This document shows, in pieces, positions 1 to 60,027 of a DNA stretch of 60,027 bases. Both the position numbers and the translations under genes were made by a program. Under the pieces are notes generated by a model. The model searched no databases and had not been told where the DNA came from. It was given only the letters and a program-made list of their open reading frames with translations. The stretch comes from Macrostomum lignano (Eukaryota). The stretch lies in assembly GCA_002269645.1 (NCBI GenBank), contig NIVC01004115.1, forward strand, positions 1-60,027, written 5' to 3'. Position 1 is the first letter of the stretch, and each line of letters begins with the position of its first letter.

Positions 1-3000
1 ACTCGTCCGCAGATGCGCTTGATCACACGTTTTGTCACGCGTCGTCCCTTAATGACTCGGCGTCGGATGATGCGCTTGATCACGCGTCGTATCTGGCGTC
101 GGCCCTTAGTCACTCGTTGCGGACGACTCGTCGGATGATGCGCTTGACCTTGCGGACGCTGCGTTTAATGCGTTTAACGATACGTCGCTTACTCACTCGT
201 CGGCGTCGGCGGCGGACTACTTTTCGGCGGACCACGCGCTTGCGGATCACTCGTCGGCAGATGCGCTTGATCACACGTTTTGTCACGCGTCGTCCCTTAA
301 TGACTCGGCGTCGGATGATGCGCTTGATCACGCGTCGTATCTGCGTCGGCCCTTAGTCACTCGTTTGCGGACGACTCGTCGGATGATGCGCTTGACCTTG
401 CGGACGCTGCGTTTAATGCGTTTAACGATACGTCGCTTACTCACTCGTCGGCGTCGGCGGCGGACTACTTTTCGGCGGACCACGCGCTTGCGGATCACTC
501 GTCGGCAGATGCGCTTGATCACACGTTTTGTCACGCGTCGTCCCTTAATGACTCGGCGTCGGATGATGCGCTTGATCACGCGTCGTATCTTGCGTCGGCC
601 CTTAGTCACTCGTTTGCGGACGACTCGTCGGATGATGCGCTTGACCTTGCGGACGCTGCGTTTAATGCGTTTAACGATACGTCGCTTACTCACTCGTCGG
701 CGTCGGCGGCGGACTACTTTTCGGCGGACCACGCGCTTGCGGATCACTCGTCGGCAGATGCGCTTGATCACACGTTTTGTCACGCGTCGTCCCTTAATGA
801 CTCGGCGTCGGATGATGCGCTTGATCACGCGTCGTATCTTGCGTCGGCCCTTAGTCACTCGTTTGCGGACGACTCGTCGGATGATGCGCTTGACCTTGCG
901 GACGCTGCGTTTAATGCGTTTAACGATACGTCGCTTACTCACTCGTCGGCGTCGGCGGCGGACTACTTTTCGGCGGACCACGCGCTTGCGGATCACTCGT
1001 CGGCAGATGCGCTTGATCACACGTTTTGTCACGCGTCGTCCCTTAATGACTCGGCGTCGGATGATGCGCTTGATCACGCGTCGTATCTGCGTCGGCCCTT
1101 AGTCACTCGTTTGCGGACGACTCGTCGGATGATGCGCTTGACCTTGCGGACGCTGCGTTTAATGCGTTTAACGATACGTCGCTTACTCACTCGTCGGCGT
1201 CGGCGGCGGACTACTTTTCGGCGGACCACGCGCTTGCGGATCACTCGTCGGCAGATGCGCTTGATCACACGTTTTGTCACGCGTCGTCCCTTAATGACTC
1301 GGCGTCGGATGATGCGCTTGATCACGCGTCGTATCTGCGTCGGCCCTTAGTCACTCGTTTGCGGACGACTCGTCGGATGATGCGCTTGACCTTGCGGACG
1401 CTGCGTTTAATGCGTTTAACGATACGTCGCTTACTCACTCGTCGGCGTCGGCGGCGGACTACTTTTCGGCGGACCACGCGCTTGCGGATCACTCGTCGGC
1501 AGATGCGCTTGATCACACGTTTTGTCACGCGTCGTCCCTTAATGACTCGGCGTCGGATGATGCGCTTGATCACGCGTCGTATCTGCGTCGGCCCTTAGTC
1601 ACTCGTTTGCGGACGACTCGTCGGATGATGCGCTTGACCTTGCGGACGCTGCGTTTAATGCGTTTAACGATACGTCGCTTACTCACTCGTCGGCGTCGGC
1701 GGCGGACTACTTTTCGGCGGACCACGCGCTTGCGGATCACTCGTCGGCAGATGCGCTTGATCACACGTTTTGTCACGCGTCGTCCCTTAATGACTCGGCG
1801 TCGGATGATGCGCTTGATCACGCGTCGTATCTGCGTCGGCCCTTAGTCACTCGTTTGCGGACGACTCGTCGGATGATGCGCTTGACCTTGCGGACGCTGC
1901 GTTTAATGCGTTTAACGATACGTCGCTTACTCACTCGTCGGCGTCGGCGGCGGACTACTTTTCGGCGGACCACGCGCTTGCGGATCACTCGTCGGCAGAT
2001 GCGCTTGATCACACGTTTTGTCACGCGTCGTCCCTTAATGACTCGGCGTCGGATGATGCGCTTGATCACGCGTCGTATCTTGCGTCGGCCCTTAGTCACT
2101 CGTTTGCGGACGACTCGTCGGATGATGCGCTTGACCTTGCGGACGCTGCGTTTAATGCGTTTAACGATACGTCGCTTACTCACTCGTCGGCGTCGGCGGC
2201 GGACTACTTTTCGGCGGACCACGCGCTTGCGGATCACTCGTCGGCAGATGCGCTTGATCACACGTTTTGTCACGCGTCGTCCCTTAATGACTCGGCGTCG
2301 GATGATGCGCTTGATCACGCGTCGTATCTTGCGTCGGCCCTTAGTCACTCGTTTGCGGACGACTCGTCGGATGATGCGCTTGACCTTGCGGACGCTGCGT
2401 TTAATGCGTTTAACGATACGTCGCTTACTCACTCGTCGGCGTCGGCGGCGGACTACTTTTCGGCGGACCACGCGCTTGCGGATCACTCGTCGGCAGATGC
2501 GCTTGATCACACGTTTTGTCACGCGTCGTCCCTTAATGACTCGGCGTCGGATGATGCGCTTGATCACGCGTCGTATCTTGCGTCGGCCCTTAGTCACTCG
2601 TTTGCGGACGACTCGTCGGATGATGCGCTTGACCTTGCGGACGCTGCGTTTAATGCGTTTAACGATACGTCGCTTACTCACTCGTCGGCGTCGGCGGCGG
2701 ACTACTTTTCGGCGGACCACGCGCTTGCGGATCACTCGTCGGCAGATGCGCTTGATCACACGTTTTGTCACGCGTCGTCCCTTAATGACTCGGCGTCGGA
2801 TGATGCGCTTGATCACGCGTCGTATCTTGCGTCGGCCCTTAGTCACTCGTTTGCGGACGACTCGTCGGATGATGCGCTTGACCTTGCGGACGCTGCGTTT
2901 AATGCGTTTAACGATACGTCGCTTACTCACTCGTCGGCGTCGGCGGCGGACTACTTTTCGGCGGACCACGCGCTTGCGGATCACTCGTCGGCAGATGCGC

Positions 3001-6000
3001 TTGATCACACGTTTTGTCACGCGTCGTCCCTTAATGACTCGGCGTCGGATGATGCGCTTGATCACGCGTCGTATCTTGCGTCGGCCCTTAGTCACTCGTT
3101 TGCGGACGACTCGTCGGATGATGCGCTTGACCTTGCGGACGCTGCGTTTAATGCGTTTAACGATACGTCGCTTACTCACTCGTCGGCGTCGGCGGCGGAC
3201 TACTTTTCGGCGGACCACGCGCTTGCGGATCACTCGTCGGCAGATGCGCTTGATCACACGTTTTGTCACGCGTCGTCCCTTAATGACTCGGCGTCGGATG
3301 ATGCGCTTGATCACGCGTCGTATCTTGCGTCGGCCCTTAGTCACTCGTTTGCGGACGACTCGTCGGATGATGCGCTTGACCTTGCGGACGCTGCGTTTAA
3401 TGCGTTTAACGATACGTCGCTTACTCACTCGTCGGCGTCGGCGGCGGACTACTTTTCGGCGGACCACGCGCTTGCGGATCACTCGTCGGCAGATGCGCTT
3501 GATCACACGTTTTGTCACGCGTCGTCCCTTAATGACTCGGCGTCGGATGATGCGCTTGATCACGCGTCGTATCTTGCGTCGGCCCTTAGTCACTCGTTTG
3601 CGGACGACTCGTCGGATGATGCGCTTGACCTTGCGGACGCTGCGTTTAATGCGTTTAACGATACGTCGCTTACTCACTCGTCGGCGTCGGCGGCGGACTA
3701 CTTTTCGGCGGACCACGCGCTTGCGGATCACTCGTCGGCAGATGCGCTTGATCACACGTTTTGTCACGCGTCGTCCCTTAATGACTCGGCGTCGGATGAT
3801 GCGCTTGATCACGCGTCGTATCTTGCGTCGGCCCTTAGTCACTCGTTTGCGGACGACTCGTCGGATGATGCGCTTGACCTTGCGGACGCTGCGTTTAATG
3901 CGTTTAACGATACGTCGCTTACTCACTCGTCGGCGTCGGCGGCGGACTACTTTTCGGCGGACCACGCGCTTGCGGATCACTCGTCGGCAGATGCGCTTGA
4001 TCACACGTTTTGTCACGCGTCGTCCCTTAATGACTCGGCGTCGGATGATGCGCTTGATCACGCGTCGTATCTTGCGTCGGCCCTTAGTCACTCGTTTGCG
4101 GACGACTCGTCGGATGATGCGCTTGACCTTGCGGACGCTGCGTTTAATGCGTTTAACGATACGTCGCTTACTCACTCGTCGGCGTCGGCGGCGGACTACT
4201 TTTCGGCGGACCACGCGCTTGCGGATCACTCGTCGGCAGATGCGCTTGATCACACGTTTTGTCACGCGTCGTCCCTTAATGACTCGGCGTCGGATGATGC
4301 GCTTGATCACGCGTCGTATCTTGCGTCGGCCCTTAGTCACTCGTTTGCGGACGACTCGTCGGATGATGCGCTTGACCTTGCGGACGCTGCGTTTAATGCG
4401 TTTAACGATACGTCGCTTACTCACTCGTCGGCGTCGGCGGCGGACTACTTTTCGGCGGACCACGCGCTTGCGGATCACTCGTCGGCAGATGCGCTTGATC
4501 ACACGTTTTGTCACGCGTCGTCCCTTAATGACTCGGCGTCGGATGATGCGCTTGATCACGCGTCGTATCTTGCGTCGGCCCTTAGTCACTCGTTTGCGGA
4601 CGACTCGTCGGATGATGCGCTTGACCTTGCGGACGCTGCGTTTAATGCGTTTAACGATACGTCGCTTACTCACTCGTCGGCGTCGGCGGCGGACTACTTT
4701 TCGGCGGACCACGCGCTTGCGGATCACTCGTCGGCAGATGCGCTTGATCACACGTTTTGTCACGCGTCGTCCCTTAATGACTCGGCGTCGGATGATGCGC
4801 TTGATCACGCGTCGTATCTTGCGTCGGCCCTTAGTCACTCGTTTGCGGACGACTCGTCGGATGATGCGCTTGACCTTGCGGACGCTGCGTTTAATGCGTT
4901 TAACGATACGTCGCTTACTCACTCGTCGGCGTCGGCGGCGGACTACTTTTCGGCGGACCACGCGCTTGCGGATCACTCGTCGGCAGATGCGCTTGATCAC
5001 ACGTTTTGTCACGCGTCGTCCCTTAATGACTCGGCGTCGGATGATGCGCTTGATCACGCGTCGTATCTTGCGTCGGCCCTTAGTCACTCGTTTGCGGACG
5101 ACTCGTCGGATGATGCGCTTGACCTTGCGGACGCTGCGTTTAATGCGTTTAACGATACGTCGCTTACTCACTCGTCGGCGTCGGCGGCGGACTACTTTTC
5201 GGCGGACCACGCGCTTGCGGATCACTCGTCGGCAGATGCGCTTGATCACACGTTTTGTCACGCGTCGTCCCTTAATGACTCGGCGTCGGATGATGCGCTT
5301 GATCACGCGTCGTATCTTGCGTCGGCCCTTAGTCACTCGTTTGCGGACGACTCGTCGGATGATGCGCTTGACCTTGCGGACGCTGCGTTTAATGCGTTTA
5401 ACGATACGTCGCTTACTCACTCGTCGGCGTCGGCGGCGGACTACTTTTCGGCGGACCACGCGCTTGCGGATCACTCGTCGGCAGATGCGCTTGATCACAC
5501 GTTTTGTCACGCGTCGTCCCTTAATGACTCGGCGTCGGATGATGCGCTTGATCACGCGTCGTATCTTGCGTCGGCCCTTAGTCACTCGTTTGCGGACGAC
5601 TCGTCGGATGATGCGCTTGACCTTGCGGACGCTGCGTTTAATGCGTTTAACGATACGTCGCTTACTCACTCGTCGGCGTCGGCGGCGGACTACTTTTCGG
5701 CGGACCACGCGCTTGCGGATCACTCGTCGGCAGATGCGCTTGATCACACGTTTTGTCACGCGTCGTCCCTTAATGACTCGGCGTCGGATGATGCGCTTGA
5801 TCACGCGTCGTATCTTGCGTCGGCCCTTAGTCACTCGTTTGCGGACGACTCGTCGGATGATGCGCTTGACCTTGCGGACGCTGCGTTTAATGCGTTTAAC
5901 GATACGTCGCTTACTCACTCGTCGGCGTCGGCGGCGGACTACTTTTCGGCGGACCACGCGCTTGCGGATCACTCGTCGGCAGATGCGCTTGATCACACGT

Positions 6001-9000
6001 TTTGTCACGCGTCGTCCCTTAATGACTCGGCGTCGGATGATGCGCTTGATCACGCGTCGTATCTTGCGTCGGCCCTTAGTCACTCGTTTGCGGACGACTC
6101 GTCGGATGATGCGCTTGACCTTGCGGACGCTGCGTTTAATGCGTTTAACGATACGTCGCTTACTCACTCGTCGGCGTCGGCGGCGGACTACTTTTCGGCG
6201 GACCACGCGCTTGCGGATCACTCGTCGGCAGATGCGCTTGATCACACGTTTTGTCACGCGTCGTCCCTTAATGACTCGGCGTCGGATGATGCGCTTGATC
6301 ACGCGTCGTATCTTGCGTCGGCCCTTAGTCACTCGTTTGCGGACGACTCGTCGGATGATGCGCTTGACCTTGCGGACGCTGCGTTTAATGCGTTTAACGA
6401 TACGTCGCTTACTCACTCGTCGGCGTCGGCGGCGGACTACTTTTCGGCGGACCACGCGCTTGCGGATCACTCGTCGGCAGATGCGCTTGATCACACGTTT
6501 TGTCACGCGTCGTCCCTTAATGACTCGGCGTCGGATGATGCGCTTGATCACGCGTCGTATCTTGCGTCGGCCCTTAGTCACTCGTTTGCGGACGACTCGT
6601 CGGATGATGCGCTTGACCTTGCGGACGCTGCGTTTAATGCGTTTAACGATACGTCGCTTACTCACTCGTCGGCGTCGGCGGCGGACTACTTTTCGGCGGA
6701 CCACGCGCTTGCGGATCACTCGTCGGCAGATGCGCTTGATCACACGTTTTGTCACGCGTCGTCCCTTAATGACTCGGCGTCGGATGATGCGCTTGATCAC
6801 GCGTCGTATCTTGCGTCGGCCCTTAGTCACTCGTTTGCGGACGACTCGTCGGATGATGCGCTTGACCTTGCGGACGCTGCGTTTAATGCGTTTAACGATA
6901 CGTCGCTTACTCACTCGTCGGCGTCGGCGGCGGACTACTTTTCGGCGGACCACGCGCTTGCGGATCACTCGTCGGCAGATGCGCTTGATCACACGTTTTG
7001 TCACGCGTCGTCCCTTAATGACTCGGCGTCGGATGATGCGCTTGATCACGCGTCGTATCTTGCGTCGGCCCTTAGTCACTCGTTTGCGGACGACTCGTCG
7101 GATGATGCGCTTGACCTTGCGGACGCTGCGTTTAATGCGTTTAACGATACGTCGCTTACTCACTCGTCGGCGTCGGCGGCGGACTACTTTTCGGCGGACC
7201 ACGCGCTTGCGGATCACTCGTCGGCAGATGCGCTTGATCACACGTTTTGTCACGCGTCGTCCCTTAATGACTCGGCGTCGGATGATGCGCTTGATCACGC
7301 GTCGTATCTTGCGTCGGCCCTTAGTCACTCGTTTGCGGACGACTCGTCGGATGATGCGCTTGACCTTGCGGACGCTGCGTTTAATGCGTTTAACGATACG
7401 TCGCTTACTCACTCGTCGGCGTCGGCGGCGGACTACTTTTCGGCGGACCACGCGCTTGCGGATCACTCGTCGGCAGATGCGCTTGATCACACGTTTTGTC
7501 ACGCGTCGTCCCTTAATGACTCGGCGTCGGATGATGCGCTTGATCACGCGTCGTATCTTGCGTCGGCCCTTAGTCACTCGTTTGCGGACGACTCGTCGGA
7601 TGATGCGCTTGACCTTGCGGACGCTGCGTTTAATGCGTTTAACGATACGTCGCTTACTCACTCGTCGGCGTCGGCGGCGGACTACTTTTCGGCGGACCAC
7701 GCGCTTGCGGATCACTCGTCGGCAGATGCGCTTGATCACACGTTTTGTCACGCGTCGTCCCTTAATGACTCGGCGTCGGATGATGCGCTTGATCACGCGT
7801 CGTATCTTGCGTCGGCCCTTAGTCACTCGTTTGCGGACGACTCGTCGGATGATGCGCTTGACCTTGCGGACGCTGCGTTTAATGCGTTTAACGATACGTC
7901 GCTTACTCACTCGTCGGCGTCGGCGGCGGACTACTTTTCGGCGGACCACGCGCTTGCGGATCACTCGTCGGCAGATGCGCTTGATCACACGTTTTGTCAC
8001 GCGTCGTCCCTTAATGACTCGGCGTCGGATGATGCGCTTGATCACGCGTCGTATCTTGCGTCGGCCCTTAGTCACTCGTTTGCGGACGACTCGTCGGATG
8101 ATGCGCTTGACCTTGCGGACGCTGCGTTTAATGCGTTTAACGATACGTCGCTTACTCACTCGTCGGCGTCGGCGGCGGACTACTTTTCGGCGGACCACGC
8201 GCTTGCGGATCACTCGTCGGCAGATGCGCTTGATCACACGTTTTGTCACGCGTCGTCCCTTAATGACTCGGCGTCGGATGATGCGCTTGATCACGCGTCG
8301 TATCTTGCGTCGGCCCTTAGTCACTCGTTTGCGGACGACTCGTCGGATGATGCGCTTGACCTTGCGGACGCTGCGTTTAATGCGTTTAACGATACGTCGC
8401 TTACTCACTCGTCGGCGTCGGCGGCGGACTACTTTTCGGCGGACCACGCGCTTGCGGATCACTCGTCGGCAGATGCGCTTGATCACACGTTTTGTCACGC
8501 GTCGTCCCTTAATGACTCGGCGTCGGATGATGCGCTTGATCACGCGTCGTATCTTGCGTCGGCCCTTAGTCACTCGTTTGCGGACGACTCGTCGGATGAT
8601 GCGCTTGACCTTGCGGACGCTGCGTTTAATGCGTTTAACGATACGTCGCTTACTCACTCGTCGGCGTCGGCGGCGGACTACTTTTCGGCGGACCACGCGC
8701 TTGCGGATCACTCGTCGGCAGATGCGCTTGATCACACGTTTTGTCACGCGTCGTCCCTTAATGACTCGGCGTCGGATGATGCGCTTGATCACGCGTCGTA
8801 TCTTGCGTCGGCCCTTAGTCACTCGTTTGCGGACGACTCGTCGGATGATGCGCTTGACCTTGCGGACGCTGCGTTTAATGCGTTTAACGATACGTCGCTT
8901 ACTCACTCGTCGGCGTCGGCGGCGGACTACTTTTCGGCGGACCACGCGCTTGCGGATCACTCGTCGGCAGATGCGCTTGATCACACGTTTTGTCACGCGT

Positions 9001-9350
9001 CGTCCCTTAATGACTCGGCGTCGGATGATGCGCTTGATCACGCGTCGTATCTTGCGTCGGCCCTTAGTCACTCGTTTGCGGACGACTCGTCGGATGATGC
9101 GCTTGACCTTGCGGACGCTGCGTTTAATGCGTTTAACGATACGTCGCTTACTCACTCGTCGGCGTCGGCGGCGGACTACTTTTCGGCGGACCACGCGCTT
9201 GCGGATCACTCGTCGGCAGATGCGCTTGATCACACGTTTTGTCACGCGTCGTCCCTTAATGACTCGGCGTCGGATGATGCGCTTGATCACGCGTCGTATC
9301 TTGCGTCGGCCCTTAGTCACTCGTTTGCGGACGACTCGTCGGATGATGCG
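1..9350 (-). repeat. 249-bp coding tandem array (~37.5 units, running off the window start)
   Basis: Units appear identical by eye. Five units carry a single-T deletion (gtatctgcg instead of gtatcttgcg at ~342, 1088, 1336, 1584, 1832), and there are two further differences near 95 and 117. Confidence 0.98.
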
Positions 9351-12300
9351 CTTGATATTGCGACACTTGCAGATCATGTTTCCGTGAATTGTTACTGGGC
9401 TTCTGCGTTTTTGGATTTGGATGGGCTTTTTTGCTATTTTAGCCGCCCTTCGGGATATGAATCCTTTTCTGAAGAAAGCGCGTTTAACAAGCCTTAGTCT
9501 GCGTTTTGTCAGTGGCTTCTTTTTTAGCTTTCGCATGACTTTTCGCTGGAACCTTTTGTTAATCTTTCTGAGCTTTTTACCGAATCGCGTCTTTGCCTTG
9601 ACTATCCTCTTTTTGAATCGCTGAACTCTGCGCTGGAGTCTGGCCTTGTACCTGAGGCGCATCTTTTGAAGAAACTTCTGGTACAACTGCTTCTTCTCTC
9701 GCAGCCTCTGGCGGTAGAGACGCAGCTTCATCAGCAGCAGCTTAGTCTTGTAGCGGGCCTTGTAGATCCGCTTGGCAGCAGCCATGATTTTGCGCTTATC
9801 GATGGCGCACTTCTCAGGCGACCGCTTTGTAGCTGGAAACGCGGGTTTCTGGTTGTTGGCACAAGGTTTATAAAATAATTTTTATCATATTTAAAGCTGA
9901 GATTGGCAGCTTAGTAGTCTTTTGTCTACCTCTGAATATGTAGATTGGCAACTGCGACAAAACTACGTACTATATAACGTTGTGCTTTCTTTTTTTGAAA
10001 ACAACGGGCCTTGGATTTGATTGCGTCCCATATTTTGACATTCTGTGGCAACGCCAGCTGGAAAGCTCAAACTATTTGAATAAGCTCAGATTCCATTCGA
10101 CAAATTACAGCTTGTTTTTTTGACAAAGGGGATGTTAAACTTAAGAGTCAAATCCGACCACTTTAGCATTTGGGATCTGTATGGGGAGAGGGCCGGCAGC
10201 TCGGACAGGTGGGGCGCCTCCAGTTGCTGTTGGGCCAGTGTGGGGATGAGATGGACTACGGCTCAGGGTTGGTGTTGGGGTTCAGGGACAAGCTTAGGGT
10301 TTATGGAATGGAGTTTAGGGTTCAAGGGATGGAGTTTAGGGTTCAGGTGGTGGAGTTTAGGGTTCAGGTGGTGGAGTTTAGGGTTCAGGTGGTGGAGTTT
10401 AGGGTTCAGGTGGTGGAGTTTAGGGTTCAGGTGGTGGAGTTTAGGGTTCAGGTGGTGGAGTTTAGGGTTTTGTCTCTTCTGGACACGGAGAAATGGGATA
10501 AATTGGGATTTCATGTGATCGGAAAACTTTCCTGTGTTATTTTGAGTTGAATATGTTTTCATTGTGTTTTCCAGGACTCCAGTATACAGCCCTTTATGAA
10601 ACATTGTACCAAAACTTGTCGTTAGTTACGCAAGAATGTAAGGCATGCACGTTTAGGAGTGACGGAAGAATGTTAAGCGTTAAGTTGTGGTTTTTCACGT
10701 GGAATCCCCATTTATCCAATTTCTCCCCACAGAGATCCCCAAATGCTAAAGTGGTCGGGCTTTCTGCATAACGGGAGATGTTTGGCTCCAAATGAAGGGA
10801 TTGGCGTAGAGAAATCGGGACCCAATTATTCAGGCTCCATTTTGACTCCTAAGTTTACATCCTCTTTAGTCTTTATTGACAGTAAATTGTCAGAAAAGGT
10901 TGAAGTTGTCAATTTCCTGTGCCCGTTTTCTTAAAAAAGGAACAATATAAGGAGATCCCATAGATTAGGCTCTTGCATAATCTATGGAAAAAGATACACG
11001 AGCGACACGAGACTGGCCACGTATCACTACTTGGTGTGCGCTTGCTGGGCTTCATAAAAGGAATAACATTTCCACTATTTCTGCTCCAGCGCTACGGATG
11101 CCGTCAGATAGTTATGGGTCTCACTGTGCTTGGTACTCCTACTTTAGTTGCAAATAGAAGGCTTGGATTTCAAGGCGAGCGTTTGAGCTGGACACTCTTG
11201 GACTGCATTTGAGTACGAGGCATCAGGGCACCGTTGGGAAAGAGGCGGCCGTGTTCTAACGGAACTCACCCGCTTTGAAGCCGGTTTTGAGAATCAGGTT
11301 GCGCCAGAACCCTCCGCAGGTCTGCACGCGGGATCCGTTGCACGGCTTGTTGCACTCCGAGCCCTGGGCGCGGCCATGCCTACCGTAGCTGTTGCCGCAC
11401 CGGCACTCGTTGCCGTTCTGCACTCCAGCGTAGCTGAACCGCAGCTTGAAGCACTGGGCAGCGCAGGCCGCAGGCGTCACGGAGCCCAGCCTGGCCAGCT
11501 TGGGCAGGTCGCGCGGCTTCGCCTTGTCCTTGAAGCAGCCGACGCTGGGCGGCTTCTTGATTGCCTCTGCGAGGATTTGTTGTGTTACTGAGTTAGGGGG
11601 GGGGCTTTCTCACCCGGGGATTTCGGTCGCGGTGGACACACTGTAGGGAAATTCCAGTCCTACAGTGAACATCCCAGAAAGACCGGCATTATTAGCAGTG
11701 TATAAAAACCTGTTGCGATAGAAAAGAACAGGAAAGAGTGTCCAATGCGGGGGAAGAAGCGTCCAAGGCGGGGGAAAGAGTGTCTAAGGGGAGGGAGTGT
11801 CCGAAAGACAGGAAAGATGCCCAAAGGACCAGAGGACAGGAAGTGTCCAAAGAACAGGACAGGACGCAGTGGAACATTTAGCATGCATTTACCGGTATGT
11901 ATATGAGATTCGCCAATAGGCAAGAGATGTCTAAGAGCGATTGAAACAAAGGACACAGTGGAACATTTAGCATGCATTTACCGGTATGCATGAGATTCGC
12001 CAATAGGCAAGAGATGTCTAAGAGCGATTGAAACAAAGGACGCAGTGGAACATTTAGCATGCATTTACCGGTATGTATATGAGATTCGCCAATAGGCAAG
12101 AGATGTCTAAGAGCGATTGAAACAAAGGACGCAGTGGAACATTTAGCATGCATTTACCGGTATGTATATGAGATTCGCCAATAGGCAAGAGATGTCTAAG
12201 AGCGATTGAAACAAAGGACGCAGTGGAACATTTAGCATGCATTTACCGGTATGTATATGAGATTCGCCAATAGGCAAGAGATGTCTAAGAGCGATTGAAA

Positions 12301-12855
12301 CAAAGGACGCAGTGGAACATTTAGCATGCATTTACCGGTATGTATATGAGATTCGCCAATAGGCAAGAGATGTCTAAGAGCGATTGAAACAAAGGACGCA
12401 GTGGAACATTTAGCATGCATTTACCGGTGTGTATGAGATTCGCCAATAGGCAAGAGATGTATAAGAGCGATTGAAACAAAGGACACAGTGGAACATTTAG
12501 CATGCATTTACCGGTATGTATGAGATTCGCCAATAGGCAAGAGATGTCTAAGAGCGATTGAAACAAAGGACACAGTGGAACATTTAGCATGCATTTACCG
12601 GTATGTATGAGATTCACCAATAGGCAAGAGATGTCTAAGAGCGATTGAAACAAAGGACGCAGTGGAACATTTAGCATGCATTTACCGGTATGTATGAGAT
12701 TCGCCAATAGGCAAGAGATGTCTAAGAGAGATTGAAACAAAGGACACAGGCTAACACAACAGCTTACTCTTGGCTGGAAGGCTGGATAAGCTGGCACCAT
12801 TGGCGGACATGGCTGCCCAGACAGCGAGGATCAGCAGCAGCAGCCAGAGCCTCAT
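1818..12855 (-). CDS. Giant secreted polycationic protein: signal peptide + WSC domain + basic linker + ~30 x 83-aa Arg/Lys/Val/Ile repeats (~2799 aa, 3 exons)
   Basis: Exon 1 12855-12768 (88 nt, MRLWLLLLILAVWAAMSANGASLSSLPAK, donor A|GTAAGC, phase 1). Exon 2 11566-11270 (297 nt, acceptor cctcgcAG, 8-Cys WSC domain SVGCFKD...ECRCGNSYG...CNKPC...TCGG, donor G|GTGAGT, phase 1). Exon 3 9832-1818 (acceptor gtttccAG, phase 1, reads ATKRSPEKCAIDKRKI directly into MAAAKRIYK of the 2655-aa ORF). Total 8400 nt, in frame. The 3' end is uncertain because of frameshifting repeat units. Confidence 0.8.
10154..10758. mobile_element. Non-autonomous TIR element (MITE-like) whose left arm is interrupted by an insert carrying a TTAGGG-containing 21-bp repeat
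   Basis: CCGACCACTTTAGCATTTGGG at 10154 is the inverse of CCCAAATGCTAAAGTGGTCGG ending at 10758. The arm continues at ~10485-10517 as the inverse of ~10696-10730. No clear TSD. Confidence 0.55.
10262..10470 (+). repeat. 21-bp minisatellite GGTGGTGGAGTTTAGGGTTCA
   Basis: About 9 imperfect copies, G-rich, each containing TTAGGG. Confidence 0.9.
11270..11566 (-). CDS. WSC-domain exon (exon 2 of the giant polycation gene)
   Basis: AIKKPPSVGCFKDKAKPRDLPKLARLGSVTPAACAAQCFKLRFSYAGVQNGNECRCGNSYGRHGRAQGSECNKPCNGSRVQTCGGFWRNLILKTGFKA; eight cysteines in WSC spacing; canonical AG/GT boundaries. Confidence 0.9.
11862..12749. repeat. 85-89-bp intronic tandem repeat (~10 copies)
   Basis: Unit ggacgcagtggaacatttagcatgcatttaccggtatgtatatgagattcgcc...gaaacaaa, in intron 1 of the WSC-polycation gene. 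Confidence 0.95.
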
Positions 12856-14059
12856 GTTGAGTCCGGCCGCCGCTTGCGAAGCAATGTTTGCTGATGACAA
12901 CCGGCCAGCAATGCAGTTGCCTGGTTGAGATTTTTTGCAGCAGAGTTTCGTTTGTCAAAACAGACAAGCTGGCTGTGGAGTTTCTCGCTCCGCAGGTTCT
13001 CTCTTCTGCCAACGGTTGATCCAAATGGGGGACTCACCGTGGTTAGCTGGGGGACTTCGGAGAGAAGTGAGGCTTCAGGCGAAGAGCCAGCTGGCTGGTG
13101 GGCCGGCGGTTTTATCGCGCTGCCGATACCAGCATTGCGGCCTTCGTGCTGCGTCGATCGCGCCACCACCCGCCTGACCGCCCCCCCCCTCCTTACCCTC
13201 CGCGGACCATCGCCGTTTCTGCGAAGGAAGCGCTACAAAAAACCAGCTGGCCTCGAGACCGAGCTGCCGCTGCTTTTGTTTTACTCTTCCGGAGCCTCCC
13301 GGGCTTGCAGCCGTCGACAGCAACGCCGGGGAGGTGGGGGTGGGGCACTGGTGCGGTCCTCTACTCTCCGCCCCTCTCCGCCAGGCCACCCACGGCCGAG
13401 AGTTGCTGATTCAGCAGGTGGAGCTCCTGGCCAGCCCCCCAAGCCCCCCGCTCTGCAGTAATCGATTCAGCGATACTTCAGCAAGTTGGCAGCCGCAACG
13501 CTGCGCTGTCTTGGGTGGTGCCGGAATGACGAGCAACTGCAACCACTGGCTGCGCCCAGCAGTGCCCAACTCGCATTACCAACCCCCCCCCCTCAGTCCA
13601 GAGCTGGCAGAGTCCTGCACCCGCAAATTGGAGAACTCGAAAGTCATAAACAGCGCCAGAGAGAATCGATCAGCCTCTCCCTGCTCAACTCAACCACCCA
13701 GAGCTCCAGTTCGAGGATAAATTCCAGGGCATCGAAAGCTGCCGAAAACAAAAAATAAACAACAACAGAAGACGCAACACTTGAACTGAAAAGTGAACAG
13801 CAAACTAAACAAATGCCGTGTGCGGATATCAATATCAAACAGTCGCGTTTTATCTGATTATGAATTCTTTAACAAACTCAATCCGTGAAGCAGCTGAATT
13901 AACTATCAGCACTGACTAGTTGGGACACTGCGAATAAAATATTAAGACTGCAAGCACTGCGATAGCGCAAGCTTTGAAAATAAGTAGCTCGTAATATCGA
14001 ATGCTCTTCGCGATTAGTAAGTGCAATAAGAGAAAACTTATTGAAACACGGAAACAAGG

Positions 14060-14815
14060 AGACACGAGTGAAACACGAGTGAGACACGAGTGAGACACGA
14101 TTGACACACGAGTGAGACACGAGTGAGACACGATTGACACACGAGTGAGACACGAGTGAGACACGGGTGAGACACGGGTGAGACACGATTGACACACGAG
14201 TAAGACACGAGTGAGACACGGGTGAGACACGGGTGAGACACGGGTGAGACACGGGTGAGACACGATTGACACACGAGTAAGACACGAGTGAGACACGGGT
14301 GAGACACGGGTGAGACACGGGTGAGACACGATTGACACACGAGTAAGACACGAGTGAGACACGGGTGAGACACGGGTGAGACACGGGTGAGACACGATTG
14401 ACACACGAGTAAGACACGAGTGAGACACGGGTGAGACACGGGTGAGACACGATTGACACACGAGTAAGACACGAGTGAGACACGGGTGAGACACGGGTGA
14501 GACACGGGTGAGACACGATTGACACACGAGTAAGACACGAGTGAGACACGAGTGAGACACGGGTGAGACACGGGTGAGACACGAGTGAGACACGAGTGAG
14601 ACACGAGTGAGACACGAGTGAGACACGAGTGAGACACGATTGACACACGAGTGAGACACGAGTGAGACACGATTGACACACGAGTGAGACACGAGTGAGA
14701 CACGGGTGAGACACGAGTGAGACACGAGTAAGACACGAGTGAGACACGAGTGAGACACGAGTGAGACATGGGTGAGACACGAGTGAGACACGAGTGAGAC
14801 ACGAGAGGGACACAG
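14060..14815. repeat. 11-bp minisatellite (GAGACACGAGT/GAGACACGGGT variants)
   Basis: Direct inspection; explains the spurious SLVSHSCLTRV ORFs. Confidence 0.95.
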
Positions 14816-15229
14816 TTAGCTGAGTGAGCAAAAGTTGAGCCAGATAAACAAAAAGGTTGCATTTTAATATTTTAGCAAATAAACAAAAATTTTGTTGAAC
14901 GGACGCTAAAGCTTACAGAAAAACATTTCTTAGAATCTAAACTAAAAGCTAAATTCGCATTGGAATTGACGAGTAAAAAATAAACTGTTAAAGGAACTAA
15001 TCTACCAGCTAGTGGCAAAAAGGGCAAAAAGTTGAATGAAGAGTTGTATAAAATTTCTAATATTTTGATAACAAAAATTACTCTCAAGGAATTTAGCTCT
15101 GCAAATAAAAAAGAAGAGCTCACGGAGAACTTCCATCCTGGAACTATACATAAAATATCTGCTTGGAAAAATGTTTAGAAATAGCAGAATAATAAAGCTG
15201 AATGCTAAGCAGCAAAAGTAATAGATAAT

Positions 15230-16083
15230 CCAGGTCATAGATAGATCCGGTCATACATAGTTCCGGTCATAGATAGATCCGGTCATACATGTACATAGTT
15301 CCGGTCATAGATAGATCCGGTCATACATAGTTTCGGTCATAGATAGATCCGGTCATACATAGTTCCGGTCATAGATAGATCCGGTCATAAATAGTTCCGG
15401 TCATAGATAGATCCGGTCATACATAGTTCCGGTCATAGATAGATCCGGTCATAAATAGTTTTGGTCATAGATATCCGGTCATAAATAGTTCCGGTCATAG
15501 ATATCCGGTCAAAGTTCCGGTCAAAGACAGTTCAGTAATAGACAGATCAGATCCGATAAATTTGGTCATGATCGCATTGGTGAAGAAAGATTCGGTGACA
15601 GACAGACTGGGTCATAGGAGATAGGGTCATAGACAGATTGGGTCATAAACAGATTGGGTCATAGGCAGATTGAGCATAAGCAGCTTGGGTCATGGACAGA
15701 TTGGGTCATAGACAGACTGGGTCACAGGCAGATTGAGTCATAGGCAGATTGAGTCATAGACAGATTGGGTCATAGACAGACTGGGTCATAGGCAGACTGG
15801 GTCATAGGCAAATTGAGTCATAGACAGACTGGGTCATATACAGACTGGGTCATAGGCAGATTGAGTCATAGACAGATTGGGTCATAGACAGACTGGGTCA
15901 TAGGCAGACTGGGTCATAGGCAGATTGAGTCATAGACAGATTGGGTCATAGACAGACTGGGCCATAGGCAGACTGAGTCATAGGCAGATTGAGTCATAGA
16001 CAGATTGGGTCATAGACAGACTGGGTCATAGACAGACTGGGTCATAGGCAGACTGGGTCATAGGCAGATTGAGTCATAGACAG
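15230..16083. repeat. Two related 16-bp minisatellites (GTCATAGATAGATCCG; GTCATAGACAGATTGG)
   Basis: Arrays at ~15230-15525 and ~15595-16083, immediately downstream of the ROGDI stop codon. Confidence 0.9.
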
Positions 16084-16089
16084 TTCAAA

Positions 16090-19000
16090 CTAGGCCGCGC
16101 CGCTGAGCTGCAGCTGTCGCAGCTTCTCGATCAGCTGAGCCACGGTCAGCATGGCCCTGCTCAGGTGCAGCAGCAAGTCGTTCAGCCAGGGCACCACGGC
16201 CTGTCCGTGGTAGCGGCCGCTGATGTCGTAGGATTTTGTCCGGGTGTTGTAGTGCAGGAAGTACACAGCCAGCACCAGGCGGCGACCGCTGACGTACATC
16301 GACAGGCTCATGTCGTTGGGCACCGGGGGATGGAACACCTCCTGTTTGATGCGTTCATCATCAGCACTAATTAAGATCAAGAATATGCAAAATGCTCTCA
16401 TAATGAATTCTGGAGCAGTCAATGAGATAATAGAGAAACGCTAGAGAACACGCAACAGAATATCAATTATAACACCGATTATAAAACTCATTAGAACACT
16501 AATTAGAACACCGAATACAACATCAATTAAAACACTTATTAGATCAGAACACCAATTAGAACACTAATCAGAACACTAATCAGAACACCAATTAGAACAC
16601 CAATTAGAACACTATTCAGAATACCAATTAGAACATTGATCAGAATACCAATTAGAACACTAATCAGAACACCAATTGGAACACTAATCAGAACACCAAT
16701 TAGAACACTAATCAGAACACCAATTAGAACACTGATCAGAACACTAATCAGAACACCAATTAGAAGACACTACTAATCAGAACACTTACCAGAACACCAA
16801 TTAGAACACTGATCAGAACACCAATTGGAACACTAATCAGAACACCAATTAGAACACTAATCAGAACACCAATTAGAACACTGATCAGAACACTAATCAG
16901 AACACCAATTAGAAGACACTACTAATCAGAACACTTACCAGAACACCAATTAGAACACTGATCAGAACACCAATTCGAACACTAATCAGAACACTAATCA
17001 GAACACCAATTAGAAGACACTACTAATCAGAACACTTACCAGAACACCAATTAGAACACCAATTAGAACACCAATTAGAACACTAATTATAACACTAATC
17101 AGAACACCAATTAGAACACTAATTAGAACACTAATCAGAACACCAATTAGAACACTAATCAGAACACCAATTAGAACACTAATTAGAACACTACTAATTA
17201 GAACACCAATTAGAACACTAATCAGAACACCAATTGGAACACTAATCAGAACACCAATTAGAACACTAATCAGAACACTAATCAGAACACCAATTAGAAC
17301 ACTAATTAGAACACTAATTAGAACACCAATTAGAACACTAATTAGAACAATAATCAGAACACCAATTAGAACACTACTAATCAGAACACCAATTAGAACA
17401 CTAATCAGAACACCAATTGGAACACTAATCAGAACACCAATTAGAACACTAATCAGAACACTAATCAGAACACCAATTAGAACACTAATTAGAACACTAA
17501 TTAGAACACCAATTAGAACACTAATTAGAACAATAATCAGAACACCAATTAGAACACTACTAATCAGAACACCAATTAGAACACTACTAATCAGAACACC
17601 AATTCGAACACCAATCATAACACCAATTTAAAAATTTACAAGAACAGCCACAAGAAAGGCGGGCTTCCCCACCTTGTGCCGGCTGTGCGCGAGCTCCTCA
17701 ACGGATTTCTTCTGCGGCAGCACCACGTGGTCCCGCGCGGACTTCAGGCAGGCAAAAATTCGGTCCAGGGTCTCGAGGGTCCGCGCCGGCTCGGACTGGC
17801 AGCCGACCTCGCAGGCCTGCTGGATGCAGAGCTTGGCGGCCTGGAGGGTGCTGCCGCAGCCGATGAGCTGCGGATTTGGCAGATTTGTGGGCGGCTCAGG
17901 TGAGCTTCTCAGCGCGAATCCTCTAGATGAGTTCCGATGTCTCTACCGGTAGATGTGCCCAGATGTCTAGAGGGGAATTACAATCTCATGAAAAATCGCA
18001 AGGGCGTCTAAAAAGTTTTCACTGTCTTTAGAGAGGCCGGGCTTAGAGGTCAAAAGAAGATCTCCAGAGGTCTCAAGATTGTCTTGCGACGTTTCAGAGT
18101 CTTTAGAGGGGTCTCAGTCTCGTGTTCTCTGTCCAGATGTCCAAGTGTCTATAGATGGGTATCAGTGCTGTCTGTAGATGTTTCCGTGTCTCTAGATGGG
18201 TGCCAGTGTTGTCTGCAGATGTCCCAGTGTCTATATGGTATTAGTGTTGTCTGTAGATGTCCCAGTGTCTATAGATGGATGCCAGTGTTGTCTGTAGATG
18301 TCCCAGTGTCTATAGATTGGTGCCAGTGTTGTCTGTAGATGTCCCAGTGTCTATAGATTGGTGCCAGTGTTGTCTGTAGATGTCCCAGTGTCTATAGATT
18401 GGTGCCAGTGTTGTCTGTAGATGTCCCAGTGTCTATAGATGGATGCCAGTGTTGTCTGTAGATGTCCCAGTGTCTATAGATGGTGCCAGTGCTGCCTGTG
18501 GATGTCCCATGGTATCTATAGGCCCCAGAGTACACTGAGTCGCCGGCAGAATACTCTATATGCTATATGCAGTGCATGTTTTCAACAGACAAGTATTGTA
18601 ATCGATAGAGTATTTGCGTGCACAAAAATGCACACAGAAGACTTCTGGAAGGTTCCAGCACATTCGTAAACAGAGTTCAGCCAGAGTAATAAAAGAGCAG
18701 GTTGCTTCAAGGCGCATTGCTGAATTGCGATATGGTTTGAAACTGCTGAAAGCAGCAGAACCGCGGCTCGTGAGGGTGGCGGTGGGTGTGGGGGCAGAAC
18801 CGGTCCGAAGCAGAGTTGGGCTGCATTTCTGCTTGCAGTTGCTTCTTTTGCGACAGATCGAGCGGTTGAGGAGACAAACCCGCAGAGGGCGGTGCAACTG
18901 CCAGGGGTGGCGGGGGTTCGGGAGTTCCTGCACAGCTCACTCACAGCTGCCCCTACACGCCTCCCCGGCCGAGGCAAGGGCGAAGCCAGCCGGACAGTGC

Positions 19001-19825
19001 GCGATCCCCAGCAGCGCCCAGTGACAAAATTATAACTCCAAAAATGAGCTCACCTGCTGCAGCTTGTAGGAACTGCCTTCGGCTATGCCGCAGCGGTAGA
19101 ACTGCTTGAAGGGGCTCTCGACGCTGATGTCCTGCGGCGCGAGGGAGAGGTCGGTTCTACATTATTCACACACTGGCGTTGGTCATTCACGCACTGGCTT
19201 TGGTCATTCACGCACTGGCTTTGGTCATTCACGCACTGGCTTTGGTCATTCACGCACTGGCTTTGGTCATTCACGCACTGGCTTTGGTCATTCACACGCT
19301 GGCTTTGGTCATTCACGCACTGGCTTTGATTATTCACGCACTGGCTTTGGTCATTCACACACTGGCTTTGATTATTCACGCACTGGCTTTGGTCATTCAC
19401 GCACTAGCTTGACCATTCACGCACTGGCTTTGGTCATTCACGCACATGTATATCATTCACGCATCCAACTATCGGTCACCATTTAGGAATGAGCATTCAC
19501 TCTTTGACTAGAAGTTCATTCTAAATACAATAAAGTATAGGCTAAGAGTACAGTTGGAACTTACTGCTTCTGTTATCTCGTCTCCATTGAGAGTGACTAC
19601 TGCTTTGAGACTGCACTGTCTAAAATTTAGCAACATTGAGATTAAAGTTAAGATAAACAAATTTGCACTGGTACCATTAGACATTCTGGGTACTCACTCA
19701 TTGGGAGTGAACAGAAATTTACTGGCAGGTTGGGCAAGCTTCTTTTCAGACTGGTCCACAATAACTTGCAACTGTTGTAAAGTGGCAATGTACTCACGCT
19801 CAAGAAGCCAAGCCAGCTCATCCAT
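16090..19825 (-). CDS. ROGDI: Rogdi-family protein (Rav2/Rabconnectin-3 V-ATPase assembly subunit), 235 aa, 5 exons
   Basis: Exons 19825-19698 (MDELAWLLEREYIATLQQLQ...), 19619-19565 (QCSLKAVVTLNGDEITEA), 19131-19054 (DISVESPF...YKLQQ), 17867-17673 (LIGCG...LDRIFACLKSARDHVVLP...), 16341-16090 (EVFHPPVPNDMSLSMYV...VVPWLNDLLLHL). All GT-AG and phase-consistent (708 nt). Motifs recognised from ROGDI (EFRWLL, KGVLTLQGD, WKLQQ, VIPWLND). Confidence 0.9.
16490..17625. repeat. 12-bp minisatellite (AGAACACCAATT/AGAACACTAATC) in ROGDI intron 4
   Basis: Direct inspection. Confidence 0.95.
18165..18500. repeat. 39-bp minisatellite in ROGDI intron 3
   Basis: Unit gatgtcccagtgtctatagattggtgccagtgttgtctgta. 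Confidence 0.9.
19170..19445. repeat. 21-bp minisatellite in ROGDI intron 2
   Basis: Unit tggctttggtcattcacgcac. Confidence 0.95.
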
Positions 19826-20834
19826 TGCAGTGGATAGAATATTTTAACATAAATTTTTTGTATTATTGTACTAAATTTATAAATTTAAACTAAATTGTAT
19901 TAAAGTGTTTTGCTTTTGTCTTATAAACAAAAATGCTTCCAAAATTCTTTAAAATTATGTTGAAATGGCTAAAATACATGTCTAGAACAAATAGAAAACT
20001 GTTTTCAGTGATAGATATAGTAGTTTGAAAATAAAATATGAAAGAAATCAGAAATTTTTATTTTGTTTTTTTTCAAATATAGTATACTACCATACAGAAT
20101 AATCACAATCAGAATTTAATTTTTTAAACAGTTTTTTTATCTATCTTTGTATAACTAGTAATGGTATATTATTAACTTTAGTCCTCATCTAATATGCTTT
20201 TAATCTAGCATAAAATAGTGAAATACAAAAGCTGCATGACATCACCATAGCCATGGGCTGATAGCATAGCAATTAGCAATGATTAAAAAACAGTCATGTT
20301 TACATTGATTGATTATTAGACATTATTAAGGAAGAAAAGTATCATGTCCAGGCGCAAATTAGAAATTTTTGAACGGGGCGCAGATTACCAAGGTAGTTTT
20401 GATTTGATTTGATTTTGATTATTTATTTATTCAATTATTCAGGTCGTATTACGCAGAGAAAAGAAAAAACTCTATGGGCGCACACACCCTTTGTGCGCTA
20501 CCCCTGAATTCACTACTGATAATGTCTTGCTACACCTAAATCTGGAATGCCTATACTCTTCAATAAGAGCAATATGCACGTTCATTCGGCATTCGCTAAG
20601 CGAACATGTCATTAGATAGCGGCTTCCGTTGAAATTCCGTTATTCTGTTATTGGGTCTAAGTTATTTCTTAGAAAATCGAATTATTGTAAAGTTTCCGCT
20701 ATTGAAAACGTTTAAACACATTTGAAGTCATCTCCGAATGTTATGCTCTGAAATAACCCTCTTGTAATTTTAAATTAATTTTAAACTAATTGAATTACCT
20801 TTTGCCATAATCATCAAGAATTACGACCAAATCG

Positions 20835-21296
20835 CAGAATAGCTCTTTTTTGCTTCTGAGGTGGGGGTGGAGAAGAAAGGATATCTGGTCGGTCGGTTTG
20901 AAAATTTGCTGACACCAATGAGGTGGGGCGGATTCCTCGTTTGAATTGCCGCCGGCGTTGTTGAAACACGAATAAAGCCGGAAACTCGCGCAGATAATCT
21001 CAATGAATTTCTTCTCCTTTTACTCCGACAGCCGGGTTCTCAAGTCCGGGGGAGGGTAGTTGTAATCGTAGCGGAGCGGTCGTAGAGCGGCACGGACGTT
21101 CAGATGTAGAACACAGGAGATTCTGACTCCGTAAATTAATGCGTCGATGAGTTGAACTTGTTACTTTTAGTAGGGTAGTTGCTGCCACCACCGTAATTTA
21201 CGTATTACGGAACGTTAATGTCTCAGAGCTTCTTGGAGATGAGAACTTGGTTCGTTTTACGCCCCGTGGGCAAATAACTCAAGATAGGCTATGGGC
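20835..21296 (-). mobile_element. Dispersed repeat, copy 1 (~460 bp, unclassified)
   Basis: Reverse complement aligns by eye along its length with 42246-42690 (e.g. cttgagt.atttgccc..ggggcgtaaaa, ggtggtggcagcaactac, ggcggcaattcaaacgaggaatccgccccacctca). Confidence 0.8.
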
Positions 21297-22305
21297 TTAA
21301 TGAATTAGTTATGGAACAATATAAGCGAAATATTATTATTATTATTATTATTGTTTAACTGAATATTATAGTAAAGACGATTATGGCTTAGCAGGCAGGT
21401 GGAAGTTAATTAAGCACGACGAAGATAATTACTCGAACAGAGCCGCGGTGCACTAAAAGATTAAGATACGACTTATAAAAGTATTACTAAGTCAGTCAGT
21501 CGGTCCGGGAGCCGGGCGGAGGCTTCCTTAAAGAAAAGTTGAGAGTGTTTGAGAGAGGGAGAGCGCGAGTTTGAGCGTTAGTTTTTGAGCGAGAGTTGAG
21601 AAGCATGCAAATAAATAGATAACAAAAAAACAAACAATAACAGGGGCGAAAGTTGGACTGGCAGCTGGGCAACGGGTTGGACAAAAGGTTGGGCACCAGG
21701 TTGGACAGAGGCGGTAACGCAGAAAATAAACCGGAAAGAAAAACAACAAGAGTGGGGAAACGTTGCTTCAAAGGTGGGACAGATGGGAGGAACAAAATTG
21801 GGAACGAGAAGACAACCTGTGAAAAAAAATGACGAATTATCAACCGTTGACAGATTACGCAAAAATTCCGGGTGTTGGGGCACATGATTAAAGTTCAAAT
21901 TAGTAAATTGAACAAAAAATAATTCCTATACCAAAGTGGCAACCCGACTGCCACACTTCCACCACCTTCAAATGAAATGAAATATTAAACATTTTGCGGG
22001 ACTCAAGTTCGTCAATCTGTGTTAATACACCAAATCGGTCTGTGAATGAACTTTATCAAAACGTGCCTAAAGGCCAAAAACAGTGTAAAACAGTAAAATT
22101 GCTAAACTTTTTTCATCCAATCACATCGTCACCTATGAAGATTATTAATTTGTATTCAACTTTTAAATTTTATCATAAACTCGTCAGGCTCTATCTATCT
22201 GGCTATCCTCAGTAATTTTAGGTCATTGAGCCATTACTATAATATAGTAAAAGATTAAATTTCTCAAATTCTGTCATCCATTTGTTCGATCTGGTTTTGT
22301 CAAAG

Positions 22306-25300
22306 ATGTCTGGATGCATCAGACAAATAAATACTGTCCTTTTTATTGCATTTGTACTTGTCAATTTATTTGCTTTGGATTTGGCTTATAGACCAAAGGT
22401 AAGTATAAAGCTTTTTTGTTTTGTTTTTTTTTCATTTTCAGCCTTTTTTATTGGAATTGTATTGATTAAAATTAAATTGTGATTAAATTTAAAGGGCCTG
22501 TCAATTTGTCTTAGCTTTTAAAGTGGGGTCTGAGTAACCCATGCTATGTATACAAATGATGGGTGCTGGTCATTTTGTCAATTGGTATTTTATCAAATAG
22601 TTGACAAAAAAGTGATTATTTGGCAGGGGTAGCAGTATTTGCTATTGATGAAGTAACCAAGTTTAGAGGTCTTATTGATTGGTCAGTTGATAAAGTGATT
22701 AAGAATAAGATCCACACTCCGGATCATGTAGTATATACCCAAACATTTAGGCATGCATTGGCCTTGTATGCCAAAAGTAGGCACGCATAGTTGGCATATA
22801 TCACTCCTAAGAAAATATACCTGGCGTGCACTTTGTAGAATCATGCAGAAAAATTATTGTAGAGTAGAAGAAAGATAAAAAAGTTCATTTTTAAGCATAA
22901 ATTTCCTGCTTTCCAGGTTTTTAAGCTTGTAATAAGGCATTTAAACAACTCTTTGCATGTATCAATTTTCTACTATAAATAGTATCACCAAAAAAGCAGA
23001 AAAATTAACCAAATTATTTGTCAAAAAGGGTCTATTATGCAATGAAAAAAGGTAATTTATTGTCACAATACTGGCAAAGTTTTAAGAATGGGTGTGCACT
23101 TAATTTTTTTGGCATGCATTTGTAACTATCAATTTTTGTTCGGGCATGCACCTATCATGATCCGGACTATAGACTAAGATCAATGGCTTCCCAATTGACA
23201 AAATGAAATGAATTTTAAATTATAGTTATTCTTGTGTCGTAGGGCTCTTAATTATTCCTTTTGCTAGCCTTACTAGCTGCCACCAAAGTTGTTACAGGCC
23301 TTTTGGCTCTCTATAAGAATTCCACCATTATGCCACCAAGTTGTGCTCGGGGTTAACTTCTGTCCCTATAAATGATTTCACCGCTGTTACTAAGTTGTTG
23401 TAGGGGGTTTTCTTCCTTCTCAATAATATCCCACTGCTGTTATCAAGTTGTCACAGTGCTCTTCCCTGTAAACTGAGAATCCTAAATGCCACCCAAAGTT
23501 GTTATAAAGCTATTTCTCCTTAATAATTCTACTGGTTATTAATTGTCTTTCTACTGGTAGCGCATGTACTTCTATCGGTAGTGTATGTACTTCTATTGGT
23601 AGCGTATGTACTTCTATTGTACTTTCTAGCCTGAGCGGTCTAATAGCACTGTCTATTCTATTCCTATGCTTCCCCTAATATTATTCTCTCAGTCCTGGGC
23701 GTTCCCTGGATCAGAGGGTCACAGCTTATGCTCTTTCTCTGCCCTGAGGCGATCTTCTCTCGTTATGAGGCGGTTCTCCTGCCCTGAGGCGAATTTAAAA
23801 TTTACTGCCCTGAGGCGGTTTCTCGCTTGTAGCAGTTTCTGATACTCCCAATTGGGGTTCTTATACTCTAAGAAATGATTAAGTCTTTAAGCAACTTCAA
23901 TATTTAGAACGAACTAAATTTGCTTATCGAAAACCGAGAGGCAGCAAACGGTTGCTTCCTCAAGTCTGCTCAGTGTGTCTGTTTACACCCAAAATTCGTT
24001 ATAGTTTAAACAAAATAATAATTGCAACAATATTTTTGCAAACCACAAAATTCAAACAAATATTTCGCGCAGATTTGAATAAAGGTTTTTCTAAGAAAGG
24101 CAAACATAAAACGAGTAAAATTTAAAAGTATTAGAGCTATTATTAATGCCTGTCTCACTTGAAATAGCCTTTCTTTTCTTTTGTTATAGTTTAATGAATT
24201 TTGTATTTACAAAATTAAAATATACATACATATTTTAAAAAACAATATGTCAATTGCAGTATGGTACAATTTGAAATTTATTAACCTGCTTTACCCACTT
24301 CATATATGTAAGAGTTTAATAGAAGAATTCTTGGCACACATGCAGCCATGAACATATACACAATATTGCATTGCATAATATATACATAATGCATAATTTA
24401 TTAAGTGACCATCATTTTAAAGTATTGCAATTGGCAATTGACAAAGTGACCACATTTAGAGGTCCACTGATTAGCCAGTTAACAAAATGACCTAAGGGCA
24501 ATGGCTCACTAGTTGACACAATGCTAGTTGAAAATTTGACTAAGATCCCAAATTATATGTTATTTTGCTTATAATGCCACTAGACAGTTGGTTTTGGCAA
24601 AAAGTGATAAAAATTAGACTTGGGAGAACAAGCAAAGGGATAAATAGGGATTACTATGTCAACTTAAACTCATAAAGTTGAATCCCTATTATCCCCTTGC
24701 TTGTTTTCCCCTATCCTAAGTCTAATTTTTGTTGCTTTTTTCCAAGCCCTGCTTTTTGGTATTGTAAGGTTTTTCTTTAATTTGGTTATTGACTAAGAGC
24801 AAGGCGGTGGTTCATTTGGTAGTTTATTAATGGAAATCAGATCAAAGAGAAAACAAGGGGAGAGAGTGATTTGTGTCGCTGCCATTACCATATATTTATA
24901 GATCTGTAAATGTCTTTCAGAAATTTCTAGAAAGATTGAGTGCATCTTAACAAAGCAATTAAACACGTAATTATATATGTTACGCAAATAAAAGTAGAAT
25001 ATTAACAGTTAAGTAATATTTAATTATTTACTATTTGTGTGCGTATTTTATAGATAAGATGCTAACTTGAAGAAGTTTCTGGAAATATAAATGTTTTTAA
25101 CTTTTAGAAATAATATTTTTAGTATATTGGACTATAATACTATATTCTTATCTAAGAATATCTACCTAGATCTAATAAAATATGACATGATTTTCATTTA
25201 AGTCTAAATTAAACATTGGTTTAGTAAATTTGTCCAAATGCCCCTTTGTTTGAATTACTTTTTCTGTTAACAATATAATCTAGGGTCTAGATTGTATAAT

Positions 25301-28300
25301 TTGGTATATGCTAGAGCTAAAATCCTATCATAGCTAAATGCATACCTATGTATGCCAAAAATGGAAAATTGCAATCTTTTAGATAACAATCACTAAGTAA
25401 AGTGACAACCAACTTTAAATATTTTAAATAGATAAAGTAGAGCTTTTAAAACTAATCTTATTACAAATAGTTTCTAGATATTCAAGAGTTTAAGCATTCA
25501 GGGAGCCAATGATTCTAGCACCTCTTTTATAAATTAGCACCTTAATGTATTGTATTAGTTTGGGATAACAATAACAATCATTATAATATGAAAATTTCCC
25601 TAAAATGATTATAAGTTGCAAAAGTATAGCTTTTCTTGTCTTTAGTCATGCTGAGTCTTAAACCATTTGTACATAAAAAATCGATAAAATCGAGCAATAG
25701 AAAAATAAAGCTCTAATTAAATATTTCTAAATCCCCACCTAGGCTACAGAATTTGCTGGAGTTCTGCACATCCACCTGGACTATTACCGGCAGAAGGATC
25801 CAAACCACTGTGACCAGGGCCTGCTTGCCATTAAGGATCTGTGCGATCCCTACTTCATTGTGACTGCTGGCCCTATCGGCAGGAGAGCTCTGACCAGCTT
25901 CGAGTCCAAGCCAGTGGACAATGCGCACCGAGTGCTTCAGTTTGGCAACAAAATCGGACAGCTCTCAAATCCGCTGCGATTCTGGTTTAAAGACTCTGAT
26001 GAACTGGGTGACCTGCTGGACATTAAGGTGCGGAGTTGATGCAGCTGCAGGGATGCTGGGGCTGAGTGGTGCAGACACTGATGGGCTGGGGATTGAGGTG
26101 CAGAGTTGATGCAGCTGCAGGGATGCTGGGGCTGAGTGGTGCAGACACTGATAAGCTGGGGATTGAGGTGTGAAGCTGATGCAGCTGCAGGGATGCTGGA
26201 TATTGAGGTGTTGAGCTGATGCAGCTGCAGGGATGCTGGAGCTGAGTGGTGCAGACACTGTTGAGCTGGGGATTGAGGTTTGGAGCTGATGCAGCTGCAG
26301 GGATGCTGGATATTGAGGTGTTAAGCTGATGCAGCTGCAGGGATGCTGGGGCTGAGTGGTGCAGACACTGATGAGCTGGGGATTGAGGTGTGAAGCTGAT
26401 GCAGCTGCAGGGATGCTGGGGCTGAGTGGTGCAGACACTGATAAGCTGTGCCTAATCCCAATCCTGACCTCTCCCACAGGTCACTGTGAAAGACCACGAC
26501 CCGCTGACCCCCGACGAGCTAATAGAGCAGTTCCGCTGGACGCTGCCGCTCGCCAACCTCACAACTGGGGTGCTGGACTCCCGCTTCATCGTCAGCTTCA
26601 ACGCAACGCAGCCGAGCTCCGCCCTGCTGACCGGCGCGCTGGCCAGGGGCGACCAGCTGTCCCTGCACGCCTGGGTCTCCTGCCGGCCTGGCCGCGCCGG
26701 CCCCGCCTGTCGAGTCGCCTGCACGCCCGGTCGGCCGGCCGAGGAGGGCGGCTTCGGCTGCGACTTGGCAACCGGCCAGCGCGTCTGCCTGCCCGGCTTC
26801 CTCGACCCCGACGCCGGCTGCTCGCGCCGCGACCCCTGCGCCGACGCCTCAGCGGCTTGCCAGCACGGCGGCATATGCGCGGCCAGCGACGCCGGTGACC
26901 GACCGGTCTGCCGCTGCCCGGAGGGCCTCGCCGGGCCCCGCTGCCAGACCGTCCTGCAGCCCTGCGGCGGCGCCGGCGGCCGCACCTGCATGCACGGCGT
27001 GTGCGTCGCAGCGCCGGCGGGGGCCTCGGGCGCCGGCCAGTGCGTGTGCGATACCGGGTATCAGGTGAGCGACCATGGATCTAGTTGAGATCTGTCTGAT
27101 CTATTTGGGATCTGTACGATCTATTTGGGATCTGTCTGATCTATTTGGGATCTGTCTGATCTATTTGGGATCTGTCCGATCTATTTGGGATCTGCCTGAT
27201 CTATTTGGGATCTGCCTGATCTATTTGGGATCTGTCCGATCTATTTGGGATCTGTCTGATATATTTGGGATCTATTTGGGATCTGCCTGATCTATTTGGG
27301 ATCTGTCCGATCTATTTGGGATCTGTCTGATATATTTGGGATCTATTTGGGATCTGTCCGATCTATTTGGGATCTTTCTGATATATTTAGGATCTATTTG
27401 GGATCTGTCCGATCTATTTGGGATCTGTCCGATCTATTTGCAATCTGTCTGATCTATTTGGGATCTGTCTGATCTATTTGGGATCTGTCCGATCTATTTG
27501 GGATCTGTCCGATCTATTTGGGATCTGTCCGATCTATTTGGGATCTGTCCGATCTATTTGGGATCTGTCTGATCTATTTGGGATCTGTCTAATCTATTTG
27601 GGATCTGTCCGATCTATTTGGGATCTGTCCGATCTATTTGGGATCTGTCTGATCCATTTGGGATCTGTCTGATCTATTTGGGATCTGTCTGATCTATTTG
27701 GGATCTGTCTGATCCATTTGGGATCTGTCTGATCTATTTGGGATCTGTCTGATCTATTTGGGATCTGTCTGATCTATTTTTCGTCACGATTCGCCCCATA
27801 ATTCACCCAGGGCGACCTCTGCGACCGCGACATCGACGAGTGCCGCCTGGTGTCGCCCTGCCAGCACGGTTCAACATGCGTCAACACCCGCGGTGGCTTC
27901 GAGTGCCGCTGCCAGCCGGGCTTCTCCGGCCGGCTCTGCCAGCTGCCGCCGATGCTGCTGCCGCCGCCGCAGCCGAAGCCGGTGGCCGCGTCAGCCCCCG
28001 ACACCGCGGTGAGTCATCATCAGTAACTCAATTAGGTCATAAGCGATACATACGTTGAAAGGTAAACGGCGAGAGTAACTTGCCTATATTTGGAAAGGTC
28101 ATATGCCTCGCCATCTAAGCACCAAAGATGCTTTCCTAGCTTTTTTCAATATTTCCAGTTTATTTTTCGTTTATAATTTTGTTTAAATTTGCGAAGCAAC
28201 AGAAGCATTGGAAAGAGCGTTTGCCGCTTCAGCCGCTTTTCTTAACCGGTTGATTAATCAAGATGAACGCAGAAAGTTGAAAGTGAGGGCTTAATTTAGA

Positions 28301-28946
28301 TTTCTTGGCCCCCACTAGGAGGTCAACGGGCAGCTGTTTATGCGCGCATAAAATGGAGTTTGCACTGCCGCCAACTCTGCATCGACTCGCGCTTTTGCCT
28401 GTTAATTAGGTCTCATTACACTACTTATCTAAATAAGTAGCATTGTAAGCGCATTGCTGTCTTTATTTGGTCTTACTGGTCATAAAATGAACTCAATAAT
28501 GGGTTCGATTGATTCCGCAGTCCGCCGGCTCCGCCACGATGCTGACGGCCGTCCTGCTATCCGTGATTGCCGTGCTGGCACTGGCCCTGCTCTTCGTGCT
28601 GCTGCTGCTGCTGCGGAGGCGCCGGCGCGCTGATGACAGCCCCCGGTTTGCCGCGGTTTTCACGCGTCGGCCAGCTGGCAAAGTTCGCGGCGGCGGCAGC
28701 GAAAGCCAGAGCTGCTACGACTCCATCGAGGACCTGCCGCTGCAGCAGGCCGGCGAGAATCCCTACGAACCGGACTATGGGGATAATTTTCCCAATGCCG
28801 CCTACGCCGTTGAAACGGCCCCGCCGCTGCCGCAGGCGAGACAGTCGCCGCCGCCGCCACCGCCGCCCCGCCTGTCCGCCACCCAGCCGACGTCCTGTTG
28901 CGGAGACTCACCAGCAGAGGACTCGCAGTCCAACTGCTACGTCTGA
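22306..28946 (+). CDS. Delta/Serrate-like Notch ligand: signal peptide, MNNL/C2, DSL, 3 EGF, TM, cytoplasmic tail ending in CYV (5 exons)
   Basis: Exons 22306-22398 (MSGC...FIAFVLVNLFALDLAYRPK|GTAAGT; least certain), 25743-26027 (CDPYFIV...SNPLRFWF, MNNL-like), 26480-27064 (DSL-like CRPGRAGPACRVACTPG...CDLATGQRVCLPGF plus 2 EGF), 27811-28008 (calcium-binding EGF DIDEC...CVNTRGGFECRC), 28521-28946 (TM, RRRRR stop-transfer, tail). All junctions phase 0. Confidence 0.8.
24609..24730. repeat. Fold-back inverted repeat (probable MITE remnant)
   Basis: aaaaattagactt...acaagcaaagggataaatagggatt pairs with aatccctattatccccttgcttgt...aagtctaattttt. Confidence 0.7.
26030..26450. repeat. GC-rich intronic tandem repeat (tgatgcagctgcagggatgctg core)
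   Basis: Fills intron 2 of the Delta-like gene. Confidence 0.9.
27085..27777. repeat. 20-bp minisatellite GATCTATTTGGGATCTGTCC
   Basis: Fills intron 3 of the Delta-like gene. Confidence 0.95.
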
Positions 28947-29079
28947 AACCTAAACACGATTTCTGCTTGCCTAAAAGAAGGCGAGGTATCACCATAGCAA
29001 CCGTGAAAATCTCAATGACATCCATGAAATTTTCACTGTAAAACCCCATTAAGTTCTGAAAAAATCTCGCTACCCATGG

Positions 29080-29460
29080 AAACCAAAAAGCTAGCCATGG
29101 GAACAATAAAGCTAGCCATGGCAACCATAGAGCTACCCATAGCAACCATAAAGCTACCCATAGCAACTATAAAGCTACCCATGGGAACCATAAAGCTAGC
29201 CATGGAAACCAAAAAGCTATCCATAGCAACAAGAAAGCTACCCATGGAAACCAAAAAGCTATCCATAGCAACAAGAAAGCTACCCATGGAAACCATAAAG
29301 CTATCCATAGCAACCATAGAGCTACCCATAGGAACCATAAAGCTACCCATAGCAACTATAAAGATACCCATAGCAACTATAAAGCTACCCATGGGAACCA
29401 TAAAGCTAGCCATGGAAACCAAAAAGTAGCCATGGAAACCATAAAGCTACCCATAGCAAG
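29080..29460. repeat. 21-bp minisatellite (ccatagcaaccataaagctac-like)
   Basis: Downstream of the Delta-like stop codon. Confidence 0.9.
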
Positions 29461-30209
29461 GATATAAATTCGACTGACTCAACATAAGCAGCTACGGATT
29501 GCTCGGTTGATTTTTTTTAATTTATTGATATAGAATCCTCGCAATTGATTTGTTTGTTTTCTTCTACCTCCCAGGTGTAAAAAGTTTCCATTGGCCGAAA
29601 CCATCGAATTTCGCAGTACTTTATGAACCTTCTAAACTGGCAGATATTTTATTTACATTCTGATTTGCTTGAAACCGCTGAATGAATGAACTGCTTGCTT
29701 ACCTCGAAGCACATTTTTATTGCTTGAATGCGTGTTGTGCTGATATTTTTGCACACTAAATCCGAATATTAATCATTGCATGTTGAAATACATATTGAGC
29801 CACTACTAATATTAGTGCTAAAAAGCACTGGTTTTACACTCAGATTTTTCACCACGAAGTTGGCTTAATGCAAGCCTTTGACTATGGCTTTTGTTCTTAA
29901 TCTGCGCTCGTATGCATACTTGCACGAGTATACAACTTGCTGGAAGTTGAGATGAGGTGTCCTCAGCTGGAGATGAGGTGTCCTCAGCTGGAGATAAGGT
30001 GACCTTGGCTTGAGATGAGGTGTCCTTAGCTGGAGATGAGGTGGCCTCGGCTGGAGATGAGGTGTCCTCGGCTGGAGATGAGGTGTCCTCAGCTGGAGAT
30101 GAGGTGTCCTCAGCTGGAGATGGTGTCCTCAGCTGGAGATGAGGTGTCCTTAGCTGGAGATGGTGTCCTCAGCTGGAAATGAGGTGTCCTCAGCTGGAGA
30201 TGAGGTGTC

Positions 30210-32362
30210 TATTGTATTTCCAACGAATGCAAATGTAAATGCTTATTTTATATCTATGGCTCAGTCATGCTTCAATATACAGATAAGTGAGTCGCAGCCC
30301 CAGAGGCTGATCATTTTTCTTTTCTAGCACAAGAGCTAGTACATCAGTAATACAACATTGGTGACAGCGGTAAAAGCGCACTTGGCGCGAAAGTGCATCT
30401 CCGCTGCAGGACAGAGGTGGCACACCAAATATGAGCCTACTACCTCAGCCATCTCCGTTCGACCCGGAAAAGGATCCATCGAACGTGGCGAAAAGATGGG
30501 AGGACTACCTACAGGAAATCACGCTGTGGTTGGACGCCTGCGGAATAACAGACGACAAAAGAAAGCGATCTGCATTTCTGCTCTGTGCCGGTGTGAAAGT
30601 TCGAAAAATACTAGAAAACCTGGACAACACAGGATCTGACTTCAAAACGGCTCAGACCCGACTGGACGAGTACTTCAAGGACGGAACAAACGTGGTATAC
30701 GAAACCTTCAACCTGCTGCAAATCAGGCAAAAGGAAGGTGAGGCCATTGACTCTTTCCATGGCCGACTGCGGGAAGCAGCGAAATACTGCGACCTAGAGG
30801 TATCAACCACTGATGCAACAACCAAACTGTCCTATGAAGACCGAATAATTCGCGATCTTGTAGTCCTAAACTGCAACTCAAACAGCCTCAGACGGAAGCT
30901 CATCCAAGAAGGGTCAACTCTGACTCTGAAGAGAGCTATCGAAATAGGAAGATGCTTCGAATCGACGAACAGCCAGAGCGGAGTCATTGAGAAGCACTTC
31001 TCCGACCCGAGCACCGTCAATTCAGTTGGACAGTCCAAAGGACCAAGAAGATTCCCTAAATCGAAGAAAACTGGAATTGACAGCAAGCAGTTTCTCAGAA
31101 GAAAGTCCAGTGCTCGCGATGTCTGTAGCCGCTGTGGAAGAAGCTCACATACAGCAGAAAACTGCTATGCGCGCAACGATACTTGCAAGAAGTGCAATAA
31201 GGTGGGACATCATGCCAAGATGTGCAGAACCAAACTACCAACCAAAAGTAAACTTCAAGTTTACGAAACGAAAGAATCGGGCGTGACTGAATCGTCAGAC
31301 TTAGAGGAGATTCATACGATAGCAAGCGTCAGCGCGAAGAACGGTGCAACAAAGCAAGCTGTCATCAACGGCAGAAAATGCGATGTACTAATTGACTCGG
31401 GCTCCAATCTAAATCTAATATCCTACAACACAGTTGCTAAAATGGTGAGTCCGGATCAGATTAACTCGAGATCACATATCAAGATTTGGTCGTACGGGGC
31501 CAGGACCCCCATCGAAACCCAAGGCACAGTACATCTGGAAGTTACTCTCAACGAAAGTACACAGCAAATGAAGTTTCACATAACTCCAGTAAAGGATGCA
31601 CGCACTATTATCGGATTTGAGGACGCCTTCAAGCACGGTTTCCTGACATGGGGCTCGGATAAAAGCTGCCTTCATATCGAGAACATTCAGCAGCCAACGC
31701 AAGTGATTCTGGAAGAGTTCAAGGATGTCTTCCGTGGAATAGGAAAACTCAAAGACAGCAAAGTTAAGATTCGCCTGAAGGAGAACGCCAATCCTATTGT
31801 TCATCCACCATCGCGTATACCAGCACACCTTCACCAGAAACTGCCGAAGAACTAGAAGGGCAGTTAAGAGAGGACATAATCGAGCCAGTCAAGGGAACTA
31901 CTGAATGGGTGTCAAGAATAGTGGCTGTTCCGAAGGCCAACGGTAAATTGAGAGCCACGGTTGATCTCAGAGACCTAAACAAAGCTACTAGGAAGGAGCA
32001 CTATCCACTGCCCAGCATCGACGAACAACTGATTAACGTTGGCGATGCTAAGTACTTCTCCTACTTGGATGGCAATAAAATGTTTCATCAGCTAGAACTG
32101 CACGAAGACTCCAGGATGCTCACGACATTTTCAACAGGCCTGAAAGACTGGCCACTTATGAGATATAAGAGACTACCAATGGACTGGGTGAACTCATCGT
32201 TTGCACTCCAATCGGAAATGCATCAAGTTCTTGCTGGCATTTCAGGAGTTCTGAATATCCAGGATATCCAGAATATCCAGGATATGATATCCAGTTCTGA
32301 ATACCCAGAGGCTGATCATTTTTCTTTTCTAGCACAAGAGCTAGTACACCAATAATACAACA
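30210..32362 (+). mobile_element. Internally deleted Ty3/gypsy (Mag-like) LTR retrotransposon
   Basis: 5' LTR 30210-30357 (TATTGTATT...AATACAACA inverted ends); PBS TGGTGACAGCGGT 30359-30371 (tRNA-Leu-like); only the last ~59 bp of the 3' LTR remain (32304-32362); TSD GTGTC at 30205-30209 and 32363-32367. Confidence 0.9.
30431..32260 (+). pseudogene. gag-pro-RT of the LTR element, frameshifted near 31840 and truncated at the RT catalytic motif
   Basis: Two CCHC knuckles (CSRCGRSSHTAENC, CKKCNKVGHHAKMC), protease LIDSGS, RT motifs VAVPKANGKLR/VDLRDLNK/YLDG/YKRLPM; breaks at GVLNIQD; no RNase H or integrase. Confidence 0.9.
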
Positions 32363-33099
32363 GTGTCCTTAGCTGGAGATGGTGTCCTCGGCTAATGATG
32401 AGGTGTCCTTAGCTGGAGATGAGGTGAGGTGTCCTCAGTTGAAGAAGAGGTGTCCTCAGCTGGAGATGAGGTGTCCTTAGCTTGAGATGGTGTCCTCCGC
32501 TGGAGAAGAGGTGTCCTTAGCTAGAGATGAGGTGTCCTTAGCTAGAGATGGGGTGTCCTTAGCTAGAGATGGGGTGTCCTCAGCTGAGATGGTGTTTTCC
32601 ACTCAGCTGAGGTGTGACCAGGGATGACCTGTTTGCAAAAAAATAAAGAAGTCACCAAAACAAGTCTGCCAGACTGACCTTTTGAAAAGTTCAGATGTTT
32701 CTCAAACGGAGCAGTGGAACTCAACCAGGTGATCGACTTCAAGCTTTATTTGCATTGGGATGGTTGAACAAATAAATCTGAGATGCGACTAAAAATAATC
32801 AACAGGAACAAAGTCAGGCGGGCCAGAGGAGGCGGTTTGGGATTCAAAAAATGCAGTTCCTCACTCAAGAGCCATCAAGCCCGCCAAACAGGTCGGTGAA
32901 AAACAAAGCCACAGTTCTCGGGATAAAAATAGTTTAAGAACTAATTTTCCACAAGACATTCAGTTAAAGCGTATTTTGTACTAAAAACAACAAACTCCTT
33001 TGTTGAACAGATACGGCATTACCATCAGATTGAAATGCTGCGAGTGGATGCGAATAATCCCAGAAGTTGGGATTCCCAGATGGAAAATACCGGAAGTTG

Positions 33100-34715
33100 G
33101 GATTATGGATTAGGAATTCCAGGTATCTCAAAATCTGGGAATTTTCCCGGCATTGGGATCCTAGATGGGGATTTCCCAGCATTGGGATTCTAGATGGGGA
33201 TTTCCGGCATTGGGATTCTAGATGGGGATTTCCCAGCATTGGGATTCTAGATGGGGATTTCCGGCATTGGGATTCTAGATGGGGATTTCCCGGCATTGGG
33301 ATTCTAGATAGGGATTTCCCAGCATTGGGATTCTAGATGGGGATTTCCCAGCATTGGGATTCTAGATGAGGATCTCATGGCATGGGATTCTAGATGGGGA
33401 TTTCCGGCATTGGGATTCTAGATGGGGATTTCCCGGCATTGGGATTCTAGATAGGGATTTCCCAGCATTGGGATTCTAGATGGGGATTTCCCAGCATTGG
33501 GATTCTAGATGGGGATTTCCCAGCATTGGGATTCTAGATGAGGATCTCATGGCATTGGGATTCTAGATGGGGATTTCCGGCATTGGGATTCTAGATGGGG
33601 ATTTCCCAGCATTGGGATTCTAGATGGGATTTCCCAGCATTGGGATTCTAGATGGGGATTTCCCGGCATTGGGATCCTAGATGGGGATTTCCCAGCATTG
33701 GGATTCTAGATGGGGATTTCCCGGCATTGGGATTCTAGATGGGGATTTCCCGGCATTGGGATTCTAGATGGGGATTTCCCAGCATTGGGATTCTAGATGG
33801 GATTTCCCAGCATTGGGATTCTAGATGGGGATTTCCCGGCATTGGGATCCTAGATGGGGATTTCCCAGCATTGGGATTCTAGATGGGGATTTCCCGGCAT
33901 TTGGATTCTAGATAGGGATTTCCTGGCATTGGGATTCTAGGTGGGGATTTCACAAAATTAGGATTATAAATGGGGATTTCCCGGCATTGGGATTCTAGGT
34001 AGGGATTTCACAAAATTAGGATTATAAATGGGGATTTCCCAGCATTGGGATTCTAGATGGGGATTTCCGGCATTGGGATTCTAGATGGGGATTTCCCAGC
34101 ATTGGGATTCTAGATGAGGATCTCATGGCATTGGGATTCTAGATGGGGATTTCCGGCATTGGGATTCTAGATGGGGATTTCCCGGCATTGGGATTCTAGA
34201 TAGGGATTTCCCAGCATTGGGATTCTAGATGGGGATTTCCCAGCATTGGGATTCTAGATGGGGATTTCCCAGCATTGGGATTCTAGATGAGGATCTCATG
34301 GCATTGGGATTCTAGATGGGGATTTCCGGCATTGGGATTCTAGATGGGGATTTCCCAGCATTGGGATTCTAGATGGGATTTCCCAGCATTGGGATTCTAG
34401 ATGGGGATTTCCCGGCATTGGGATCCTAGATGGGGATTTCCCAGCATTGGGATTCTAGATGGGATTTCCCAGCATTGGGATTCTAGATGGGGATTTCCCG
34501 GCATTGGGATCCTAGATGGGGATTTCCCAGCATTGGGATTCTAGATGGGGATTTCCCGGCATTTGGATTCTAGATAGGGATTTCCTGGCATTGGGATTCT
34601 AGGTGGGGATTTCACAAAATTAGGATTATAAATGGGGATTTCCCGGAATTGGGATTCTAGGTGGGGATTTCACAAAATTAGAATTATAAATGGGGATTTC
34701 CCGGCATTGGGATTC
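33100..34715. repeat. ~31-bp minisatellite GCATTGGGATTCTAGATGGGGATTTCCCA with higher-order duplication
   Basis: Direct inspection; lies downstream of the helicase stop codon. Confidence 0.95.
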
Positions 34716-34793
34716 TACCAGCGCAATTCCACTATGCACCTGAAAACCCCAATCCAGCAGACACAAGCAGCAAAGCGACTGAAAATGGCAGTC

Positions 34794-37633
34794 CTAGAAA
34801 TTGTACCGCTTCCCCGCCCGCCGATGCTGCGGCTGCTCTTGGCGGGGGCCCCGGCTGCGCCAGACCGCCTGCTTGAAGTTGGGCACGCCGGCCGGGCCTC
34901 GGTTCGGCTTTCGGGTCACCCAGCCGTCATCCTCAGCTTCCTCGCTGGTCTCCCGATAGTTGACAAGGAAGTCGGGCACCTGCTGCTTGCACGCCTGCAG
35001 GACTTGGAGCAGGCCTTTGCGAATGTCGCCAATGCGGAGGTCGCCGCTGTCCAAGAAGGTGACGGCCCGGCCCGGGCGGCCCAGGCGGCCGGTGCGACCG
35101 ACCCGGTGGATGTACTGGTCCATGTACATCGGGGCGTCGAAGTTCACCACCAGGCCGACGCCGGGCAGGTCGAGGCCTCTGGCGGCCACGTCTGTGGCGA
35201 TGAGCACGGAGCTGCGGCCGGACTTGAAGCTCTGCAGAGACAGCTGGCGGGACTGCGGGACGGAGACGAGCAAAACTTCTGGGTTTCCATTCTCATGCAA
35301 ACAAACCAAGAGTTTGTCTATTTTTAGAAACCTAGAATTTGGGAATTAGTAGGTGAATAGTAGGAATAGGAGTAATGGGATTCTCTGTAGCGGGATTCTC
35401 TGTAGCGAGATTTCCTGTAGTGGGATTCCCTGTAGTGGGATTCCCTGAAGTGGGATTCCCTGTAGCGGGATTCCTGCAGCGGGATTCCCTGTAGTGGGAT
35501 TCCCTGTAGTGGGATTCCCTGTAGTGGGATTCCCTGTAGTGGGATTCCCTGTAGTGGGATTCCCTGTAGTGGGATTCCCTGTAGCGGGATTCCTGCAGCG
35601 GGATTCCCTGTAGTGGGATTCTCTGTAGCGGAATTCCCTGCAGCGGGATTCCCTGCAGCGGGATTCCCTGCAGCGGGATTCCCTGCAGCGGGTTTCCCTG
35701 AAGTGGGATTCCCTGTAGTGGAATTCCCTGTAGCGAGATTCCCTGTAGCGGGATTCTCTGTGCCCGATTCATCGCAAAACAAAGATCAAACGCTGCCTAG
35801 CTGAGCTCCGCAGCATCGCAGACGCCATCCTCCCCATCTCGGACTCACGTGCTGCTTCATATCGCCGTGGATGGTCGCAGCGGAGAAGCCACCAGCCAGC
35901 AGGCGGCGGTGCAGCCGGTCGGCCCCGGCTTTGGTCCGCACAAACAGCAGGCAGCGCTCGCCTTCACCGAGTTCGGCCAGAAGGCGCTGCAAAGCCTCCA
36001 AGCGCTGAGCTTCGCCCCGGCTGATCAGGCGGAGCTCCTGGCTGATGCCGGCCGGCACGGGTCCGGACTCGGCCCGGCCAGCCCGGACAGAGACGCAGTC
36101 GTCCGGACGCATCAGATTTTGAACTATTCGGTTCACGTCCGATGGGAAGGTGGCCGAGTACAGCGAAGTCTGCCGGTCGGCCGAGGGCGGCATGCCAAAC
36201 TCCCTGCTGCTGACGATTCTGCGGATGTCGCGCTCGAAGCCCATGTCCAGGCAGCGGTCGGCCTCGTCCAGCACCAGCTGGCGGCAGGCCGTCAGCGACA
36301 GGATGCCGCGCTGCATGAAGTCCAGCAGGCGGCCCGGCGTGGCCACGGCAATGTGCAGGCCTTCGGTCAGGATCTGCGTAGGGGATTGGTATTATCACAG
36401 CACTGGCATGATCACAGCATTGGCATGATCACAGCACTGGCATGATCACAGCACTGGCATGATCACAGCACTAGCATGATCACAGCACTGGCATGATCAC
36501 AGCACTGGCATGATCACAGCACTGGCATGATCACAGCACTGGCATGATCACAGCACTGGCATGATCACAGCACTGGCATGATCACAGCACTAGCATGATC
36601 ACAGCACTGGCATGATCATGGCAATAGCATGATCACAGCATTGGCACACAACACATGACCACACAGCATGACACACACGACCACACAGCATGACACACAC
36701 ATGACCACACAGCATGACACACACATGACCACACAGCATGACACACATGACCACACAGCATGACACACATGACCACACAGCATGACCACACATCATGACA
36801 CACATGACGACACAGGATGACACACATGACCACACATCATGACACACATGACGACACAGGATGACACACATGACCACATAACATGACACACATGACCACA
36901 CAGGATGACACACATGACCACACATCATGACACACATGACGACACAGGATGACACACATGACCACATAGCATGACACACATGACCACACAGGATGACACA
37001 CATGACCACATAGCATGACACACATGACCACACAGCATGGCACACACATGACCACACATAATGACACACATGACCACACAGCATGACACACATGACCACA
37101 TAGCATGACCAGTCAAACAATAACCACCCCCCACTGACCCTCTGCCGCATGGGCTCGGGACTGAGGCCGCCCACCAGCAGGCCGCAGCTGATCCTGGTGA
37201 AGCAGGTGAGGCGAAGCAGGTCGGCGAGGATCTGCTGCGCCAGCTCCCTAGTCGGGCAGATGATGAGGCCGCTAGGATACTGGGTGAGCTCATCGGCCTC
37301 CCTAACCAGCTCCATAGCCTGGGCAGGATAGTTGGCAGCCAGCCGGCTGACCAGGGGCACCAGGTAGGCCAGGGTCTTGCCGCTGCCCGTCTCCGCCTGC
37401 ACCGTGGCGTCCAGGCCGGCCAGGCCGACCGGCACCGCGCCGCGCTGCACAGGCGTCATCTCGTCCACCCCCATGCGGCCGAGCGCCTCCAGCACGCGGG
37501 GCTCCAGCGAGTCGGCCAGCTGGCTGAACCGGACAGCCGAGCTGTTGGCAGGCGAGAAGGCGCCCGACTCAACCGGGCGGCCCGAGTGGGTGAGCGGCAC
37601 CTGCGCAAAGTGGACTCGGGCCGCCTCCGACAT
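34794..37633 (-). CDS. DEAD-box RNA helicase, DDX3/PL10/Vasa-like (3 exons, ~492 aa from the first in-frame ATG)
   Basis: Exons 37633(?)-37139, 36373-35849, 35252-34794, phase 0 junctions. Motifs Q (MTPVQ), I (AETGSGKT), Ia (PTRELA), GG, TPGR, DEAD, SAT, ARGLD, HRVGRTGR; MPPSADRQT resembles the DDX3 insert. The ORF-track start at 37855 is TTG, so the N-terminus is uncertain. Confidence 0.9.
35380..35760. repeat. 15-bp minisatellite GGGATTCCCTGTAGT in helicase intron 2
   Basis: Direct inspection. Confidence 0.95.
36393..37110. repeat. Two adjacent minisatellites (17-bp ATCACAGCACTGGCATG; ~22-bp CATGACACACATGACCACACAG) in helicase intron 1
   Basis: Direct inspection. Confidence 0.95.
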
Positions 37634-37914
37634 GCCGCCACCGCCGCCGCCGCCGCCGTCCGACTCGATGTCGCTGTTGAGATTTTTGGTGTCGGACCAG
37701 AGACTGGCCGGCCGCTCCACTCGGGCACCCCAGCTCTCCGCTCTCACCAGGCCGCTGGTGGACCGGCGCAGGCCGCCTCCGCCGCCGCCTCTGCCTCTGT
37801 TGTTGTGAAGCGCTCTGGTCAGCAGCGACCAGATGAGCCGCTGATGAGGATGCAACTTGCTCAGGGGATGCAGCGGGTGGCGGGCGGAATTTGGTGGTCA
37901 AATTCGTTCTATAA

Positions 37915-38188
37915 TCTAATAATAATAAATAATAATTGATTGCACCTGCCCCAATTGCGCGGCGCATCTGAAAGCTGCGTATAGCTGCACAGTCCCAGGA
38001 CTGGGGGTCGCCTCACACACCCTCAATTACCCCAGCTAATGCTGGCACCCATTTTACAGCTGGGTGAACTGAAGCCATGTAGAGTTGAGTGTCTTGCTCA
38101 AGCAAGAACACAAACTGTTTTACAGTTGGATCAGGGATCGAAACCCCAACCTTCAGGTTGTGAGTCCTAGTGCACAACCTACAATGCC
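37915..38188 (-). mobile_element. tRNA-derived SINE, CORE-like, copy 1
   Basis: Minus strand: B-box-like GGTTTCGATCCC, then TTGAGCAAGACACT and CACCCAGCTGTAAAATGGG (CORE-like), ending in a (TTA)n tail; body shared with the copy at ~43158-43382. Confidence 0.75.
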
Positions 38189-39120
38189 CCTAGTCTCTAA
38201 TCTAATCTCTAATCTAGCAATATACAGACTGTTAATTTGAGATACTAGGATTATAATTGGGATTGTATCCAATGTAATCTTTGAAGGATCTAGAGATTTT
38301 AGGATTGGGATTGCATTGATCATTGATCAAGTTTTGATTCTACAAGCCCTGTCTTATAATTCAGTGAGAAGTATTGCATATAATTATAGAAAAGTTTGCC
38401 TTGCATAAATTATTTGTGGCAGACTAAGGGTAATTTCCAAAAAAAAATTTTGGCTAATGAATTTCAGAAATTTCATATGTATGATCTGCTTAAATAATGG
38501 ATCAATATCTAAATAGTTATATCCAATTTTTTTTCTTTGCACTAGACTAGAAATAATTATATATATTTTATTTCTTGTATATTTATACAAAAATACAAAA
38601 TGACAGAAAGAATAAAGAAAAAATGAAGTTGCAATTGGACCAAGCTAAGCTTATGATATTCCAATATTAATCTTAAGAATTATATGGGAGTTAGAGGTGT
38701 TAGGGAAAAGGGGAAATGAATAATAGAGAGGGTATAGAAAAGGAATAGCAAGAAAGATAAAAAATGACATGAATAAAGAAGGAATGAAAAGGGATAAGAT
38801 AGATCATAGATAGGAATATTTCACCAAACAAAATTAATAAAGTTATTCTATAATATAATAGCTTTCATTTTAAGAACCTTACAAGTATTTAAAATTAAAA
38901 ACATAATATGAAAAAGAAAAAAAAGTAATTCAAAAATATCTGGATTATTTGGTAAAAAAAGAAATGTTTAACAAATATAAATGCATATAATTTAAGCTTG
39001 TCAGATCTTTTCCTAGATTTTTAAGGCGAATAAAGCAAGATTAACATTGTTTTAAATGATGTAGCCTTCAGTAAAACAAATAGAATAAAATTTACAAATA
39101 AAAACCAACAGTTGCCACTG

Positions 39121-39305
39121 TAGTCAATCATTAACTATTTATTATCCTCTTAGTCAATCATTAACTATTTATTATCCTCTTAGTCAATCATTAACTATTT
39201 ATTATCCTCTTAGTCAATCATTAACTATTTATTATCCTCTTAGTCAATCATTAACTATTTATTATCCTCTTAGTCAATCATTAACTATTTATTATCCTCT
39301 TAGTC
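39121..39305. repeat. 30-bp tandem repeat x6 (tagtcaatcattaactatttattatcctct)
   Basis: Direct inspection. Confidence 0.95.
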
Positions 39306-40251
39306 ATTCTTCTTTACGCCTATTAGTACTGTTTTTGTTTTAGTATAGTGTGGCGGCCTGCCAGTCTGTGATTGGTGCACCTGCAGGGTAACCTTAGCCT
39401 TATTTTTTTGGGTCGGGTGCACTAGCTTACATGTACATATAGCCAGCTGCCAGCCAGACCGAATGCTCCCAGCTGAGATACTGACTTTAAAGCCTTACCT
39501 CTGATTGGGCAACATATCCACTTTCTATACATATAAACCTAAAGTAAATCGTATCACTTCTTTTCCCTTTACTCATTGGCCTTGCCCAATATGTGCACCC
39601 AAAATAGTGGATTTATTTATTTATTTCTGTTCTATACATGAATGTTTGCATGTACGCATTGTTCACTAAATTGCTTGTGTTACTAGTGTAGTACTTGTGT
39701 ATATTATATATTGTAGAAATTGTAGAATCGATTGGCAATCAGTGGCTAGCAGTGAAAGTGTTGCAGAACTTGCAGCATGACAATTTACTAAAATAAATTG
39801 TCAAAATCATCATTTTGATGATAATTACTAATTAATAACTAAGTGATACTGATAAGGTAAGGGGCAGGCAATTTTAAAAAGTTCTAAAAAGTAGTTTTAA
39901 GGACGAAAATATTATTCATTTCAGCTTCATTGACCAAAAAGTGAAGTATTTATCATTAATTTCTATAAAATTATTCAATTTTTCTTTCATTATAACAAAA
40001 CTTTCATTGTTTGCATGCTCAAAATTAAAAATAGTATTGGACTATCAAAAAAATTTGAAAATTGTATTGAAGTTACCAAAGTCCAATACTATCAAAAAAG
40101 TATCAACTTCTAATACTCCGATACCCAAAAGGTATCGCCGATAGTATTGGAGTATCAGAGTGTCGGAATTGTGCCTAACACTGCAGAGCTATGAGGCTAG
40201 CTAAGCTAAGGAGTTAGACTAAGGAACTTTCTAAGCAAGAGCATTTGGGGT

Positions 40252-40548
40252 CATACATGCGCAACCTCCAAAATTTGGTCGGCCATGCGACTTAGTTTAA
40301 ACAAAAATGCGACGTAGTTTTTGGCCAAAAATGCAACTTACATGTAAAAAAACCTAAAGCAAAATTAACGCAACTTTGGGTAAACGGCAGGAGTAACTAT
40401 GACTGTCTTATTAAGCTGAAATGCCTCATCAGCTACTTAGTACTACTACTTTAGTGTTTTTTCGGGTGGGCATTTTTGCGACTTCCTTGGTTCGCCGCCA
40501 AATCAGTCGGCCGAATTGGCCGACTCGGCCGATTGTTGCGCATGTATG
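40252..40548. mobile_element. MITE, hAT- or P-like
   Basis: 14-bp perfect TIR CATACATGCGCAAC / GTTGCGCATGTATG; 8-bp flanks TTTGGGGT and TTTAGGGT (7/8 match). Confidence 0.75.
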
Positions 40549-41237
40549 TTTAGGGTATTGGCAATCTTTTTATAGAATTATATAGAATTATTTTTATAGA
40601 AATGATTTTTCAAATAACAAATAAGTTTAATGTATAATTTTTACCCTAAAATAAAATCAATTTATCTTTAAAATATTTTTTTAAATATAATACAATTTTA
40701 TTTTGAATTTGTATAACAGCAATTACTGTATTTTCTCTGTACTTTTATTTGATAATAAGTCAATTGTGACTGATTGACCAGGCTTAGTGACTTAAATAAA
40801 CCTTATTTATTAATTATTCAAACAAATTTACTTTAAAATTAGCTTTTTTACTTTGTTTTTAGTGTGAAAAGTGAGCTAAATTAATTTGAAAATTATTTTT
40901 AGTTGAAAAAGTGCATTTTTGGAATTTACAGAGGGTACAGAAGGATTTCCAGGGCATTTCTTCTAATTCTTCATTGCAAGCAATGTTTAAAATAGCTAGC
41001 CTAATAGGTTTATAATATTCATAGGTCCATATAGATATAGGTGATATTATATTTTCATTATATAGATAGGCCTATTCAATCAGTTGCTTATGATAAAGTC
41101 TAAAGAGTCTGTCTAGGTCAATTAACTTTCTTTTAAGAATGCACGGCTATGCACGGCACGGCACAGCGGGTGGTCTAGCTTGGCACAAGCATCAGCTTCT
41201 TTCGTGAGTTTCCGTTTGCGATTCTCGTTTCGGGGAA

Positions 41238-41615
41238 GGGTCTCCCTAAAACACGCACCGCCCCGCCCCACAGCGCTACACGTTAAAACAAATTTGACTA
41301 TAACTGAAGACATTTCAAAATGCGTTTTATGTTAAGCTTCAAGCTTTTATTTAACTTAGTTTTTTTACTTTAAAATATCAAATTCCGTGTATAATAAGTG
41401 ATATTAATAATAATATTAATGAAATAATAATAATTTAATTTAATAATGCAAACGAGAATATGAAAAATATTAATAATATTTAAGGTAATAATTAAAGTTA
41501 ATTATTATGTTACTCTTACAACCAATAGTTTTCTTTGCAATCGAAATACTGCATTGACAAAAATGTTATAATGTGTAGCGGTCGGGGCGGTGCGGTGCGT
41601 GTTTTAGGGAGACCC
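41238..41615. mobile_element. MITE with GG termini and 8-bp TSD (Merlin-like)
   Basis: TIR GGGTCTCCCTAAAACACGCACCGC (24 bp perfect, ~55 bp imperfect); perfect TSD TCGGGGAA at 41230-41237 and 41616-41623; AT-rich interior. Confidence 0.85.
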
Positions 41616-42245
41616 TCGGGGAAAAAACTATAGAATAGCGAACTCTGTTATAACAAAAAACTTGTATATTCAAATGACTGAAAAGCAAGTGTGGCAGGCG
41701 GGTTGCCACGTAAGATGCGATGACTGGAATTTGGCATGTTTAATTTTTTTGCATGTGCATGGTGAACCGCTGCGTTTCCCCCTTTATTGGAGTGACATCA
41801 CTCCCGGTGTTGGTTTCTGTCTATACCCGCAACGTGTACTGCTTACACGGAGTTGGATGTGTGCCGTAATTTTGTTTTTTTTTCTATGTGTTTAAGCCGC
41901 CCTTTTACGTGATTTTTCTCTCCCATTGTGCATGCCCAGCCTCTGTCCCCACTGCGTGACCAGTCACTCCCCTCTATTTAAAGCGATGATTTACATGACT
42001 GCTCCTTCAACTGCTCCTTCAACTGCTCCTTCAACTGCTCCTTCAACTGCTCCTTCTACTATTTTTCTACTACCGTTTAAATTTAGTGCTACAGTTTTCT
42101 GCTCGTTTAAGCCCAGTCGAAACATTTTCGACCTCGGCCCGCGTCTCATCCGTGTAGTGTCGTGTAAAATTTATTTTATTATCCAGCCTGCTCGAAATAA
42201 GTCAATATAATAAACTCCAACCATTAGTATTTATTTTATTGTACT

Positions 42246-42690
42246 AAAGCCATAGTATTTCTTGAGTCATTTGCCCGTGGGGCGTAAAATAACCAAGTTC
42301 TCATCTCAAAGAAAGCTCTGGGACTTATTCGTTCCGTAATACGTAAAGTACGGTGGTGGCAGCAACTACTGAAAGTAACGAGTTCCGATAGTCGACGCAT
42401 TAATTTTCGGAGTCAGAAATCTCCGGTGTTTTCTCCGCTTTGAACGACCGCGCCGCTAACGACCGCTCCGCTACGATTACGACTACCCTCCCCCCGGACT
42501 TGAGGACCCGGCTGTCGGAGTAAACAGGAGAAGAAATTTCGATGTGATTCGTCTGCGCGTTTTTCCGGTTTTATTCGTGCGAACTCAACGCCGGCGGCAA
42601 TTCAAACGAGGAATCCGCCCCACCTCACTGGTGTCAGCAAATTCAAAACAACCGTGCTAAGAAAGATCTTCTCCACCCCCACCTCACAAG
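42246..42690 (+). mobile_element. Dispersed repeat, copy 2 (inverted relative to 20835-21296)
   Basis: See copy 1. Confidence 0.8.
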
Positions 42691-43157
42691 GATAAAACTA
42701 ATTCCTGTGAAGTCTATTAATTAGTTTGTTAACTTTTTAATTTTTTGCAAAAATTTTTTGCCGTTGTCGTTTTCCTTATCGCCAGTTTAGCAACATTCTG
42801 TACTGGATTAAAAATTACTACCCCAAAATAATTTGACTGTTCTTTATTTTAAGACTGTTTACTTTTTGTTTAATTGCTTGTAATGGTGAAAATTTAATTG
42901 CATAATTAAAGGCGGGAAAAGTGACAGCCGTCGGCAACAGTGATGCCAAGCTCCACCCGCTCTCTTCGCTCTCACAGCATGTCCTCAACCATGCGACGAT
43001 GCCGGCAATGCGGTGAGTGGCTGAGCCTAAAAAACTTCGCTCGCCATGTGAGGCGCCGCCACTGAGGGGTAAGCAATGCAGTGCCACCATGATTTTCTTT
43101 GATTTTTAAACCTGCTTATTAGTCAACTGCCCAACTGGATAATTACTACTGCTCGAA

Positions 43158-43382
43158 GGAGGTTGTAGCCTAGTGGTTAGAGCGTCGGACTCTTCGGACT
43201 CTGGGTGAGCTGATCAGTTCACCCAGCTGTAAAATGGGTGCCAGCGTTAGCTGTGGTAATTGAGGGTGCGTGTGGCGCCCCCCACCGAACAGCCGTACGC
43301 AGCCTTCAGATGCGCCACGCAATAGCCACGGCTGAGCTGTCGGTTAGGGCAGACGTAGTATTAATTATTATTATTATTATTA
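43158..43382 (+). mobile_element. tRNA-derived SINE, CORE-like, copy 2 (internally deleted)
   Basis: A-box TAGCCTAGTGG, then CAGTTCACCCAGCTGTAAAATGGGTGCCAGC, shared body and (TTA)n tail; B-box region missing. Confidence 0.75.
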
Positions 43383-44770
43383 CAAGCGTAGTATCGTTGA
43401 GAGTTTCAAAACAAAACTATCTTATTCACGAGACACTGCAGTCACATCGTGTCCATTTTTTCTTTCTCTGCCTCAAACCAAGCTCACACTCGACCTTCTC
43501 AATTGCTGAGTTTTCTTGGTTTCTTTTCTTGGCACTCCTGCATTAGATTCCCTGTATGATTTATATTCGCACTCAGACAATGATCCGCTAAGCTTCCTGA
43601 AACCAAGCAGCAGGGACCGAACTCTGTGACAAGCGTCGCGCCGAGCGCCGCGCCGAGCGCCGCGCCGAGGAGCCAGGCCCCGCGCTCCGAGCCGTTCAAG
43701 AGAAGTGCCCCGCTAAATAGGTAATATCAAATTAATATCTAATAGAGATACCAAAGACATCGAAATAAATGCAAGCCGATGTTTCAACAAAGGACAAGTC
43801 ACTTGCGCCAAGCCTGCACTGCACTTTTCACTGCAGGCGGCATGAAACATCAGAAGAGGTCGAGGAATATTTTGTCGCTAAAGTGCAAGCGGCCGCTAAG
43901 GTGAGTGCAGCCACTAGAAATATGGACTGTTTCTGACTAGTAACCTGTTTATATAGCTACTCCATCAAGCAGACACACTTTACTCCATTCTGGAATCAAT
44001 TTCAGGAACTTTGCCAAATCAAGAGACCAAGAAGGGTTAAAGATCAGGCGGCACAAGCAGGAGAGGAGGACAGTTGTTATATGTTATATATATTATTATG
44101 TTATATATAATTATACTATATACAGTTGTTACATATGTTAATGTTATATACAGTTACAGTGGTCCTTGGCTTTTTCGTTCAGATTTCTTGTGTTCACAGT
44201 CTTTAGACACCATGATATATATGTAGATTTAATGTTGACTTTTCAAGCATTTCTACTATAAGTAGCGTAAAGCTGTTGAATAGCTAATTGTCAGCCGGGC
44301 CAAAGAACTTATAAAGTCAAACTACTAAGTTTAACAAACGTCGGGTGCAGTAAATATAGCTAATTATTTATTAATGAACTTCAACTGCAAGCCGCTTCTT
44401 CGACTTGTTTATTCGACAGAGGACAGAGCCGCACGGTGTGAGATAATAATGGTATTTATAGGTCGCGTCGTAGCAAAAACAAAAACTAATTAATGGAATA
44501 GTGATACTAAAAGTAAAAAAGGTAACAGAACGATTAAATTTTGGCTCGTATACAGCAGCCGAGCAAGAGTAAATAGCAAGAGGGGGTGCAGAGCTTCCAG
44601 GCCCTGGTCCATCAACTGCATGGTCAAAGCCGACCTTCGGCCATACAATGAACACCAAACAGCATGGATGTTTGGGTACGGAGGGGAGAAAACAAATGAG
44701 GAACGAATGCCGGTATTCGTCATTTGTCACACAAAAACTCCTTCAGTCAGTATTTGGCATGGACTCGATC

Positions 44771-45487
44771 TCAGCGGCGGCCGGCGGTTCGTCCACCGCG
44801 GCGGGCGTAGCTGAGGCCGCGCTGGGTTCGAGCAGCAGTGCCTCTGGCAGGCGGTCGAACGGGTTCCTCGGCGTTATTGGTAGAGGCGTCATTGGTAGAG
44901 GCGTCATTGGTAGAGGCGTCAGCCTCCTGAAGGCCTTGGGCTGAGGCGGTGCTGGGGGGCCAGCCGAGGATGTGGACCGTGTCGCCTTCCACGAACAGCC
45001 TTTCGGGGCGCTTCTCTACCGCGATGTCCCAGAAGGCTCGCAGGTGGGGCAGCCAGCCGTTTTGGAGGTGCCCAGCCTCCCAGTAGGCGATGGCCATTAG
45101 TAGTGCCAACGCGGGGCACGGCTGGCCTCTCTGGCGGACGTAGTCATCCGCTCGCTGGAGAAATTCATCGAGCGTTTCGCGCGTCGCGGCCGGGTCCATC
45201 TGCTGGCACATCAGTCTCCAGCGGGCGTCAACATCGACTTCTTCCTTGGTGACCGCCCTTTGGTAGGCCTCTTCTAAGTCTGCGCGCAGCTGGCGAAGGG
45301 CTAGTGGCAAGTTTGTCCCGGTGGCGGCGGCGATGAGGGCTCTCAATAAGGCGTCCTCGTCTGGACGAAGCCATGGAGCGCGGACTGGCTGGGCGTCTGT
45401 TCCGGACTGGCCGCTGCTTGGAGCTAGCTGGTAGAGGTACCCAGCTGCCTGCTGGTCGTCTTCGGGGGACATGTGCTCGTCAGCCAT
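44771..45487 (-). CDS. Uncharacterised protein (238 aa)
   Basis: GC-rich ORF with coding-like composition, GCCATGG start context and an upstream acceptor (ttgctcAG); no family recognised. Confidence 0.55.
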   Translation of the reverse strand: MADEHMSPEDDQQAAGYLYQLAPSSGQSGTDAQPVRAPWLRPDEDALLRALIAAATGTNLPLALRQLRADLEEAYQRAVTKEEVDVDARWRLMCQQMDPAATRETLDEFLQRADDYVRQRGQPCPALALLMAIAYWEAGHLQNGWLPHLRAFWDIAVEKRPERLFVEGDTVHILGWPPSTASAQGLQEADASTNDASTNDASTNNAEEPVRPPARGTAARTQRGLSYARRGGRTAGRR

Positions 45488-47252
45488 GGCAGGTAGTGAG
45501 CAGCTGAGCAATTGAAATGGAATTAAGCAGAATCAAGGAAACGGAGATTTGACACAAGATGAGGGGCGCTCAAGAATAGAATTTCATTCTCGGATAGAAA
45601 ATCTCGCATTTTATACCCTGGCTGATCCATCCGATGGAAAAACGGTTCCCACACGATTGAACAAAGACCGCCAACCCGCGTGCACTCTAGCTGAGGTCAC
45701 GCCCGCGGAGGTGGGTGGGTGAGTGGAATAAGTTTATGCGTTAAAGGGGAGCGAGGCACAGCTCGAAGCAATAAATAATAGTTTAGACTCGGTAAAGAGT
45801 TTACAAATGAACCGAGAGGGGCGGTGTTGGGAAGCAGAACTGTTCCCAGGGCCCAAAGCAAAGCAGGCACAGGAGTCCCTTGCTGTTCCTTACAGATTTC
45901 CCAGTAAACTGCAGGCTTGATAAGGAGCAGTGACAGTGCCTGACTCATCGCACGATAAACAGTTGGTGCCGGAGCTTTCCCAAAAACTGGTGGGCCCAAA
46001 AAGGAGCCGCATAACTCGCATGGGAGGACAAGGTTTTACGGTGCAGGGGCCGGCAACCTCCGGCCCGGGGCTGAATGCGGCCCGCGAAGCCTCTCTATCC
46101 TGCCCTCGGGTCCTTTGAAACTTTACAATAGCAATCCGCTCAGGGTTTGTGTGTTTTCTAAGTTGTCTCCTCTCTCTTTTTCTTCGCTCTTTTCTCATCT
46201 CTCATCTCCTCTCCTCTCTCCTCTCATCTCCTCTTCTCTCTCCTCTCTCCTCTCAGCTCCTCACCTTTTTTCTCTCCGCTCTCATCTCTCTCTTATCTTC
46301 TACTCGTATCTACATGAACATATCCCATTCTATCTTCTACGAGACGAGTATCTTCTATCTCATCTCTTCATTTATCGCGTCTCTCATCTCTCCTTTCTTT
46401 TGTCATCTCCTCTTTCTTGTTCTCTCTCTCTCCCATTCTATCTCCTTTCCACTCTCATCTAGCCCGCATCAATGATCCAAACTCTTTATCTGGCCCTTCA
46501 AGTAAAAATTTTGCGCCCCTTGTTTTACAGTCTGGGCTTTTAAACACCTTTTATTGTAGAAGAGGATGCTACACTCGTCCTTTAGCGCAGGTGCTAAGAC
46601 TTAAAATTAGTACGAGCTATCAATTTTCACCTGAAAGCCTAAGGATGAGAATAGAAAAATTAATTTCAGCACTTTACTCGTTGATGATTGCAGAGAAAGT
46701 TTGCAGTTAATAGCAAACTGGGAAATAAAGGTTTAACAGCTAGAAATGAACTCGCGATATTGCCTACTTACCGTAGCGCGCCTAAAAGATTTCAGTAAAA
46801 CATTTCAGGGGCAGTCTCACTTTTAATTCGTTTTTTATTACCGTTAAATTTCGATCTCGCCTCCGATAGCAGGCAGATCCGGGTCTCCTAGCAGAACTCT
46901 GGGGTGTCACAGGCAGGGGTTCGAACAGTCGTTGCTATCTTGTCCCATTTCTGATGATCTTCAAGGAGACAGGTGAAAACCTATTTAATGTTTTATTGGA
47001 AGCACGAGAATTGCCCGCGATCGAATTGCCCGCAATGCTTTTTCATGCAACGCATTTTGTACCCTTTTGTCTATGGTTTCCGGCATTCATACTTGCGGTA
47101 ACAATTTAATTGTTTGTCGGCTTTTTTCGATTGTTGCCGGATTTCAGACGAATGTATTTGGCTATCAAAACAAGGAACAACAATAGCAACACGGCGAAAG
47201 TGTTTCATAGTCACAAAAAGTTCTTAAGAACAAACCGATCGAATCAATTGTT

Positions 47253-47700
47253 TTACTTTCCGTAAAAGTTGAATGTGCAGTTGTGGAACTGACCACCACA
47301 GAGGCTTCTCGGCAGGTCTTGGCCGCCCTCGGGTGCTTTCATCAGCTCGCCTCTATCAGACCCAATTGTCACACTTTCGATGGTGGATTCCGCATCGTCG
47401 TCAATCTTGGTGACTTTGGACCCATAGGCAGCCAGACAAGCGCTCATTCGGGCCACACAGTCCATGTCTCGCCGCTTGTATACATCCACTGAGCTCGAAT
47501 TCTTGTGTCCCGTCATTAGTGTAATCGCTTGATTATCGATCCAGGTTGTCCATCTCCAGAACGTAGCGCGTGCTCGACTCTCGGGTGACAAAAGCCAACT
47601 CGTCCGTGGAGAGTCCACATATTTCTCCGCCAGGAATGTTTGCGTAGCGAATCATAGCTACTTTTCCTATTTGCACTCCGAATAGGAGAATTAATTCAAG
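47253..47700 (-). pseudogene. Degenerate Crypton/DUF3504-type tyrosine-recombinase C-terminal fragment
   Basis: ITLMTGHKNSSSVDVYKR and terminal FHNCTFNF resemble CryptonA/ZMYM/KCTD1-type C-termini; upstream IGK...CGL remnants are frameshifted. Confidence 0.55.
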
Positions 47701-48003
47701 CTCAAAATCAACTTGAGAATAAACTCATGGCAGCCAGGCTAGCTGTCTTCACTGTCCTTTAAATTTGCCATAAACGATTAATTATCTCTACAACCCTTTC
47801 ATTTAGAGAGCAACTAAATTTGCCATAAACGATTGATTATCTCTACAACCCTTTCATTTAGAGAGCAACTAAATTTGCCATAGACGATTGATTATCTCTA
47901 CAACCCTTTCAAAGCGCATTCCGGCAACAATCGCATTTCATACTCAGCATCCGCACTATGTCTGGGCCATAGACAAGGGAAGTCAAAAGGGTACAATAAT
48001 GAC

Positions 48004-48098
48004 ATGTACCGATTTTTTTCGGCAGCAATTGCTCTACTAAGCTTCAGCCGCTACGCGGCTTCAGCTTACGCAATTGCTGCCGAAAAAAATCGGTATAT
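48004..48098. repeat. 95-nt near-perfect palindrome/hairpin
   Basis: atgtaccgatttttttcggcagcaattgc pairs 28/29 with gcaattgctgccgaaaaaaatcggtatat; inner stems taagct/agctta and agccgc/gcggct. Confidence 0.9.
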
Positions 48099-48769
48099 AT
48101 CGTTACATTGCCACGCGTCAGATAATTCATATTCTTCTGATTGGTCAAGAGTCTTAATAAAGAGATTTACCCGAATCAAAACATATTTTTCTTGTAGGTC
48201 TTCTTGTGTAAGAAATGTTGTTAGGCAAAGTTTAACAGACTGCACGTACAACAAATGTCAAAACGCTTTGCCCACTGCAAGTTAGTGATAGAGAGTATCG
48301 AAAAAACAATTGCAAAGGGGCACGATCACTCGTTATTACGACTAGTAGTGCAGGACGTCTCCCTTAGTCAGCATCGCATAGACTCTAATTGATCATGCGA
48401 ATTCCGTTGGCTCACAAATCCAAGTCTCACAGAACTGTACGAGCGGCTCAAGCGACTCAAGCTGCTGCTCTGGGATCTGAAATGCTGCTCGAGTTCTGAA
48501 TGCAGTGGGAATACAGTAGCTGAACTGCCCCCCCCCATGCTGAAGTGGCAGCGAAAGCGAAGCTCAAGAGGTGCGAAGGGGCAGTTGTCGGGTCGGTGAC
48601 CGAAGGGGGGGAGGCGTAACGGTGGTGAAAGTCAAAGCAGCTGAAAACTTCTTTAAAAGCCGTCAAAACGTCAAAACGTCAGCAGTTGCTTGGTAGCCGA
48701 GGAACTGAGCTGTCTCTCTAAGCTGTCAAACTGAGTGCACTGCTTGCTGCTCAACTTCGATAACCGAAG

Positions 48770-51700
48770 ATGCGACTGGCAGTCACTGGGCTGCTCCTGA
48801 CCGGCCTCCTGACACTGGCGCAGTGCCAGGCTGACCGACTGACCGATGGTCTGCGGCCTGAGTTCTGTAAGCTTCTTGAGCTCTGAAGCATTGCCTGTTT
48901 ACACTGAAGCATTGCCTGTTTACACTGAAGCACTGCCTGTTTACACTGAAGCACTGCCTGTTTACACTGAAGCATTGCCTGTTTACACTGAAGCATTGCC
49001 TGTTTACACTGAAGCATTGCCTGTTTACACTGAAGCATTGCCTGTTTACACTGAAGCATTGCCTGTTTACACTGAAGCATTGCCTGTTTGCACTGAAGCA
49101 TTGCCTGTTTACACTGAAAAGCACTGCCTGTTTACACTGAAGCATTGCCTGTTTACAGTAAAGCATTGCCTGTTTGCAGTAAAGCATTGCCTGTTTGCAG
49201 TAAAGCATTGCCTGTTTGCAGTAAAGCATTGCCTGTTTGCAGTAAAGCATTGCCTGTTTGCAGTAAAGCATTGCCTGTTTGCAGTAAAGCAATATGACTG
49301 ACTGACTGACTGACTGACTGACTGACTGACTGACTGACTGACTGACTGACTGACTGACTGACTGACTGACTGACTGACTGACTGACTGACTGACTGACTG
49401 ACTGACTGACTGACTGACTGACTGACTGACTGACTGACTGACTGACTGACTGACTGACTGACTGACTGACTGACTGACTGACTGACTGACTGACTGACTG
49501 ACTGACTGACTGACTGACTGACTGACTGACTGACTGACTGACTGACTGACTGACTGACTGACTGACTGACTGACTGACTGACTGACTGACTGACTGACTG
49601 ACTGACTGACTGACTGACTGACTGACTGACTGACTGACTGACTGACTGACTGACTGACTGACTGACTGACTGACTGACTGACTGACTGACTGACTGACTG
49701 ACTGACTGACTGACTGACTGACTGACTGACTGACTGACTGACTGACTGACTGACTGACTGACTGACTGACTGACTGACTGACTGACTGACTGACTGACTG
49801 ACTGACTGACTGACTGACTGACTGACTGACTGACTGACTGACTGACTGACTGACTGACTGACTGACTGACTGACTGACTGACTGACTGACTGACTGACTG
49901 ACTGACTGACTGACTGACTGACTGACTGACTGACTGACTGACTGACTGACTGACTGACTGACTGACTGACTGACTGACTGACTGACTGACTGACTGACTG
50001 ACTGACTGACTGACTGACTGACTGACTGACTGACTGACTGACTGACTGACTGACTGACTGACTGACTGACTGACTGACTGACTGACTGACTGACTGACTG
50101 ACTGACTGACTGACTGACTGACTGACTGACTGACTGACTGACTGACTGACTGACTGACTGACTGACTGACTGACTGACTGACTGACTGACTGACTGACTG
50201 ACTGACTGACTGACTGACTGACTGACTGACTGACTGACTGACTGACTGACTGACTGACTGACTGACTGACTGACTGACTGACTGACTGACTGACTGACTG
50301 ACTGACTGACTGACTGACTGACTGACTGACTGACTGACTGACTGACTGACTGACTGACTGACTGACTGACTGACTGACTGACTGACTGACTGAATTTCAA
50401 CTTTTCAGACCGCCAAACAACCATGAAGACTGGCTCTAGCCATCACAGCAGACGTCGGTTCACTTGGCAGGCAAAGAAATTAAAGACCATAAAGTTTCCA
50501 GAAAGGAGGAAAGGACGGAACGGCGTAAAAGAAAAAACTCGGATGCAAAAAAAGAAAAACAGAAAGTTCAAAGGAAATAAGGGAACAAAGAAAGTTGGAA
50601 AGAGGAAAAGCCTGAGGGCCGGAAAGAGAAGACCGAGGGTTAGAAAGAGCAGGGTATGCATATAGAGAAGTCCCTGGAAAGAGGATGAGACTGAGGGCCG
50701 GAAAGAGGAGAAGACGGAAAGGACGGAAGGTTGGAAGGAGGAATGGCCGGGAGGGTAGGACACAATGAAAAAACGATTTTAACCCTGGTTTCTAATTCTC
50801 TGAATTAATGTTTCGATTTTCGACAATTTCAGCTGGGAGCACCGCCAGCGGCTATGAGACGAAGACAGTTGTGTGTGAGTGGGCTTCACAGCTGCGCCTG
50901 CTTCCGGTGCCATGCTCACACTAGCTCCCATCACACCAGCTCCCATCACACCAGCTCCCATCACACCAGCTCCCATCACACCAGCTCCCATCACACCAGC
51001 TCCCATCACACCAGCTCCCATCACACCAGCTCCCATCACACCAGCTCCCATCACACCAGCTCCCATCACACCAGCTCCCATCACACCAGCTCCCATCACA
51101 CCAGCTCCCATCACACCAGCTCCCATCACACCAGCTCCCATCACACCAGCTCCCATCACACCAGCTCCTATCACACCAGCTCCCATCACACCAGCTCCCA
51201 TCACACCAGCTCCCATCACACCAGCTCCCATCACACCAGCTCCCATCACACCAGCTCCCATCACACCAGCTCCCATCACACCAGCTCCCATCACACCAGC
51301 TCCCATCACACCAGCTCCCATCACACCAGCTCCCATCACACCAGCTCCCATCACACCAGCTCCCATCACACCAGCTCCCATCACACCAGCTCCCATCACA
51401 CCAGCTCCCATCACACCAGCTCCCATCACACCAGCTCCCATCACACCAGCTCCCATCACACCAGCTCCCATCACACCAGCTCCCATCACACCAGCTCCCA
51501 TCACACCAGCTCCAATCACACCAGCTCCCATCACACCAGCTCCCATCACACCAGCTCCAATCACACCGACATTCCAGCGGAGGCCCGCAGCGTCGGCTGC
51601 TTCAAGGACTCGGCCAGCCATCGTGACCTCCCGGTGCGCGGTGGCAGCGGGTCCGCAATGACAACTGAAAAGTGCATACAGTCGTGCACCGCCAAGATGC

Positions 51701-51867
51701 ACAGGTACTTCGGCCTGCAGTCCGGCACCGACTGCTGGTGCGGCGACAGCTACGGAAAGCATGGCCCGGCTGTGGATGCCAAGTGCGACAAGAAGTGCGG
51801 CGGGAACGGCGGCCAGCGGTGCAGTGGCAGCCTGTTTAACAGCGTCTTCGACGCCGGGAAGCCCTGA
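48770..51867 (+). CDS. Secreted WSC-domain protein (minimal model 128 aa; extended model 458 aa with K/R-rich and (SSHHT)n segments)
   Basis: Exon 1 48770-48866 MRLAVTGLLLTGLLTLAQCQADRLTDGLRPEF, donor T|GTAAGC, phase 1. WSC exon from 51578 (ccAG|CG, phase 1) to TGA 51867, SVGCFKD...DCWCGDSYG...CDKKCGG...RCSG with 8 Cys. Alternative path through 50409-50653 and 50833-51867 is also in frame. Confidence 0.8.
48885..49290. repeat. 21-bp minisatellite ACTGAAGCATTGCCTGTTTAC
   Basis: Intron 1 of the second WSC gene. Confidence 0.95.
49296..50393. repeat. (GACT)n microsatellite, ~1.1 kb
   Basis: Uninterrupted tetranucleotide run. Confidence 0.99.
50920..51567 (+). repeat. 15-bp repeat ACCAGCTCCCATCAC (~43 copies)
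   Basis: Stop-free in all three plus frames; reads TSSHH in the WSC frame. Confidence 0.98.
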
Positions 51868-52346
51868 GCTTCGATTGAATGAAAAAAAATCTAAATGAAA
51901 CTTTTAACTATCCGAGCATATACGCAAAAGAAAATTCATGCTTATACTCGTAAACCAGTTAAAAAATGTTTAATCTTATTTGAAAGGCATAAGCCGACGT
52001 TTTGCTCTGAGAAGACTTGCTACATTAAGTAACAGTTACTAAGAAATCAAGTAAGCGACTTCTAAAATGTACTTTTAAAAACGTGGCTCAGAGAGCTTCG
52101 ACAGCTAGCTGGCTTAGCGGGGGAGGAAACTTCAGTCTATGGCTGTCAGTCTGGCCAGCCTCAAAGCTGCCGTCTATGGCCGAAAGCGCGCGGCGCGGCC
52201 TGTAGCAGTCGGACCCTCCCTAGGAGCCAGAAACCAGCGCTCGGTTGCAGTCAAACAGGAGCAGCAAGCCCAGGAGAGCCAAGGCCCCCCCTTAAGCCAC
52301 AGCAACACTTCAGTCGATCCCGAAAGCAGTCGGACCACAAATCGCC

Positions 52347-52805
52347 ATGTGCCGCCAAGTCGCCCTGAGCTGGAGGCCCACCCGCTGCGGTGAGATCCCC
52401 GACCGAGCCATCATCCTGGGCTCCAGCGTGCACATCGGCCGGGCCAAGCACGAGAACGAGGTGATCCCCGGCACCGGCATCCACGGCCAGCTGTACGTGC
52501 CCTACTGCGGCGAGGAGCACTGCCACGAGGACTACGAGGTGCTCTGCGACACCGCCCTGCAGTGCTTCGGCCAGGGCTACGAGTGGTGCCCCATCGACGC
52601 CAAATGCGAGCCGGTCAACGTGCCGCCCACGGCCGTCATCGGCGGGCACACGGCCTGCAAGCAGCCGATCTACATCGCCAGGGCCTGCATCAACGGTGAG
52701 TGGTGCGTCGGCAAGCTGAGCGAGGGCCAGTCCATCGCCTGCTTCCCGTACGGCGGCAAGGAGGTGCCCCTGGAGGAGTACGACCTTCTGGTGTACTGCC
52801 CCTGA
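52347..52805 (+). CDS. DM9-repeat (DUF3421) protein, lectin-like, 152 aa
   Basis: Two DM9 repeats (W...GEIPDRAI...IGRAKHENEVIPG...YVPYCG.EH..EDYEVL and W...VPPTAVIGG...IYIARA...VGK...FPYGGKE...EYDLL); single exon; no signal peptide. Confidence 0.85.
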   Translation: MCRQVALSWRPTRCGEIPDRAIILGSSVHIGRAKHENEVIPGTGIHGQLYVPYCGEEHCHEDYEVLCDTALQCFGQGYEWCPIDAKCEPVNVPPTAVIGGHTACKQPIYIARACINGEWCVGKLSEGQSIACFPYGGKEVPLEEYDLLVYCP

Positions 52806-54034
52806 AGTGGCGGCCGCCGCGGCGCGAGATTTTCTGTTTGACCAAGATCCGCCCACCGCTGGGCTTCAGTGACTGACAACCAAGAGACTTTAAATGACCG
52901 AAAAAACATTTTTATGTTGTCAACAAACAAAAGAGGAAGGCGGCTGTTTCGAATACACAGAACTCTTTTGCTGTGATTTGATTTTTTAAACAGTTTTTTA
53001 AGACTTTGACTCCTTTCCAGATTTCAAAAATAGAATTGTCTCTAGGGGCCAGCCGTAAACTTACCTGCCAAGTTGAAACTCTAAACGGTTTTGAGTCAAT
53101 CCTGTGTACAGCCTGCTTTTGAAGGCCAAACTTGACTAATTCAGATCGGGTTCAAGGGGTTCAAGGACATCCTGGAGGTTAAAGGACGCTCGGAATTCCA
53201 CGGATCGGGGCTTTGGGATCAGAGCTCAGGATTGAGCTATTCGGGGTCAAGAGTTGCTCCCACGGAGCTGGTGGGTTCTAGGTTCAGGTATTCAGGATTC
53301 TGCGTTCAGGTGGGACGGTCTTGCAGTCTACCCTACCGGCGAGGACAGACGCGCACTCGGGTTTGGTTTTCAGGGGGTCAGAGGTACATCAGGGGCTCAT
53401 CAGAGGTTCCTAAAAGGCTCATGAGGGCTCAGAGGTTCCTAAAAGGCTCATGAGGGCTCAGAGGTACATCAGGGGCTTATCAGAGGTTCCTCAAAGGCTC
53501 ATCAGGGGATCAGAGGTACATCAGCGGCTCATCAGGGGCTCATCAGGGGCTCAGGGGTTCATCAGGGGCTCAGAGGATCATCAGGGTTCCAGAGACATAA
53601 TTTTTGGTCCCGTGCTGGCAAAGCGAATTCGAATGCCGCTGAGATATTTAGCAGTGCATTATCATAGCAGACCTATCAGTTAGCGCTGATGAGGCACTCA
53701 GCATCCGCAACGGGGCCAATCTCGTGCCCCAAAGCGACCGGACCCCGCAGCCTGGTCAAGCACCTCTCCCAGGGGACCTGGCTGCCTCTCCTCGCTTCTC
53801 CAACTTGCAACGAAAGCTTCAGCTACCCTCCGCGATAAAAATGTAAATTTACCGAGGCGAAAAAGTTAGTGAGAGTATAGCTGAGGTCTCAAATTGCTCA
53901 GCCCCTGCTCACGTTGAGCGCCAGTTACGTTTGAGCAGGCTTACTCAGCCAGCACTGAGCCGTTGCAGAGCGCGCAGCTCAGATCTGGGCGACATCAAAA
54001 GCAGCCGAAAGCTGGCAGTCGTCAAACTTAAGTC

Positions 54035-54850
54035 CGAGAGGGAGATGGGAGCGAGAGATGGGAGATGTGAGTTAGAGGGGAGATGGGAGTGAGAGGGGAG
54101 ATGTGAGTAAGAGGGGAAATGGGAATGAAAGGGGAGATAGGAGTGAGAGGGGAGATGTGAGTTAGAGGGGAGATGTGAGTGAGAGGGGAGATGTGAGTAA
54201 GAGGGGAGATGGGAGTGAGAGGGGAGATGGGAGTGAGAGGGGAGATGTGAGTGAGAGGGGAGATGTGAGTGAGAGGGGAGATGGGAGTGAGAGGGGAGAT
54301 GGGAGTGAGAGGGGAGATGTGAGTGAGAGGGAGATGGGAGTAAGAGGGGAAATGGGAATGAAAGGGGAGATAGGAGTGAGAGGGGAGATGTGAGTGAGAG
54401 GGGAGATGTGAGTGAGAGGAGAGATGGGAGTGAGAGGGGAGATGGGAGTGAGAGGGGAGATGGGAGTGAGAGGGGAGATGGGAGTGAGAGGGGAGATGGG
54501 AGTGAGAGGGGAGATGTGAGTGAGATGGGAGATGTGAGTGAGAGGGGAGATGGGAGTGAGAGGGGAGATGGGAGTGAGAGGTGAGATGGGATTGAGAGGT
54601 GAGATGGGAGTGAGAGGGGAGATGGGAGTGAGAGGAGAGATCGGAGTGAGAGGGGAGATGGGAGTGAGAGGTGAGATGGGAGTGAGAGGGGAGATGGGAG
54701 TGAGAGGGGAGATGTGAGTGAGAGGGAGATGTGAGTGAGAGGGGAGATGGGAGTGAGAGGAGAGATCGGAGGGAGAGGGGAGATGGGAGTGAGAGGGGAG
54801 ATTGGAGTTAGAGGGGAGATGGGAGTGAGAGGGGAGATGGGAGTGAGAGG
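54035..54850. repeat. Purine-rich 18-bp minisatellite GAGTGAGAGGGGAGATGG
   Basis: Direct inspection. Confidence 0.95.
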
Positions 54851-55544
54851 GTTAGTGGAGAGAAGGTAGAGAGAGGGTGCTACGAAAGGTAAGAGAATGG
54901 CAGAGATCGGGGAGAGGTAAGGGAAGAGTAGGGAGGGAGATGGATAAATGACTGGTAGTGTGGGTTAGAGAGATGGAGGTAGGGGCCGAGGGGAGAAATA
55001 TGAAGAAGGGAAAAGGACAAGGAGAGGGGAGATTGGAGGGAGAGGAGAAGGGAGGTGGGATGAAAGGGGGTGAAGAGATGGCAGGTTGGAGCGGCTTGGA
55101 GACTTCACAGATCTTGGCAATGCCCGAAAGCATTATGAAGTCCCTTTACTTCAGCGGGAGAGAAATGCAGATTAACAAAGAAAAGGCTAAATGGTCAATT
55201 TTTCATAAGCTAATGATAGAACACGCAGGCAAACAGCTGCCTGTCGGGGCGCATCTTCTCTCGGATTCGCCGGGACCGGGCGATTTGCATTTCTTCAGCC
55301 GGGACTCCCGAGGGACTCCCGCTTGATGGCGGGGAGACAAATTTTGCAAATTTTTATGCCCTCGCGAAGCAGCAGGGAGCGGCGCTTGCCCGTTTTTTTC
55401 CAGATAGATGAAGCTGGTCGGGGGAGGCTGGGATGATGGATGATTGGCGCGGCACCCGAGCTGGGGGCTCCTGTTGAATTTCGGCTGTTTAAATATAAAA
55501 ATGCCAGGAATTGAGAGACTGCGGGATCCGACTGACAGCTCATC

Positions 55545-58790
<3,246 letters not shown>

Positions 58791-58844
58791 GTGAGCTGGG
58801 ATTGAAAACTGATAGGGATTCGAATTGGATGGGTGGATTTTTTA

Positions 58845-59480
58845 GAGATGGGAAATTTAGTGATTGGGAATAATAGGGAATGGGACAATCGGAGATGAGA
58901 GAGTTGGAGATGGGAGAATTGGAGATGGGAGAATCGGGGATGGGAGAGTTGAAGATTGAGAGTTGGAGATGGGAGAATCGGGATGGGAGAGTTGGAGATT
59001 TGAGAGTTGGAGACTTGAGAGTTGGAGATGGGAGAATCGAGATGGGAGAGTTGGAGATTTGAGAGTTGGAGATTTGAGAGTTGGAGATGGGAGAATCGGG
59101 ATGGAGAGTTGGAGATTTGAGAGTTGGAGATGGGAGAATCGGGATGGGAGAGTTGGAGATTTGAGAGTTGGAGATGGGAGAATCGGGGATGGGAGAGTTG
59201 GAGATTTGAGAGTTGGAGATGGGAGAATCGGGATGGGAGAGTTGGAGATTTGAGAGTTGGAGATTTGAGAGTTGGAGATGGGAGAATCGGGATGGAGAGT
59301 TGTGGAGATTTGAGAGTTGGAGATGGGAGAATCGGGATGGGAGAGTTGGAGATTTGAGAGTTGGAGATTTGAGAGTTGGAGATGGGAGAATCGGGATGGG
59401 AGAGTTGGAGATTTGAGAGTTGGAGATGGGAGAATCGGGATGGGAGAGTTGGAGATTTGAGAGTTGGAGATGGGAGAATC
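58845..59480. repeat. Purine-rich minisatellite (gagagttggagatgggagaatcgggatgg)
   Basis: Direct inspection. Confidence 0.9.
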
Positions 59481-59519
59481 TGGATGGGAGAAAGAGCCTT
59501 AAGAGCCAAAGAGCCCTAG

Positions 59520-59995
59520 TGCACAAGTGCTGGCGGGAAACCGAGGATGGAAGACCCATGGCCTCGCTAGGAGTCAGGTACAGGACTAGGAAGATGTATA
59601 GGAAGTATAGGAAGATGGGTTCGACCGCAGCTCAGTGCTCAGAAGATGCGGAGTTTGAGCTTGTCGTCCATCGATGAGTGAAGACAGGACTGAGCTGGTC
59701 AGCTGCCCTCCAAGCTTGCCAGTCCGCAATGATGTCATCTGGAGAGGCGAAAAGACAGCCGAGGTAGCGGAAGTCCCGGCACTCTGCAATGGTGCCACCG
59801 CTAGGGAGGATCAGAGCAGGAGCACCCGCGAGGCGGGTAAGGGTGTGCTGAGCGGCCTCCGGGTCACGGCAGGAGAGGGCGATGTCCTCAGCAAAGGCAA
59901 TCGTGACACTGAGGAAACGGTAGGCTCTTGCGGCGCGTGCATCGTCTTCTTTCTCGAGCGCGCGGCGGAGAACGTAATCGAGCTCCTCTCTAATC
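59520..59995 (-). mobile_element. Degenerate RTE-type non-LTR retrotransposon RT fragment
   Basis: Minus strand LDYVLRRAL...IAFAEDIAL...FRYLG...QAWRAADQLSPVF, then frameshifted KLKLRIF and AVEPIFLY; catalytic ADD is mutated to AED. Confidence 0.7.
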
Positions 59996-60027
59996 GGGAT
60001 GTGGGAATCAGCGATGGGAGATTTTGA

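What the first reader, a model, noticed from the sequence alone, without database searches (positions are those of the whole stretch)
1818..12855. Hidden architecture: a ~2,800-aa secreted WSC lectin fused to a 2,500-residue polycation
Seen in sequence: three exons join with matching phase-1 junctions into signal peptide, basic 8-Cys WSC domain, ~180-aa basic linker, then ~30 copies of an 83-aa unit (34 R, 14 K, 16 V, 12 I, 2 G, 2 T, 2 S, 1 C; no D/E, no aromatics). Established: WSC domains bind carbohydrate, and protamine-like proteins are nuclear and have no signal peptide. The M. lignano adhesive Mlig-ap1 has large K/R-rich regions, but as I recall with C-type lectin/EGF/vWD/C8/TIL domains rather than WSC. 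Inference: this is a glycan-targeted secreted polycation, possibly a glue or coacervate, a rhabdite or mucus component, or a membrane-lytic defence or prey-capture polymer. I do not recognise this domain architecture.
Basis: partly seen in the sequence, partly recalled or inferred. Interest (0 to 1): 0.95.

Follow-up and report, generated by a model that had tools for sequence, protein, structure and literature searches.

The report
Flatworm secreted WSC-lectin giant polycation gene
The window holds a real gene of the flatworm Macrostomum lignano, annotated only in fragments, whose reading frame joins a signal peptide and a sugar-binding WSC domain to at least 2,500 residues of an arginine/lysine/valine/isoleucine repeat; it looks like a new variant of the giant secreted polycations these worms use in their glue, but its tissue and its true length are unknown.

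Summary
On the minus strand, three GT-AG exons (12855-12768, 11566-11270, 9832 onward) give one 2,799-codon frame. It encodes a signal peptide, an 8-Cys WSC domain (Pfam E=7.6e-18), a 169-aa basic linker and 30.3 copies of an 83-aa unit with exactly the stated composition.

The window is the whole contig NIVC01004115.1 of the M. lignano Mlig_3_7 assembly. GenBank annotates a 213-aa "partial" WSC protein (Mlig029036.g11) that uses both predicted junctions, plus six separate 164-aa fragments inside the array. The fused architecture is therefore unannotated, but the gene is not unknown.

Three caveats apply:
- The array runs off the contig end.
- The stop at 1818 comes from a 1-nt deletion at a site that is A/C-polymorphic between units, so it is probably an assembly artefact.
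- Linker-to-array continuity in mRNA was not shown.

Giant secreted polycations are already known in flatworm adhesion (Mlig-ap1 flanks, Mile-ap3, Tmed-ap3). This one differs in three ways: a WSC head, an R/K/V/I amphipathic-helix composition instead of G/R/K/H/S, and no lectin/vWD/EGF core.

Most likely it is a glycan-anchored electrostatic binder or cohesive polymer of a gland secretion. The gland is unknown; other M. lignano WSC proteins are prostate-limited. I rate it a new variant of a known kind, of moderate interest.

The parts
13038..13200 (-). 5' UTR exon. Its upstream limit was not determined; it extends at least to about 13200.
   Evidence: UniProt models P0001 and P0007 begin with a translation of this stretch. 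They then skip 13037-12921 (...EVPPANHG|NCIAGRL...).
12921..13037 (-). 5' UTR intron, 117 nt, GT...AG
   Evidence: Read against P0001 and P0007.
12768..12855 (-). Coding part of exon 1: ATG plus signal peptide (MRLWLLLLILAVWAAMSANG|ASL...). It ends in phase 1.
   Evidence: The segment is identical in PAA48566.1. The signal peptide is judged from the sequence: one basic residue, a 14-residue hydrophobic core, then A at -3 and G at -1. No SignalP run was possible.
11567..12767 (-). Intron 1. It holds an 87-nt x 10 tandem array at 11861-12749.
   Evidence: In the paralogue L001 this intron is 793 nt shorter.
11270..11566 (-). Exon 2: a phase 1-1 exon of 297 nt that encodes the complete 8-Cys WSC domain and one NGS sequon.
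   Evidence: Pfam PF01822 E=7.6e-18. Human Kremen1 WSC E=2.9e-14 and yeast Wsc1 E=5.9e-5. Cys positions and sequon.
9833..11269 (-). Intron 2. It holds a 21-nt x 7.7 array at 10309-10469.
9363..9832 (-). Exon 3, unique part: the basic linker (41% K+R, 3 Cys). Its first ~100 residues are predicted as one long alpha-helix.
   Evidence: AlphaFold2 gives helix 5-104 with pLDDT above 90 over most of it, from a single sequence. Against the paralogue, codons 1-241 differ at 7 synonymous and 4 non-synonymous codons, dN/dS 0.17, P=0.005.
1893..9362 (-). Exon 3, array: 30 units of 249 nt (83 aa), identical at the nucleotide level except 2 nt in unit 0, in frame with the linker.
   Evidence: GenBank places several 164-aa fragment genes here on the same strand and in the same frame. 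The unit has no in-frame ATG, so it can be translated only from upstream.
1818..1820 (-). TGA that ends the frame in this assembly (C-terminus ...VTKGRRRYDA*). It is reached 4 codons after a 1-nt deletion at 1833.
1..1892 (-). Distal 7.6 units of the same array, running to the contig end. Units 30-33 and 36 lack one A at unit position 60 (window 1833, 1585, 1337, 1089, 343). Unit 37 has C at that position, a deletion at position 36 (window 119) and a C>G substitution at position 147 (window 8). Apart from these changes the units still encode the polycation.
   Evidence: In the paralogous array the same position is C in 12 units, A in a few, deleted in 4 and carries a 1-nt insertion in 2.

Best explanation
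This is a transcribed protein-coding gene of Macrostomum lignano (Mlig029036.g11 on contig NIVC01004115.1). Its annotation is broken up by a coding tandem array.

Its product enters the secretory pathway and has three parts:
- a single basic WSC carbohydrate-binding domain;
- a strongly basic helical stalk of about 100 residues;
- a tail of at least 30 identical 83-aa units, 58% Arg+Lys and 34% Val+Ile, with almost no acidic residues and one Cys per unit.

Each unit consists of roughly 19-residue segments with a '++hh' pattern, separated by Gly, Ser or Thr.

Proposed mechanism (inferred):
1. The WSC head docks the protein on a glycan.
2. The tail binds polyanions (sulfated or carboxylated glycans, glycocalyx, mineral or biofilm surfaces) by charge.
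3. Once neutralised, the segments fold into amphipathic helices, and their Val/Ile faces and Cys residues hold the material together.

The protein would thus act as a cohesive or condensing polymer of a gland secretion, as proposed for the K/R-rich regions of Mlig-ap1 and for ap3 of other flatworms.

Shown here: the gene structure, the domains, the composition and the annotation status. Inferred: secretion, glycan binding, the polyanion mechanism and the gland. Mature length is unknown, because the array is incompletely assembled and the stop at 1818 is probably an artefact.
For: Gene and architecture:
- GT-AG phase-1 junctions and a single 2,799-codon frame.
- The junctions are reproduced in GenBank PAA48566.1 and in three UniProt models from an independent assembly. 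One of them (P0002) runs from the signal peptide into the first repeat unit.
- A spliced 5' UTR is visible in P0001 and P0007.
- The GenBank annotation comes from a genome-guided transcriptome assembly built from RNA-seq reads and de novo transcripts, not from ab initio gene prediction (PMC5730564). It places fragments in the array on the same strand and in the same frame.
- dN/dS is 0.17 (P=0.005) over codons 1-241 against the paralogue.
- The unit has no in-frame ATG, and only one sense frame is open.
- Nucleotide self-similarity of the unit shows a 3-nt periodicity.
- The paralogous locus L001 has the same layout and the same Rogdi neighbour.

Properties:
- WSC domain.
- Net charge about +1,529, 355 kDa, 41 Cys.
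- Helical hydrophobic moment 0.55, against 0.35 +/- 0.07 in shuffles; 3 of 1000 shuffles reach it.
- AlphaFold2 predicts helices, with low confidence for the repeat and high confidence for the stalk.

Precedent: Mlig-ap1 has more than 3,600 aa of K/R-rich regions with pI above 14. It is secreted, is essential for adhesion and is blocked by heparin (PMC6410801). Mile-ap3 and Tmed-ap3 are a signal peptide followed by a giant polycation (PMC9229212).
Against: - No expression site is known for this gene. No paper mentions Mlig029036, and four supplement sets did not list it.
- mRNA continuity from the linker into the array is not directly shown. The GenBank CDS stops, flagged partial, at 9579 within the linker.
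- The composition differs from the known adhesive polycations: no Gly/His/Ser richness, and one third Val+Ile.
- The lectin/vWD/EGF core of ap1 is absent.
- Comparisons between sub-repeats show no excess of third-position changes. The only evidence for selection on the repeat itself is its periodic pattern.
- No relative with this linker or tail was found outside M. lignano. Searches with the repeat alone were uninformative.
- Other WSC proteins of this worm are prostate-limited, which points away from the adhesive glands.
Confidence: 0.5

Rival explanations
1. Seminal-fluid polycation. The gene belongs to the prostate-expressed WSC family of M. lignano. Its product is transferred with the ejaculate, where the polycation sticks the ejaculate or sperm to the partner's antrum glycocalyx or condenses the secretion. 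The chemistry is that of the best explanation, in a specific and different gland.
For: - Many prostate-limited transcripts (putative seminal fluid proteins) in M. lignano are WSC-domain proteins (Weber 2018, Table S1).
- RNA815_80.4, with two WSC domains, is prostate-specific (Arbore 2015).
- A second small WSC gene lies in the same window, and its domain is 43% identical.
Against: - This rests on family association only. None of those transcripts could be matched to this gene.
- They are about 1-kb transcripts, and no polybasic tail is reported for them.
- WSC proteins also appear in the footprint and tail proteomes.
Confidence: 0.2
2. Membrane-active defence or prey-directed polymer, or a polyprotein precursor. 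The WSC head targets beta-glucan or chitin-like walls of microbes or diatoms. The cationic amphipathic helices permeabilise membranes, either as a polymer or after cleavage at the many dibasic sites.
For: - About 19-residue cationic segments with a significant helical hydrophobic moment.
- Four R-X-K/R-R motifs and 28 dibasic pairs per unit.
- WSC domains of fungi bind glucans (established knowledge, not tested here).
- A DM9 lectin-type gene and a second WSC gene lie nearby.
Against: - There are no acidic spacers or pro-pieces, and no defined peptide boundaries as in known multi-peptide precursors.
- Dibasic sites are so dense that convertase processing would shred the peptides.
- There is no evidence of expression in epidermis, gut or pharynx.
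Confidence: 0.12
3. The array is not translated as a giant tail. The functional product would be only the ~300-aa WSC plus basic-helix protein. The 249-nt array would then be a satellite that happens to be open in frame, lying in a 3' UTR or removed by splicing or early polyadenylation.
For: - The genome is about 15% tandem repeats and this window is full of them.
- 34% of shuffled units have an open frame, and 3 of the 6 real frames are open.
- The GenBank CDS ends at 9579, next to a possible GT donor and an A-rich stretch.
- Sub-repeat differences show no codon-position bias.
Against: - There is no stop codon between the linker and the array for 7.5 kb.
- The period is a multiple of 3.
- The only open sense frame is the one in register with the linker.
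- The linker has the same basic, helical character (alignment score 121 against 95 +/- 11 in shuffles).
- The unit shows a significant amphipathic pattern.
- The same worm demonstrably makes polycations of more than 3,600 aa.
Confidence: 0.13
4. The real gene in the array is on the plus strand. It would encode the Asp/Ser/Ala-rich or the Arg/Thr/Leu-rich antisense frame and enter from beyond the contig start.
For: Two antisense frames of the unit are open.
Against: - All annotated models are on the minus strand.
- The plus-strand frames simply stop at about 9384, with no exon structure.
- Antisense openness follows from complementarity to CGN, AAG, GTC and ATC codons.
- A protein search with the Asp/Ser/Ala frame found nothing.
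Confidence: 0.03

Closest known systems
Mlig-ap1, the cohesive adhesion protein of Macrostomum lignano (Wunderer et al. 2019, PMC6410801)
   Same: It comes from the same organism and is secreted. It has thousands of residues of tandemly repeated Lys/Arg-rich sequence with extreme pI, combined with a carbohydrate-binding module. Its proposed action is electrostatic binding to negatively charged glycans, which is blocked by heparin.
   Different: Mlig-ap1 has K/R regions at both ends, described as Gly/Arg/Lys-rich, around a core of C-type lectin, vWD/C8/TIL and 17 EGF-Ca modules. The present protein has one WSC domain, no such core, a tail at the C-terminal side only, and an R/K/V/I composition with helical amphipathic periodicity. 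Direct sequence comparison was not possible, because no Mlig-ap1 sequence was on hand. Motifs taken from the published antibody peptide SRKPRRKNRKSRKP (RKPRRK, RKNRK) are absent from all six frames of the window.
ap3 of other flatworms: Mile-ap3 (Minona ileanae) and Tmed-ap3 (Theama mediterranea) (PMC9229212)
   Same: Each is a stand-alone secreted protein: a signal peptide followed almost entirely by a giant low-complexity polycation (Tmed-ap3 is about 3,700 aa).
   Different: In Tmed-ap3, 88% of residues are K, R, G, H or S, with no lectin domain reported. Here G is 2.4%, H is 0% and V+I is 34% of the unit, and a WSC domain and a helical stalk precede the tail. ap3 is expressed in adhesive glands, whereas the expression site of this gene is unknown.
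WSC-domain proteins of M. lignano (prostate-limited Mlig-pro transcripts, RNA815_80.4; multi-WSC proteins such as A0A1I8JE00)
   Same: They share a secreted WSC module of the same family. The second WSC exon in this window is 43% identical.
   Different: Those are small proteins with one or two WSC domains, or long multi-WSC proteins. None of the hits retrieved outside this gene's own copies covers the basic linker or has a comparable polybasic tail.
Mytilus edulis XP_071162416.1 (uncharacterized protein, 2,816 aa)
   Same: It has a signal peptide, lectin modules including WSC, and a long, very basic repeat region (about 40% K+R), in an animal that makes protein glues.
   Different: Its basic repeats are Cys-rich, presumably folded EGF-like modules rather than Cys-poor amphipathic helices. 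Apart from the WSC domain there is no sequence relationship. Its function is unknown.
Protamines and sperm nuclear basic proteins
   Same: Extreme arginine content.
   Different: Those are small nuclear proteins without a signal peptide or a lectin domain. Here an N-terminal signal peptide and an extracellular-type disulfide domain precede the tail.

Membership tests
WSC domain (Pfam PF01822) | Match to the family profile above the curated threshold, over the full domain length | tested here: met
   65 bits against a cut-off of 27.8, E=7.6e-18, profile positions 2-82 of 82.
WSC domain (Pfam PF01822) | Eight conserved cysteines within about 80 residues | tested here: met
   Cys at residues 40, 64, 68, 84, 86, 101, 105 and 113.
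WSC domain (Pfam PF01822) | Sequence relationship to WSC domains of solved structure | tested here: met
   Human Kremen1 WSC E=2.9e-14; yeast Wsc1 cysteine-rich domain (7PZ2) E=5.9e-5.
WSC domain (Pfam PF01822) | Carbohydrate binding | not testable with these tools
   Needs a glycan array or pull-down with recombinant domain.
Flatworm adhesion protein 1 (Mlig-ap1 type) | Very large Lys/Arg-rich repetitive regions with extreme positive charge | tested here: met
   2,502 aa at 58% K+R, net charge about +1,445. The composition differs from the published G/R/K type.
Flatworm adhesion protein 1 (Mlig-ap1 type) | Core of C-type lectin, vWD/C8/TIL and EGF-Ca modules | tested here: not met
   Pfam finds only WSC in the unique part. 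The gene model has no further exons before the array.
Flatworm adhesion protein 1 (Mlig-ap1 type) | Expression in adhesive gland cells, presence in footprints, and a non-adhesive RNAi phenotype | not testable with these tools
   No expression data could be linked to Mlig029036.
Flatworm adhesion protein 3 (Mile-ap3 / Tmed-ap3 type) | Signal peptide followed by a giant low-complexity polycation as the bulk of the protein | tested here: met
   Signal peptide judged from the sequence. The array makes up 89% of the model.
Flatworm adhesion protein 3 (Mile-ap3 / Tmed-ap3 type) | GRKHS-type composition (K, R, G, H and S together about 88%) | tested here: not met
   The unit has R 34, K 14, V 16, I 12, G 2, S 2, H 0 out of 83 residues.
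Flatworm adhesion protein 3 (Mile-ap3 / Tmed-ap3 type) | Expression in adhesive glands | not testable with these tools
   As above.
Protamine / sperm nuclear basic protein | Small nuclear protein with no signal peptide | tested here: not met
   N-terminal hydrophobic signal sequence and a disulfide-rich extracellular-type domain; at least 2,799 aa.
Multi-copy antimicrobial peptide precursor | Repeated cationic amphipathic peptides separated by spacers or pro-pieces with defined processing sites | tested here: inconclusive
   The amphipathic cationic segments are present. There are no acidic spacers, and dibasic pairs occur 28 times per unit, so no discrete peptide boundaries can be read.
Non-coding satellite DNA | No frame continuity with neighbouring exons, and no protein-level pattern | tested here: not met
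   The period is 3x83. The only open sense frame is in register with the linker for 7.5 kb. The amphipathic pattern exceeds all but 3 of 1000 shuffles.

The most novel reading that the evidence does not exclude
The protein is not an adhesive homologue. It would instead be a previously unrecognised type of extracellular effector: a lectin-guided polymer of about 120 or more cationic amphipathic helices that folds on contact with polyanionic glycans or membranes. It would be used in the ejaculate (to manipulate or anchor in the partner) or as a contact weapon or defence against walled microbes or diatom prey. The coding array would be kept perfectly homogeneous by very rapid concerted evolution.
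Probability: 0.15. Interest if true: 0.8.

Novelty: new variant of a known kind. Interest (0 to 1): 0.58.

Why it matters
If the full-length protein exists, it adds a second, chemically different giant polycation to the one flatworm in which temporary adhesion can be dissected by RNAi and transgenesis. The new chemistry is hydrophobic-basic and helix-forming, with a lectin head. That bears on how charge-driven biological glues and secretions are built, packaged and released, and on biomimetic coacervate design.

The finding is also a concrete case of a coding tandem array that breaks both assembly and annotation. The gene is split into a "partial" 213-aa protein and several 164-aa orphan fragments, which means large secreted repeat proteins are likely under-counted in this genome.

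The possible link to the prostate-expressed WSC family would make the gene relevant to work on seminal fluid and sexual conflict in this model.

Tried and rejected
1. Protein searches with three repeat units and with the antisense Asp/Ser/Ala frame returned nothing. They did not even return the fragments annotated on this contig, so they say nothing about conservation. HMMER composition filters probably suppress the polybasic match.
2. An exact look-up of my translation of a 164-aa annotated fragment was not found in the collection. The deposited product may be phased differently.
3. The look-up of encoding contigs for the UniProt models P0001 and P0002 found nothing on record.
4. Literature:
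   - No paper mentions Mlig029036.
   - No main text combines Macrostomum with 'WSC domain'. 'WSC' as a whole word occurs only in Arbore 2015, for a different gene.
   - Supplements of Grudniewska 2018, Weber 2018, Brand 2020 and the 2026 aneuploidy paper do not list the gene.
   - The Wunderer 2019 proteomes list other WSC proteins (for example RNA1310_2275_2, pI 8.1) but no peptides of this repeat. That is expected after tryptic digestion.
   - The Mlig-ap1 sequence is not held as text, so a direct alignment was impossible.
5. A search on rhabdite chemistry led nowhere.
6. A coiled-coil reading of the linker was rejected as unsupported. Its 3.75-residue periodicity is matched by 249 of 1000 shuffles.
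7. A codon-position test between the 57-nt sub-repeats showed no third-position excess. It gives no evidence either way on selection within the unit.
8. AlphaFold2 of three units gave pLDDT 49. I use it only as weak support for helical propensity and did not take it to fold search.
9. Spliced protein sequences could not be handed to the structure or representative searches. P0001 and a contiguous exon-3 reference were used instead.


Full report
**What the window is.** The first protein search gave 98% identity to UniProt A0A1I8GNH5, a "WSC domain-containing protein" of Macrostomum lignano. The cluster look-up showed that GenBank PAA48566.1 (BOX15_Mlig029036g11, "hypothetical protein, partial", 213 aa) lies on a contig of exactly 60,027 bp. 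Fetching that contig returned the reverse complement of window 1-22855. The window is therefore the whole contig NIVC01004115.1 of assembly Mlig_3_7 (GCA_002269645.1). That assembly was made with Canu from PacBio CLR reads and polished with Pilon using Illumina and RNA-seq reads. Its annotation comes from a genome-guided transcriptome assembly (PMC5730564).

**Checking the observation.** On the minus strand:
- Exon 1 is 12855-12768 (88 nt), exon 2 is 11566-11270 (297 nt), and exon 3 runs from 9832.
- All junctions have canonical GT-AG borders and both are phase 1.
- The joined frame is open for 2,799 codons, up to TGA at 1820-1818.

The product starts with MRLWLLLLILAVWAAMSANG|AS. This has one basic residue, a 14-residue hydrophobic core and small residues at -3 and -1, so I read it as a signal peptide from the sequence; no predictor was available.

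- Exon 2 encodes a complete WSC domain: Pfam PF01822, 65 bits, E=7.6e-18, profile positions 2-82 of 82. It has eight Cys and pI 10.1. Its closest solved relatives are the WSC domain of human Kremen1 (E=2.9e-14) and yeast Wsc1 (E=5.9e-5).
- A 169-aa linker follows, with 41% K+R.
- The array follows the linker. TRF reports period 249, 37.6 copies, score 18654, over window 1-9362.
- The model as assembled is 355 kDa with a net charge of about +1,529 and 41 Cys.

**Independent support for the exon joins.** PAA48566.1 equals residues 1-213 of my model. It therefore contains both junctions (...LPAKK|AIKK... and ...GFKA|ATKRSP...). UniProt models from the older ML2 assembly (P0001, P0007, P0002) contain them too. 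P0001 and P0007 also reveal a 117-nt 5' UTR intron at 13037-12921. P0002 runs from the signal peptide through the linker into the first repeat unit.

A paralogous or homeologous locus at the end of contig NIVC01001863.1 (L001, Mlig029036.g1) has the same layout:
- a Rogdi gene upstream, then the WSC gene, then the same 249-nt array;
- about 99% identity to the window in both exons and introns;
- over codons 1-241, 7 synonymous and 4 non-synonymous codon differences, giving dN/dS 0.17 and P=0.005 for so few replacements. This is modest but real evidence that the unique part is under purifying selection.

**Is the array coding?** An open frame in a repeat unit is weak evidence by itself. Three of the six frames of the unit are open, and 34% of mononucleotide shuffles have at least one open frame.

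The arguments that count are these:
- The period is 3x83.
- Only one sense frame is open, and it is the one in register with the linker. There is no stop for 7.5 kb.
- The unit contains no in-frame ATG. If it is translated at all, translation must start upstream.
- Nucleotide self-similarity of the unit is higher at shifts that are multiples of 3.
- The residues are arranged non-randomly, in a '++hh' pattern. The helical hydrophobic moment is 0.55, against 0.35 +/- 0.07 in shuffles, and 3 of 1000 shuffles reach it.
- The linker resembles the unit in order as well as in composition (alignment score 121 against 95 +/- 11; 10 of 500 shuffles reach it).
- GenBank places six 164-aa gene fragments inside the array, on the same strand and in the same frame.
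- The same animal is known to make and secrete more than 3,600 aa of K/R-rich sequence in Mlig-ap1.

Against this, differences between the 57-nt sub-repeats show no third-position excess. The GenBank CDS also ends, flagged partial, at 9579 inside the linker. That position lies next to an A-rich stretch and a possible GT. I suspect a false poly(A) cut in Lys-rich coding sequence, but I could not test this.

I put the probability that the WSC head and the polycation belong to one translated frame at about 0.85.

**The length and the stop codon.**
- Units 0-29 (9362-1893) are identical at the nucleotide level apart from 2 nt in unit 0.
- The array does not end at 1818. It continues to position 1, the contig end.
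- The frame breaks because units 30, 31, 32, 33 and 36 each lack one A at unit position 60 (CGCAAGATA becomes CGCAGATA; window 1833, 1585, 1337, 1089, 343).
- Unit 37 has C at that position.
- In the paralogous array the same position is C in 12 units (Lys to Gln), A in a few, deleted in 4, and carries a 1-nt insertion in 2. Other indels in that array are scattered.
- P0002, from another assembly, ends in a +1 frameshift at the same place.
- Apart from the changes in unit 37 noted below, every distal unit still encodes the polycation in a shifted frame.

Frame-breaking indels concentrated at a genuinely A/C-polymorphic dinucleotide, in a PacBio-CLR assembly polished with multi-mapping short reads, look like consensus errors. 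I estimate about 65% that the stop at 1818 is an artefact.

The alternative is that the first frameshifted unit is the real C-terminus and the distal units are untranslated. This is coherent and cannot be excluded. Either way, the copy number and the 3' end are not determined by this contig.

**Structure.**
- AlphaFold2, from a single sequence, predicts residues 5-104 of exon 3 as one continuous helix, with pLDDT above 90 over most of it.
- Its 3.75-residue periodicity is not significant against shuffles, so I do not call it a coiled coil.
- Three repeat units give only low confidence (pLDDT 49), with helices interrupted at the Gly/Ser/Thr positions.
- I take the tail to be disordered when it carries full charge, with a propensity to form amphipathic helices once neutralised. 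This is an inference.

**Comparison with what is known.** Mlig-ap1 has K/R regions A-C of more than 3,600 aa, with pI above 14, flanking a core of C-type lectin, vWD/C8/TIL and 17 EGF-Ca modules. It is secreted by the adhesive glands and is needed for attachment. Heparin blocks attachment, and free Lys, Arg or a cationic peptide block release (PMC6410801). Later papers describe those flanks as Gly/Arg/Lys-rich. They also show that in Minona ileanae and Theama mediterranea the flanks form a separate secreted protein, ap3. Tmed-ap3 is a signal peptide followed by about 3,700 aa that are 88% K, R, G, H and S (PMC8621496 and PMC9229212).

A giant secreted polycation is therefore an established kind of molecule in flatworms. 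The present gene differs in three ways:
- It has a WSC head. Neither 'WSC' nor this gene is mentioned in those papers.
- It lacks the ap1 core; Pfam finds nothing but WSC.
- One third of the tail is Val+Ile in a helical pattern, with almost no Gly, no His and no Pro.

Motifs taken from the Mlig-ap1 antibody peptide (RKPRRK, RKNRK) do not occur in any frame of the window. A direct alignment with Mlig-ap1 was not possible.

An exhaustive HMMER search with P0001 found 5,969 proteins. All matched through the WSC part only. Only the two M. lignano clusters cover the linker.

Among the top hits, one has a long basic region: Mytilus edulis XP_071162416.1. It has a signal peptide, SUEL and WSC lectin modules and about 40% K+R Cys-rich repeats. 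It is a loose analogue, not a relative.

**Where it might act.** I could not tie any expression data to this gene. The one lead is by family:
- many prostate-limited transcripts (putative seminal-fluid proteins) of M. lignano are WSC proteins (Weber 2018, Table S1);
- the prostate-specific RNA815_80.4 has two WSC domains (Arbore 2015);
- the window itself holds a second small WSC gene (exon 51577-51867, plus strand, 43% identical), followed by a DM9-repeat gene.

The adhesive reading and the prostate reading share the same chemistry and differ only in the gland. I keep them as the best explanation and the first rival.

**Mechanism proposed.**
1. The signal peptide takes the protein into the secretory pathway.
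2. A polycation of this size has to be packaged with a counter-polyanion or kept condensed in granules.
3. After release, the WSC domain docks on a glycan.
4. The tail binds polyanionic glycans or surfaces by charge.
5. Neutralisation lets the ~19-residue segments fold into amphipathic helices.
6. The Val/Ile faces of those helices, and the one Cys per unit, give cohesion.

Shown here: the sequence features. Inferred: every functional step. Confidence in this general mechanism is about 0.5.

**Verdict.** The gene is real and its full architecture is not annotated. However, the 5' part is already in the databases, the length is assembly-dependent, and giant secreted polycations are already known in flatworm adhesion. 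I rate it a new variant of a known kind, with interest 0.58. The interest would rise if long-read cDNA confirms the fusion and in situ data place it in a defined gland.

Noticed in passing
window 51577-51867 (+), with the 15-nt x 43.5 array at 50916-51567 just upstream: A second WSC-domain exon (Pfam E=3.8e-17, 43% identical to the first). It starts after a ttccag acceptor and ends at a TGA. The (TCACACCAGCTCCCA)n array that abuts it is open in three frames and lies in the same long ORF (HHTSS repeats), so a repeat-plus-WSC reading is formally possible here too. More likely the array is intronic.
   Followed up: partly
window 52347-52805 (+): A single-exon ORF of 152 aa with a DM9 repeat domain (Pfam PF11901, E=3.6e-28), directly downstream of the second WSC exon. 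No obvious signal peptide.
   Followed up: partly
window 1893-9362: Thirty consecutive 249-nt units are 100% identical at the nucleotide level. This is either extremely recent amplification or homogenisation, or homogenisation by Pilon polishing with multi-mapping reads. The paralogous array (L001 13146-18475) is much less clean.
   Followed up: partly
L001 12640-13146 (NIVC01001863.1): In the paralogue the last ~55 codons of the linker are replaced by partial, frameshifted repeat units, with an in-frame stop after ...KKKPLTKRRLNGLS. This is either a pseudogenised copy or a local misassembly. Two UniProt models (P0002, P0007) support the window's version of the linker.
   Followed up: partly
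window 1-9384 (+): Two antisense frames of the array are also open: an Asp/Ser/Ala/Leu/His-rich frame and an Arg/Thr/Leu/Met-rich frame. This follows from complementarity to CGN, AAG, GTC and ATC codons. No evidence of use was found.
   Followed up: yes
window 11861-12749 and 10309-10469: Both introns of the WSC gene carry their own tandem arrays (87 nt x 10 and 21 nt x 7.7). Intron 1 is 793 nt shorter in the paralogue, so the copy number of the intronic array differs between the two copies.
   Followed up: no
window 16090-19825 (-) and from about 22306 onward (+): The neighbouring annotated genes are a Rogdi leucine-zipper family gene (235 aa) and, on the other strand, an EGF/EGF-Ca protein (528 aa; EGF-like ORF at 26486-27088). 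The Rogdi-WSC order is conserved at the paralogous locus.
   Followed up: partly
window 30431-32355 (+): Two long ORFs (474 aa at 30431-31855 and 148 aa at 31909-32355) that by eye look like retroelement gag and pol: a Cys/His zinc-knuckle motif, then a possible protease region, then a possible start of reverse transcriptase. They were not run against Pfam or any other profile library.
   Followed up: no
window 34794-37855 (-): Long ORFs that by eye look like exons of a DEAD-box RNA helicase (AETGSGKT, VLDEADR and HRVGRTGR motifs). A 22/44-nt array (36651-37109) sits open in frame inside the 5' ORF and is presumably intronic. They were not run against Pfam.
   Followed up: no
window 49295-50393, 55790-56079 and throughout: Perfect (TGAC)275 and (TTAG)72 microsatellites, and about 100 TRF rows in 60 kb. 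Many arrays are open in several frames, so long ORFs in this genome need independent evidence.
   Followed up: no
P0068 (Mytilus edulis XP_071162416.1): A mussel protein with a signal peptide, a SUEL lectin, WSC domains and about 900 aa of ~40% K+R Cys-rich repeats. It may be an independent case of lectin plus polybasic repeat in an adhesive-secreting animal.
   Followed up: partly
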